A DNA stretch of 51,591 bases from the NCBI GenBank assembly GCA_002269645.1, contig NIVC01004291.1, positions 1-51,591 on the forward strand, in the 5' to 3' direction. Of the stretch, positions 1 through 51,591 are shown one piece after another. Origin of the DNA: Macrostomum lignano. Its lineage: Eukaryota. The notes beneath the pieces are model-generated. The model saw nothing but the letters and a program-made list of their open reading frames with translations, did no database searches and was not told the DNA's origin. Positions within the stretch are counted from its first letter, which is position 1. The number at the start of each line of letters is the position of its first letter. The translations under genes were made by a program, and so were the position numbers.

Positions 1-108
1 TTGCTTTTGAAGGCTAGGCTTTGTAAGTGCCACTTTTGACGCGCTGTGGCACTTTATTGGGGTCTAAATTAACCCATCTGCTCCTGACTCGAGAGTGCAC
101 AATTGCTT

Positions 109-331
109 ATTGTCTGACTCCAAAGCCATATACACAATCTACCATTGTCTGACTCCAAAGCCACAGACACAATCTACCATTGTCTAACTCCAAAGCCACA
201 GACACAATCTACCATTGTCTGACTCCAAAGCAACAGACACAATCCACCATTGTCTAACTCCAAAGCCACAGACACAATCTACCATTGTCTGACCCCAAAG
301 CCACAGACACAATCCACCATTGTCTGACTCC
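109..331. repeat. Minisatellite, about 35-bp unit (ccattgtctgactccaaagccacagacacaatcta), about 6 copies
   Basis: Direct tandem copies visible in the sequence. Confidence 0.9.
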
Positions 332-425
332 AGAACCATAACCCGCTACCCGCTGTCGAATAGCCATGCAGAAGCTCACTTTCAGCGCATAAATGCTAAA
401 AATCTTTCACGATAAAATTCTACAG

Positions 426-718
426 ACCACCGCTTGGGACAGGCAGACCGTCGATCGCCGAAGTCCCCTCGGCGTTCGTCGGATCAACGATGCGGCGATG
501 CGCGCGACGCAGAGCTTCCTGGCTAGCCGGGGGCAGCCGCGCCAGCCCTACGTTGCCAACCTGGTGTTCACCTCGGGCAAGCATCCGCGGAGACCAGTGG
601 AGTGCGGTTCCCCGGACTGTCCGACCTGCTGACCGAGCTGCCATTGGGCACCGCTACGGTGGCCGAGATTGACAGGCAGCTGAGGGACCTGGCGCATCAC
701 GTTCGATTGGCTGGGAAG
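426..718 (+). CDS. Upstream coding exon, probably of the LRP gene; contains an apparent 1-bp deletion
   Basis: Acceptor tacag| at 425, donor aag|gt at 719. GC-rich coding-like composition. Length 293 nt becomes phase 0-0 if one base is restored near 576-579. Confidence 0.5.
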
Positions 719-3700
719 GTGCTGACAGTCTGATTGGGCCTGCGGCACGTTCTCGAGTGGCTGAATAACATTATTTGGGTCACATAATGGTTTAATTCGT
801 CACTTTTCCAATGCAGTAAAGTACATCTAATGTCCCTCTATACTGTAAATCCATCTGGATATAACTTCAAAAGTACAAGTATGAAGCAACCGGCATCAGG
901 CGTAATAAAACAGAAGTTACCAGGCGTGTGTTTTAAAGTTTTCACACATATTTACAAGTAGTAATTACCGAGTACACAAATAGTGATAGCCAGTACAATG
1001 TATGTAATGTACGTACACTAATCGATTCAAGGATAAATCGATACATTTTTGTCAGACGCGCCAAAGGGCGTCGATACATGTGTTGCCAATGGGCGTGCCA
1101 ATACGACTATTGGAATATTGTCGGAGCTGGATTTGAGTTCCTTATTTTAGAAATTCCACAATTGCCAAATTGTACCAGTGGGTTCATTTCTATCTCAACG
1201 GTGACACCAAGTTGTTACCAGTAGGTTCATTTTTATATCAATGATGACACCAAATTGTAGGTCTAGCTGCTTGCTATTATCCGATCCCTACTTCAATATA
1301 AAGCTGGAGCACATTTATATGAATATGCATGCAATATGTTCCATGAGTACACACAATATATAAACTTTACTATACATTGCCCATTTACTACATGCATGAA
1401 AAGCTGATACTATTGATAGTTTGAGGGTGGCTCGTAGTTGCGGTTTTGTTTTAAGCAGTTGTTCTTGGCGTCAAGTTTTAGAGCACAAAAAATACATGTA
1501 GTGCATTATAATATTTTTACTTTGTTGAAATTCGACAAGTGAGCAAAATTGTCATAACTGAGTTTGAACATTTCTGAACGATATTGAGAATCACTTTGGC
1601 TATTCTGAAAAGCGATTGTCACTTTCTCATGTACCATAGTCAGGCAGCGTAAGTCAATGAGCCTCAAAACTAGCCGATTTCTTGTTTGTAGGATCGTGAT
1701 TAGTTGTACTGTGTAATATTTACATTATAAAACTACATAGCTCTTGTTAGAGAATACGAATGTAGGTAATTTATTTTTATAGCAAACTTTTAATTAGTTA
1801 AACGATAAAAATCGTTATAGAAAATTTCTTACTGCAAATTAATGATAAAGACTGTTTTATTGTTTTGTTTTAAAAACACAGAAGTTTAAATGAGTATTTT
1901 CTCCGAATTTACTTTAATTAACGCTATAGTGATATTTTCCTTTTAACGCAATTTAAAAATATACATAATCATAAGCATACGTCTATTCGTAATATTATCT
2001 GATTACTTCAGGTCCAAAAATAAGGCTTATTAGTTTAGGCCTAGTTAGCACTGCAGTGCAGTGTTCCATGTCTGCAAATAATACTTCATCCTGAAAACAC
2101 GAATCAGTCCGCTTAATTCAGATAACAAATGTGGCGAGAGTATGAAGTCCAATTTGTTTTCATTATGTCTTGTCTCTCACTGCACTATATTTCTAACTGT
2201 GCTTTTGCATTAGTCAAGGATAAAACTTCAATCGTAGTCAACTCTGCAAGCATTGATAGTGACAAATCTGCAGGTAAGTTTCATGCACCAAAATATGATA
2301 GATGTAATTTTTTGACTGAACAAGTGATGGGTGCCGACTGCCGACCATTGGTATTGATTGTCATAGTCAAGAAGGTGTCAGGTGTATACCAGAGTGATTT
2401 TTGGGGATGGCTGATGATATATGCCAAAAATATAGTCCCAACCTAAAAGCATACAATAAGGCATTAAAAATGTTTGTGCATATAGATTTTTTGCTATAAA
2501 TAGTAGGCCCAATTGACAAGAAAGAAAAATAATAACCAAATTATCAGTCAAAAAGGTCATTTTTATTGTTAAAATATTGGCCTAGATTTGAGAATATAGG
2601 CATGCACTCAAATTTTTTGGTATGCATTTGTAACTATTCAATTTTCATTTGGGTGTGCACTTAGCATGATCTGATCTACACTATGGAATTCAAAAAACTT
2701 CCATTTATTACTGAACATTTTTTAAAAATTCAAACCTAAAGAATAACCACTTGCTTTTTTCATTTTTGTCAAAAATCTATATACTCATGCTTGGGTGCAA
2801 CCTTGGGATTCACTCGGCTGTTTCTATTGGCAACACACACATGTAAGTCGCTATTGGACGGAATAGTAGTCACGTGACTGCTCTCAGCCAATAGCGACTT
2901 ACATGTGTATGTTGCCAATAGAAACAGCCAGGTGATTCCCAAAGTTGTGCATATATGTACATACTAACTGCTTTTTAATTTTTGGGCTTACATTTAAGTT
3001 TATAGTTTTAAATAATTTTTTTTAATTAATAATTTTTTATTACACTTAAACATTTTTACTAGTATGTTCAACTTGTATTTGGTTCATATATGGGCAAACT
3101 TGGGAATCACTTGATTGTTTCTATTGGCAACATATTTTACAACATACACTTGGGCTATTACTTCTTAGTGAAATACTTTAAGAAGTAAACACTTTTGTGA
3201 AACATTTTAAGAAGTAACAGCCTTTGCAGAAATTCAATTCAAACAAAGCTCCTTTCTATTGAAACAGAAGAACTTAAATTCAGACTATCTGTAGCCAAAA
3301 TTGTCCCCAAGTGACAGGCATGTGCCAACTTGAAATTCAAAAGAAACAAAGTCACATTCTATTTTGACAAAGACTCAATAGATAAACACAACAAATTGAT
3401 AAACATAAGAGTAAAATGAAAAACAGGAACAAGACAATATTAGTTGCGACACCTAGCTATCAATTGCCTGACCACTAAGGCAATGAAGGACATATAAATA
3501 CATACACTTGTCCACAGAGATGCAGCCAATGGTTCTGTCTACCATGTTATATAGAATGTCTCACCAATAGGCCGCCATCAACTGATTCTTGTGCTGCTTA
3601 GCTATCAGAGCAATGAACTTTTGCTAGTCTGCTACCAGTTCTCTCTTCAAAGCAGCCTTCCAATAGAAGATTGAGTTCTCCATAGGAATAAAAATGGACT

Positions 3701-6700
3701 GTATGGTGGAAGCTGCTTGGCCTAAATGGTGTCCAGAATCTTGTCTTTGATGTCATTATGAGAACTTGCATTGTTGATGACTATATAACAATACAAGACT
3801 GGGAACTAGCTTGGAAGTTACTGATAGTGATCTGCAAGAACTCACCAAACTTCTTTTTAGTCATGTCCTTATCATAAATTTGGTAGTGCACAACACCGAT
3901 ACCTGGATAAATGGGCAAGCAGATAGTAACTCTAAGTCCCTTCTGAGTAGCCACTTGCCTGTATATGCATTCACCATGTTGAGAGTGCCTTATTGATTGT
4001 CTCATCCAGATATTGAAGCCAAATTCATTGTTGAAAATCTTGTAGTCAGATATAACATCGACAGAACAAAGCCACTTGCAAAACTCTTTCTGCACTTCGA
4101 TCATATGAGGGGAATTGCAATCTGCAAGAAGATATTGTGCCAGCTCAGTGGTGTACAGAGCTCCATTAAGCTTAATGCTGATCATTTTCCATTATATGGG
4201 CTTTTCTAGGATTTGCTGGTGCATATTAGCATTCATTTCTTTTAGTGTGATAAGCAGATTTGCTTAGATGAAACCAAGTATATGGGCCTGAATTTCTTTA
4301 TCCCACTTTAGAATTGTTTGGCTCTGCCCTTGGGCTGCTTTTCTGCTCTCCCCGACCTCACAATTGTGTATGCTATTGATCTCTTGACTCCAAGTTGGCA
4401 CGCCATTTCCACAATGTCATTCCCACAATCAGCAGCCTTGATAATATGGTCTCTGTCACTGTTGCTTATAATAGTGTACTGACAAGGCTGCTATTCCACA
4501 ATATCTTCATTGAATTCTGCTTCTCCTTTTTCCTTTCTTGCATTCTCCTTTTTCTAGCAATTCATCGTCTTCTTCAATCTGATCTTCAGCATGCATATTG
4601 TTTTTGCTGCACAATGATTGTAGTTGTGCAGTGCAGGAAAAAACAAAAATTAGATTAATGTAATAAAAATGTATCTATCTGCAAGAAACTCTGTCAAAAT
4701 AGAATGTTACTTTGTTTCTTTAGAATTTTAAATTTGTGCATGCATGTCACTCAGGGACAATTTTGGCCATAGACAGTCTGAATTAAAGTTCTTCTGTTTC
4801 AATAGAAAGGGACTTTGTTTGAATTGAGGTTCCGCAAGGGCTGTTACTTCTTAAATTGTTTACATTGAAGTTCTGCTTGTTTTTTTAATAAAACTTTGTT
4901 CAAAATAGGAGGTAGAATGGTATACCTTTTTATATATCAAAAGACAAATCTTTACACTTAATAGTAATTTAGCAAAAATAGATGTCTATAGATATATATA
5001 TATTATATTTGTATTATAAATGTAAAATTTATTGTTTTTTATTTAAGTTTCTAATTTGAGGCTTAGATTCATTTAGAAACAGAAACATACCAATCAATTC
5101 GCTTTTCCACATAGGATGCTGTCTATACTCTATATAGACACTTTTTTGCTAGTTTATTTTGTTTCTATGATGGACAATGTTCAGATAAAGTAGTGATGGT
5201 TAAATAAAGTATAAACTATAGAAAGTACAGAATGAAACTTAAATTAAAGCTGATATACTGTGACAGTACAGACATGCTGTGGCACAAATTATTCAAGCAC
5301 TGAATTTTAACTGGGAAGAGGCAAATTGGTTTTTGCAACTTTCAGCCTAGAAAGAACAGTTTGTAATCTCATAAATTTTCTAACCTAATGATTTAGTTGA
5401 ACAACGGCAACAGCTGCGCTCAGACCTGGTCGCAGTGATTGGCCAGAGATCTGGCCTCTCAATCATCATCAATGGACGCGAGACTGGGATACCCAGCTTA
5501 GCTGACCAGGCCTGTCATGCTGTTGCCTACGCGCGCAATGGCCCCCTGTTTGTTGCCACGGACAGGAAAATATTCCGTCTGGACGCTTCTGTTGGACTGC
5601 CGATTGAGGCTGCTGACAGCGATGCCCGGGCGTCTGGCTCTGGCAGGCGTGTTGGCGGGGGTGGCAGCGGAGATGGCGGCCGGGCGCAGGCCATCATTGC
5701 CGATCACATTATTCAGGTGAGCCTTCTTGCTCTCACATCAAAGTGTCTGACTCTCAAATCAAAGTGTCTGACTCTCAGTGAATAGTGTCTGACTCAGTGA
5801 ATAGTGTCTGACTCTCAGTGAATAGTGTCTGACTCTAAGTGAATAGTGTCCGACTCTCAGTGAATAGTGTCTGACTCAGTGAATAGTGTCCGACTCTCAG
5901 TGAATAGTGTCTGACTCTCAGTGAATAGTGCCTGACTCTCAAATCAAAGTGTCTGACTCTCAGTGAATAGTGTCTGAATCTCAGTGAATAGTGTCTGACT
6001 CAGTGAATAGTGTCTGACTCTCAGTGAATAGTGTCTGACTCTAAGTGAATAGTGTCCGACTCTCAGTGAATAGTGTCTGACTCTCAGTGAATAGTGCCTG
6101 ACTCTCAAATCAAAGTGTCTGACTCTCAGTGAATAGTGTCTGAATCTCAGTGAATAGTGTCTGACTCAGTGAATAGTGCCTGACTCAGTGAATAGTGTCT
6201 GACTCTCAGATCAAAGTGTCTGACTCTCAGTGAATAGTGTCTGAATCTCAGTGAATAGTGTCTGACTCAGTGAATAGTGTCTGACTCTCAGTGAATAGTG
6301 TCTGACTCAGTGAATAGTGTCTGACTCAGTGAATAGTGTCTGACTCAGTGAATAGTGCCTGACTCAGTGAATAGTGTCTGACTCTCAGATCAAAGTGTCT
6401 GACTCTCAGTGAATAGTGTCTGAATCTCAGTGAATAGTGTCTGACTCAGTGAATAGTGTCTGACTCTCAGTGAATAGTGTCTGACTCAGTGAATAGTGTC
6501 TGACTCAGTGAAAAGTGTCTGACTCAGTGAATAGTGTCTGACTCAGTGAATAGTGTCTGACTCTCAGTGAATAGTGTCTGACTCAGTGAATAGTGCCTGA
6601 CTCAGTGAATAGTGTCTGACTCTCAGTGAATAGTGCCTGACTCAGTGAATAGTGTCTGACTCTCAGTGAATAGTGCCTGACTCAGTGAATAGTGTCTGAC

Positions 6701-9700
6701 TCTCAGTGAATAGTGCCTGACTCAGTGAATAGTGTCTGACTCTCAGTAAATAGAGTCTTCTGACTCCCAAATCAAAGTGTCTGACTCTCAGTGAATAGTG
6801 CCTGACTCAGTGAATAGTGTCTGACTCTCAGTGAATAGTGCCTGACTCAGTGAATAGTGTCTGACTCTCAGTAAATAGAGTCTTCTGACTCTCAAATCAA
6901 AGTGTCTGACTCTTAGTAAATAGAGTCTTCTGACTCTCAAATCAAAGTGTCTGACTCTCAGTAAATAGAGTCTTCTGACTCTCAAATCAAAGTGTCTGAC
7001 TCTTAGCCGTGTCCCCTGACTTTCGCCACCCGCCAGGCCCTAGCGGTGGACGACATCGGCCGCAAGGTGTACTGGGTGACCAGCACGGACCTGAGGGCCG
7101 GGCAGGTGTCCACTCTGAACGTAGACAATTACAACGGCACTGACAGGCGAACCCTGTTCCGCATGCCGGCTACTCACACCATACTCAGCCACACGCTGGC
7201 GGTGGACAGCCTTCACGCCTGCCTGATCTTCTTTGTGGATGTGCAAACCCACAGCGCTGCTCTGGGCGTCAAGCAGCTGCACATTCACCGGCTTGACGGC
7301 CAGGAGGTGTACAATGTCTCCCACATTAGCGAGGCTAACAGTATTGTAGCCGTGACTGTCGATGCGGAGAATGCGGTGCGTTTTTCAAAGCATTACCGAT
7401 GTTGTCATTGTTGTGTTGATGATTATTTTTTAGTACTGTTTAATTGTTAAAAATTAAAAATTGATAGAAGTGGAAAATTCATCAAAGTTTCGTTCAAAGA
7501 GCTGGTAGCCATCGTCAACTCGTAAAATAATGTTTCTAAATTATAATACATAGGATTGAGCGGCTACCGATATGTATCGTAATTAACATTATCTACTAGC
7601 AAGTATATAGGGGTAGTTAGGTGTCGTAAACAATTTTGGATTCGGAATCGCGATATTTCACGGCACTGGCTGCCATTCACATTCTACCGATATGTATAGC
7701 GTGAGAATGGGAATTTTACTTTACTCAGGAACTTTTGTCTTACGTTTTCTGTTTCTTTATCAAAACTAAGTAAGCACATGCTGTAATACTACTTACTTAC
7801 TAAGTAGTTTAAAATTGAAATAAATTTCCATTTAAAAATCTCTCAGATAATCTACTGGATGGAGTCCAACAGCGGCGACACTCCGGTGCAAGTTCGCGGC
7901 TTCTCTTATTCGACTCTGTTGCCAACCTTCGCCGCCTCGGCGTCACCTTCCGCTCAGGCGCCACCGTCGCCATTTGCCGTGTTGGACATTGCCAAAATCG
8001 ACAGGCCTAGCAACACGCTGGCCTACCAGGGCGGGCGGCTCTACTGGATGCGCGGCCTCGAGATTGTCGCCTGCGAGCTGGGCGCCGGTTCGGGCTCTGC
8101 GACAACTGCCGCCTGCCGCACCGCTCTGACCCGATCCAATAGCAGAGCTGGGGAGATCCTGTTCCACCTGGTTTTGCTGTCTAAGAGCGACTACAGGGCC
8201 TGGCCTGCTGGTGCGTTCGCATTTCTGCTGTGCTGTTTAGTGTTGTCTGATGGCCTGAGGTTGTTTTGGGGTAGCGGACCCCTGAAGTATAAATATGGTC
8301 CGCTAGGTGGGTAGGGGTAGCGGACCCCTGAGGTATCGGTGGGTAGGGGTAGCGGATCCCTGAAGTATCGGTGAGTAGGGGTAGCGGATCCCTGAAGTAT
8401 CGGTGGGTAGGGGTAGCGGATCCCTGAAGTATCGGTGAGTAGGGGTAGCGGATCCCTGAAGTATCGGTGGGTAGGGGTAGCGGATCCCTGAAGTATCGGT
8501 GGGTAGGGGTAGCGGATCCCTGAAGTATCGGTGGGTAGGGGTAGCAGATCCCTGAAGTATCGGTGAGTAGGGGTAGCGGATCCCTGATGTATCGGTGAGT
8601 AGGGGTAGCGGATCCCTGATGTATCGGTGAGTAGGGGTAGCGGATCCCTGAAGTATCGGTGAGTAGGGATAGTGGACCCCTAATGTATCGGTGGGTAGGG
8701 GTAGCGGATCCCTGAAGTATCAGTGGGTAGGGATAGCGGACCCCTGATGTATCGGTGGGTAGGGGTAGCGGATCCTGATGTATCGGTGGGTAGGGGTTGC
8801 TTTTAGTGTGTTTGAAGTCAGTGTTTCCACAGCTTGACCCTGTTGCTACGGCACTTACAATTGCAGCCTTCACAGACGTGTGCTCAGTCCGAAAGCCTTG
8901 CGCCCACCTGTGCTTTCGGTACTCTTCAACTATTGCGGATCAGCGCTACACCTGCCTTTGCCGGTTCGGATTATTGCCAGATCCCAAGAATGCAACTCAC
9001 GGTTGCTTGACTAGTACGTTTATTAAGCCTAAAAAGTTCTAATGCCGTCCCGAAATCAGGGAAACTGATCCCCATGAGATCCCGGATTCTGGGAAGCTGA
9101 TCTCCATGAGATCCCGGATTCTGGGAAGCTGATCCCCATGAGATCCTTGATTCTGGGAAGCTGATCCCCATGAGATCCCGGATTCTGGGAAGCTAATCCC
9201 CATGAGATCCCGGATTCTGGGAAGCTGATCCCCATGAGATCCCGGATTCTGGAAAGCTGATCCCCATGAGATCCCGGATTCTGGGAAGCTGATCCCCATG
9301 AGATCCCGGATTCTGGGAAGCTGATCCCCATGAGATCCCGGATTCTGGGAAGCTGATCCCCATGAGATCCTTGATTCTGGGAAGCTGATCCCTATGAGAT
9401 CCCGGATTCTGAGAAGCTGATCCCCATGAGATCCCGGATTCTGGGAAGCTGATCCTCATAAGATCCTGGATTCTGAGAAGCTGATCCCCATGAGATCCCG
9501 GATTCTGGGAAGCTGATCCCCATGAGATCCCGGATTCTGGGAAGCTGATCCCCATGAGATCCCGTATTCTGGGAAGCTGATCCCCATGAGATCCCGGATT
9601 CTGGGAAGCTGATCCCCATGAGATCCCGGATTCTGGGAAGCTGATCCCCATGAGATCCCGGATTCTGGGAAGCTGATCCCCATGACATCCTGGATTCTAG

Positions 9701-11240
9701 GAAGCTGATCCCCATGAGATCCCGGATTCTGGGAAGCTGATCCCCATGAGATCCCGGATTCTGGGAAGCTGATCCCCATGAGATCCTGGATTCTGAGAAC
9801 CTGATCCCCATGAGATTCCGGATTCTGGGAAGCTGATCCCCATGAGATCCCGGATTCTGGGAAGCTGATCCTCATAAGATCCTGGATTCTGAGAAGCTGA
9901 TCCCCATGATATCCCGGATTCTGGGAAGCTGATCCCCATGAGATTCCGGATTCTGGGAAGCTGATCCCCATGAGATCCCGGATTCTGGGAAGCTGATCCC
10001 CATGAGATCCCGGATTCTGGGAAGCTGATCCCCATGAGATTCCGGATTCTGGGAAGCTGATCCTCATAAGATCCTGGATTATGGGAAGCTGATCCCCATG
10101 AGATCCCGGATTCTGGGAAGCTGATCCCCATGAGATCCCGGATTCTGGGAAGCTGATCCCTATGAGATCCCGGATTCTGAGAAGCTGATCCCCATGAGAT
10201 CCCGGATTCTGGGAAGCTGATCCTCATAAGATCCTGGATTCTGAGAAGCTGATCCCCATGAGATCCCGGATTCTGGGAAGCTGATCCCCATGAGATCCCG
10301 GACTTCCTACACTCGGATCTGCATTTCGATCCCCAAATTGAATCCCACAGCTTACACAGACTACCTGCTAATATCGCTGGACATGGGCACAAGTTCGTCA
10401 GTGTTGAAAATGTCGCTGGATACCCAGGACTATCACCCAGTTCAGCTGTTCGGCATGCCCAAGTACATAGTCAAGTGCCTGGCAATGGACCCGCTGGCCA
10501 ATGTGATCTACTGGATCGACTACCTGCACGAGCGGGTGGCCCGGTCAGTCACCGAGACCATTCGGCGGCTGGATTTGACTCGGAACCAGCCGGGCAGGAT
10601 TGAAAAGATTCTGGAGAACGCAGATGAAGTGCCGCAGGACCTGGCTGTGGACTGGTCTAGCGGCAATCTGTACTGGGTGACAGCGAGGAAGCTGATCATA
10701 TCTAAACTGGACGGCAGGCACCAGTACGTCCTGAGCACGTTCGACAAGATCACGGCTGTTAAAGTCGACCCAATTCGGTGAGTACTTTGTGTTGAAACTT
10801 ATTGCACCGTCTGTACATAAGCCTTAAGGAATGGCACGACAAGCCTCAGTCTAAATTCGCGCGACCATTCATTCTGCAAGCAAATCTTGTCCAGATCGCC
10901 GGGTCATTATTGGCACAGGAATTTGAATTCCCCCCCCCCGTGTCCACCCGCAGCGGCTACCTGTTCTACTGCGCTGACGGTCGCCTGGTGCGCAGCCGTC
11001 TGGACGGCGTGTCTCAGCGGCTGGTGCTGCTGAACCTCACCTCCAGCCACTTCTGCCAGCTGGCCTTTGATGAGGCCACCGGCGATATTTATTATCTGGT
11101 GAGATCTGCGGCTGCTGCGTCTGTGTGTGTGTCTGTCTGTCTGTCTGCCTGTCTGTCTGTCTGTCTGTGCGTGTCTTAGTGTCTTGTCTATCTGTCTTAA
11201 TGTCTGTCTATCTGTCTTAGTGTCTGTCCGTCTGTCTGAG

Positions 11241-11295
<55 letters not shown>

Positions 11296-11392
11296 GTGTG
11301 CGTGTCTTAGTGTCTTGTCTATCTGTCTTAGTGTCTGTCTATCTGTCTTAGTGTCTTGTCTATCTGTTTTAGTGTCTGTCTATCTGTCTTAG

Positions 11393-11433
<41 letters not shown>

Positions 11434-11465
11434 TAGTGTCTGTCCGTCTGTCTTAGTGTCTGTCC

Positions 11466-11497
<32 letters not shown>

Positions 11498-12933
11498 TAG
11501 TGTCTGTCCGTCTGTCTTAGTGTCTGTCCGTCTGTCTATCTGTCTCTCAGTGAATCCATGCGCCCCACACACCACCCGCCGTCCCCCAGGCGTCTCCTCC
11601 GGGCAGGCTGGGCGTGTTCCAATTCTCAAGCGGCGGCGCGGTCTCCGCCAACATCTCGCTGAGCCGGGCGGTGGCAGCCGTTCGCTCGCCAGCCAAGGTG
11701 TACGCGGCATTCCGCGGTCACCTGTACTGGCTGTCCACCTCTGGCGACATGAGCCTGGGCATTGTGGACCGCAATGGAAGCAACACGCGGGTGGTGCCGA
11801 TCTCGCTGCGCATCCCGCTGTCGCTGGCGGCCAGCAGCAGCCAGTTAGCAACCGAGTTCGCGGCTGAGATTGACAGGTGACTTGATTAGCTGTGTGGCCT
11901 TCAAATAGGTGCAGTTTAGCGCCTGACTGTCGTGCGGCAGTGCCCGATTCCCCCTGCAAGCTCAGTGACTGGCGTTACCGTGTAACAGACACGTTTTCAC
12001 CCCACGAATCGCCCTTCACCCCACCAACCGCCCTTCACCCCACAGACCGCCCTTCACCCACAGACCGCCCTTCACCCCACAGACCGCCCTTCATCACCCC
12101 ACAGACCGCCCTTCACCCACAGACCGCCCTTCACCCCACAGACCGCCCTTCACCCCACAGACCGCCCTTCACCCCACAGACCGCCCTTCACCCCACAGAC
12201 CGCTGACCGCCCTTCACCCCACAGACCGCCCTTCACCCCACAGACCGCCCTTCACCCCACAGACCGCCCTTCACCCCACAGACCGCCCTTCACCCCACAG
12301 ACCGCCCTTCACCCCACAGAACTTCACCCCTAAAAACTGGCCTTCTCCCCAGAAATCGGCCTCACAAAAATGGGCTCCCCTAAAGTGCCATTTCGGATTC
12401 GCCCACCTGCAGCAACCCGTGCCGCCGGCCCGACAACGCCGGCTGCGAGCAGCTGTGCATCCCCAGGCCGGACCTCACCCACTTGCCAGTCGCCAATCGT
12501 CGGATCTGTCGCTGCGCCTCCCGGTTCCGCTTCGCCGGCACCGTCTCCAGTTCGACCGGCGGCGAGTCCGCGCCGGCGCCGGAGGACGGGCACAGCCGGT
12601 GCCAGGCTCTGAGCACCTTCTTGGTGCTCGCCAGCGCCAGGGACATCGGCATGGCGCCGCTAAACCTCGCCGCCGGTTCGGCATCTTCGCCCGACTACGA
12701 GTCGCTGCACCTGTCCAACGATCTCAAATTTGTGGAATTTGTAGCCGCCGATCCCAGCCGGGGCCGCATCTGCTGGGCCGATGTTGGCCGCCACATCGCC
12801 TGCGCTGGCTTGGACCGGGGCACCGGCGCCGACACTGCGGCCGGCCGTAGCGCCAGGGTGCGAAATGTTTATATGTGTCTGTGTGTCTGCCGGTCTTGTC
12901 TGTGTCTCTGTGTGTCTGCCGGTCTGTCCGTCC

Positions 12934-12967
<34 letters not shown>

Positions 12968-15900
12968 ATCTAGTAATTTCTTCCTGATCCTCAATGATTA
13001 CCTTGGTGAATGGGACTCGTGACATTCGGTCTTGAAACACGAGGGGGTTCAATCTGCACTCGGTGCACTTTCCTTAATCCTGCAGGTTGTCGTGCCGGCT
13101 GTGACGCAACCGCTGGGCCTGGCCGTAGACTGGGCAACCAACCTGCTGTTCTACATTGACAAGTGGCCTTGGCCGCGGCTGTGCGCCGTGTCGCTTGACC
13201 GACCAAGCCTCACTCGGACACTGCTTGTCTCGGACAGACTGTCCGGCGCTCGCGGCCTTGTGTTCGATTCTAACGTGTTCAGACTGTTCTGGATCGATAT
13301 TAAATATAAGGATCAGGGGCGGATCGACTGGTTGGGCTTTGTCTCCGTTGCCGCTCCGATGGATGTTGAGATTGAGACCGGCACCGTGCTCACCGGCCTG
13401 GGCGACCCCAGGTCAGACCGCTTTGCTCACTGCTGCTTCTGCCACTGAGTGATTGACACCCACTGACTGATTGTCTGACACCCACTGACTGATTGTCTGA
13501 CACCCACTGACTGATTGTCTGACACCCACTGACTGATTGTCTGACACTCACTGACTGATTGTCTGACACCCACTGACTGATTGTCTGACACCCACTGACT
13601 GATTGTCTGACACCCACTGACTGATTGGCTGGTTCCAACTGACTAAATGTCTGACCCCAACTGACTAAATGTCTGACACTAGTTGACTAAATGTCTGACC
13701 CCAACTGACTAAATGTCTGACACCCACTGACTGATTGTCTGACACTAGCTGACTAAATGTCTGACACCCACTGACTGATTGTCTGGTTCCAACTGACTAA
13801 ATGTCTGACACAAACTGACTAAATGTCTGACACAAACTGACTAAATGTCTGACCCCAACTGACTAAATGTCTGACACCCACTGACTGATTGTCTGACACT
13901 AGCTGACTAAATGTCTGACACAAACTGACTAAATGTCTGACACCCACTGACTGATTGTCTGGTTCCAACTGACTAAATGTCTGACACAAACTGACTAAAT
14001 GTCTGACACAAACTGACTAAATGTCTGACACTAGCTGACTAAATGTCTGACCCCAACTGACTAAATGTCTGACACCCACTGACTGATTGTCTGACACTAG
14101 CTGACTAAATGTCTGACACCAACTGACTAAATGTCTGACACCAACTGACTAAATGTCTGACACCAACTGACTAAATGTCTGACACCAGCTGACTAAAGGT
14201 CTGACCACCAACTGACTGATTGCCCCACCCCAACCACAGACACCTGGCCCTAGACCAGGCCTCGAGGCGGCTGTACTTCTCAGACGATAAGTCGGTCAAG
14301 TCGGTAACGTACGAAGGTCAGGAGTTGCGCACCCTGCCGCTGAGCGTGAAACCCGTTGGCGTGGCCTATCACAACTCCACTGTGCACTTCGTAGCCCTGA
14401 ACAGCCGCCGAATTCACCGGGTTCGAGTGTCGCCCGTCACCGGAGAATTCGTTGCTAACCGGGACGAGTTCGGATCGGGCTCGGTCGAGCTGCCCAGCGG
14501 ATTCCGGCCGATCAGTCTGATCCTGTTCGACACAGACTCGGCCAGGCCGCCCAATGCTGGCAATGCGCTTAAGACTCGCAATTTCTGCTTGCGCAACAGG
14601 TGCCAGCACTTCTGCCTGCTGACCAGGCAGCTGGAGATCGCCTGCGCCTGCTCTGATCTGCACAGGCGGGCGCCTGGCGACAGCGGCGGCTTCACTGAAC
14701 AGTGCGAACCGGTTAGCGACTGGCTGCACCTGGTCACGGATAAGGGCCTCACTATTGGCTACCCGGTGGGCTCGGTGAGTGCGCTTGCTATAGTATAGGT
14801 AGCATTATACGAGGGGCACTATTAAAGTTCTGAGCCTGACCAAGATCTTATAGTGGCAAAGTGTTGAAACTTTAGGCTCTAAAAGCGCCACATGTTAATA
14901 GTCTATTGTCAACTTTTCAGAATTTTCTGCATTCCCTAAGTCCCACTGCACCATTTTATTTCCAGCACCCCATGGCATTTTCTCAAGAATTGAAGCTTGA
15001 GCACAGGGCAGTGATTAAATTTCTGACTCTGGAGGGCTCAAAGCCTGCTGAAATTCAAAGCCGCATGGCTAGTGTGTACGCTGACGCTGCCCCCTCATAC
15101 GCCACCATAAAGCGCTGGGCAGCCGAGTTCAAGCGTGGCCGCGACTCGCTCGAAGATGACCCCCGATGTGGACGACCCCGGACTGCTGTCACTGCCGACA
15201 ACATCCAGCGCATCCAGGCTCTGGTTGACATTGACCAGCGGGTGAAAGTCAGGGAACTTGCGGCAGACACTGGACTCTCTGACCCGCAAGTCATTGAGAT
15301 CCTGCACCAGCATCTTCATCTGTCCAAGGTTTCTGCCAGATGGATCCCACGAATCTTGACAAGGGACCAAAAGACCGCACGGGTGCAGTACTCAAAGCTT
15401 GTCCTGGACTCCTACGATCCGGACCCTGCCAACTTTCTGTCCTGCTGCGTGACCGGGGATGAAACGTGGATCCATCACCACGATCCCGAGTCCAAGCAGG
15501 AGTCCAAGCAGTGGCTGCCAGTTGGTTCACCTGCACCACTGAAGGCACGGACTGCATGCAGTGCGGGCAAGATTATGCTCACCGTCTTCTGGGATGCCAA
15601 GGGCCCGCTGCTGCTGGACTTTCTACCGCACAAGCAGACAGTCACAGGCGCCTACTACGCTGACCTGATCGCCCGTCTGCGCGAAGCAATCAAGGAAAAT
15701 AGGCGAGGGATGCTGAGCCGAGGTGTTGTGCTGCTGCACGACAATGCGCCGGCCCACACTAGCAGGATTGCCAAGGCTGCTGTCAGTGTCGCAGGGTTTC
15801 GAGAACTGCCGCACCCAGCCTATTCACCAGACCTGGCCCCGAGCGACTTCCACCTGTTTCCACATCTCAAGCGGGCGCTCCGTGGACAGCGATTTGACAC

Positions 15901-18900
15901 TGATGATGCGCTGAAGGATGCTGCAACTGCTTGGTTTGAGGGCTGCTCGGTGCAATTCTTCCAGAGTGGCATTGAGGCGCTGCGATCAAGATGCCATAAG
16001 TGCATCTTGGTTGGGGGAGACTATGTTGAGAAAAGCTGATCTCACTTTGCCCATATCTCCTCTCTTTCATATTAAGGCTCAGAACTTTAATAGTGCCCCT
16101 CGTATAGTCCGTAAAAATTGCCTGAAAAATCACCATATACGCTCGTAATAATCGCCCTCAAAAATCGCCTTTGAGAATCGCCGTGGGATAATCGCCCTCA
16201 AAAATCGACTTTAAAAACCGCCTTTGAGAATCGCCATGGATAATCGCCTTTAAAATAGCCATGGAATAATCGCCCTTAAAAATCGCCCTTGAGAATCGCC
16301 ATGGAATAATCGCCCTCAAAAACCGCCTTTGAGAATCGCCATGTAATAATCGCCCTTGAGAATCGCCTTTGTGAATCGCCCTTTAAGAATCGCCCCAGCA
16401 TCCCCCAATTCGAATATTCGCTCCCGTCGAATCTCCAGGAAACGCCCTCGCAGCTCAGACAGTTCACCGTCTCGCAGCGGCCCGGCCTGCCCAGTGACAT
16501 CATCCGTGTCGAGTTGCTGCTGACCGACTCAATGGCGTCGGCCACTGCGGACTCCCCCAGCTCATCGGGGGTGTACTTTCTGTACCTTCGCCGTCGTGGC
16601 CCCGTGCTGCTGCACAACCCGGCCACGGGTGTCTGGCGCACTCTGATCCGCGGCCAGTTTCTCGACATGGCACTGGAACCGGTGAACCGGTTGCTGTACC
16701 TGGCCGAGGAGACCGCTATCGTTGCTCACCGGTTGGAGCCGCGGCTGTCATCAGCTTCATCTGCAGCCTCTCTGCCTGTTGAAGCGTCCGCTCTGCACTG
16801 GCTGATTCGCAACTGCAGCCTTGAGGCCTGCCGGCCCGTGGGCCTCGCCATTGACCCCTTGGCTGGCCATCTGTACTGGATGGACCGGGACTCCTCCGAC
16901 AGGACAGAGGAGGGCGCCCACCTGTTGCACCGGTGCCGACTGGATGGCACAGGGGAGACTCGACTCGACTCGATGGAATCAGAACTGCTCATGCGGCCGT
17001 CTAGCAGTTTGAGATTTCATTCGGGTATAACTCGCTGCCGGCCAATGGGGGCCGCCTCTGACTGTCCCCTCTCCGCCTCTCTCCACCCCCTCCCTCTCCG
17101 CCCTCCCTCTCCACCCCCTCCCTCTCCGCCCTCCCTCTTCGCCCCCTCCCTTTCTGGCCTCTCCCTCACGCCCTCCCTCTCCGCACTCTCCCTCTCTGGC
17201 CTCTCGCTCTCCGCCCTATCCCTCTCCGCCCTCTCCCTCTTCGCCCTCTCCCTCACGCCCTCCCTCTCCGCCTCTCTCCGCCCTCCCCCTCTCCGCCCTC
17301 CCTCTTCGCCCCCTCCCTTTCTGGCCTCTCCCTCTCCGCCTCTCTCCGGCCTCTCCCTCTCCGCCCTCCCTCTTCGCCCTCTCCCTCTCCGCCCTCCCTC
17401 TTCGCCCTCTCCCTCTCCGCCCTCTCCCTCTCCGCCCTCCCTCTTCGCCCTCTCCCTCTCCGCCCTCCCTCTCCGCCCTCCCTCTCCGCCCTCCCTCTTC
17501 GCCCTCTCCCTCTCTGGCCTCTCCCTCTCTGCCCTCTCCCTTACGCCCTCCCCCTCTCCGCCCTCACCCTCTCCGCCCTCTCCCTCTCCGCCCTCCCTCT
17601 GGCCTCTCCCTCTCCCCCTCCCCCTCTCCGCCCTCTTCCTCTCTCCGCTCTCCCCCTCTCCTTTTCCACGCAGAGTGTGGCAAGCACAGCAGGGGCCCAA
17701 TGAAAATATTCTCTATATCTCTATACCGGTTCAATCATTGCCAGTCACTGACTTTCCCACTGCTTGGCATCCCGCAGGCGGCTCCGGGGCCGGCCTGTAT
17801 TGGACCAGCAACCTCGGCGCAGTCTCCGGCAATCGGAATAACTGGGCCCTGCTGAAGCTGCAGCTACCGGCATCGATCACGCCTAGCAACGCCTCCCAGC
17901 TTCCCGCTGCTGTTCGCCCAATCGCCAATGTCCAGCTGGCAGGCCCGTACCGCAATGTCACTCCGTTCAGCCTCGGCGACGGTCGGGCCTACGTCCTGAA
18001 CTCGAGTCGTCAGATTAGCGTCTATAATTGCAAGGAAAAGGGGGCTTTGCCTCCGATACTTCTGCCTAGCGACCTGGGCCTGGATGCTGATAGGCCTGTG
18101 GTCACCGCTATGGTGAGTCCTTGCCTAACAATTACCTAATTGCCACCCGATAATCCCCCCCTGGTCACTTCCCAATAATCCTCCATTGGTCACTTCCCCG
18201 ATAATTCTCCCCCTAGTCACTTCCCCGATAATCCTCCCCCTGGTCACTTCCCCGATAATCCTCCCCCTGGTCACTTCCCCGATAATCCTCCCCCTGGTCA
18301 TTTCCCCGATAATCCTCCCCCTAGTCACTTCCCCGATAATCCTCCCCCTGGTCATTTCCCCGATAATCCTCCCCCTGGTCATTTCCCCGATAATCCCCCC
18401 TGGTCACTTCCCCGATAATTCTCCCCCTAGTCACTTCCCGATAATCCTCCCCTAGTCACTTCTCCGATAATCCTCCCCTAGTCACTTCCCCGAAAATCCT
18501 CCCCCCTGGTCACTTCCCCGATAATCCTCCCCCTAGTCACTTCCCGATAATCCTCCTTTAGTCACTTCTCCGATAATCCTCCCCTAGTCACTTCCCCGAT
18601 AATCCTCCCCCTGGTCACTTCCCCGATAATCCTCCCCCTGGTCATTTCCCCGATAATCCTCCCCCTAGTCACTTCCCCGATAATCCTCCCCCTGGTCACC
18701 TCCCCGATAACCCTCCCCCTGGTCATTTCCCCGATAATCCTTCATTGGTCACTTCCCCGATAATTCTCCCCCTAGTCACTTCCCCGATAATTCTCCCCCA
18801 AGTCACTTCCCCGATAATTCTCCCCCTAGTCACTTCCCCGATAATCCTCCCCCTAGTCACTTCTCCGATAATCCTCCCCCTAGTCACTTCCCCGATAATC

Positions 18901-21900
18901 CCCCCTGGTCACTTCCCAATAATCCTCCATTGGTCACTTCCCCGATAATTCTCCCCCTAGTCACTTCCCCGATAATTCTCCCCCTAGTCACTTCCCCGAT
19001 AATTCTCCCCCTAGTCACTTCCCCGATAATCCCCCCTGGTCACTTCCCAATAATCCTCCATTGGTCACTTCCCCGATAATTCTCCCCCTAGTAACTTCCC
19101 CGATAATTCTCCCCCTAGTCACTTCCCCGATAATTCTCCCCTAGTCACTTCCCCGATAATTCTCCCCCTAGTCACTTCCCCGATAATTCTCCCCCTAGTC
19201 ACTTCCCCGATAATCCCCCCTGGTCACTTCCCAATAATCCTCCATTGGTCACTTCCCCGATAATTCTCCCCCTGGTCACTTCCCAATAATTCTCCATTGG
19301 TCACTTCCCCGATAATCCCCCCTGGTCACTTCCCAATAATCCTCCATTGGTCACTTCCCCGATAATTCTCCCCCTAGTAACTTCCCCGATAATTCTCCCC
19401 CTAGTCACTTCCCCGATAATTCTCCCCCTAGTCACTTCCCCGATAATTCTCCCCCTAGTCACTTCCCCGATAATCCTCCCCCTAGTCACTTCTCCGATAA
19501 TCCCCCCTGGTCACCTCCCGGATAACCCTCCTTTTTCCGCTCCCGATAATCCGTGAGCATTAAATCAACTGCCTCACCGCCCGCCCAGGTTGCGGCCAGC
19601 ATCCCACAGCGCAGGTCTGTGCTGCAGTCAGGCTACGCAGCCAGCTGTCACCGCCTGTCCTGCAGTCACATTTGCCTGCCGCAGTCCCTGTCTGCTGCAT
19701 CATTAACTCTGCCTTCCTGCGCCTGTCCCAGCGGATTCGAGCTCAAGGACTCTGGTTCCTTTTCGCATACTCCACCCACCGTCTGCAGCCCGGCGCCGTT
19801 TACTTGCAGCCCACGCGAGTTCACCTGCCGGCGCCGGCGCCAGTGCGTCCCGCTGTCTGCGCTGTGCGACGGCCGGCCGGACTGTCACGACACCACCGAC
19901 GAGTCCTGCTGCGATCGGACGCGCGGCCTTCGCGACGTCAAGTCCCTGCCCTGTCGGGCGGTGAGTGAAGGGCGGCGAGATTTTTTCAGGGCTTCCAAAT
20001 GCGGCTCTTTGGAGCAATTGAAGTAGTCTAATCTTCATTAGGTAGCCATTTCAATTCTCTGTACGCCACAGAGAATGGCCACAGCCACAGAGAAAACACT
20101 TGCAGATCCCTATGCCTTAGATGCCTATCCCCCAGATGCCTATCCCCCAGATGCCTATCCCCCAGATGCCTATCCCCAGATGCCTATCCCCAGATGCCTA
20201 TCCCCCAGATGCCTATCCCCCAGATGCCTATCCCCCAGATGCCTATCCCCAGATGCCTTTCCCCAGATGCCTATCCCCCAGATGCCTATCCCCCAGATGC
20301 CTATCCCTATCCTCCAGATGCCTATCCATATCCTCCAGGTGCCTATCCCTATCTACTAGGCCCCTATCCTTATTCCCTCATGTCCAAATCCTCATTCCCC
20401 ATATCCAAATCCTCATTCCCATATCCAAATCCTCATTCCCATATCCAAATCCTCATTCCCCATATCCAAATCCTCATTATTAATATCCAAATCCTCATTC
20501 CCCATATCCAAATCCTCATTATTAATATCCAAATCCTCATTCCCCATATCCAAATCCTCATTATTAATATCCAAATCCTCATTCCCCATATCCAAATCCT
20601 CATTATTTATATCCAAATCCTCATTCCCTCATATCGAAGTCCCCATTCCCAGTTCCCAGGCTAAACACAAATCCATAAATCATAAATTTATTCCTGTCAT
20701 TTCTCCAGCAAATTTCCGGCCGGCCTCAGTGCCTGGCGCTGGCCCTCTGGTGCGACGGCGCGCCCCAGTGCTCCGACGCCTCGGACCAGAGCGAGGCCTT
20801 GTGCTCCGAATCTGTCGTCACAGAATCTCGCGTTGCTGAGGCGGCCGCTGCTGCGGAGGCCGCCGAAGCGTCGGGCTTGGCGCCTTCGTCGAAGCCGCCG
20901 ATCGGCCATCCTGGCGATGCCTCCGCAGGCATGATGAGCGGCCACGGCGTGTTCGTCTACCTGCTGGTGCCGCTGCTGATTGGCGTCGTGGTGCTGCTGC
21001 CGCTGCTGGGCTACTGCTGCACCCGGGACAAGCCGGCCCTGCGGCTGCACGTGCCCGAGATGGCCGAGATGCGCCCCCTGCCAGCCTCGGCCACTGGCGG
21101 GGCCTCGCGGGCTGCAGCCGCCGCTTCTGTGCGCGATGACAAGGATCCCGAAACGATGGACGACGAAGATGATGATGCAGGCGATGGCGACGACGACGAC
21201 GAACTGGACTTTGACGACGATTTCGACCACCAACAGCAGCTGCCGCGCTGTCGAAGCAAGGAGGACCTGTCGTCTGTGGCTACGTCGGCCGCGGCCGCCG
21301 CCGCTCGAGCAGCGTCCAGTTCGAAGTCGTCCAACTCGATGTCCAGCCAGCAGCAGCAGCAGCTGTGCGAGTACGTGGAAACCCTGAACCCGCCGCCGAG
21401 CCCGTGCACCGACTGCTCCAGCCTGCCAGGCGCCGCGGCCGCCGCCGCCAGATTTCACGACTTCGACGACGCCAGTCGGAGCGGCAGCGATGCGGCAGCG
21501 GCATTTTATTATTCCAATAATAATCATTTTGCATCTCGGCATCGGCGCCAGCGGGGCAGCAGCGGCGGCAGCGGCGAGCAGCAGCAGGAGCTGCTGGTGC
21601 ATCAGCAGCACCAGAGGCATAGCGGCAGTCGGAGACGGAGACGCCGTCAGCGCAGTCGGTCGCGGGCCGCCGCCGCTGCCGCCCCGGCCGCCTCCGCTAG
21701 CGGCGTCGCCGGTCGCCGAGCGCCAGTCTCTTTGATCGCGCCGCCTTACGATTCTCCCTACCACCAGCTGCAGCCTCAGCCTCAGCCTCCTCGTCAGCCT
21801 CGCCAGCACCATCGGCAGCACAGGTCCGCCGGCGGGGCGGCAGTTCGGCATCTTCTAGCTTGGTTGCTATGCGCTCCCCGCCAGCCTATCAGAATCCGCC

Positions 21901-21973
21901 TCCCACGCCTAACCGGGTGTCGGCCTGCACTGACAGCTCCGAGCCGATGGTGTCGGTGCTGCTGAATCGGTGA
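426..21973 (+). CDS. LRP5/6: LRP5/6 (arrow)-like Wnt co-receptor, multi-exon, 5' end probably upstream of the window
   Basis: Exons: 426-718 (tentative), 5414-5716, 7037-7375, 7847-8210, 8867-9013, 10351-10777, 10954-11098, 11590-11876, 12413-12857, 13086-13411, 14240-14774, 16439-17024, 17778-18112, 19589-19960, 20709-21973. All phases are compatible from 5414 onward. YWTD-type motifs: VYWVT, IYWME, IYWID, LAVDW..GNLYWVT, LAVDWATNLLFYID, LAIDPLAGHLYWMD. Four EGF modules (exons at 8867, 12413, 14240, 19589), two LDLa repeats (CDGRPDCHDTTDE, CDGAPQCSDASDQ), a TM helix (VFVYLLVPLLIGVVVLLPLLGY) and cytoplasmic LNPPPSPCTD, the LRP5/6 signature. The tail needs a 1-bp correction near 21835. Confidence 0.9.
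2796..2951. repeat. Long imperfect palindrome (about 62-bp arms), MITE-like
   Basis: ggctgtttctattggcaacacacacatgtaagtcgctattgg ... ccaatagcgacttacatgtgtatgttgccaatagaaacagcc, centred on agtcacgtgact. A partial third arm lies at about 3095-3135. Confidence 0.8.
3200..4861 (-). mobile_element. Decayed IS630/Tc1/mariner-superfamily DNA transposon with about 175-bp imperfect inverted repeats
   Basis: 3200-3375 is the reverse complement of 4688-4861, with scattered mismatches. The interior encodes a broken DDE transposase on the minus strand. Confidence 0.8.
3620..4470 (-). pseudogene. Degenerate IS630/Tc1-type DDE transposase
   Basis: Minus-strand translation across stops and frameshifts gives an HTH (IVEMACQLGVKRSIAYTIV), IFNNEFGFNIW (degenerate IDESG), VINNASSHN (degenerate DNASSH) and QLPPYSPFL.PMENSIFYWKAALKR (LPPYSPxLNPIE motif). 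Confidence 0.8.
5738..7004. repeat. Intronic minisatellite, 19/21-bp units (gtgaatagtgtctgact[ct]ca)
   Basis: Dozens of tandem copies filling the LRP intron 5717-7036. Confidence 0.95.
8308..8796. repeat. Intronic minisatellite, 32-bp G-rich unit (gggtaggggtagcggatccctgaagtatcggt)
   Basis: About 15 tandem copies in the LRP intron 8211-8866. Confidence 0.95.
9065..10301. repeat. Intronic minisatellite, 32-bp unit (ctgatccccatgagatcccggattctgggaag)
   Basis: About 38 copies. They account for the repetitive minus-strand ORFs in the track. Confidence 0.95.
11119..11545. repeat. (TGTC)n microsatellite with tgtcttag variants
   Basis: Visible tetranucleotide runs. A second run lies at about 12880-12965. 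Confidence 0.9.
12012..12330. repeat. Intronic minisatellite, 19-bp unit (cgcccttcaccccacagac)
   Basis: Tandem copies in the LRP intron 11877-12412. Confidence 0.95.
13455..14218. repeat. Intronic minisatellite, 22-bp units (ctgactgattgtctgacaccca / ctgactaaatgtctgacacaaa)
   Basis: Tandem copies in the LRP intron 13412-14239. Confidence 0.95.
14810..16102 (+). mobile_element. Full-length mariner (DD34D) transposon, 1293 bp
   Basis: Perfect 28-bp TIRs (cgaggggcactattaaagttctgagcct at 14810-14837; reverse complement at 16075-16102). TA target duplication on both sides (14808-09, 16103-04). Confidence 0.98.
14972..16039 (+). CDS. Mariner transposase, intact, 355 aa
   Basis: Uninterrupted ORF with N-terminal HTH, WIPRIL (WVPHEL motif), TGDETW, LHDNAPAH and YSPDLAPSD. 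There are 34 residues between the second and third Asp. Confidence 0.97.
   Translation: MAFSQELKLEHRAVIKFLTLEGSKPAEIQSRMASVYADAAPSYATIKRWAAEFKRGRDSLEDDPRCGRPRTAVTADNIQRIQALVDIDQRVKVRELAADTGLSDPQVIEILHQHLHLSKVSARWIPRILTRDQKTARVQYSKLVLDSYDPDPANFLSCCVTGDETWIHHHDPESKQESKQWLPVGSPAPLKARTACSAGKIMLTVFWDAKGPLLLDFLPHKQTVTGAYYADLIARLREAIKENRRGMLSRGVVLLHDNAPAHTSRIAKAAVSVAGFRELPHPAYSPDLAPSDFHLFPHLKRALRGQRFDTDDALKDAATAWFEGCSVQFFQSGIEALRSRCHKCILVGGDYVEKS
16146..16395. repeat. Short-period repeat built on aatcgcc
   Basis: aatcgcc recurs about every 10-11 bp between the mariner and the next LRP exon. Confidence 0.8.
17066..17662. repeat. Pyrimidine-rich degenerate minisatellite (ctctccgccctccctct...)
   Basis: Almost pure C/T on the sense strand inside the LRP intron 17025-17777. 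Confidence 0.9.
18144..19530. repeat. Intronic minisatellite, 27-bp unit (gtcacttccccgataatcctccccctg)
   Basis: Tandem copies in the LRP intron 18113-19588. Confidence 0.95.
20118..20630. repeat. Two abutting minisatellites: 15-bp (gatgcctatccccca) then 21-bp (atatccaaatcctcattcccc)
   Basis: Visible tandem copies in the last LRP intron. Confidence 0.9.
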
Positions 21974-22120
21974 ACTCAATAGTACATTGAGCTGGTCAGA
22001 GCCAGACAGATGCTTAAACACTGGATTGGCCACTTGTTGCTTTAGACTTTCTTAGTTTGCTAAATTAGATCTATCTAATGTCTACTGTTCATGCTCCTCT
22101 TTTTGCCATATATATCAGCT

Positions 22121-22512
22121 GAACCAACTGAAAGCATTGAACTGAGTGAGGTTTTACCATAGACATTCTCAGCGGGCCGCGAAACCACCTGAAAGCATTG
22201 AACTGAGTGAGGTTTTACCATAGACATTCTCAGCGGGCCGCGAAACCACCTGAAAGCATTGAACTGAGTGAGGTTTTACCATAGACATTCTCAGCGGGCC
22301 GCGGAACCAACTGAAAGCATTGAACTGAGTGTGAGATTTTACCATAGACATTCTCAGCGGGCCGCGGAACCAACTGAAAGCATTGAACTGAGTGAGGCTT
22401 TACCATAGACATTCTCAGCGGGCCGCGGAACCAACTGAAAGCATTGAACTGAGTGAGGCTTTACCATAGACATTCTCAGCGGGCCGCGGAACCAACTGAA
22501 AGCATTGAACCA
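22121..22512. repeat. 61-bp tandem repeat, about 6 copies, downstream of the LRP stop codon
   Basis: Unit actgaaagcattgaactgagtgaggttttaccatagacattctcagcgggccgcg(a/g)aacca. Confidence 0.9.
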
Positions 22513-23915
22513 AACGAGGTTTTGAGTGAAGTAAACCAAGTGGCCACCTATATTGTTTTCAAATCCATGTCCAAACCAGGATATTTAAAAAGGTTTTTTG
22601 TACTTTGTTGACGCTTAGAATGCTCTCGCAGTTTGACCTTCAACAGTTAAGCAAAACTTGTATTAATTATAAATAGTTGCCTGCATTTTGCATTTTGCTC
22701 AGTAAATTTGTTCTACAGTAGCGCTCTGTAGTAGACATGATTTTTTACTTTAATATGCAACTCTTTACGCTATAAAGTACGCAATGCTCTTGCTGCTTGT
22801 GTGCCTTGCTTCATCAAAATGTGAAAAGTCCCGCATGCGTTAATTGTTGTTTTTTTACTCTTCGATTAACCATTGTTCAGTATACACTACTTGTCAGTTT
22901 GCTGTTATACTACTTATATTGCTTGCTTGCAATTTAACTAAAATTATACTATTGTTTATTACTACAGATAACTGTACACATTTTTATTGTCACGGTTTGA
23001 CAAATTTGACAGTTTTACAACCGACCATTATCTTATACTCGTGTCGGCTTGCCCTTGAGTCTTCTTTCGAATTTAAAAAAGATACCCAACTCCTGCTGAT
23101 TGGCTTCTGCTGACCCGATTGAACAAAACTTGTCGCTGTTTTCTGGAATTTAGCTCAGCTAATTTTAACCCCTACTTTTATTGTACTAACAGTTTCTCTA
23201 AGGCATTTTGTGCTCGTTTTTAATTATCATTAGTTCCTACATTTTTTGTTATAGTCGCCTTTCACCCCCCGGCCCAGTCGGCACTCCCTGTGCTTCAATA
23301 CACTTGACCAGTCTCGGGTGCGCTTTTTGCTACACACTAGTGCCCTACTGCTTTTTTATTTGTTTGCAGCATCCTACTTTTTTCCTTGATTATATATAAT
23401 TACAGATTTTCTCTTGTTTTGCACGTTTTATCTGCTTCCCGCAATGCACTGTTCATTTTTGTTTAAATATCTGTAAATTTCTGTACATCAGTTGCGCTTT
23501 GCGCAGGCGCTTGCAGTCTGGAAGTGCGCAACAAAATATACTGTTATTAGGTTTGATATTGCCAAATTCAATTGGCGCCATAATTTAAAGCTACTACTAC
23601 TTACAAAATATCGTGTAACATACATTTCATCTACTTATAGTAGAATGACGCAGGCTTTTGTTTTTACTGCTTTTTGATTAACAAAATACTTCGTTTTTTC
23701 ATGCGAAAACTGCTAAATAGACCTCAAATGTAGTTTTGCTACTCCATTGTGGTCTCCCTTTTACCTAATAAATAAAAAAATCGGGATGGTTTGTAAAGCG
23801 TAGATATGTAACTAAAATATATAGGCCGAACCATCCGTGTTACGAAAATAAGGACTTAAGCAACTAGTACCCGTATTTTATACAATAACCGTCTAGTATT
23901 CCTTATAATTTCTTC

Positions 23916-24060
23916 AGCTTTGCGCAGTGGCAGTACCGTAACCAATGAGGTTTACCCGAGGTGCGGTTATTGCTAGTTGAAAACTATACCCAATACCCCG
24001 CACAGGATGCGTGAAATACCGTAGCCTAGTGCAATATTTGAAGGCTCTTACCACAGAGCC
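23916..24060 (+). ncRNA. U4: U4 spliceosomal snRNA
   Basis: AGCTTTGCGCAGTGGCAGTACCGTAACCAATGAGGTTTACCCGAGGTGCGGTTATTGCTAGTTGAAAACTATACCCAATACCCCG closely follows metazoan U4: U6-pairing stems I and II and the 5' stem-loop/K-turn with compensatory changes. Then a 3' stem-loop, an Sm-like site AATATTTG and a terminal hairpin ggctct/agagcc. Confidence 0.93.
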
Positions 24061-24599
24061 ACTATAAAAAAAAATAAAATATGCTCAGCCGGAGGGGAGT
24101 ACCATACATTCACCTGAAGAAGCTGTGACATTCGGTCACCCCGGCCTGGGAGCTGTGCAAGCAGTCAGTTAAAGGTCTACTGGCTCCGACGAAGTGAGCT
24201 TACTCTCGTGCATGGACATGAGCCCAAGGCTTGTAATTCATGTTCCTGTTATTGAGGCTCAAGACGCAGGGCACGAGGTGTGCGTACGTAGGGGTTAGCG
24301 CCAGCAACATTGGCACGAGTTGTCACCTTGACAAATTATCTCCCAGTCATTTTTCAATGCTTTTATGTACATAACACAAGTTACACAACCTCACAAGTTA
24401 CACAAGTAACACAAGTAGTCAAATACACAAACACAACACAAGTTTGAGACTCGCATGTATTGTTATATATTGTATAATTTGTATTATATCACGGTTCGAG
24501 AATCGAGAGTCACGTCACGACGCGCGAATGTTACTTGTGTAATGTATTTAAAATACGAACATTTTGATATATCCTGGATATCACCGACTTTATCAAAAA

Positions 24600-24685
24600 A
24601 GTTTCCAATCCCGGGATCCCGAGCCCTTAATCCCGGGATTCCGTCAGGCCAAAAAGTGTCCGGGATCCCGGGATTGCAATCCCTA
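24600..24685. mobile_element. Probable single end of a hAT-type non-autonomous element
   Basis: Clustered atcccgggat subterminal motifs ending ...gggattgcaatcccta (TAGGG-type terminus). No partner end or TSD found. Confidence 0.4.
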
Positions 24686-25511
24686 GAAAACTGAAAGTGT
24701 CAAGTGAGTCAGTGATTCATGCGCCTGTGTAGTCACTTCAATTAAATTCAATTCATTAGAACTTTTGTTAACAATTAGAACTTAGAAGTCACGTTTAACA
24801 TTTGCAGGGTCTCAGGCATTTTCATCAATAGGATCTTTTGTACTGAAGGTCTGTCCTACCGTTCGAGGGCCAGTTTCGACTCTTTCGAGTCCGGAAAGAT
24901 GAAATCCGTGAGGTTTTGGCGACTGCTAGTGAGCTGAACTTACCGTCCAGCTCCGGCCCAGACCAGACAGACCAAGCCCCTTCCGTTCCCGTTCAACCAA
25001 CCTTCGCTTTGGGCCCCACCCACCCCACTCCAAAACAGCCACTCGCGCACAGCAGAGGTTGGGCGCCGGCTTGGGGGTTGGTTGAAACCCGGCGAACGCC
25101 CTAAAATTTTCCACCCCCTCCTCTCCCTATCCCTTTTCTCCTCCCCAGCTCTTTACTCGCGCAGTCTTCGCCAGTCGCATTTCAAAATTGCGCCCGTAAA
25201 ATAAAACCAAATTATATGCAGACTGCACTATACTACTTATGTGAGCGAAGTAGATCCCACAAGCTTTTTTTATTTAAAAAGGCAACATAAAAAGTTAACT
25301 TAGCAAATATAAACGCATTAATAGCTATTTTTTATCTTACTTAAGCTTTGAAGTCGTTTTTTCCTGACGATTATATTCCGAAAAGACATTATTGCTTTGT
25401 CTGATATTCTTGCTACTATCCAACTGCCATAAAACCCCCCTTCCACCACCCCAGCTCAGCCCCAGCCCCCCACAAGACAGAAAGCTAAAGCGGCAGCGGT
25501 CTCTGCTCTTC

Positions 25512-28500
25512 ATGCACAGCGCGACTGGGCCCCAGCCAGCCATGCCTACAAACCGAGCGTTTACCGTCGAATCTTTGCCGCAAAATCTGCGCGAACTGCA
25601 GGCCCAGCTGAACTCGGCGATCAGAGCGCATCGGGTAAAATTATTCGGGGCTTGATTTCTGGGTTGGAAGTCTTGTTTAGAATTTATGATTTACGCTTTG
25701 TTGCATTGGATCTGCGCTTTGCCATGCTCAAGCCCGCGTTGCTGCCGGTCATTGGCCAGATTCCTCCCAGAGATCCCGGCACATCAGCAGCACAGCACAG
25801 GGGGCTCCTCCTGACCGACCTCCTCTCTCCTGCTCGATTATTGATTTGCCCATCTAACCAGCTGACTGACCGAAGCGGGCTGTATTTATTAATATATTAT
25901 TAACCCGCGTGTATCAACTACCCTACTAGGCTGCATGGCTTTGTGGGGCCTGGAGACGCTGCTGTGTTCGATGCATAATAAGATTGACGGATGAATGAAC
26001 TGCTGCATTTAGGATTACACTATACCGGATTACAGGAATAGGGTTTGGCATTGCATTCCAGTTCGCCAATTGGCCGAATCAGCAGCTATTGCTTCTGCCT
26101 AGCGGGTGTCCTCACCCTGTCTCATTTGTCTCATCTGTAATTATTAATTATTGCGAACCAGCTTGTCGTATTCTCGTGCCTACATCACATTGCGTAGGCC
26201 TTTAACTGGTGCCTTTATTGCACCTGTCGCGATTGTGAAAATAAGTTGCCTGAGTGATTTATAAATTTCACATTTCAGCGATTTGAGGCACAGGGGCACT
26301 GACTGGCCAATTGAGGCACTGAGGGCACAGGGGCACTGACTGTCAGTTGAGGCACTGATGGCACAGGGGCACTGACTTGCCAATTGAGGCACTGAGGGCA
26401 CAGGGGCACTGACTGTCAGTTGAGACACTGAGGGCACAGGGGCACTGACTGTCAGTTGAGACACTGAGGGCACAGGGGCACTGACTTGCCAATTGAGGCA
26501 CTGAGGGCACAGGGGCACTGACTTGCCAATTGAGGCACTGAGGGCACAGGGGCACTGACTTGCCAATTGAGGCACTGAGGGCACAGGGGCACTGACTGCC
26601 AATTGAGGCACTGAGGGCACAGGGGCACTGACTGCCAATTGAGGCACTGAGGGCACAGGGGCACTGACTTGCCAATTGAGGCACTAAGGGCACAGGGGCA
26701 CTGACTTGCCAATTGAGGCACTGAGGGCACAGGGGCACTGACTGTCAGTTGAGGCACTGAGGGCACAGGGGCACTGACTGCCAATTGAGGCACTGAGGGC
26801 ACAGGGGCACTGACTGCCAATTGAGGCACTGAGGGCACAGGGGCACTGACTGTCAGTTGAGGCACTGAGGGCACAGGGGCACTGACTGCCAATTGAGGCA
26901 CTGAGGGCACAGGGGCACTGACTTGCCAATTGAGGCACTGAGGGCACAGGGGCACTGACTGTCAGTTGAGACACTGAGGGCACAGTGGCACTGACTTGCC
27001 AATTGAGGCACTGAGGGCACAGGGGCACTGACTGTCAGTTGAGACACTGAGGGCACAGGGGCACTGACTGCCAATTAAGGCACTGAGGGCACAGGGGCAC
27101 TGACTGCCAATTGAGGCACTGAGGGCACAGGGGCACTGACTGCCAATTGAGGCACTGAGGGCAGGCCACAGCTACAGGGTCAATCCACTGTCAGCAATGC
27201 AAATATTCTCCCACCGATGCAGTCAATCAGCAAATTCCAATGAATCCCTAGCCAGCTAATGAAGTCCATTATCGCGCCATTGCAGAACCTTGTTGGCCGA
27301 GTCAACCTGTGCCCCAACGACAGGAGTTTAATCGCCAGGGCCCAGGCTGCCGAGCGGCTAATTGGCCGAATTCACAAGGAGCAAGTGAGCTCTGGCTGAG
27401 CTTCTACCCGGTTTGGTCTCAGTCATTTCTGCCATGTCATATTATTAATTAGTAATGTTTGCTGAATTCCAGAAACCGCTGCTTGAACGATTCAAACGCG
27501 ACTGCCGATTGCTGGCAGCTCGCTCTGCCGAGGCTAAAAAGAATTTTCGAGTCGGCGCCAAGGTGACAAAACTGGTCTAAGTTATTTATTCTAATTAGAA
27601 GTCAATCAAAATCCATAAAATCACTGTGCTTTCTCAATTAGGAGTTTATCTCATTCAACTTGGTCTTCCGTGTCTCTCCCCATCTCTCCCGTCTCTCCTG
27701 TCTCTCCTATCTCTCCCCGTTTCTCCCATCTCAACCCATCTCTCCCCATCTCTCCCGTCTCCCATCTCCCCCCATCACTCCCATCTCACCCATCTCTCCC
27801 TATCTCTCCGATCTCTCCCGATCTCTTCCATCTCTCCCCATCTCTCCCCGTCTCTCCCCATCTCTCCCATCTTTCCCCATCTCACCCGTCTCTCCCCATC
27901 TCACTCATTCCATACATAACCCCTAATCCAGCAGATTGCAGCAACAATTGACGAACTGCTAGAAGACCGAGTCAGGCATCATTTCTGCCCGAGCACCCTG
28001 GAGAAATGGACCGGCTCAACTGCTTGCCTCAGCCCGGAGAAGAAGCGGGTGAGTAACCGCCTCTGAGTGCAGACCTGCGGTTCGCTGTTTTACAGCTGCC
28101 CCTGGTGTGGGTGCCGCCACCCCCAGTCTTCAGGTGTGAGTGCCGCCACCCCCGAGTCTTCAGGTGTGGGTGCCGCCACTCCTGAGTCTTCAGGTGTGGG
28201 TGCCGCCACCCCCATTTTCAGGTGTGGGTGCCGCCCCACAATTCTTCAGGTGCGGGTGCCGCCATCCTAATTCTTCAGGTGTGGGTGCCGCCATCCAAAT
28301 TCTTCAGGTGTGGGTGCCGCCATCCTAATTCTTCAGGTGTGGGTCGCGGCACCCCTCACTCTTTAGGTGTGGGTCGCGGCACCCCTTACTCTTCAAGTGT
28401 GGGTCGCACCCACATCTGATGATGATGAGTAGTTGCTAAAAACTTGAGTACGTCCATTTAAAATGTAAATTGCACACTTTCACTGCATGGTTAACGCTCT

Positions 28501-31154
28501 GTTCTTGAACTAAAACGAGTGAAAACAAAAAAATTCAATCCTGCAGAAAGTCAACTTTCTGGCCTGCTTCGATTTGATCGCACCCAGAGTTCGAGACGGT
28601 GAGTTGCTCGTTGATATAAATCTGTTCTGGCGCACACTTGCTATTCGTAAATAGTGCTCAGTTCAGGTAGTGTAGAGTGCTCAGTTCAGGTAGTGTAGAG
28701 TGCTCAGTTCAGGTAGTGTAGAGTGCTCAGTTCAGGTAGTGTAGAGTGCTCAGTTCAGGTAGTGTAGAGTGCTCAGTTCAGGTAGTGTAGAGTGCTCAGT
28801 TCAGGTAGTGTAGAGTGCTCAGTTCAGATAGTGTAGAGTGCTCAGTTCAGGTAGTGTAGAGTGCTCAGTTCAGGTAGTGTAGAGTGCTCAGTTCAGGTAG
28901 TGTAGAGTGCTCAATTCTCAGATATTATGCATGCGGCATATGTATCAAGTCGTAAAATTCCCGTTATTAAAAAATCGCGCTCTTAACGCAACGACAGGCT
29001 ATTTTTGTCCCGTGTTTCCAAAGGACTTTTTGTTTCAAATTGGATTTTAGATCAATATTTTAGTTTATGGGAAGATCTACGTGACTTTGACTACTTAAAC
29101 CATCATCGAATAAATCTTTCCCAATCATTCCGAGAATCTCCTCAGATCAGCCCAATAATCTTCCCTATATCATCCCGAGAACCTCCCCAGATCAGTCCCA
29201 TAATCATCCGTAAATCATCCCGAGAACCCCAGATCAGTCCAATAATCATCCCTAAATCATCCCGAGAACCCCAGATCAGTCCAATAATCATCCCTAAATC
29301 ATTCCGAGAATCTCCCCAGATTAGTCCAATAATCATCCCTAAATCATCCCGAGAACCTCCCCAGATCAGTCCAATAATCATCCCGAGAATCTCCCCAGAT
29401 CAGTCCAATAATCATCCCTAAATCATCCCGAGAACCTCCCCAGATCAGTCCAATAATCATCCCTAAATCATCCCGAGAATCTCCCCAGATCAGTACAATA
29501 ATCATCCCAATAATCATCCCGAGAACCTCCCCAGATCAGTCCAATAATCATCCCAATAATCATCCCGAGAACCTCCCCAGATCAGTCCAATAATCATCCC
29601 TAAATCATCCCGAGAATCTCCCCAGATTAGTCCAATAATCATCCCTAAATCATCCCGAGAACCTCCCCAGATCAGTCCAATAATCATCCCGAGAATCTCC
29701 CCAGATCAGTCCAATAATCATCCCTAAATCATCCCGAGAACCTCCCCAGATCAGTCCAATAATCATCCCTAAATCATCCCGAGAATCTCCCCAGATTAGT
29801 CCAATAATCATCCCTAAATCATCCCGAGAACCTCCCCAGATCAGTCCAATAATCATCCCTAAATCATCCCGAGAATCTCCCCAGTCCCCAGATTAGTCCA
29901 ATAATCATCCCTAAATCATCCCGAGAATCTCCCCAGATCAGCCCAATAATCATCCCGAGAATCTCCCCAGATCAGTCCAATAATCGTCCTTAAATCAAAT
30001 CTAGAATCTCCCCCAGATCAGCCCAGTTATCTTTTCTATCGTACCTTAAAAATCTTAACTTTTAGTTGCTATCAAGAGCATCTCGAGTGTTCCGAGATTC
30101 TTCCTCGAACATTCCATTGAACCTGACAACTTTCCGTATTGTTGAGTCCAGAGAATTATTTTAGAATTCATGAAGGTCTTGAAACTACCACTAGAACTTT
30201 CCAAAACGACAAAACGTACTTTATCTCGGCTTCGCAGATGTGGTAGACGCCAAGTCCAGTCCTCGCCGTCGCAAACAGCTGGTGAATCCTGACTTTCCGC
30301 TTGTATCGTCGACGACCTCGGCGACTGCGACTACGGCTTCGACTGCGGTTGCAGCTGCTACCCCTGTCACTGCGACGATTTCTGCCAAGCCTCAGCTTCA
30401 GCAACAGCAGCAGCCGGCGCCCTCGGCCGGCCATTCTAATGGTCTCGTTGCCACTGGCAACGGAGCTGGAATTCTGACTCGATCATCTCGTCGGGCTTGT
30501 CGCTTCGAGGAAAAGCCGTCATTTAGTCTTTTACAACAACAACAGCAGCAGCAGCAGCAACAGAAGCGAAAGCCTCAATTCTGCTGCGCCAAGTGTCACC
30601 AGTTAATGCCAAATCGACCCGTTCGGGCACCGTTGTCGTCGGTGGCAACAATTGGCCAAGCAGCGTCTGCTGCGCCCGCCAGTTCTTGGTGTCCAACCTG
30701 CATTGCTTCTTGCGCTGCAACCGCTGACATCGCCATCGGCCTGCCGTGCTGTCCGCCATCGACCCCGGCTAGTAGCGGCAGTGGTGAGTCATGGGCCGAA
30801 CTCTTATCAGTTTTCTGATTGTTGTAATGAGGTTACCCACATTATTTCTTATCGATCGCTTTATGTAGATGTACATTGGTTTACCCACCTCACTCCATTT
30901 TTTATCGATCGCAAGGTCTACAGTGACTAAACCCACCAATTTGCGCAGGAAATCAGTCAACTGGTTCGACAACAAGCGACAAGTCACCGAAGCAGGATCC
31001 CAATGAATCATTTGAGTTCATTCTGCCCTTGGGCCGAATTCGACGGTCTGAAAAGAACTTGCGACTTGAGAGCCTGTTAAGTAAACTAAGCCGGAATAAT
31101 AGTCACAATAGCGACAACAACAAAGACGGTGTAAGCCGCATTAACGGCCAGTGA
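25512..31154 (+). CDS. Uncharacterised multi-exon protein (helical N-terminal part, Ser/Thr/Ala- and poly-Gln-rich region, CxxC...CxxC)
   Basis: Phase-compatible exons 27473-27562, 27935-28048, 28547-28598, 30238-30783 and 30949-31154 (stop TGA 31152-54). Exon about 27165-27384 needs a 1-bp correction at 27246-48. The 5' exon 25512-25634 is tentative. No family recognised. Confidence 0.65.
26286..27163. repeat. Intronic minisatellite, 36/37-bp unit (gaggcactgagggcacaggggcactgac[t]tgccaatt)
   Basis: About 24 tandem copies. Confidence 0.95.
27672..27903. repeat. Pyrimidine-rich low-complexity repeat (atctctccc-type)
   Basis: Inside intron 27563-27934. Confidence 0.8.
28103..28395. repeat. Intronic minisatellite, about 30-bp unit (cttcaggtgtgggtgccgcc...)
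   Basis: About 10 diverging copies. Confidence 0.85.
28654..28913. repeat. Intronic minisatellite, 23-bp unit (gtgctcagttcaggtagtgtaga), about 11 near-perfect copies
   Basis: Head-to-tail copies with no spacers. Confidence 0.95.
29115..30025. repeat. Intronic minisatellite, variable unit of about 42-45 bp (ccccagatcagtccaataatcatccctaaatcatcccgagaa..)
   Basis: Tandem copies in intron 28599-30237. Confidence 0.9.
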
Positions 31155-31281
31155 TCCGTTCGGTTTTGAGTGCATCAAATACTGAAACGCTTTGGTTTAC
31201 TACCCAGTGTCGACTTGGCAATCCAGACAATATATTTGACATTTGTTGTACCTGTTGTATTTGTTAGTTTAAATTCAATGC

Positions 31282-31538
31282 ACCCACCCCACTCGGGCCG
31301 CCCGTCTGAAACTATCGATCACCCAGTCTGCACTCGCGCAACACACCCACCCCACTCCGGCCGCCCTCCCGCCTGAAATTATCGATCGCCTAGTCTGCAC
31401 TCGCGCAACACACCCACCCCACTCCGGCCGCCCTCCCGCCTGAAATTATCCATCGCCCAGTCTGCACTCGTGCAACACATCCACCCCACTCCGGCCGCCC
31501 GCCCGAAATTATCGATCGCCCAGTCTGCACTCGCGCAA
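31282..31538. repeat. Tandem repeat of about 65 bp, about 4 copies
   Basis: cccaccccactccggccgcc...gaaattatcgatcgcccagtctgcactcgcgcaaca repeated. Confidence 0.85.
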
Positions 31539-32174
31539 ACAACCACCTCAAACTGAGTCACTATGTGTAATTTTTAGCAAAACTTCCCAAACCATTAGCG
31601 GATTGTGTTTCAGTCTGTTTTTCTTAAACTATAATAATTTATTAAACTTTACCAATTTGCTGGATTCATAACCAGAGATCCTTTCCTTTTAGTTTCTTGT
31701 ATTCAAGCAAGGCAACCCACATTCGACGCGTGTACCCTCTATACATGCTGTATCTTGGCAGTTGAATTTGACGAAACTACCATTAATATTTAAATGCAAT
31801 TGTCTTTCAATCAATGCACACTGCTACTCCATTTCTTCATTCACTGATTTCATCTTCAAGCGTGAGCAATCAGAAGTCCCTAGTGCTGCTTATTTTCCAA
31901 CTCCTGGACTTAATTTGACTTTAATTCTGACACCATACATGGATGCTAGCTCAGCTAATTTTTTTATTACGAAAATAGTCGGTTTGTTGTACATTTTATT
32001 TCATACGTAATTCTCTGCTAACGTTTATCTTCTGTTGCACTAAATATACGCTCGTAATTAATATTGCGTGTTCATTCTGTTCATACAGTGCTATACTCGT
32101 AGTTATATTGTTGATGAAAAATTGTTCAAATAAAACTCACTTCTTGGCTTTGTCTTATTGACTCCATACCTTCT

Positions 32175-33207
32175 CACTCCCGATGCTTCAGTGACCTGCC
32201 GCATTTTCATTCCCGATGCTTCAGTGACCTGCCACATTTTCATTCCCGATGCTTCAGTGATCTGCCGCATTTTCATTCCCGATGCTTCAGTGACCTGCCA
32301 CATTTTCATTCCCGATGCTTCAGTGATCTGCCGCATTTTCATTCCCGATGCTTCAGTGACCTGCCACATTTTCATTCCCGATGCTTCAGTGATCTGCCGC
32401 ATTTTCATTCCCGATGCTTCAGTGACCTGCCACATTTTCATTCCCGATGCTTCAGTGATCTGCCGCATTTTCATTCCCGATGCTTCAGTGACCTGCCACA
32501 TTTTCATTCCCGATGCTTCAGTGATCTGCCGCATTTTCATTCCCGATGCTTCAGTGACCTGCCGCTATCTCACTCCAGATGCTTCAGTGACCTGCCGCAT
32601 TTTCATTCCCGATGCTTCAGTGACCTGCCACATTTTCATTCCCGATGCTTCAGTGATCTGCCGCATTTTCATTCCCGATGCTTCAGTGATCTGCCGCATT
32701 TTCATTCCCGATGCTTCAGTGACCTGCCACATTTTCATTCCCGATGCTTCAGTGATCTGCCGCATTTTCATTCCCGATGCTTCAGTGACCTGCCGCTATC
32801 TCACTCCAGATGCTTCAGTGACCTGCCGCATTTTCATTCCCGATGCTTCAGTGATCTGCCGCATTTTCATTCCCGATGCTTCAGTGACCTGCCGCTATCT
32901 CACTCCAGATGCTTCAGTGACCTGCCGCATTTTCATTCCCGATGCTTCAGTGACCTGTCGCTATCTCACTCCAGATGCTTCAGTGACCTGCCGCTCTCTC
33001 CCGATGCTTCAGTGACCTGCCGCTCGCTCATCCCCGATGCTTCAGTGACCTGTCGCTCTCTCCTGATGCTCCAGCGATCTGCCGCCCTATCACCCCCGAT
33101 GCTTCAATGACCCGCTATCTCATCCCCGATGCTTCAGTGACCTGCCACATTTTCATTCCTAATGCTTCAGTGACCTGCCGCCCTTTCACTCCCGATGCTT
33201 CAGTGAC
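32175..33207. repeat. 33-bp minisatellite (cccgatgcttcagtgacctgccgcattttcatt) with alternating variants
   Basis: About 30 copies. This is the source of the IPDASVTCRIF repeat ORF. Confidence 0.95.
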
Positions 33208-34351
33208 CACCCCTAATCCATAGTCTTTCGGTGACCACTTCCCCAATCAATAAGGCAATCATTCATTCTTAAATGACCCGATGGAGTTCACTGTCGCCGT
33301 GGAATGAATTTTGAATGTTGGTTGAATTTAAGCATGTAAGTAGATGAAAATCTGGGTATATGTTATGTCATTCCATACAGACAGATCCGCATAGTCCCCT
33401 TGTATTCCGTGCAAAGGACAGTTATGAGGTTTGCCGTGCGGCAAGTGCGTGTGGCATGGGCCATGCAGGCCTTGGCGCTTGTGTGTAAGGAAAAGACGAA
33501 AGTAAGAATTTAGCCAGGGCCGCCCAGACTAAGGGGCCTGAGAGGAGAGATAGAATTGGCGCGTGTAAATTCTGTCAGCCAATGGGAGGCGCACAATCTG
33601 CCCCCTCCCGCTCCGATTTGTTTAAGGCCGCCAGAATCACGCGGGTGAGGAAAGGAAGCGGGGTGAGTAAAGGCTGAAACCCCGTGGGTAAGGTATGTAC
33701 ACTTCCTTTCCTATGTACATTCCAGTCCAACCCCATCTCCGAACACTTGCTTGTTCTGTAGATAAAGGCAGAAAAATTAGTTCCCGTCAACAGGCTGCTT
33801 ATCATGCTACTATATAGTAACTACATGAAGATTTGTCTGCGATTCCTGCTGCTTTTTACTTTTTTGTTTGAACGCCTAGCCTAAAGCCCAGCAAACAAAT
33901 AGGGCAACAGTAACAAGTCATTACGAGTAGTCAAAGCCAAATACAACGAAAATTATAATAGTGATCTATTTTATTTCTATTTCGATTCTATTTATAAATC
34001 AAATCAAATTATTTAATTGATAATATGAAAAGTTTATTAATTAGGGCAGTAGCCTTAAGTAAGCTAGTAAAGCTACGCTACACTAGCTATTCTAGTAGCC
34101 AGTAGCCTATATGCAGTAGCTAGTAAGCAACAACTACAACAGACTACAACACGTCACAAGTACGAAAAGCAAAAAACTCCGTGTCTGTCAGTCGTCAGTG
34201 AGCCTGAGGCCTGAGCCAGTTTTAACTTCTTTAAGGTTTTTAAAAAATAAAATAAGACAAAAATGTTAACCAGGGAATTAATTTCTACTATATCCCTACA
34301 TCGGTCTTTCCTTTTATATTGGGTGTTTTATAATAGGTAGGAAAAATTTGT

Positions 34352-34358
34352 AAAAAAA
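34352..34358 (-). terminator. Pol III oligo-T terminator of tRNA-Asp
   Basis: T7 run a few nt downstream of the tRNA 3' end on the minus strand. Confidence 0.8.
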
Positions 34359-34361
34359 TTC

Positions 34362-34433
34362 CTCCCCGACCGGGAATCGAACCCGGGCCTTCCACGTGAC
34401 AGGCGGAGATACTGACCACTATACTATCGAGGA
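34362..34433 (-). tRNA. trnD-GTC: tRNA-Asp (GTC)
   Basis: Reverse complement TCCTCGATAGTATAGTGGTCAGTATCTCCGCCTGTCACGTGGAAGGCCCGGGTTCGATTCCCGGTCGGGGAG folds as a 72-nt cloverleaf with GTC anticodon, G discriminator and intact A and B boxes. Confidence 0.97.
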
Positions 34434-35435
34434 GTCGGTTTAAGCACTTCCGCAATGCGTTTTTGACGTCCATTTGAGTTTGGTTTGCCTCTTGTTTGCT
34501 TGACTAGGCAGGCCTAGGTAGGCAGCTGCAGCTGGTAGTGGTAGCTAGAGGTTGCACCGTTGCAGAGAGTTACGATTTGACTGGACCCAGAGTTATTAAA
34601 TAATAATGGATCATGGAATTATTCTGTACTGTTAAATTACTTAGTACTATTATAAATTATTACGTAAAAACGAATAAGGAGCTTATGGTAATTAATTGCA
34701 TCCAGAATTTTTCTTGGATCAGCTGACCCTATTTGCGTTTTGATCTTAATCAACCTCCCTTCTTAGGACTTAGCTTTGCTTAACAAAACTACAAGTGAAT
34801 CAGCAAGGCTACAAGTGAATTAAATATTAAATTAACTAACTGGTCCATTTGGCTTATGTGGCTTAATACTCGTAAGGTCAAGGATACGAAAATCTTAATT
34901 TGTCTTTAGCTTTTAGGCAGAAATTTATTCTTCAAACTGCGAGAAATTTAACAATAGGCATGGCTGAACATACTACTTAAAAACGAGTTATACGTAGAAT
35001 TTAACAAGATTACCAAGATCTGCTTTTGCTTTCATACTGGATAAATATACTAGCACTCCAGCCATAACTACCATTCGATTTACTTTGAGATAAGGCAAGG
35101 CCAACTGCTGCATTAAAGCCATTTTAAAGCTGCTTGTTAATTACAGATTCATCAGCTTTTTACAAACAATAACAGGTCCAAACAGCCCAGCTATTAGGCA
35201 TCATCTATAATTTGATGCACTAAAATTCTTCAAGCCTTTATATTCAACTGCTATAAGAATCGACACTGCCGAAATAAATTGTAAGGCTCGAAGTTCAGTA
35301 ATACTTGACACTCGAAATTGAAAATTAAAGTTTAGTTTCTCTGGACAACGGTAAAAAAATTGACGGAAGATTTGTGTGCACTCCCGGCTTAGTAATATTT
35401 GTAATTTTGTACAGAGGTGCTTGAATGAGCCATCA

Positions 35436-36069
35436 ATGGTGCTGGAGTGCTATAATAGGTCAGGACTGGTGCTGGAGTGCTAGAATGGGTCAGGACTGGT
35501 GCTGGAGTGCTAGAATGGGTCAGGACTGGTGCTGGAGTGCTATAATAGGTCAGGACTGGTGCTGGAGTGCTAGAATGGGTCAGGACTGGTGCTGGAGTGC
35601 TATAATAGGTCAGGACTGGTGCTGGAGTGCTAGAATGGGTCAGGACTGGTGCTGGAGTGCTATAATAGGTCAGGACTGGTGCTGGAGTGCTAGAATGGGT
35701 CAGGACTGGTGCTGGAGTGCTAGAATGGGTCAGGACTGGTGCTGGAGTGCTAGTAGGTCAGGACTGGTGCTGGAGTGCTAGAATGGGTCAGGACTGGTGC
35801 TGGAGTGCTATAATAGGTCAGGACTGGTGCTGGAGTGCTAGAATGGGTCAGGACTGGTGCTGGAGTGCTAGAATGGGTCAGGACTGGTGCTGGAGTGCTA
35901 GAATGGGTCAGGACTGGTGCTGGAGTGCTAGAATGGGTCAGGACTGGTGCTGGAGTGCTATAATAGGTCAGGACTGGTGCTGGAGTGCTAGAATGGGTCA
36001 GGACTGGTGCTGGAGTGCTAGAATGGGTCAGGACTGGTGCTGGAGTGCTAGAATGGGTCAGGACTGGTT
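35436..36069. repeat. 30-bp minisatellite (ggtcaggactggtgctggagtgctagaatg)
   Basis: About 21 copies starting 20 nt past the stop codon of the minus-strand lectin receptor. Confidence 0.95.
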
Positions 36070-36088
36070 CTGGGAGTTCTGCTGGAAG

Positions 36089-39000
36089 TCAGTCACCATC
36101 CTTCACAATGTGCAGGTAGATTGTACACTCGCTTCCCGTGTCTCCTTCGCCATCCTGACCCTGACAGCCATCGCAGAGCCCTGACCTGGCCAACGGCTTG
36201 TGCTGGTGTTGCTGCACAGTGGCATAGCTGCACTCCCCGTCAGCTTCCGGTGAGGGCACTCGTTGCTAAAATTTCCGTTGCATTATTTTTTATTTAAAAG
36301 TACTCAATTGAAACTTTGAGCTTCAATCAACTCACATTGTCGGTGGCCATGGCTACGGGCCAGCTGTTTGGCAGCATGGAATTCTCAATGCTAGTCTTTG
36401 GTTCCCTCGCGGTGAAGGCGCTGGACTCATTTCGAGTTCCAGCTTCATCAGTTCTTTTTGTACTTCTTGAACCTGTTCTCTGGCGCTGAACATGCGAAAG
36501 TTGTTGCTGAGTGCTTCTGCTTATGTAGTAGGTAACATTGACTGTATTACTGCCTACTACAGCATCTCCACTCGCTCTACTACAGAATCTCCCGTTTCCC
36601 TTCTACAGCATCTCCACCCGCTCTACTACAGCATCTCCCATCACCCTACTACAGCATCTCCCATTTCCATACTACAGCATCTCCCATCGCCCTACTACAG
36701 CATCTCCCATTTCCCTACTACAGCATCTTCCATCACCCTACTACAGCATCTCCCATCACCCTACTACAGCATCTCCCATTTCCATACTACAGCATCTCCC
36801 ATCGCCCTACTACAGCATCTCCCATTTCCCTACTACAGCATCTTCCATCACCCTACTACAGCATCTCCCATCACCCTACTACAGCATCTCCCATTTCCAT
36901 ACTACAGCATCTCCCATCGCCCTACTACAGCATCTCCCATTTCCCTACTACAGCATCTTCCATCACCCTACTACAGCATCTCCCATCACCCTACTACAGC
37001 ATCTCCCATCACCCTACTACAGCATCTCCCATTTCCATACTACAGCATCTCCCATCACCCTACTACAGCATCTTCCATCACCCTACTACAGCATCTCCCA
37101 TCACCCTACTACAGCATCTCCCACAGCCTCGCCCAAAATCCATGCACAGGGAACTCACAGCAGCCCTTATAGCAGCGGCTGAAATCAAAAGTACAAGCAG
37201 TACGCCTGCGGCTGCGCAGCCAGAGACAGCGGCGCCAGTGACGGTGCCAGATAAATGCGAGTCGGGCGACCTGTCGTCTAGAAAAATTGCTGATTGAATA
37301 TCTTTGATGATTCACTGCAAATGCGCACAGCAATGCTTGACAACTTACAGGCGTTGGGCTCGGGTGGCTCTTGCACACAAAGTGAGATTCCAGCAAAGCT
37401 CATGTAGGCGTCGTTGGCGCTATTTTTATCCAATACGTATCGCCTTAGTAGGAGCATCTTCACCTGCGCGTGTTCGAAATCGAGATTTTATACTCCGAGG
37501 ATTTTCCCTCAGGAGATTTTCCCTCAGGAGATTTTCCCTCAGGAGATTTTCCCTCAGGAGATTTTCCCTCAGGAGATTTTCCCTCAGGAGATTTTCCCTC
37601 AGGAGATTTTCCCTCAGGAGATTTTCCCTCAGGAGATTTTCCCTCAGAAGATTTTCCCTCAGGAGATTTTCCCTCAGGAGATTTTTACAAAAATTGCACT
37701 AAGTAAATATGCTCGGGCGGATGACACATGATACAAACTGAATCAGAACCAGGTATCGCATGGTAGATTGTCTTGTATGTTTAACGATTCAACGTACAAC
37801 GTGCATGTCGTTGTTTAACACTTTTATTGTCATTGTGTCGAAATGAAAACCTCGATCTCCCACAAGAAAAATCCTAAATCCACCCTGCGCGGATGATTTT
37901 TAATATGCAGTTACTACACTTGACTCTGCATTGCTTCAGTTCACCCAGCTGTAAAATGGCTGCCAGCATTAGCTGGGCCCATGGGGTAAATGAGGGTGTG
38001 TGTAGCGACCCCTCCCCCCAGTCCTTGGACTGAACAGCCGTACGCAGCCTTCAGATGGAGTTGCTGAGATGTCAGTGCACATGAGGCGATTGCTGAAATG
38101 CTTTGACTCATGGAGGAGGTTTTGCTGAGATTCCAAGGGTCAGTTGGAAGTTGTTTGGTAGGTCAAGCGAAGGGTAGATCAAAGGGAGAGTCAGGCTTAA
38201 GCCATGCTAAAAGGGAGGCTTTGATGCCAAAGCTCACAGTCATGCTGATATCTCAGGCTAGACCCGCATATTGCAGTTTCAGCAATTGCACAACAGTTTA
38301 CACTGAATAGGCTGCATTTACGCACCTGAGCGCTGCAGTACACTGTGAGAGCCTCTCCCTTCTCCACGCGATCATCCTTTGGTTTGGTGATTCCGCACAG
38401 CTTCCAGCCACTTCTAGTACCTCTGAAATAGCCGCTGATATTCCGATTCGAGCAGTGCTCATCACTGTTGAAGCTGTCGGAGGCGGAAGAGCTGGTCCAA
38501 ATTTCAATTCCAACAGACCTGTTGAACACCTTGGTGGCAGAGTCTGATTGAGAGATTCGGATGGGGAGCGCGTTTTGAGTTAGGACTGCTTATTGCCAGT
38601 GGGGTGAATTGAAATTGACATCTCAAATTCAGACGAAAAAATCCTGCATAAATGAACTCATAAGTGCCATAACATTCACCATTTCTGCCCGCAATGCTGA
38701 TGCAGTCAATATTCACAGACAAATTGAGCTGAAGCAGGAACCAGTGGTAGCCAGAGTCTGCCTGTCCTTTGCCTTTGGAATGATAATACAGGTAACTATG
38801 CTCGCCTTGTAGCAACTTATTCTCTTCTAAAAGGCTTCTGCTCCAAAAGCAGCCATGATTGAGTTTTGATGACTGCCAGGCAATAATAACAGTTTCCTTG
38901 CCGACGAATAATGAAGAATCTGAAAGGGCAAATATTGCTTGACCAATTAATTGATTAAGTGAACTCATGAATTGAAGGTGTGTCAGTATGTGTGTGTGAC

Positions 39001-41038
39001 ATCCAGGTGGATCGGTGAGTGAACTCATGAATTGAAGGTGTGTCAGTATGTGTGTGACATCCAGGTGGATCGGTGAGTGAACTCATGATTGGCAGGTGTG
39101 TCAGTATGTGTGTGTGACATCCAGGTGGATCGGTGAGTGAACTCATGAATTGAAGGTGTGTCAGTATGTGTGTGACATCCAGGTGGATCGGTGAGTGAAC
39201 TCATGATTGGCAGGTGTGTCAGTATGTGTGTGTGACATCCAGGTGGATCGGTGAGTGAACTCATGAATTGAAGGTGTGTCAGTATGTGTGTGACATCCAG
39301 GTGGATCGGTGAGTGAACTCATGAATTGCAGGTGTGTCAGTATGTGTGTGTGACATCCAGGTGGATCGGTGAGTGAACTCATGAATTGAAGGTGTGTCAG
39401 TATGTGTGTGACATCCAGGTGGATCGGTGAGTGAACTCATGATTGGCAGGTGTGTCAGTATGTGTGTGTGACATCCAGGTGGATCGGTGAGTGAACTCAT
39501 GATTGGCAGGTGTGTCAGTATGTGTGTGACATCCAGGTGGATCGGTGAGTGAACTCATGATTGGCAGGTGTGTCAGTATGTGTGTGTGACATCCAGGTGG
39601 ATCGGTGAGTGAACTCATGATTGGCAGGTGTGTCAGTATGTGTGTGACATCCAGGTGGATCGGTGAGTGAACTCATGATTGGCAGGTGTGTCAGTATGTG
39701 TGTGTGACATCCAGGTGGATCGGTGAGTGAACTCATGAATTGAAGGTGTGTCAGTATGTGTGTGACATCCAGGTGGATCGGTGAGTGAACTCATGATTGG
39801 CAGGTGTGTCAGTATGTGTGTGTGACATCCAGGTGGATCGGTGAGTGAACTCATGAATTGAAGGTGTGTCAGTATGTGTGTGACATCCAGGTGGATCGGT
39901 GAGTGAACTCATGATTGGCAGGTGTGTCAGTATGTGTGTGTGACATCCAGGTGGATCGGTGAGTGAACTCATGAATTGAAGGTGTGTCAGTATGTGTGTG
40001 ACATCCAGGTGGATCGGTGAGTGAACTCATGAATTGCAGGTGTGTCAGTATGTGTGTGTGACATCCAGGTGGATCGGTGAGTGAACTCATGAATTGAAGG
40101 TGTGTCAGTATGTGTGTGACATCCAGGTGGATCGGTGAGTGAACTCATGATTGGCAGGTGTGTCAGTATGTGTGTGTGACATCCAGGTGGATCGGTGAGT
40201 GAACTCATGAATTGAAGGTGTGTCAGTATGTGTGTGACATCCAGGTGGATCGGTGAGTGAACTCATGATTGGAAGGTGTGTCAGTATGTGTGTGTGACAT
40301 CCAGGTGGATCGGTGAGTGAACTCATGATTGGCAGGTGTGTCAGTATGTGTGTGTGACATCCAGGTGGATCGGTGAGTGAACTCATGAATTGAAGGTGTG
40401 TCAGTATGTGTGTGACATCCAGGTGGATCGGTGAGTGAACTCATGATTGGCAGGTGTGTCAGTATGTGTGTGTGACATCCAGGTGGATCGGTGAGTGAAC
40501 TCATGATTGGCAGGTGTGTCAGTATGTGTGTGACATCCAGGTGGATCGGTGAGTGAACTCATGATTGGCAGGTGTGTCAGTATGTGTGTGTGACATCCAG
40601 GTGGATCGGTGAGTGAACTCATGATTGGCAGGTGTGTCAGTATGTGTGTGTGACATCCAGGTGGATCGGTGAGTGAACTCATGATTGGCAGGTGTGTCAG
40701 TATGTGTGTGTGACATCCAGGTGGATCGGTGAGTGAACTCATGATTGGCAGGTGTGTCAGTATGTGTGTGTGACATCCAGGTGGATCGGTGAGTGAACTC
40801 ATGAATTGCAGGTGTGTCAGTATGTGTGTGTGACATCCAGGTGGATCGGTGAGTGAACTCATGAATTGCAGGTGTGTCAGTATGTGTGTGTGACATCCAG
40901 GTGGATCAGTGAAGAATGTCGTGAGATATATTCACCTTCAGAGGCAGGCTGGGCTGTGACAAGTGGTAGGCACCAGCTACACCAGCAGCTGCCAACAAGC
41001 GCCAGTAAGGCTGTTCTATAACAAAATTTGGTTTTCAT
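36089..41038 (-). CDS. Type I membrane protein with an F-type-lectin (FTP/discoidin-fold)-like ectodomain, about 380 aa
   Basis: Seven phase-compatible exons: 41038-40936, 38919-38680, 38543-38326, 37463-37349, 37277-37159, 36506-36336 (acceptor least certain), 36265-36089. Signal peptide MKTKFCYRTALLALVGSCWCSWCLPLVTA. FTP-like motifs AWQSS, YYHSK, HWFLLQL, IAGRND and EIWTS. TM GAAVSGCAAAGVLLVLLISAAAI. Tail contains SYATV and TIYLHI. Confidence 0.8.
36552..37123. repeat. Intronic minisatellite, 23-bp unit (ctactacagcatctcccatcacc)
   Basis: About 25 copies. Confidence 0.95.
37499..37684. repeat. 15-bp tandem repeat (gattttccctcagga), about 12 copies
   Basis: Near-perfect copies next to a lectin-gene acceptor. 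Confidence 0.95.
37915..38075 (-). mobile_element. Possible L2-clade LINE/SINE 3' fragment
   Basis: Minus strand ...ccattttacagctgggtgaactgaagcaatgcagagtcaagtg resembles the conserved L2/SINE tail as recalled from memory. Not searched. Confidence 0.35.
38957..40908. repeat. Intronic minisatellite, 58/60-bp units, partly arranged as a 118-bp higher-order repeat
   Basis: Unit gtgagtgaactcatga(ttggc/attga)aggtgtgtcagtatgtgtg[tg]tgacatccaggtggatcg. ORF-track starts recur every 118 bp. Confidence 0.97.
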
Positions 41039-41452
41039 AACAAAATCGGGTTCTCAGTTCAGCCTTGTTGATTTGCTAAAATTCCACAGGCAGCGAACCA
41101 GAATTCTAAGAATTGGCAAGGTTATATTTGCTCTATGACGGTTTTCTCGTAACCAATGCCAGTGAAGTGCAATGAGTCAAACCACAGGCCCCACTTGTTT
41201 GTGCAAGCCCTCTGTCCCTGGCTTAGATATTTCGAAGTGAATATTTATCACAGGAGGGAGCCTTCAGTCTTCACTTTTTATTGGAATTTTTTAGTTTTCT
41301 AAGCTAATATAAATAGAAAATTTCTCCATGTCTGCACTTCCGAATAGCAGATGGAGCAAGTGTGTGTTTGGGTCTGAGGCTGAATCAGAAGTTTTCTGAG
41401 TTCGTTAGGAATTAAAAGAATTCAATCCGTGTCTCAAATTTTGTCTATGGGC

Positions 41453-42216
41453 TAGGGGTGTTCGGGGTTCGGGGTTCGAGGTAGGGTGTTCCGGTCGGGT
41501 ATCAGGTTCGGGGTTAGGTGTTTGGGTTCGGGTTTTCGGGTCGGGCTTAGGGGGTCGGGTTTTCGGGGTTACTGCTTCAAAGGAAAAATAAACTTTAGCT
41601 ATTTTAAAAATAAAATTCTCCTAATGTCGTTATTTAACGTTTTTTTAAGTATAAAAGGCGAAAATTTAAACTTCGAAAAATCGAAATAATGCTTGAATTT
41701 AAGCTTTCAACTACAAATGTAGGGTTCCATGCAGGATATCTATGAATCTTTGGATTCTGGCTGGCCGCTGGACTATGCTTGTGGATTAAAAAATCCCTTT
41801 ATTTACAATTGCATACATTTTTATTAAACACATGAATTGCTGATGCCAATGGCAAAAGCACATCGTCCCGTGACATTTCTGATTTCAAAGATGTCAGAAA
41901 AGTCAATTATAGGGAGGAGAGAAGTGAAGACTTGAGATTGCTAGCTGATGACTAGAAATAGGAGTTAAGGAGCCAGGACTGCAAATGAGAACGAGAAGAC
42001 TACTAGAGGTACCTCAGGACGAGTAACTCTCTTCAGATGTCACTCCTGGAAAAAAGATCATCACGGAAAGCCTGAGATGAAGCGTTCTTCTTTCATGGAA
42101 AGTTCGGGGTCGGGTCGGGTCGGGTTTCGATCCGGGTCGGGTTTCGGGTTCGGGGTCAGTGTTTTAGGTTTTGGGTTTACCCTGAACCCGGAAAAATGGA
42201 AAGCCGAACACCCCTA
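41453..42216. mobile_element. Non-autonomous hAT element (MITE), 764 bp
   Basis: 13-bp TIRs taggggtgttcgg / ccgaacaccccta, perfect 8-bp TSD ctatgggc (41445-52 and 42217-24), repeated (g)ggttcggg/gggtc subterminal motifs, no ORF. Confidence 0.95.
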
Positions 42217-42937
42217 CTATGGGCCAGCTTCACAAGACGCAGAGATGTAGAAGAGGGCTACAGTCGAGTTTTGTCGAATGCTGAGAGCCAGCAGAATTCA
42301 AGAAAGCGACTTCGCACAGATTGCAGTGAGCTTTAAACCTTGAAATTAGGAACAGAAGTTGGTGTTCAGCTATCACTTGTCAGGCATGTAGCACTGATGC
42401 TAATGAGCTCTACATGGACGTGACACCGTCTCGCAGTGATAAGGAAGACAGGAGGATGGAACGTGAGGCGTCCGTGTTATTGCTTTCTATGGATGTTGCG
42501 TTACGGGTTAAATAAATTTGCGATATTCCTATCAGTTAATTTTGTGTTCCCCATGGCAGCGGATAATGTTTACTGAGAGCAAAACACTGGTGGGTGGACA
42601 AGGGGTGGGAGTGGGATGCATTTCGAGTTCGGATGTCCGTCTCTGAGGGTTCACGCGTCTCTCAGTATAGCTACGTGTAGAGTTTCTTAGTCAGAAATTT
42701 GCGTGTTGTCTATGGCCCAACCTACCTTTATTCTATATTAGCATTCAACTTTGGATAAAAACAAAACACTGAATAAGTTTTACGTGGTATTGCATGACCA
42801 TAGACAACATAGCGATAGATTTGTTCACTATCAGCCCACATTTATAGTCTATGGCCTAAAGCGTTTGGGTCGCCTCGAATTCACTCACTACTTATACATG
42901 CGATGCGAAGTTTAAATCTTTAGATTCTTCAATTCAA

Positions 42938-43591
42938 ATGAACTTGATTTCTGAAAGCAGCATGCAGCACAGCGACAAAGACGGTTTAGAAGACTTCGCC
43001 GATTCTCAGCACTCGCCATCAAGCGACTACTATGAAGATGGTTTCATCGTTGCAGACTTTGCGGTGTACAACAGCAGCAGCAGAGTGGTCGACGGGAAAT
43101 TTGGTCATCAGAGTGGGGATCAGGCGAGCATCGGGATCTCCTGCGCCCAGTGCAAGAAGCCGTTCTATTCTACCCGAGCGCTGAAGCAGCACGCTAGCCG
43201 AGAGCACAGCTCTGCAGCCAGACCGTTCGTCTGCGATCGGACTGACTGCCGCAAGGCCTTCAAAACTCGGTTCGGACTAAAGCGTCACTCGATGTCGCAT
43301 TCGAACGAACGGCCGTTCAAATGCGACATCTGCGGCCGCGGCTTCCTGGAGAAGGGCCACCTGCAGGTGCACCGTCGGATTCACTCCGGCGAGCGGCCGT
43401 ACAAGTGCCGCCACTGCGACTGCAGCTTTGCTCACAAGCCGCACGCGGTTGAGCACGAGCGAATCCACAGCGGTGAACGCCCGTTCGAGTGTCGTCAGTG
43501 CGGCCGGGCTTTCAAACGGCTGACGCATCTGCGCAATCATGAGAAACGCTTGCACAGGGCGGGCGCTACGGCTGATGCTGCACTGAGCTAG
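42938..43591 (+). CDS. C2H2 zinc-finger protein (5 fingers), single coding exon, 217 aa
   Basis: Fingers CAQC..H..H, CDRTDC..H..H, CDIC..H..H, CRHC..H..H and CRQC..H..H with HSGERP-type linkers. AATAAA at about 43628. Confidence 0.92.
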
Positions 43592-44163
43592 AGGCACAAA
43601 CTCGCATGCATCAGAGACAGAATGCTCAATAAAAATAACATAGCGTTTCATTACGGAAATAAAAAATCACAACTGTTTACTGAAGTCTTTAAAATGTTTG
43701 TGAAGTCTTAAAGTCTTTAAAAATGGTTTTAGAGTTTTTTGCCTTGTATCAAGAGCTTGCAAAGCAGTTCTAAACAAACACGTGAGGGAACTTGACACTT
43801 CACTGGGGTAACGCATCATACAGTGTCTGCAGTACTCGTACCTAAAAATCTAAAAATAGGCCTGACTCAAGTTGATACCGAACGAAAGCTACGCATAGCT
43901 ACAATTAAATAAATTCACTGTGCTCCAGTGCACAATCAGCCCAGTAAACAATGTACATTTCGCGTACACAGAGAGACAGACCACGAAGGCTGATAGCTTG
44001 TCAAAGCTTTATTATTTTTGTATAGGAAATAGTGAAATAGAACTTAAATATGCTGAATGTACATCGACACACTTCTCGTTTAGTATAACACTCCTCTCGG
44101 TTTATTAACCACCCGAGGAGTGTGCTGATATTTTGCACTAGCATCAGGCACAGACGGCACAGC

Positions 44164-46089
44164 ATGGGTTCCAGCATGGCTCAAGCAGCTCACCAGACCG
44201 CCGAGTTGGACTCAACAATCGATGGTGCCGCCTACCTGATCGACTTTCAGGAGCGCCCGTTCTCCAACGGCAGCTGCCGCTTGGCATTTCAGGGCGTCTA
44301 CCGGGGCCGGGGGCCGCTGAACGGCAAGCGCTGCGTCGCCAAGGTGGCCATCGCGACATGTCGCCACGGCGGTGCCCTGGCAGACTACGAAGCCGACATG
44401 CAGGCCAGCAGGAAGGCGGGCAAGCTGGCCGAGCTGTTCAACAAGGAGTTCGTCAGCTCCAAGCCACTGCGGTTTGTGCAGCCAGCGATGGCCACCGTGC
44501 TGACCACTGGCAGCTGCTACTCGCGACGTGGCGACAAAATCCTTGTTGAAGAGTTCATCGAGGGCAGGTACGAGAAGTTCAACAACAATGCCCACTACCA
44601 GAGCGACGAGGTGGCCACCGTGCCCTGCTTCTCGCACTACACCTACTACAAGACTGGCGGCAGGTATCTCGTCTGCGACATCCAGGGCGTCAGGACTTCG
44701 CGAGGATACTGGCTGACTGACCCGGCGGTGCACAGCCGGGAGGGCGGCAAGTTCGGCGACACCGATTTGGGCAGAGACGGCTTCGTGCGGTTCTTCAGCA
44801 GCCACCGCTGCACCAGCGTCTGCATCCTGTTCCCCATCTCGGATTTGAAGTGAGTTGCGTAACTGGCTGCAGCATCCGCCTCTTCAGTCAGTTTTGTCTG
44901 TCACTTTTCTGTCACGCTCTGCCTCTCATTCCTTACTCCTCGCTGCACCTCTCTCCTACCTTCCCCTTCTCTCTTCCCTCCCCTTTCCCTCTCTGCCCTC
45001 CCCTCTCCCTCTCTGCCCTCCCCTCTCCCTCTCTGCCTTCCCCTCTCCCTCTCTGCCCTCCCGTCTCCCTCTCTGCCCTCCCGTCTTGCTATCTCTGCCT
45101 TCCCTCTCTGCCCTCCCGTCTCCCTCTCTGCCCTCCTTCTCTGCCCTCGCCTCTCCCTCTCTGCCCTCCCCTCTGACTCTCTGCCCTCCCCTGTCCCTCT
45201 CTGCCCTCCCCTCTCCCTCTCTGCCCTCCCGTCTCCCTCTCTGCCCTCCCCTCTCCCTCTCTGCCCTCCGTCTCCCTCTCTGCCCTCCCTCTCCCTCTCT
45301 GCCCTCCCGTCTCCCTCTCTGCCCTCCCGTCTCCCTCTCTGCCCTCGCCGCTCCCTCTCTGCCCTCCCCTGTCCCTCTCTGCCCTCCCTGTCTCTCTCCC
45401 TCTCCATCTCTCCCCTACCCTCTCCCTCTCCCCCACTCCCTCTCTCCCCTCTCTACCTCTCCTTCCCTGCATCTGTGTCTTTCTTTCCCTTCAATTTATC
45501 TCACTCTATCTCTTTCTTGCCATTCCAGTTGATTTAAAAATCAGCTTGTCAACTGCCATTGCTAATTTTCTGTGTCAAATCTTTCTCTATTCACTGTCAC
45601 AGCCTCCGTTCTGCACTCCATCACAATTATTTATCCCCAAATCATTGCATTCCCATCGCATCCCCTAGAGCCGGCCAGGACCTGCCAGAGGCGAGCTTCA
45701 ACCTGACCCGCAAGAACTACTGCGGCCGTCGCCTGAACGGCCCTCCCTGCGACTGCTGCGACGGCTCCTGCGGCCCCAGGAACGGCTGCAACTGCTGCGG
45801 CTGCATGCGCAGAGACCTTGAGGAGTTCGGCCTGCTCAAAATTCGAGCCTTAGTCAATCGGGAAGGCGCGGTCTCCAGACTGAGCAGCGAGACTAACAAA
45901 TTCTACTGCGGCAGGAAGAACATGGCTCGGGACCGCATGACTGACGGCTTCTGCGGCCCCAACAACGGCAACAACTGCCACGCCTGCCGCCAGCTCGACA
46001 TCCAGTCCAGGGACCGCTACTATCTCATTGTGCAGGCCTGGTTCGGCAAGGCCCTGCCAGAGCCCACCTCCATTGTGCACAGGGCCTGA
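44164..46089 (+). CDS. Alpha-kinase (eEF2K/MHCK family) with two C-terminal Cys-rich repeats, 368 aa
   Basis: Exons 44164-44849 and 45669-46089 (phase 2). Alpha-kinase motifs: FSNGSCRLAF, VAK, EEFIEGRYEKFNNN, FSHYTY, LVCDIQGV, LTDPAVHS, FGDTDLGRDG, FFSSHRCTSVC. Exon 2 has two YCG...DGxCGPxNGxNCxxC repeats. Confidence 0.92.
44945..45470. repeat. Pyrimidine-rich minisatellite (ctctccctctctgccctccc)
   Basis: Fills the alpha-kinase intron. Core similar to 17066-17662. Confidence 0.9.
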
Positions 46090-46094
46090 CCGCC

Positions 46095-46462
46095 TGACAC
46101 CACTAGCTGACGGCATATAGACCTGACTGACACCCTACAACCCTACCTGACACCCCATTGACCTAACTGACACCCATTGACCTAACTGACACCCTATTGA
46201 CCTAACTGACACCCCATTGACCTAACTGACATCCCATAGACCTAACTGACACCCCATAGACCTGACTGACATCCCACAGACCTAACTGACATCCCATTGA
46301 CACCCCATAGACCTAACTGACACCCCATTGACACCCCATAGACCTAACTGACACCCCATAGACCTAACTGACACCCCAAAGACCTGCCTGACATCCCATT
46401 GACCTGACTGACATCCAATAGACCTAGCTGACATCCCGTAGACCTACCAACTGACACCCCTC
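46095..46462. repeat. Minisatellite of about 20 bp (gacctaactgacaccccata)
   Basis: Starts immediately after the alpha-kinase stop codon. Confidence 0.9.
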
Positions 46463-47062
46463 AGACTAACTGCAGCCGCATTATTTACGCTTTGCAACTG
46501 GCGCCATCCTTCAATCCATTAGGAATTGAAAAGCAATCCACCAGCCATTTCATCTTTGAATTATAACAAAATTTCGCACTCGTTTCTACAATTTCAAATT
46601 GGCACACTGGCACCCGGACATAGGCATATTGTTTACATTGAATGGCGCTCGCACACTAATTTTGTCAGTCTGAATTAATTCTAATTCAGATTTGCTATTT
46701 TGTACCTTTGCTGAGTTGCACTTTTCCGGTAATATTCTTTGTTTTGTGTAGTTAAACCTTATAGCAGTGTAAATACTACATTTATGCATACTGTGATTTT
46801 AATGTCTGATTAACAACTTTTATGGGCTGCTGTCGCAGTTTGCTAAATCGGTGTTTATTTATCATTTATTGCGGCAAACTTATCTGGTACCCAAGGCCGA
46901 TTTACCAATAAACTATTTTAACCCAATCAGTACGATTTCTATGGCAAAATTTTCACTACACTACTGTCAAGTAGAAATGTGCGAATTTTTCTGTGAGAGA
47001 AAGAATTAGCGAATGAAGACAGGAACTTCTCTTAAATTTAGGAAAAGTACAGTAAGACCACT

Positions 47063-47494
47063 GGCACACCTATTCAAGCATCTCTGACACACCTATTCAA
47101 GCACCTCTGACACACATATTCAAGCATCTCTGACACACATTTTCAAGCACCCCTGACACACCTATTCAAGCATCTCTGACACACCTATTCAAGCATCTCT
47201 GACACACCTATTCAAGCACCTCTGACACACCTATTCAAGCATCTCTGACACACATTTTCAAGCACCCCTGACACACCTATTCAAGCATCTCTGACACACC
47301 TATTCAAGCATCTCTGACACACCTATTCAAGCACCTCTGACACACCTATTCAAGCACCCCTGGCACACCTATTCAAGCATCTCTGACACACCTATTCAAG
47401 CACCTCTGACACACATATTCAAGCACCCCTGGCACACCTATTCAAGCATCTCTGACACACCTATTCAAGCACCCCTGACACACCTATTCAAGCA
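47063..47494. repeat. 23-bp minisatellite (gacacacctattcaagcatctct)
   Basis: About 19 copies. Confidence 0.95.
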
Positions 47495-48003
47495 CAATTG
47501 AAGCAGCTCTGAACATGAGTTTAGATATAATTAGATATAATATAATATTTTGGCTGCCAGAAAGACAAGTCAGCCTTTCTTCCTGACCTCCACTTATGCA
47601 GAACTAGCAAATCCCGTACCGCATGGACTACTGCGCATTGCCGCTTGGACTGGAAGCCCGGCCAAAATTCTAAGCCCTTAATTTGGGCGTGCCAGACGTC
47701 CATGACCTGTGCGTACAGCCTGCGAGCGGCGAGGGAGAGGTGGGGGAGGAGGAAAGGACAGCCAGGAAATCGATAAGCGGATGCGAAACCCCTCGCCCCA
47801 ACCCCGCAGCCACCCCCGCAAGTCTACCGCCCCAATGTCTACTAGAAGACAGGCTAGAATGAGATTTCTTCCTAGCGGACGCGTTGCAGCTCTCTGCCCT
47901 CGCTCTGTACGCGGCTGCAGCCCCCCAAAGCTGGTTGCTCATCCGTGCTTATATCCAAGCCCCCGCCAGCAGGTCAAGCACTGACTGACTTGCCAGGATC
48001 AGC

Positions 48004-50131
48004 ATGGAAGACTCCGGCTGGAAGGTCGGCCTGTGCAGCGCGGCCACCGGCAAGTTCCTGACGGCCGAGCCATTCGGCTTCAAGCTGAACGTGTCCGCCA
48101 GCTCGTTGAAGAAGCGCCAGACCTGGACTCTGGTGCCGGACGCGCACACGGAGTCATTCGTGGCCCTGCGCTCGCACCTGAATCGCTACCTGTCCGCTGA
48201 CAAGGACGGCAACGTGACCGCCTGCGCCGAGTCGGTGGACACCGAGGAGCGCTTCGCCGTCGAGTATTCCTCAGAAGGGGGAGCTCGCCTGGCCCTGAGG
48301 AGCGTCCTGCACGGCTGGTACTTCAGCGGCGAGGGGGACCAGGTGCGGTGCTTCGCCCGGTCGCCAGTCTGGTGGAAGTGCCAGCTGGCGCTGCACCCGC
48401 AGGTGCACCTGAAGAATCTCAATCGGGGTCGCTACCTGCGGCTGGGCGACGGCGAGATCTCCGGCGACCGGGTCAACCCCTGGGGCGCTGAGAGTCTCAT
48501 CACGCTGATGCAGTCTGTCGACGGCCGAGTGGCCATTCGGGCATCGGACGGGAGCTACCTGAGCCGGACTGGCGAGCTCTCAGCAGAGATGTCCGAGGAG
48601 GTGCTGCTCAGCCCTGAGTTCCACTGCGGTGCGCGCCCGGCCTGGCGTTCAAGGTGAGCTGGAGATCGGGATGCGGTGAGGATGTGATCAGGATGTGATC
48701 AGAATGTGATCAGGATGTATTCAGGATGCGGTGAGGATGTGACGAGAATGCGGCGAGGATATGATGAGAATGTGATATGGATGAGACGAGGATACAGTGA
48801 AGATGCGGTAAGGATGGGATAAAAATTAGGCTGAGGATGATTAGCAAGTTCTTAGACCTTCAAACGGATTGCTATTAAAATCATGGAGCTTTTAGGTGAT
48901 TCAATAGAAGGACTTCCAGAGCGCACCCTGCTCGAACTCTCTCCCACCCATGAATTTGTGCCTAGTAATGAACTCAATCAGCACAACCCATTGCCATTGC
49001 TTAAACGCAGGACTCAAACGGCCGCTACCTCACCAACACTGGGTCCAGCGGCACCACCAAAACAAAAAACCAGAACGTCACGAAGGACGAACTGTTTGTC
49101 CTGGAGGCCAGCTACCCGCAGGTGGCAGTCAAAGCTTTCAACGGCCGCTACGCCAGCGTCAAGCAGGGGGAGCACTCTGAGCTCAACTTGCACCCAAGCT
49201 GATCTTCTGGGCTGAGTCATCGCGTGGCTGGGAGAGAGATTAGCTAGAGTAGGATTTAGGATTAGGACCCGGAGTTCCCCTTGCTAAAGCCTATTTATGG
49301 TTCCCAGAGCCGGGGGAGTGCGCAGAAGCTGACGGAATTTGCTATTTTTGAACTTCTGCTTGGGAAATACAGGGCGAATCCCTTGCCTAACTTTGCTACT
49401 GCTAGTAGAAATACACGATTTTTATCTTTTATTTCTCCTTTAAACAAGATTTCGAAGAGGGAAATATGTGGGATTGATATGAGTTGTACCGAGTAGATGT
49501 GATAGACGAGATTGGAATAGATATGATATAGATGAGAGTGGAATAGATCTGATATAGATGAGAGTGGAATAGATCTGAGATAGATGAGAGTGGAATAGAT
49601 CTAAGATAGATGAGAGTGGAATAGATCTGAGATAGATGAGAGTGGAATAGATCTGAGATAGATGAGAGTGGAATAGATCTGAGATAGATGAGAGTGGAAT
49701 AGATCTAAGATAGATGAGAGTGGAATAGATCTGAGATAGATGAGAGTGGAATAGATCTAAGATAGATGAGAGTGGAATAGATCTGAGATAGATGAGAGTG
49801 GAATAGATCTGAGATAGATGAAAGTGGAATAGATCTGAGATAGATGAGAGTGGAATAGATCTGAGATAGATGAGAGTGGAATAGATTTGAGGTCGCAGGT
49901 CCGACTCGGGTTCAAGTAGATCGACTCGCAGATTGCAGAAAAAGTCCATATTTGATGATGCTTCCCTATAGGTCAGGACTTGAACGTGAACCAGAGCGAG
50001 ATCGAAGCCACGGAGACCTACCAGCTGGAGTTCGTGTCCTCGACTGGCAAGTGGCGATTTCGAACCAAGGACGACAAATTCTGGCGATTGTCCGCCGTGG
50101 CTAACGGAGTCAACGCTTCCGGGGATGCGGG
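48004..50131 (+). CDS. FSCN: Fascin (actin-bundling, singed/FSCN family), 5' three exons; continues past the window
   Basis: Exons 48004-48653, 49011-49167 and 49972-50131. Motifs: [24 protein letters not shown] (PKC-site region), [31 protein letters not shown]|[25 protein letters not shown]|QDLNVNQ, ETYQLE. Needs a 1-bp correction at 48636-38. The second donor reads GG. Confidence 0.93.
48670..48830. repeat. Degenerate repeat of about 11 bp (gatgtgatcag-type)
   Basis: In fascin intron 1. Confidence 0.6.
49497..49888. repeat. 26-bp minisatellite (gatagatgagagtggaatagatctga)
   Basis: About 15 copies in fascin intron 2. Confidence 0.95.
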
Positions 50132-50154
50132 GTGAGGCTGGGTAGCACGAGATG

Positions 50155-51500
50155 GATGAGAGTAGAGATTAGATATGTGTAGATTTGATCTGAGATAGAT
50201 GTGAGTAGACTAGATCTGAGATAGAGGAGAGTAGATTAATTCTGAAATAGAGGATAGTAGATTAGATCTGAAATAGAGGAGAGTAGACTAGATATGAGAT
50301 AGAGGAGAGTAGATTAGATCTGAGATGGAGGAGAGTAGACTAGATATGAGATAGAGGAGAGTAGATTAGATCTGAGATGGAGGCCATAGATTAGATCTGA
50401 GATAGAGGAGAGTAGATTAGATCTGAGATAGAGGAGAGTAGATTAGATCTGAGATAGAGGAGAGTAGATTAGATCTGAGATAGAGGAGAGTAGATTAGAT
50501 CTGAGATAGAGGAGAGTAGATTAATTCTGAAATAGAGGAGAGTAGATTAGATCTGAAATAGAGGAGAGTAGACAAGATATGAGATAGAGGAGAGTAGATT
50601 AGATCTGAGATGGAGGCCATAGATTAGATCTGAGATAGAGGAGAGTAGATTAGATCTGAGATAGAGGAGAGTAGATTAGATCTGAGATAGAGACCATAAG
50701 ATTAGATCTGAGATAGAGGAGAGTAGATTAGATCTGAAATAGAGGAGAGTAGACAAGATATGAGATAGAGGAGAGTAGATTAGATCTGAAATAGAGGAGA
50801 GTAGACAAGATATGAGATAGAGGAGATAGATTAGATCTGAGATGGAGGCCATAGATTAGATCTGAGATAGAGGAGAGTAGATTAGATCTGAGATAGAGGA
50901 GAGTAGATTAGATCTGAGATAGAGACCATAGGATTAGATCTGAGATAGAGGAGAGTAGATTAGATCTGAGATAGATGTGAGTAGATTAGATCTGAGATAG
51001 AGGAGAGTAGATTAGATCTGAGATAGAGACCAGAAGATTAGATCTGAGATAGAGCAGAGTAGATTAGATCTGAGATAGAGGAGAGTAAATTAGATCTGAG
51101 ATAGATTAGAGAAGATTGGATCTGAGATAGAGGAGAGTAGATTAGATCTGAGATAGATGTGAGTAGATTAGATCTGAGATAGAGGAGAGTAGATTAGATC
51201 TGAGATAGATGTGAGTAGATTAGATCTGAGATAGATGTGAGTAGATTAGATCTGAGATAGAGGAGAGTAGATTAGATCTGAGATAGATGTGAGTAGATTA
51301 GATCTGAGATAGAGGAGAGTAGATTAGATCTGAGATAGATGTGAGTAGATTAGATCTGAGATAGATGTGAGTAGATTAGATCTGAGATAGATGTGAGTAG
51401 ATTAGATCTGAGATAGATGTGAGTAGATTAGATCTGAGATAGAGGAGAGTAGATTAGATCCGAGATAGATTAGAGAAGATTGGATCTGGGATAGTTTATT
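50155..51500. repeat. 26-bp minisatellite (gatagaggagagtagattagatctga)
   Basis: About 50 copies in fascin intron 3. Confidence 0.95.
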
Positions 51501-51591
51501 GAAGATATATCTGGGGTAAATGAAAGTAGATTAGACCTGACGCTAGGATGAGGGATTCAATACAAGATAAGCGGGAACCAGATTTAAGCAG

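Follow-up and report, generated by a model that had tools for sequence, protein, structure and literature searches.

An unannotated gene of Macrostomum lignano encoding a putative lectin-like membrane receptor with two conserved tail motifs

Does a locus of the Macrostomum lignano genome at which no gene has been called encode a membrane receptor and, if so, of what kind? The window analysed here comprises 51,591 nucleotides of contig NIVC01004291.1 (assembly GCA_002269645.1), in which a preliminary description had placed an F-type-lectin-like receptor with a tyrosine-motif tail. The analysis leads us to regard the locus, with a probability of about 0.7, as an intact, unannotated protein-coding gene whose product, a type I membrane protein, belongs to a small, near-species-specific family and is a putative glycan-binding receptor with candidate docking motifs in its tail.

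Gene model, genomic copies and missing annotation

The gene was rebuilt from the raw sequence as seven minus-strand exons spanning 41038-36089 (Table 1), with AG/GT borders throughout and compatible phases. The six introns begin, in order, with GTGAAT, GTGAAT, GTGCGT, GTAAGT, GTGAGT and GTGAGT, and all six end in a pyrimidine-rich tract followed by AG. Exons 1-7 are entered in phases 0, 1, 1, 0, 1, 0 and 0, giving a coding sequence of 1143 nt that specifies 380 aa and ends in TGA. The reading frame of the sixth exon had been named beforehand as a point on which the model could fail; its single open frame is the chosen one, the other two being closed by stops. The annotated paralog P0013 (BOX15_Mlig012084g1), at its own locus, likewise has seven exons with phases 0, 1, 1, 0, 1, 0, 0, an exon 3 of 218 nt as in the window gene, and the same order of signal peptide, domain, transmembrane helix and tail. 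This identity in exon number, phases and architecture validates the window gene model, and the seven-exon structure first proposed was thus borne out by canonical splice sites, coherent phases and the match to a paralog.

The encoded protein consists of a signal peptide (MKTKFCYRTALLALVGSCWCSWCLPLVTAQ), one beta-rich ectodomain of ~185 aa, one transmembrane helix and a cytoplasmic tail of 118 aa (R263-D380). The hydropathy maximum lies within about residues 241-265, peaking at 2.29 over residues 244-262. Tyrosine occurs in the tail only at Y336 (ECSYATV) and Y372 (ECTIYLHI), the latter within the C-terminal sequence ECTIYLHIVKDGD-COOH. The signal peptide, the transmembrane helix and the tail with SYATV and TIYLHI that had been described earlier were all recovered in the rebuilt translation, and the sugar-site spacing then reported, H-x31-RND-x7-R, is present exactly (H81-x31-R113-N-D115-x7-R123).

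Table 1. Features of the window gene and its first intron (positions of the window)
Feature	Position	Strand	Basis
Exon 1: ATG at 41038, signal peptide aa 1-~30, exit phase 1	40936..41038	-	h-region, TAQ|P cleavage-like site; same exit phase in paralog exon 1
Exon 2: N-terminal half of lectin-like domain (WQSS, CF..R, YYH81S, D89-G-Y-H93-W-F, ISIAGR113N)	38680..38919	-	HMMER search with 79-aa translation; family-invariant residues
Exon 3 (218 nt): D115 and second domain half (GIEIWTS, HC, W..CG, TVYC)	38326..38543	-	same length and phase in paralog exon 3
Exon 4: final domain strands (LLLRRYV ... YMSFAGISLCV) and stalk	37349..37463	-	equivalent exons in L004, L005
Exon 5: stalk, transmembrane helix (aa ~241-262 = 37233-37168), then R263	37159..37277	-	hydropathy
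Exon 6: tail next to the membrane, little conserved, entered and left in phase 0	36336..36506	-	sole open frame; paralog phase-0/0 exon at equivalent place
Exon 7: conserved tail end and TGA stop, starts QRVP	36089..36265	-	tail comparison across paralogs
Tail motif 1, C334-S-Y336-A-T-V339	36215..36232	-	C-S-Y-x-x-V invariant in window gene, P0013/P0001 and second L004 paralog
Tail motif 2, C-terminal E-C-T-I-Y372-L-H-I-V-K-D-G-D	36092..36130	-	S.CT.[Y/F]L.IV.D conserved at C-terminus in three paralog lineages; TxYxx[VI] in two
Minisatellite, 118 bp (58+60), filling intron 1	38958..40912	.	copy number differing among the three genomic copies

Two more copies of the locus (L001 and L002) are present in the same assembly, each with its seven exons, splice sites and ORF intact. 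All three copies lack a gene call at the locus, while the adjoining ZNF, alpha-kinase and fascin genes have one; no matching protein was found in UniProt, NCBI or other sources, and none identical to the predicted product in a collection of 15 billion proteins. These absences would fit a silent or decaying duplicate, an unexpressed copy and for that reason missing from every annotation, as would the finding that at least two of the three exon differences between the copies alter the protein (L96I, E302G). Against this, each of the three copies preserves the ORF, all 12 splice sites, the signal peptide, the transmembrane helix and the two tail motifs, and the GenBank annotation of the M. lignano assembly deliberately excluded transcripts overlapping repeat annotations (PMC5730564). 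Besides the array in intron 1, minisatellites occupy intron 3 (37500-37685), intron 5 (36553-37123) and the sequence directly after the stop codon (35437-36073), their copy number varying among the three genomic copies, and it is probably because of this packing that the gene is absent from public annotation. A second tandem paralog, at the locus L004, is also without a GenBank call, although UniProt models based on the earlier assembly include part of it. A silent duplicate is thus, in our view, highly improbable. The three copies, which diverge by 0.2-1%, are too similar for purifying selection to be read from them.

Family and predicted fold of the ectodomain

The preliminary description had advised a search for paralogs, and a small family was indeed recovered, comprising about 8 database proteins, all from M. 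lignano except one from a metagenomic contig. A HMMER search with exon 2 returned 6 true matches among 1.84 billion representatives, again all but one from M. lignano, and the family profile retrieved 8 proteins, none of which (0/8) has a Pfam domain. The window gene has no fewer than four or five homologous genes elsewhere in M. lignano, some of them with added Ig-like domains: the same domain is joined to three Ig-like exons in the L004 paralog and in the P0005 group, and the metagenomic relative combines tandem domains with one Ig-like exon.

The fold was assessed from AlphaFold models, built on 8-10 sequences, of the paralog P0013 and not of the window protein, the two ectodomains being 41% identical. 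The domain-only model of P0013 (pLDDT 72, pTM 0.77) gave 39 Foldseek matches at E<=1e-3, all of them galactose-binding-domain-like, with target TM-scores up to 0.66. They include Bacteroides F5/8C, CBM32, the EndoS CBM, FVIII C2, DDR2, neuropilin b1, CASPR2, XRCC1-N and SUN, and the top-scoring neighbours are carbohydrate-binding modules (3nng, 3ggl, 7blg and 2j1a). An initial full-length model fell into the same fold class and matched the F-type lectins 1K12 and 3CQO (striped bass FBP32) at E=3e-4; the better, domain-only model ranks F5/8C, CBM32 and XRCC1-N above F-lectins, which are not among its best 50 matches. The ectodomain of the window protein is thus predicted to adopt a galactose-binding-domain-like jelly roll, the superfold of discoidin, CBM32 and F-type lectin domains, and in this respect the fold first suggested is supported.

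Profile searches gave weaker signals. PF00754, the discoidin/F5_F8_type_C and CBM32 family that supplies the best structural matches (target TM-scores 0.5-0.66), scores 13.1 bits on the full-length window protein and 14.5 bits on its ectodomain, below the gathering threshold of 28.2, and identity to any solved member is 10-16%. It matches five of the seven family members weakly (best E=0.0084) and is the sole Pfam family to match repeatedly. PF22633 gave no match to the window protein at E<=10, and one of the seven members reaches E=0.055. Hence, of the HMM and AlphaFold checks that had been proposed, the model favours a galactose-binding-domain-like fold, whereas the two Pfam profiles stay below threshold or unmatched. 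All sequence links of the family to named families fall under curated thresholds.

The original proposal that the domain is F-type-lectin-like stands in part. The eel F-type lectin AAA (1K12), the best match among solved sequences, is the top PDB match of both family profiles, at marginal values of E=0.75 and E=0.054. Aligned by hhalign with 15 vertebrate F-lectin (FTLD) exons, the family scored 27.7 (probability 28%, P=6e-4), above all 200 column permutations (mean 11.4, maximum 21.3) and reversed controls (10-12). Several strands are in register (WW.VDL with HWF.[VL]QL, I..V.I.NRGD with I..V.V.GRED, GAEI with GIEI); in the eel lectin these include PWWRVDL, GAEI.IG opposite GIEIW and R79-G-D81 opposite the family R-x-D, and the A-x-QSS near the domain start of F-type lectins has its counterpart in WQSS. 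The sequence tests, on the other hand, fail. The fucose-binding motif of F-type lectins is HX24RXDX4(R/K), with a His/Arg/Arg triad (PMC5712786), and the window protein retains only R-x-D in register, the His and the third basic residue lying elsewhere; in the ungapped profile alignments His52 of AAA stands opposite Gly86, and Arg86 opposite Val120 (Thr in P0013). Even R-x-D is missing from three of the seven family members (P0004, P0014 and the metagenomic copy). The calcium motif h2DGx is absent: where AAA has A-I-D-G-N, the window protein has L-L-Q-G-E and P0013 has V-V-S-D-K. No vicinal Cys-Cys follows R-x-D in the window protein. With the triad incomplete, the calcium motif absent and the Pfam threshold out of reach, a canonical fucose-binding F-type lectin was rejected. 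The window protein also stays below the Pfam and SMART thresholds for F-type lectins and, unlike them, is membrane-anchored with a signalling-type tail.

Furrowed and CG9095 of Drosophila, which we liken to the window protein by description, place an F-lectin domain on a single-pass membrane protein; unlike the window protein, they also possess numerous CCP repeats and a domain of the C-type lectin class. We know of no similarity between their tails and that of the window protein. They demonstrate that membrane-anchored F-lectin-domain proteins exist, and in CG9095, too, the basic triad is incomplete (PMC5712786). Given the losses listed above, it is nevertheless very unlikely indeed that the window gene encodes a bona fide F-type lectin, that is, a membrane-anchored, fucose-binding pattern-recognition receptor.

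Instead we take the protein for a lectin-like receptor whose family is lineage-restricted. By analogy with other members of the fold, the loops at one barrel end of its ectodomain would bind a ligand outside the cell, a glycan being the likeliest candidate, and they would do so without the fucose triad of canonical F-lectins. A cell-adhesion or matrix-binding molecule, whose discoidin-like domain binds protein or lipid and whose tail links to cytoskeleton or junction proteins, would also agree with DDR2, neuropilin b1, CASPR2 and FVIII C2 as structural neighbours and with the Ig-like exons beside the same domain in the relatives, an arrangement typical of adhesion molecules. With carbohydrate-binding modules as the best structural neighbours and a lectin as the nearest sequence, we consider this adhesive role rather unlikely.

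Tail motifs and their possible partners

In alignments of three paralog lineages (the window gene, P0013/P0001 and the second L004 paralog), the two tail motifs emerge as conserved islands in an otherwise diverged tail, the invariant columns being R-V, C-S-Y..V and D..S.CT..L.IV.D. CSYxxV is invariant in all three, and the C-terminal CTx[Y/F]LxIVxD has Tyr in two lineages and Phe in one. Two lineages match the ITSM form TxYxx(V/I), the window protein with TIYLHI and P0013/P0001 with TVYLEI; in the second L004 paralog the corresponding TEFLKI lacks Tyr. In the window tail both tyrosines fall in Yxx[VI], as is seen in about 1% of composition shuffles. CSYxxV and [DE]CTx[Y/F]LxIVxDG[DN]-COOH may therefore be regarded as putative docking sites for cytosolic partners.

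In receptors with ITIM and ITSM motifs (PD-1, BTLA, PECAM-1 and the SLAM family), TxYxx[V/I] fits the C-terminal T-[IV]-Y-x-x-I of the window family. Such receptors recruit SHP-1/SHP-2 or SAP. Their resemblance to the window family does not imply common ancestry, because the motifs are short linear motifs, and the window family differs in an ectodomain that is not Ig-like, in Cys at position -2 and in the change of Tyr to Phe in one paralog. The two aromatic positions are separated by 26 residues in P0013 and 24 in the L004 paralog, compared with 25 between the tyrosines of PD-1 and BTLA (PMC8631942), and by 36 in the window gene. The ITIM consensus is (S/I/V/L)xYxx(I/V/L) (PMC8631942), which the first tail motif, C-S-Y-x-x-V, does not match in any of the three lineages; with Cys at position -2, SYATV falls outside the canonical ITIM. 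The tyrosine motifs that had been singled out thus recur in paralogs, but the first is not canonical and the ITSM-like Tyr is replaced by Phe in one of them. As the rest of the motif is kept in that paralog, motif 2 may work without phosphorylation.

Tyrosine phosphorylation followed by the binding of SH2 proteins to an ITIM/ITSM-like pair is the mechanism that we tentatively favour, and signalling of this kind by the window receptor is plausible; flatworms possess Src and Syk (tandem-SH2) kinases (PMC2820527). The motifs could alternatively be YxxPhi sorting signals (YATV and YLHI) for clathrin adaptor mu subunits, in an endocytic or cargo receptor that shuttles the lectin-like domain between surface and endosomes and does not signal through phosphotyrosine. 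Both tyrosines lie in Yxx[V/I] in P0013 as in the window gene, acidic residues flank both motifs, and the conserved neighbours (C at -2/-3, L at +1, IV at +3/+4) exceed what an SH2 consensus needs. The Tyr of a YxxPhi signal is, however, essential for mu2 binding, and one paralog has the entire second motif with Phe; in addition, the spacing of 24-26 residues in the paralogs fits bivalent tandem-SH2 ligands. We regard a sorting function as rather unlikely.

A more specific form of the phosphotyrosine mechanism can be envisaged, in which flatworm-restricted, glycan-sensing receptors use CSYxxV, ~25 residues and a C-terminal T[IV]YxxI to recruit a tandem-SH2 phosphatase or adaptor, so that an inhibitory or switch circuit of ITIM/ITSM style would have arisen on a lectin-like, not Ig-like, ectodomain, independently of vertebrate immunoreceptors. 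We hold this to be decidedly unlikely; were it true, the paralog with Phe would represent a naturally occurring variant that either cannot signal or binds constitutively. Roles in immunity or in gametes, like the recruitment of SHP2, are speculation.

Significance of the receptor family

The window gene points to an undescribed receptor family in which a highly diverged module of discoidin/lectin-like type, undetected by Pfam at curated thresholds, is coupled to a tail bearing a pair of short conserved motifs. Other repeat-laden genes of the M. lignano genome may be systematically missed as this one was. As M. lignano is a model flatworm amenable to transgenesis and RNAi, hypotheses on the receptor can be tested directly. 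If the tail motifs are phosphotyrosine docking sites, the family would offer a simple invertebrate system for lectin-coupled tyrosine signalling; if they are not, the locus would still yield a gene with a correct model and add to the galactose-binding-domain superfold a divergent branch that is new.

Gene model and genomic copies

The unannotated window gene was rebuilt from the minus strand of 35800-41300 by three-frame translation. The seven-exon model of the preliminary description was reproduced exactly from the raw sequence, with coherent splice borders and exon entry phases of 0,1,1,0,1,0,0. All introns begin with GT, most often as a GTGAGT or GTAAGT-like site, and end in a pyrimidine tract and AG. 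The frame chosen for exon 6 is the only open one. The CDS of 1143 nt, with the stop codon TGA, encodes 380 aa. The architecture that had been proposed was borne out, the product comprising a typical signal peptide, an ectodomain with Cys residues and four N-x-S/T sites, a single strong hydrophobic segment (residues 241-265) and a 118-aa tail.

Features of the window gene and of other loci in the window
Feature	Coordinates	Strand	Size	Remark
Window gene exon 1	41038-40936	-	103 nt	
Window gene exon 2	38919-38680	-	240 nt	
Window gene exon 3	38543-38326	-	218 nt	
Window gene exon 4	37463-37349	-	115 nt	
Window gene exon 5	37277-37159	-	119 nt	
Window gene exon 6	36506-36336	-	171 nt	
Window gene exon 7	36265-36089	-	177 nt	
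Minisatellite	35437-36073			
Minisatellite	36553-37123			
Minisatellite	37500-37685			
Minisatellite	38958-40912			
tRNA-Asp(GTC) gene	34361-34434	-		about 1.65 kb downstream of the window gene stop codon
LDL-receptor-related protein (LRP-like) gene	~7046-21965	+		large, multi-exon
LRP-like gene, LDL-receptor class A exon	19553-20026	+		PF00057 E=1e-9
LRP-like gene, GC-rich ORF	20799-21965	+		TM segment and low-complexity tail
Mariner/Mos1-type transposase ORF	14906-16039	+	377 aa	intact; PF01359 E=4e-22, Mos1 HTH domain
Putative coding ORF	30240-30818	+	192 aa	long polyglutamine and alanine/serine-rich runs; no Pfam match
C2H2 zinc-finger gene	42938-43591	+		
Alpha-kinase gene	44122-46089	+		PF02816 E=6e-43
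Fascin-domain gene	48004-48657	+		PF06268 E=6e-21

Two other copies of the locus in the same assembly, L001 (NIVC01001160.1) and L002 (NIVC01000061.1), were recovered through the neighbouring C2H2 zinc-finger ORF, whose protein was searched for exact matches; the same search placed the window on contig NIVC01004291.1 of GCA_002269645.1. The extra copies are consistent with the known redundancy of this M. lignano assembly, Mlig_3_7 (PMC5730564). Both retain the seven exons, every splice site and the open frame, and differ from the window gene at 2 and 3 of the 1143 exon nucleotides, respectively; E302G is among the changes in both copies, and L96I among those in L002. Their unique short introns and upstream flank diverge by 0-1.3% and are nearly as similar as the exons, and thus the three copies are too young to reveal purifying selection. 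Intron mismatches between the copies fall mostly within minisatellite arrays, which misalign easily and vary in copy number, intron 1 measuring 2016, 360 or 1062 nt. Minisatellites with periods of 15-118 bp occupy much of the window, with about 25 others besides the four in the table. No long ORF is visible at the gene because its introns and the region directly 3' of the stop codon consist largely of these arrays, which occupy three of the introns.

In none of the three copies was there a gene call over the window gene, although the zinc-finger, alpha-kinase and fascin neighbours are annotated. The GenBank submission of the assembly left out transcripts overlapping repeat annotations (PMC5730564), and this exclusion is a plausible technical cause of the missing annotation. 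Paralogous exons were found nowhere else in the window, L001 or L002. The order of the three neighbouring genes is identical in all three copies. Elsewhere in the window, the transposase ORF lies among the exons of the LRP-like gene, in which YWTD-type propeller exons were recognised by eye.

Paralogs and extent of the family

Decisive support for the reality of the window gene came from P0013, an annotated M. lignano paralog (NCBI BOX15_Mlig012084g1, 339 aa). At locus L004 this protein is encoded by seven exons (73, 243, 218, 130, 95, 105 and 156 nt), matching the window model in exon number and phases (0,1,1,0,1,0,0), with an exon 3 of 218 nt in both. P0013 and a further family member, P0001, share with the window protein the layout of signal peptide, domain, TM helix and tail. 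An uncalled tandem paralog (the second L004 paralog; NIVC01002544.1, ~9988-13878) lies 2 kb downstream of P0013. Its three domain exons are joined by three Ig-like exons, one exon for the TM segment and one for the tail, which ends DCSYLTV...DCTEFLKIVADGD; in the UniProt model P0002 the two genes seem to be merged by read-through.

The whole window protein gave no match at E<=0.01 in the word-indexed protein database, and none among PDB sequences in a single-sequence search. An exhaustive search of 1.84 billion representatives with the contiguous exon-2 translation returned seven matches, six of them true (36-44% identity): five entries for M. lignano in UniProt, whose automatic names are uninformative, and P0006, from a JGI metagenome contig. 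Searched against 5.8 billion proteins, a family profile recovered just eight, and no Pfam domain was present in any of them. Residues invariant in the family (window numbering) are W49-Q-S-S52, C58-F, R62, E67, H81, D89, G91, H93-W-F95 and Q98, followed by an F, C145, W161 and C164. The source names of P0001-P0005, P0008, P0014 and P0015 (Sushi, CUB, MATH, Fibrinogen C-terminal, LAM_G, Pep_M12B_propep) are unmatched by the domains found and are not to be trusted.

In the P0005 group the first half of the domain is fused to Ig-like sequence, and the metagenomic contig encoding P0006 (L005, 1-1598; JGI sample 3300040801, Ga0450804_0569779; 39% GC) contains two or more tandem domain copies and then an Ig-like exon. 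Such varied combinations (Ig-like, tandem, single) indicate that the domain is a mobile module. L005 and M. lignano share the position of the exon 3/4 boundary, in phase 0, but L005 has no intron between its equivalents of exons 2 and 3. The contig comes from a eukaryote, and the domain is present in at least one organism besides M. lignano, although present databases contain very few examples. No further relatives were confirmed by metagenome scans that used either the family profile or P0006 as query, and literature searches found nothing on F-type lectins in Platyhelminthes or on the locus tag of the paralog. The family is small, known almost only from M. lignano, and recognised by no curated profile.

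Predicted fold of the ectodomain and its putative ligand site

The ectodomain had been described as an F-type lectin-like domain, for which membership of the PF00754/FTP profiles was among the proposed checks. The only Pfam match of the window protein was PF00754 (F5_F8_type_C), at 13.1 bits for the whole protein and 14.5 bits for the ectodomain (E=0.039), below the cutoff of 28.2 bits. Among seven family members, five weakly matched PF00754 (best E=0.0084) and one matched the F-lectin model PF22633 (E=0.055). When family profiles were compared with PDB sequences, the eel F-type lectin AAA (PDB 1K12) was the best match both times (E=0.75, then 0.054), with PWWRVDL aligned to HWF.[VL]QL and ITSVTITNRGD to I.SVTVKGRED. 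Using hhalign, the family aligned in the same register with an alignment of 15 vertebrate F-lectin exons (score 27.7, P=6e-4, probability 28%), while 200 column permutations gave a mean of 11.4 (SD 2.4, maximum 21.3) and reversed profiles 12.4 and 10.2. These results indicate a real but remote sequence relationship with the discoidin/F-lectin clan.

Structure was modelled on P0013; window exons 2 and 3 were included as rows of the alignment, and the short exon 4-7 translations, misplaced by MAFFT, were left out. The AlphaFold model of full-length P0013 from an 8-row alignment was poor (pLDDT 49), and its Foldseek matches were all galactose-binding-domain-like (EndoS CBM, FVIII C2, 1K12, 3CQO, CBM32, SUN, DOC). 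The P0013 domain alone, equivalent to that of the window protein at 41% identity, was modelled at pLDDT 72 and pTM 0.77. It gave 39 Foldseek matches at E<=1e-3, all of one superfold, with target TM-scores to 0.66; these include XRCC1-N, Bacteroides F5/8C domains, CBM32, EndoS CBM, FVIII C2, DDR2, neuropilin b1, CASPR2, muskelin and SUN2. F-lectins were absent from the best 50 matches of this model. The predicted galactose-binding-domain-like fold class is thus supported, through the paralog, while specific F-lectin membership is not.

The sugar-site pattern that had been claimed is present, as H81-x31-R113-N-D-x7-R123. F-lectins bind fucose through HX24RXDX4(R/K), and their second published motif, h2DGx, binds calcium (PMC5712786). 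When the window protein is aligned with AAA, R113-N-D115 falls on R79-G-D81, but AAA His52 faces Gly86 and AAA Arg86 faces Val120, so that the triad is not in its canonical register. A-I-D-G-N of AAA lies opposite L-L-Q-G-E, and the Cys-Cys that follows R-G-D in AAA is absent from the window protein. With neither the defining motif nor a profile match above cutoff, F-type lectin was rejected as its class. Within the family, R-x-D is lost in P0004 (GSEV), P0014 (VREV) and the metagenomic copy (TKSD), and H81 and D89-x-G-x-H93-W-F are invariant; any ligand site is thus built differently from the fucose site of F-lectins. The altered glycan specificity proposed in the preliminary description is a fair guess. 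The discoidin domains of DDR, neuropilin and FVIII C2 bind protein or lipid ligands, and by analogy the window ectodomain may do so as well.

Conserved motifs of the cytoplasmic tail

The window tail contains exactly two tyrosines, Y336 in motif 1 (CSYxxV) and Y372 in motif 2 (CTx[Y/F]LxIVxD), the latter at the C terminus, a pattern that is in this single tail only mildly unlikely (about 1% of composition shuffles). When the tail of the window gene is compared with those of P0013/P0001 and the second L004 paralog, only the last exon can be aligned, and its invariant columns are an initial R-V, then C-S-Y-x-x-V, and the C-terminal D..S-x-C-T-x-[Y/F]-L-x-I-V-x-D. In the window gene, P0013 and the second L004 paralog, respectively, motif 1 reads ECSYATV, ECSYLSV and DCSYLTV, motif 2 reads ECTIYLHIVKDGD, DCTVYLEIVADAN and DCTEFLKIVADGD, and the two aromatic residues lie 36, 26 and 24 residues apart. 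The motifs are thus conserved islands of the tail in three paralog lineages, which answers the earlier reservation that they might not be conserved.

The ITIM and ITSM consensus sequences are S/I/V/LxYxxI/V/L and TxYxxV/I, placed 25 residues apart in PD-1 and BTLA (PMC8631942). Motif 2 fits the ITSM in two of the three lineages, whereas motif 1, with Cys at -2, is not a canonical ITIM, and the PD-1/BTLA spacing is matched closely by the paralogs, though not by the window gene. Each of the two motifs is likewise compatible with a YxxPhi sorting signal. The second L004 paralog has Phe for Tyr within an otherwise intact motif 2, which suggests that this motif may be read without phosphorylation, or that this paralog may be a non-signalling variant. 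An ITAM reading was rejected because the tyrosines lie 24-36 residues apart, rather than the 6-12 of ITAMs, and are followed at +3 by V/I; a hemITAM reading was not adopted, as the DEDG-YxxL pattern is not conserved.

Since flatworms possess Src and Syk kinases (PMC2820527), the machinery for phosphotyrosine signalling is available. The tail may act through SH2 docking, adaptor sorting or some other mode. The product of the window gene is a genuine type I membrane protein, its ectodomain predicted to belong to the lectin/discoidin superfold and its tail bearing conserved motifs; it is a putative surface receptor working like those of lectin or discoidin type.

What the first reader, a model, noticed from the sequence alone, without database searches (positions are those of the whole stretch)
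44164..46089. Minimal alpha-kinase fused to tandem Cys-rich DGxCGPxNGxNCxxC repeats
Seen: the kinase starts almost at the N-terminus with no eEF2K SEL1, vWA, WD40 or TRPM channel parts. It is followed by two repeats: YCGRRLNGPPCDCCDGSCGPRNGCNCCGC and FYCGRKNMARDRMTDGFCGPNNGNNCHAC. From memory, unverified, this repeat resembles an uncharacterised Cys-rich module in HECTD4-like E3 ligases. Skipping the splice gives a kinase-only product ending at 44853. Known: animal alpha-kinases include eEF2K, TRPM6/7 and ALPK1-3, and ALPK1 is an innate-immune sensor. Inference: a new alpha-kinase architecture with a putative zinc-binding sensor or targeting module.
Basis: partly seen in the sequence, partly recalled or inferred. 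Interest (0 to 1): 0.7.

Follow-up and report, generated by a model that had tools for sequence, protein, structure and literature searches.

The report
Alpha-kinase fused to E3-ligase zinc module
A flatworm (Macrostomum lignano) gene joins a small, apparently active alpha-type protein kinase to a two-part cysteine-rich, probably zinc-binding module copied from the worm's own RING ubiquitin-ligase genes. The combination was found in no other organism searched, and the module belongs to a widespread domain family that no library names.

Summary
Exon 1 (44164-44849) and exon 2 (45669-46089), joined across a GT..AG phase-2 intron, give a 368-aa protein. It is identical to the deposited M. lignano protein PAA47919.1, whose annotation was built from RNA-seq.

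- **Kinase:** residues 35-220 match Pfam Alpha_kinase (E 1.6e-42), with the catalytic and zinc-site residues intact.
- **Tail:** two homologous ~50-aa cysteine units (BLASTP E 1e-8; profile-profile E 1.4e-18) carry 12 family-conserved Cys.
- **No known match for the tail:** Pfam, NCBIfam, PDB sequences and Foldseek on a confident model (pLDDT 86) all found nothing.
- **Family size and partners:** 947 clusters at 50% identity. Most partners are RING + Sina/TRAF zinc-finger E3 ligases. Rarer ones are Ras/Roc, a conventional kinase, MACPF, astacin, PHD and a ubiquitin-like domain. No HECT was seen.
- **Origin:** the tail nests inside M. lignano's RING-Sina paralogues (bootstrap 498/500). In one of them it is also a phase-2 terminal exon.
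- **Relatives:** the closest kinases are small 'MG...' alpha-kinases without this tail.

This is therefore a lineage-specific exon capture. That the module targets the kinase or binds a partner is inference. The HECTD4 link is unsupported, and the 'kinase-only isoform' is a generic property of the splice donor.

The parts
44164..44849 (+). Exon 1 (CDS, 686 nt, ends in phase 2): residues 1-229, starting MGSSMAQ and containing the whole alpha-kinase domain
   Evidence: translation, donor GAA|GTGAGT. (100% identity to the deposited 368-aa protein). GC3 is 0.84, like the neighbouring genes.
44266..44823 (+). Alpha-kinase catalytic domain (aa 35-220). Key residues: K60 (44341-44343), E129, catalytic D172 (44677-44679), Q174, D186 (44719-44721), Gly-rich loop DLGRDG (aa 201-206), and C-lobe zinc site H158, H214, C216, C220
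   Evidence: Pfam PF02816 E 1.6e-42. PDB relatives are EhAK1 4kuj, eEF2K, MHCK-A and TRPM7. These positions are at least 90% conserved among 80 relatives and are present in the query. Their roles follow the TRPM7 numbering in PMC2827801. The full-length model matches alpha-kinase structures at Foldseek E 2.6e-5.
44850..45668 (+). Intron (819 nt, GT..AG, phase 2). It is largely a CT-rich 20-nt minisatellite (44969-45468). The TGA at 44851-44853 is in frame if the intron is retained
   Evidence: Intron length varies between the three genomic copies (819, about 805 and 681 nt) while the splice sites are kept.
45669..46089 (+). Exon 2 (terminal coding exon, including the stop): linker, two Cys-rich units and a C-terminal helix. 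It has no ATG of its own upstream of the first unit
   Evidence: GC3 is 0.86. DNA similarity to the terminal exon of the RING paralogue P0003 covers only the coding core 45710-46020 (76% over 315 nt).
45706..45825 (+). Cys unit A (aa 242-281, TRKNYCGRRLNGPPCDCCDGSCGPRNGCNCCGCMRRDLEE). It has 8 family-conserved Cys (247, 256, 258, 259, 263, 269, 271, 274), enough for two Zn sites. It lacks the N-terminal 'N..G..ARLG' hairpin of the family consensus
   Evidence: (invariant and near-invariant Cys).
45850..46005 (+). Cys unit B (aa 290-341, LVNREGAVSRLSSETNKFYCGRKNMARDRMTDGFCGPNNGNNCHACRQLDIQ). It has a beta-hairpin and 4 conserved Cys (309, 324, 332, 335), enough for one Zn site. The CxxC opens a helix
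   Evidence: (AF2 strands at tail residues 60-62 and 68-71, helix 104-113; pLDDT 93-96 for tail residues 41-90, 88-95 for 91-120).
46006..46086 (+). C-terminal helix with the family-conserved RY (aa 342-353), then an 18-aa extension specific to this gene (low pLDDT)

Best explanation
Shown:
- The locus is a two-exon Macrostomum lignano gene encoding a 368-aa chimeric protein.
- Its N-terminal 229 residues are a complete alpha-kinase domain, with all residues needed for ATP/Mg binding, catalysis and the structural zinc site.
- The kinase belongs to a clade of small alpha-kinases whose domain starts at the N-terminus. Most of them begin with Met-Gly.
- Its C-terminal exon encodes a tandem pair of homologous ~50-residue cysteine units with 12 conserved Cys. 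These belong to a large, unnamed eukaryotic domain family.
- That family normally sits at the C-terminus of RING + Sina/TRAF zinc-finger proteins.
- The kinase's copy derives from M. lignano's own RING-Sina paralogues.
- The ordinary short C-terminal peptide of the kinase clade (K/R-x-N-T-A/S-Y-T/V-F) is absent here, and the module sits in its place.

Inferred:
- The units bind three zinc ions.
- The module is a recognition or docking domain. In the E3 ligases it occupies the place of the SIAH/TRAF substrate-binding domain.
- Fused to the kinase, it brings phosphorylation to the partner or site that the paralogous E3 ligases recognise.
- The N-terminal Gly may be myristoylated, which would place the enzyme on membranes.
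For: Gene model:
- Splice, phase and ORF.
- Identical to GenBank and UniProt proteins from two assemblies, and intact in three genomic copies.
- The GenBank annotation was derived from RNA-seq transcript assemblies (PMC5730564).
- GC3 is equal in both exons and similar to neighbouring genes.

Kinase:
- Pfam E 1.6e-42.
- PDB alpha-kinase hits.
- Conserved K60, E129, D172, Q174, D186, H158, H214, C216, C220, G203, G206.
- Structural matches to MHCK-A, eEF2K, TRPM7 and EhAK1.

Module:
- Internal repeat E 1e-8 pairwise and 1.4e-18 profile-profile.
- 947 family clusters in the exhaustive search; the query scores 158 bits, E 1.2e-41.
- AF2 pLDDT 85.9, pTM 0.77.
- Partners are mainly RING (26 of 121) and Sina_ZnF (20 of 121). 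Rarer partners are Ras/Roc, Pkinase, TPR, MACPF_SNTX, astacin, PHD and ubiquitin-like.

Origin:
- The tail is 69% (aa) and 74% (nt) identical to the P0003 tail (dN/dS 0.45), and dN/dS is 0.14 against P0004.
- The M. lignano trio is monophyletic in 498 of 500 bootstraps.
- The P0003 tail is also a phase-2 terminal exon.
- Only the M. lignano proteins combine both domains.
- The nearest kinase, P0002 (56% identity), is a transcript that ends in a stop and a 3'UTR without the module.
- The MG start and the shared C-terminal motif of the relatives are visible.
Against: - No direct experimental data were seen here: no reads across the junction, no protein, no activity and no metal content.
- The three genomic copies are about 99% identical (3 synonymous and 2 non-synonymous differences), so their integrity says little about selection.
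- dN/dS of 0.45 against the closest donor paralogue fits relaxed constraint after the capture.
- Unit A lacks the family's N-terminal hairpin, so the captured module may be partly disabled.
- The full-length AF2 model has pLDDT below 50 for residues 175-240 and pTM 0.52. It says nothing about how the domains are arranged.
- The module's function is unknown in every protein that carries it. No solved structure or paper touches it.
- Placing the kinase near vWKa-type kinases rests on similarity scores, not on a formal phylogeny.
Confidence: 0.55

Rival explanations
1. The module is a homotypic adaptor, as Death, TIR or CARD domains are. It binds copies of itself, so the kinase is recruited into complexes with the RING-Sina E3 paralogues and the other carriers rather than to a substrate.
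For: One shared C-terminal module is attached to many unrelated effector domains: RING, Pkinase, alpha-kinase, Ras/Roc, MACPF_SNTX, astacin, PHD and a ubiquitin-like domain. It also exists as many stand-alone small proteins. The kinase's module is closest to those of E3s in the same genome.
Against: Nothing here tests self-association. Tandem zinc units with a conserved basic and aromatic surface are equally typical of ligand or peptide readers. The AF2 model is monomeric and says nothing on this point.
Confidence: 0.2
2. It is a young chimeric gene with little or no function of its own. The captured exon is tolerated and drifting, and the protein acts simply as a minimal alpha-kinase.
For: The architecture is confined to one species in the searched data. 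dN/dS is 0.45 against the closest paralogue tail. Unit A is N-terminally truncated relative to the family. The genomic copies are too similar to show constraint.
Against: All 12 family-conserved Cys and the other near-invariant positions are retained after dS of about 0.56. The ORF and splice sites are intact in all three copies. The clade's usual C-terminal motif is absent from the protein and the locus, so the tail is the only C-terminal region the protein has.
Confidence: 0.12
3. The cysteine module is an intramolecular regulator, for example a redox- or zinc-sensitive switch that gates the kinase, rather than a targeting domain.
For: 13 Cys lie in 139 residues next to a kinase that itself needs a structural zinc site. 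The relatives carry a different conserved C-terminal peptide that could be a regulatory or autophosphorylation site. The module takes its place.
Against: The same module works with many unrelated catalytic and non-catalytic partners, and alone. That argues for an autonomous function, not a kinase-specific regulator. No confident inter-domain packing was predicted.
Confidence: 0.08
4. It is a gene-model artefact. Exon 45669-46089 belongs to another transcript, and the real product is the 229-aa kinase ending at 44853.
For: No Logan transcript contig encodes exactly this 368-aa protein (sources). The in-frame TGA immediately follows the donor.
Against: The exon has no start codon of its own before the first Cys unit. 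Phase and frame fit exactly. The same 368-aa model comes from two assemblies and annotations, and from three loci. The GenBank annotation is transcript-derived. No upstream gene on this strand lies between the kinase and the exon. There is no poly(A) signal in the intron.
Confidence: 0.05

Closest known systems
Small N-terminal alpha-kinases and vWA-alpha-kinases (Dictyostelium vWKa type; 'alpha-protein kinase vwkA-like' of sponges and nematodes)
   Same: These are the best-scoring kinase relatives: P0002 56%, P0184/P0186/P0189 35-37% aligned from residue 1, and the VWA_4 + Alpha_kinase protein P0180 36.5%, 124 bits. Catalytic and zinc-site residues are the same.
   Different: There is no vWA domain. 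The kinase is N-terminal rather than C-terminal as in vWKa. The C-terminal K/R-x-N-T-A/S-Y-T/V-F peptide of the small relatives is replaced by the Cys module.
Entamoeba histolytica EhAK1 (PDB 4KUJ), eEF2K, Dictyostelium MHCK-A, TRPM7 kinase domain
   Same: Same alpha-kinase fold and active-site residues, with 50-69 bits by sequence. These are the top structural matches.
   Different: None of their accessory parts is present: SH3, the calmodulin-binding region and SEL1 repeats, the coiled coil and WD40, or the ion channel. Sequence identity is low.
ALPK1 (vertebrate ADP-heptose sensor)
   Same: An alpha-kinase domain joined to a non-catalytic domain that could in principle sense or bind something.
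   Different: It is the weakest PDB relative (33.7 bits). ALPK1's kinase is C-terminal, behind a large helical ligand-binding domain. Here the kinase is N-terminal and the accessory domain is a small Cys module. No evidence of ligand sensing was found.
SIAH / TRAF-type RING E3 ligases (RING + Sina/TRAF zinc fingers + C-terminal substrate-binding domain)
   Same: The module's usual carriers have RING followed by Sina_ZnF or zf-TRAF. The module then sits where SIAH and TRAF carry their substrate-binding beta-sandwich.
   Different: The kinase has neither RING nor Sina zinc fingers. The module shows no detectable sequence or fold similarity to the SIAH SBD or MATH domain.
HECTD4-like HECT E3 ligases
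   Same: Only the general link to the ubiquitin system.
   Different: No HECT domain occurs among the 121 best representatives of the module family, and none of those proteins exceeds 838 aa. A direct comparison with HECTD4 was not possible.

Membership tests
Alpha-kinase family (Pfam PF02816) | Profile match over the whole domain, above the curated threshold | tested here: met
   146.2 bits against a cutoff of 21.3, E 1.6e-42, profile positions 2-185 of 185.
Alpha-kinase family (Pfam PF02816) | Invariant Lys and the two Asp that position ATP/Mg (K1648, D1767, D1777 in human TRPM7), plus the Gln after the catalytic Asp | tested here: met
   K60, D172, Q174 and D186 are present. They lie at columns at least 90% conserved in 80 relatives. 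Their roles are taken from PMC2827801. The mapping rests on family alignment, not on a residue-by-residue alignment to TRPM7.
Alpha-kinase family (Pfam PF02816) | C-lobe zinc-finger motif (His...His-x-Cys-x3-Cys) and the Gly-rich loop near the C-terminus | tested here: met
   H158, H214, C216 and C220, and D-L-G-R-D-G (G203, G206), are all conserved.
Alpha-kinase family (Pfam PF02816) | Alpha-kinase fold | tested here: met
   The full-length AF2 model hits 38 alpha-kinase chains (MHCK-A, eEF2K, TRPM7, EhAK1) at E <= 6.5e-4. The next hits are above E 0.1. The C-lobe (residues 175-240) was predicted poorly.
Alpha-kinase family (Pfam PF02816) | Ser/Thr phosphotransfer activity | not testable with these tools
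   Needs an in-vitro kinase assay.
vWKa-type alpha-kinases | N-terminal von Willebrand A domain with a C-terminal kinase | tested here: not met
   No VWA match. The kinase begins at about residue 20 of 368. Relatives such as P0180, P0199, P0203 and P0204 do carry VWA_4.
eEF2K / MHCK / TRPM6-7 / ALPK1-3 | Their accessory parts: calmodulin-binding region + SEL1 repeats; WD40 or coiled coil; TRPM channel; large N-terminal regions | tested here: not met
   Alpha_kinase is the only Pfam hit at E <= 10. The protein is 368 aa.
Unnamed tandem Cys module family (defined here by profile A2) | Two units of [VN..G...R.G..GK]-[FY]YCG-x(n)-DGxCGPxxGxxCxxC-xLD. Unit A has four extra Cys (C-x-CC ... GCNC). 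The family-conserved RY follows. | tested here: met
   The query scores 158.4 bits, E 1.2e-41, in the exhaustive search. All invariant Cys are present. Unit A lacks the N-terminal hairpin motif.
Unnamed tandem Cys module family (defined here by profile A2) | Zinc binding (three Cys4 sites expected) | not testable with these tools
   Inferred from 12 conserved Cys, intracellular partners (RING, kinase, Ras) and the absence of a signal peptide. Needs metal analysis.
RING-Sina/TRAF zinc-finger E3 ligases carrying the module | N-terminal RING finger and Sina_ZnF/zf-TRAF | tested here: not met
   Both are absent from the kinase protein and present in the paralogues and most family members. The kinase shares only the module.
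HECTD4-like HECT ligases | The module co-occurs with a HECT domain | tested here: not met
   No HECT family appears in the families shown for the 121 best representatives (25 of 52 shown), nor in the 10 longest proteins scanned one by one. Only the top 150 of 947 hits were visible, and HECTD4 itself was not available, so a distant single-unit occurrence cannot be excluded.

The most novel reading that the evidence does not exclude
The tandem Cys module is a new zinc-stabilised fold. It acts as a common adaptor or sensor that wires RING E3 ligases, kinases (conventional and alpha), small GTPases, a MACPF pore-former and proteases into one signalling network, possibly for immunity or stress. The network would exist in small invertebrates (rotifers, flatworms, cnidarians, molluscs), chytrids and ciliates. 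The M. lignano alpha-kinase would be a recently recruited effector arm of that network.
Probability: 0.15. Interest if true: 0.75.

Novelty: new variant of a known kind. Interest (0 to 1): 0.45.

Why it matters
Alpha-kinases are few, and what each one does is set by its accessory domains: a channel in TRPM7, SEL1 repeats in eEF2K, a sugar sensor in ALPK1. This gene is a clean, datable case of a new accessory domain gained by capture of a terminal exon from an E3-ligase paralogue, in an animal where transgenesis and RNAi are available.

The work also exposes a sizeable eukaryotic domain family (about 950 clusters at 50% identity). It has no Pfam or NCBIfam model, no solved or matching structure, and no mention in the searched literature. 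It is tied mainly to RING/SIAH-like ubiquitin ligases.

A defined function for the module would annotate hundreds of proteins. It might also reveal a kinase-E3 partnership acting on a shared target. If the module proves to be only a generic zinc-stabilised spacer, the finding is a minor curiosity of one polyploid flatworm genome.

Tried and rejected
1. **HECTD4/HECT link.** Pfam scans of the 121 best family representatives and of the 10 longest showed RING, Sina and TRAF domains but no HECT. Rejected as far as it could be tested.
2. **Known zinc-finger families.** Pfam at E <= 10 on 10 isolated tails gave nothing consistent. NCBIfam, a PDB profile search, and Foldseek against PDB and BFVD gave only chance-level hits with E above 1. 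These included irrelevant toxin-protease and CTCF-like entries.
3. **Literature search for the motif strings** (DGYCGP, CGPTNG and others) returned 0 papers. 'Alpha-kinase' + 'Macrostomum' returned nothing relevant.
4. **Remnant of the ancestral C-terminal peptide** (K/R-x-N-T-A/S-Y-T/V-F) in the intron or downstream: no tblastn hit above noise.
5. **Shared flanking DNA between the kinase's tail exon and the P0003 tail exon,** to find the capture mechanism. Only the coding core is similar (45710-46020, 76%). Flanks and repeats are not.
6. **Selection test between the three genomic copies.** Only 5 differences, so uninformative.
7. **Full-length AF2 for domain packing.** The C-lobe and linker have pLDDT below 50 and pTM is 0.52. 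This is probably an alignment-quality problem, and it was not interpreted. An earlier combined alignment (A6) misaligned the tails onto the Gly-rich loop and was discarded.
8. **Recent horizontal transfer of the kinase.** It has a spliceosomal intron and GC3 of 0.84-0.86, like the neighbouring genes (0.71-0.87). No sign of transfer.
9. **Taxonomy of the nearest small alpha-kinases.** Their contigs are unnamed ENA/Logan assemblies, so the organisms remain unknown.
10. **The first Biopython bootstrap run timed out**. It was redone with a numpy neighbour-joining script.
Full report
**1. Source and gene model**

The window is the entire 51,591-bp contig NIVC01004291.1 of the Macrostomum lignano assembly GCA_002269645.1.

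- The ATG is at 44164, preceded by an in-frame stop 26 codons upstream.
- The donor is GAA|GTGAGT after 44849 and the acceptor CCCCTAG|A before 45669.
- The intron is phase 2 and the stop is at 46087-46089.
- The CDS is 1107 nt and encodes 368 aa.

This protein is 100% identical to GenBank PAA47919.1/PAA71503.1 (BOX15_Mlig023966g1/g2) and to UniProt A0A1I8IM49 from an earlier assembly. A third locus, PAA92188.1, differs by two residues.

The GenBank annotation of this assembly was made from RNA-seq-guided transcript assemblies (StringTie/TACO plus a mapped de novo transcriptome; PMC5730564). The join of the two exons therefore rests on transcript evidence, although I inspected no reads myself.

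Several other facts support the join:
- Exon 2 has no ATG before the first Cys unit.
- GC3 is 0.84 in exon 1 and 0.86 in exon 2, against 0.71 and 0.87 in the flanking genes.
- All three genomic copies keep the splice sites, although intron length varies (819, about 805 and 681 nt).

The three copies are about 99% identical, as expected from the duplicated DV1 karyotype. Their integrity is therefore not evidence of selection.

**2. The kinase**

Residues 35-220 match Pfam Alpha_kinase end to end (E 1.6e-42), and nothing else matches.

PDB relatives by sequence are:

| Protein | Bits |
|---|---|
| Entamoeba EhAK1 (4kuj) | 68.7 |
| eEF2K | 68 |
| MHCK-A | 57 |
| TRPM7 | 49.7 |
| ALPK1 | 33.7 |

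An AF2 model hits 38 alpha-kinase chains, and everything after them is far weaker.

The review PMC2827801 lists the essential residues: the ATP-binding Lys, two Asp, the C-lobe zinc-finger Cys, and the Gly-rich loop. Their counterparts here are K60, D172, D186, H158/H214/C216/C220 and G203/G206. All lie at columns at least 90% conserved in 80 relatives, and all are present. I conclude that the enzyme is probably active; this is inferred.

The nearest relative is P0002 (56% identity). It is a 1.4-kb transcript contig from an unnamed organism that ends in a stop and a 3'UTR with no Cys module.

Next come small proteins of 257-308 aa that align from residue 1 (P0184, P0186, P0189, P0194; 35-37% identity). 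After them come vWA + alpha-kinase proteins and a sponge 'vwkA-like' entry.

- Four of these five small relatives, like the query, start with Met-Gly. This suggests N-myristoylation (inference).
- P0002, P0184 and P0189 share a C-terminal K/R-x-N-T-A/S-Y-T/V-F peptide that the M. lignano protein lacks.
- No remnant of that peptide is detectable in the locus.

**3. The Cys-rich tail**

- Pairwise, the two units are 45% identical over 40 aa (E 1e-8).
- Family profiles of unit A and unit B align with 99.1% probability and E 1.4e-18.
- The full unit is about 50 aa: a beta-hairpin (VN..G...R.G..GK), then [FY]YCG, a variable loop, DGxCGPxxGxxCxxC, and a helix starting at the CxxC (xLD).
- Unit A carries four extra conserved Cys (C-x-CC and GCNC).
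- In total 12 Cys are conserved across 68 diverse sequences. That is enough for three Cys4 zinc sites (inferred).
- In the M. lignano proteins the first hairpin of unit A is degenerate.

With a 68-sequence alignment, AF2 gives pLDDT 85.9 and pTM 0.77. Foldseek finds nothing in the PDB (best E 2.7) or in BFVD (best E 1.6).

Pfam, NCBIfam and a profile search of PDB sequences also find nothing. No paper in the library contains the motif strings.

**4. The family and its partners**

A word-indexed profile search found 149 proteins. The exhaustive HMM search of 1.84 billion cluster representatives found 947 at E <= 1e-3, and 104 at E <= 1e-30.

Named sources are:
- bdelloid rotifers (Rotaria, Didymodactylos);
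- the mollusc Lottia;
- the jellyfish Rhopilema;
- the ciliate Halteria;
- the chytrids Cladochytrium and Obelidium;
- an unclassified eukaryote.

Many members are stand-alone proteins of 120-230 aa.

Among the 121 best representatives, the dominant partners are RING fingers (26) and Sina_ZnF (20) or zf-TRAF (3), with the module C-terminal. Rarer partners are:
- Ras/Roc (3);
- a conventional protein kinase (P0281);
- TPR + RING + Sina_ZnF (P0226);
- MACPF_SNTX + DUF7656 (P0292);
- astacin (P0272);
- PHD (P0306);
- a weak ubiquitin-like domain (P0032).

No HECT domain was seen. The module is thus mobile, mostly C-terminal, and linked chiefly to the ubiquitin system. It sits where SIAH and TRAF proteins carry their substrate-binding domain.

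**5. Origin of the fusion**

- The kinase's tail is most similar to the tails of two M. lignano RING-Sina paralogue groups: P0003 (69% aa, 74% nt, dS 0.56, dN/dS 0.45) and P0004 (dN/dS 0.14).
- In a neighbour-joining tree of 68 tails, the three M. lignano tails form a clade in 498 of 500 bootstraps. The kinase tail is sister to P0003 in 413 of 500.
- In the P0003 gene the tail is also a separate terminal exon entered in phase 2, the same phase as in the kinase gene. P0004 is a single coding exon.
- DNA similarity between the two tail exons is confined to the coding core, 45710-46020. The linker, the last 18 codons and the flanks are unrelated.

The simplest reading is a lineage-specific capture of a P0003-like terminal exon by a minimal alpha-kinase gene, so that the module now takes the place of the kinase's original C-terminal peptide.

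**6. Mechanism**

Shown: an intact alpha-kinase catalytic core is tethered by a linker of about 20 residues to a conserved tandem Cys module that is otherwise carried mainly by RING/SIAH-like E3s.

Inferred:
- The module binds zinc and mediates recognition of a protein or ligand.
- The kinase thereby acts on, or next to, whatever the paralogous E3s recognise.
- An N-terminal myristoyl group may add membrane association.

Rivals are a homotypic adaptor function, an intramolecular regulatory role, a young and largely neutral chimera, and (unlikely) a gene-model artefact. None can be separated without experiments.

**7.

- The observation and the splice model are correct.
- The 'new architecture' claim stands for the databases searched, although the protein sequence itself is already deposited as a hypothetical or alpha-kinase-domain protein.
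- The HECTD4 recollection is not supported. The E3 connection is to RING-Sina/TRAF proteins.
- The 'kinase-only isoform' follows automatically from a phase-2 GTGAGT donor. It has no independent support, and there is no poly(A) signal in the intron.
- The ALPK1 analogy is only conceptual.

**8. Verdict**

This is a real feature: a new variant of a known kind, namely an alpha-kinase with a novel accessory domain. The uncatalogued module family is the more general by-product. Interest is moderate. No step in this work touched anything that needed referral.

Noticed in passing
window 44969-45468: The intron of the kinase gene is mostly a CT-rich minisatellite with a 20-nt unit (CTCTCTGCCYTCCCCTCTCC), about 21-25 copies. 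Intron length differs between the three genomic copies (819, about 805 and 681 nt).
   Followed up: partly
window 46117-46472 and 47057-47495: Two more tandem arrays lie just downstream of the stop codon: a 20-nt unit ATAGACCTAACTGACACCCC (about 18 copies) and a 23-nt unit (19 copies, 90% matches). The first canonical AATAAA is at 46907, between them.
   Followed up: no
window 42938-43591 (+): A single-exon ORF of 217 aa with C2H2 zinc fingers lies 570 bp upstream of the kinase on the same strand. It is called as a gene and sits in the same position at all three loci.
   Followed up: partly
window 48004-48657 (+): An ORF with a Fascin/FRG1-like domain lies downstream of the kinase. The same neighbour is present at the other two loci (L002, L006), so the three loci are syntenic duplicates.
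   Followed up: partly
window 14906-16036 (+): An ORF of 377 aa matches the Mos1/mariner-type transposase domains (Transposase_1, DDE_3, HTH_48), so a mariner-like element lies in the contig.
   Followed up: no
proteins P0002, P0184, P0189 (relatives; L004, L009): The small alpha-kinases nearest to the query share an N-terminal MG(N/T) start and a C-terminal K/R-x-N-T-A/S-Y-T/V-F peptide. This may be a conserved regulatory or autophosphorylation motif of an undescribed 'minimal' alpha-kinase clade.
   Followed up: partly
protein P0292 (838 aa, ENA metagenome) and P0272 (559 aa): The Cys module also occurs behind a stonustoxin-type MACPF domain + DUF7656, and as six repeated units behind an astacin protease fragment. 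These architectures hint at roles beyond ubiquitin ligases.
   Followed up: no
window 17001-21000 and 29001-30000: These stretches show strong strand compositional skew (GC skew down to -0.57, GC up to 0.67) together with long ORFs on both strands and no Pfam hits. They are probably further low-complexity satellite blocks.
   Followed up: no
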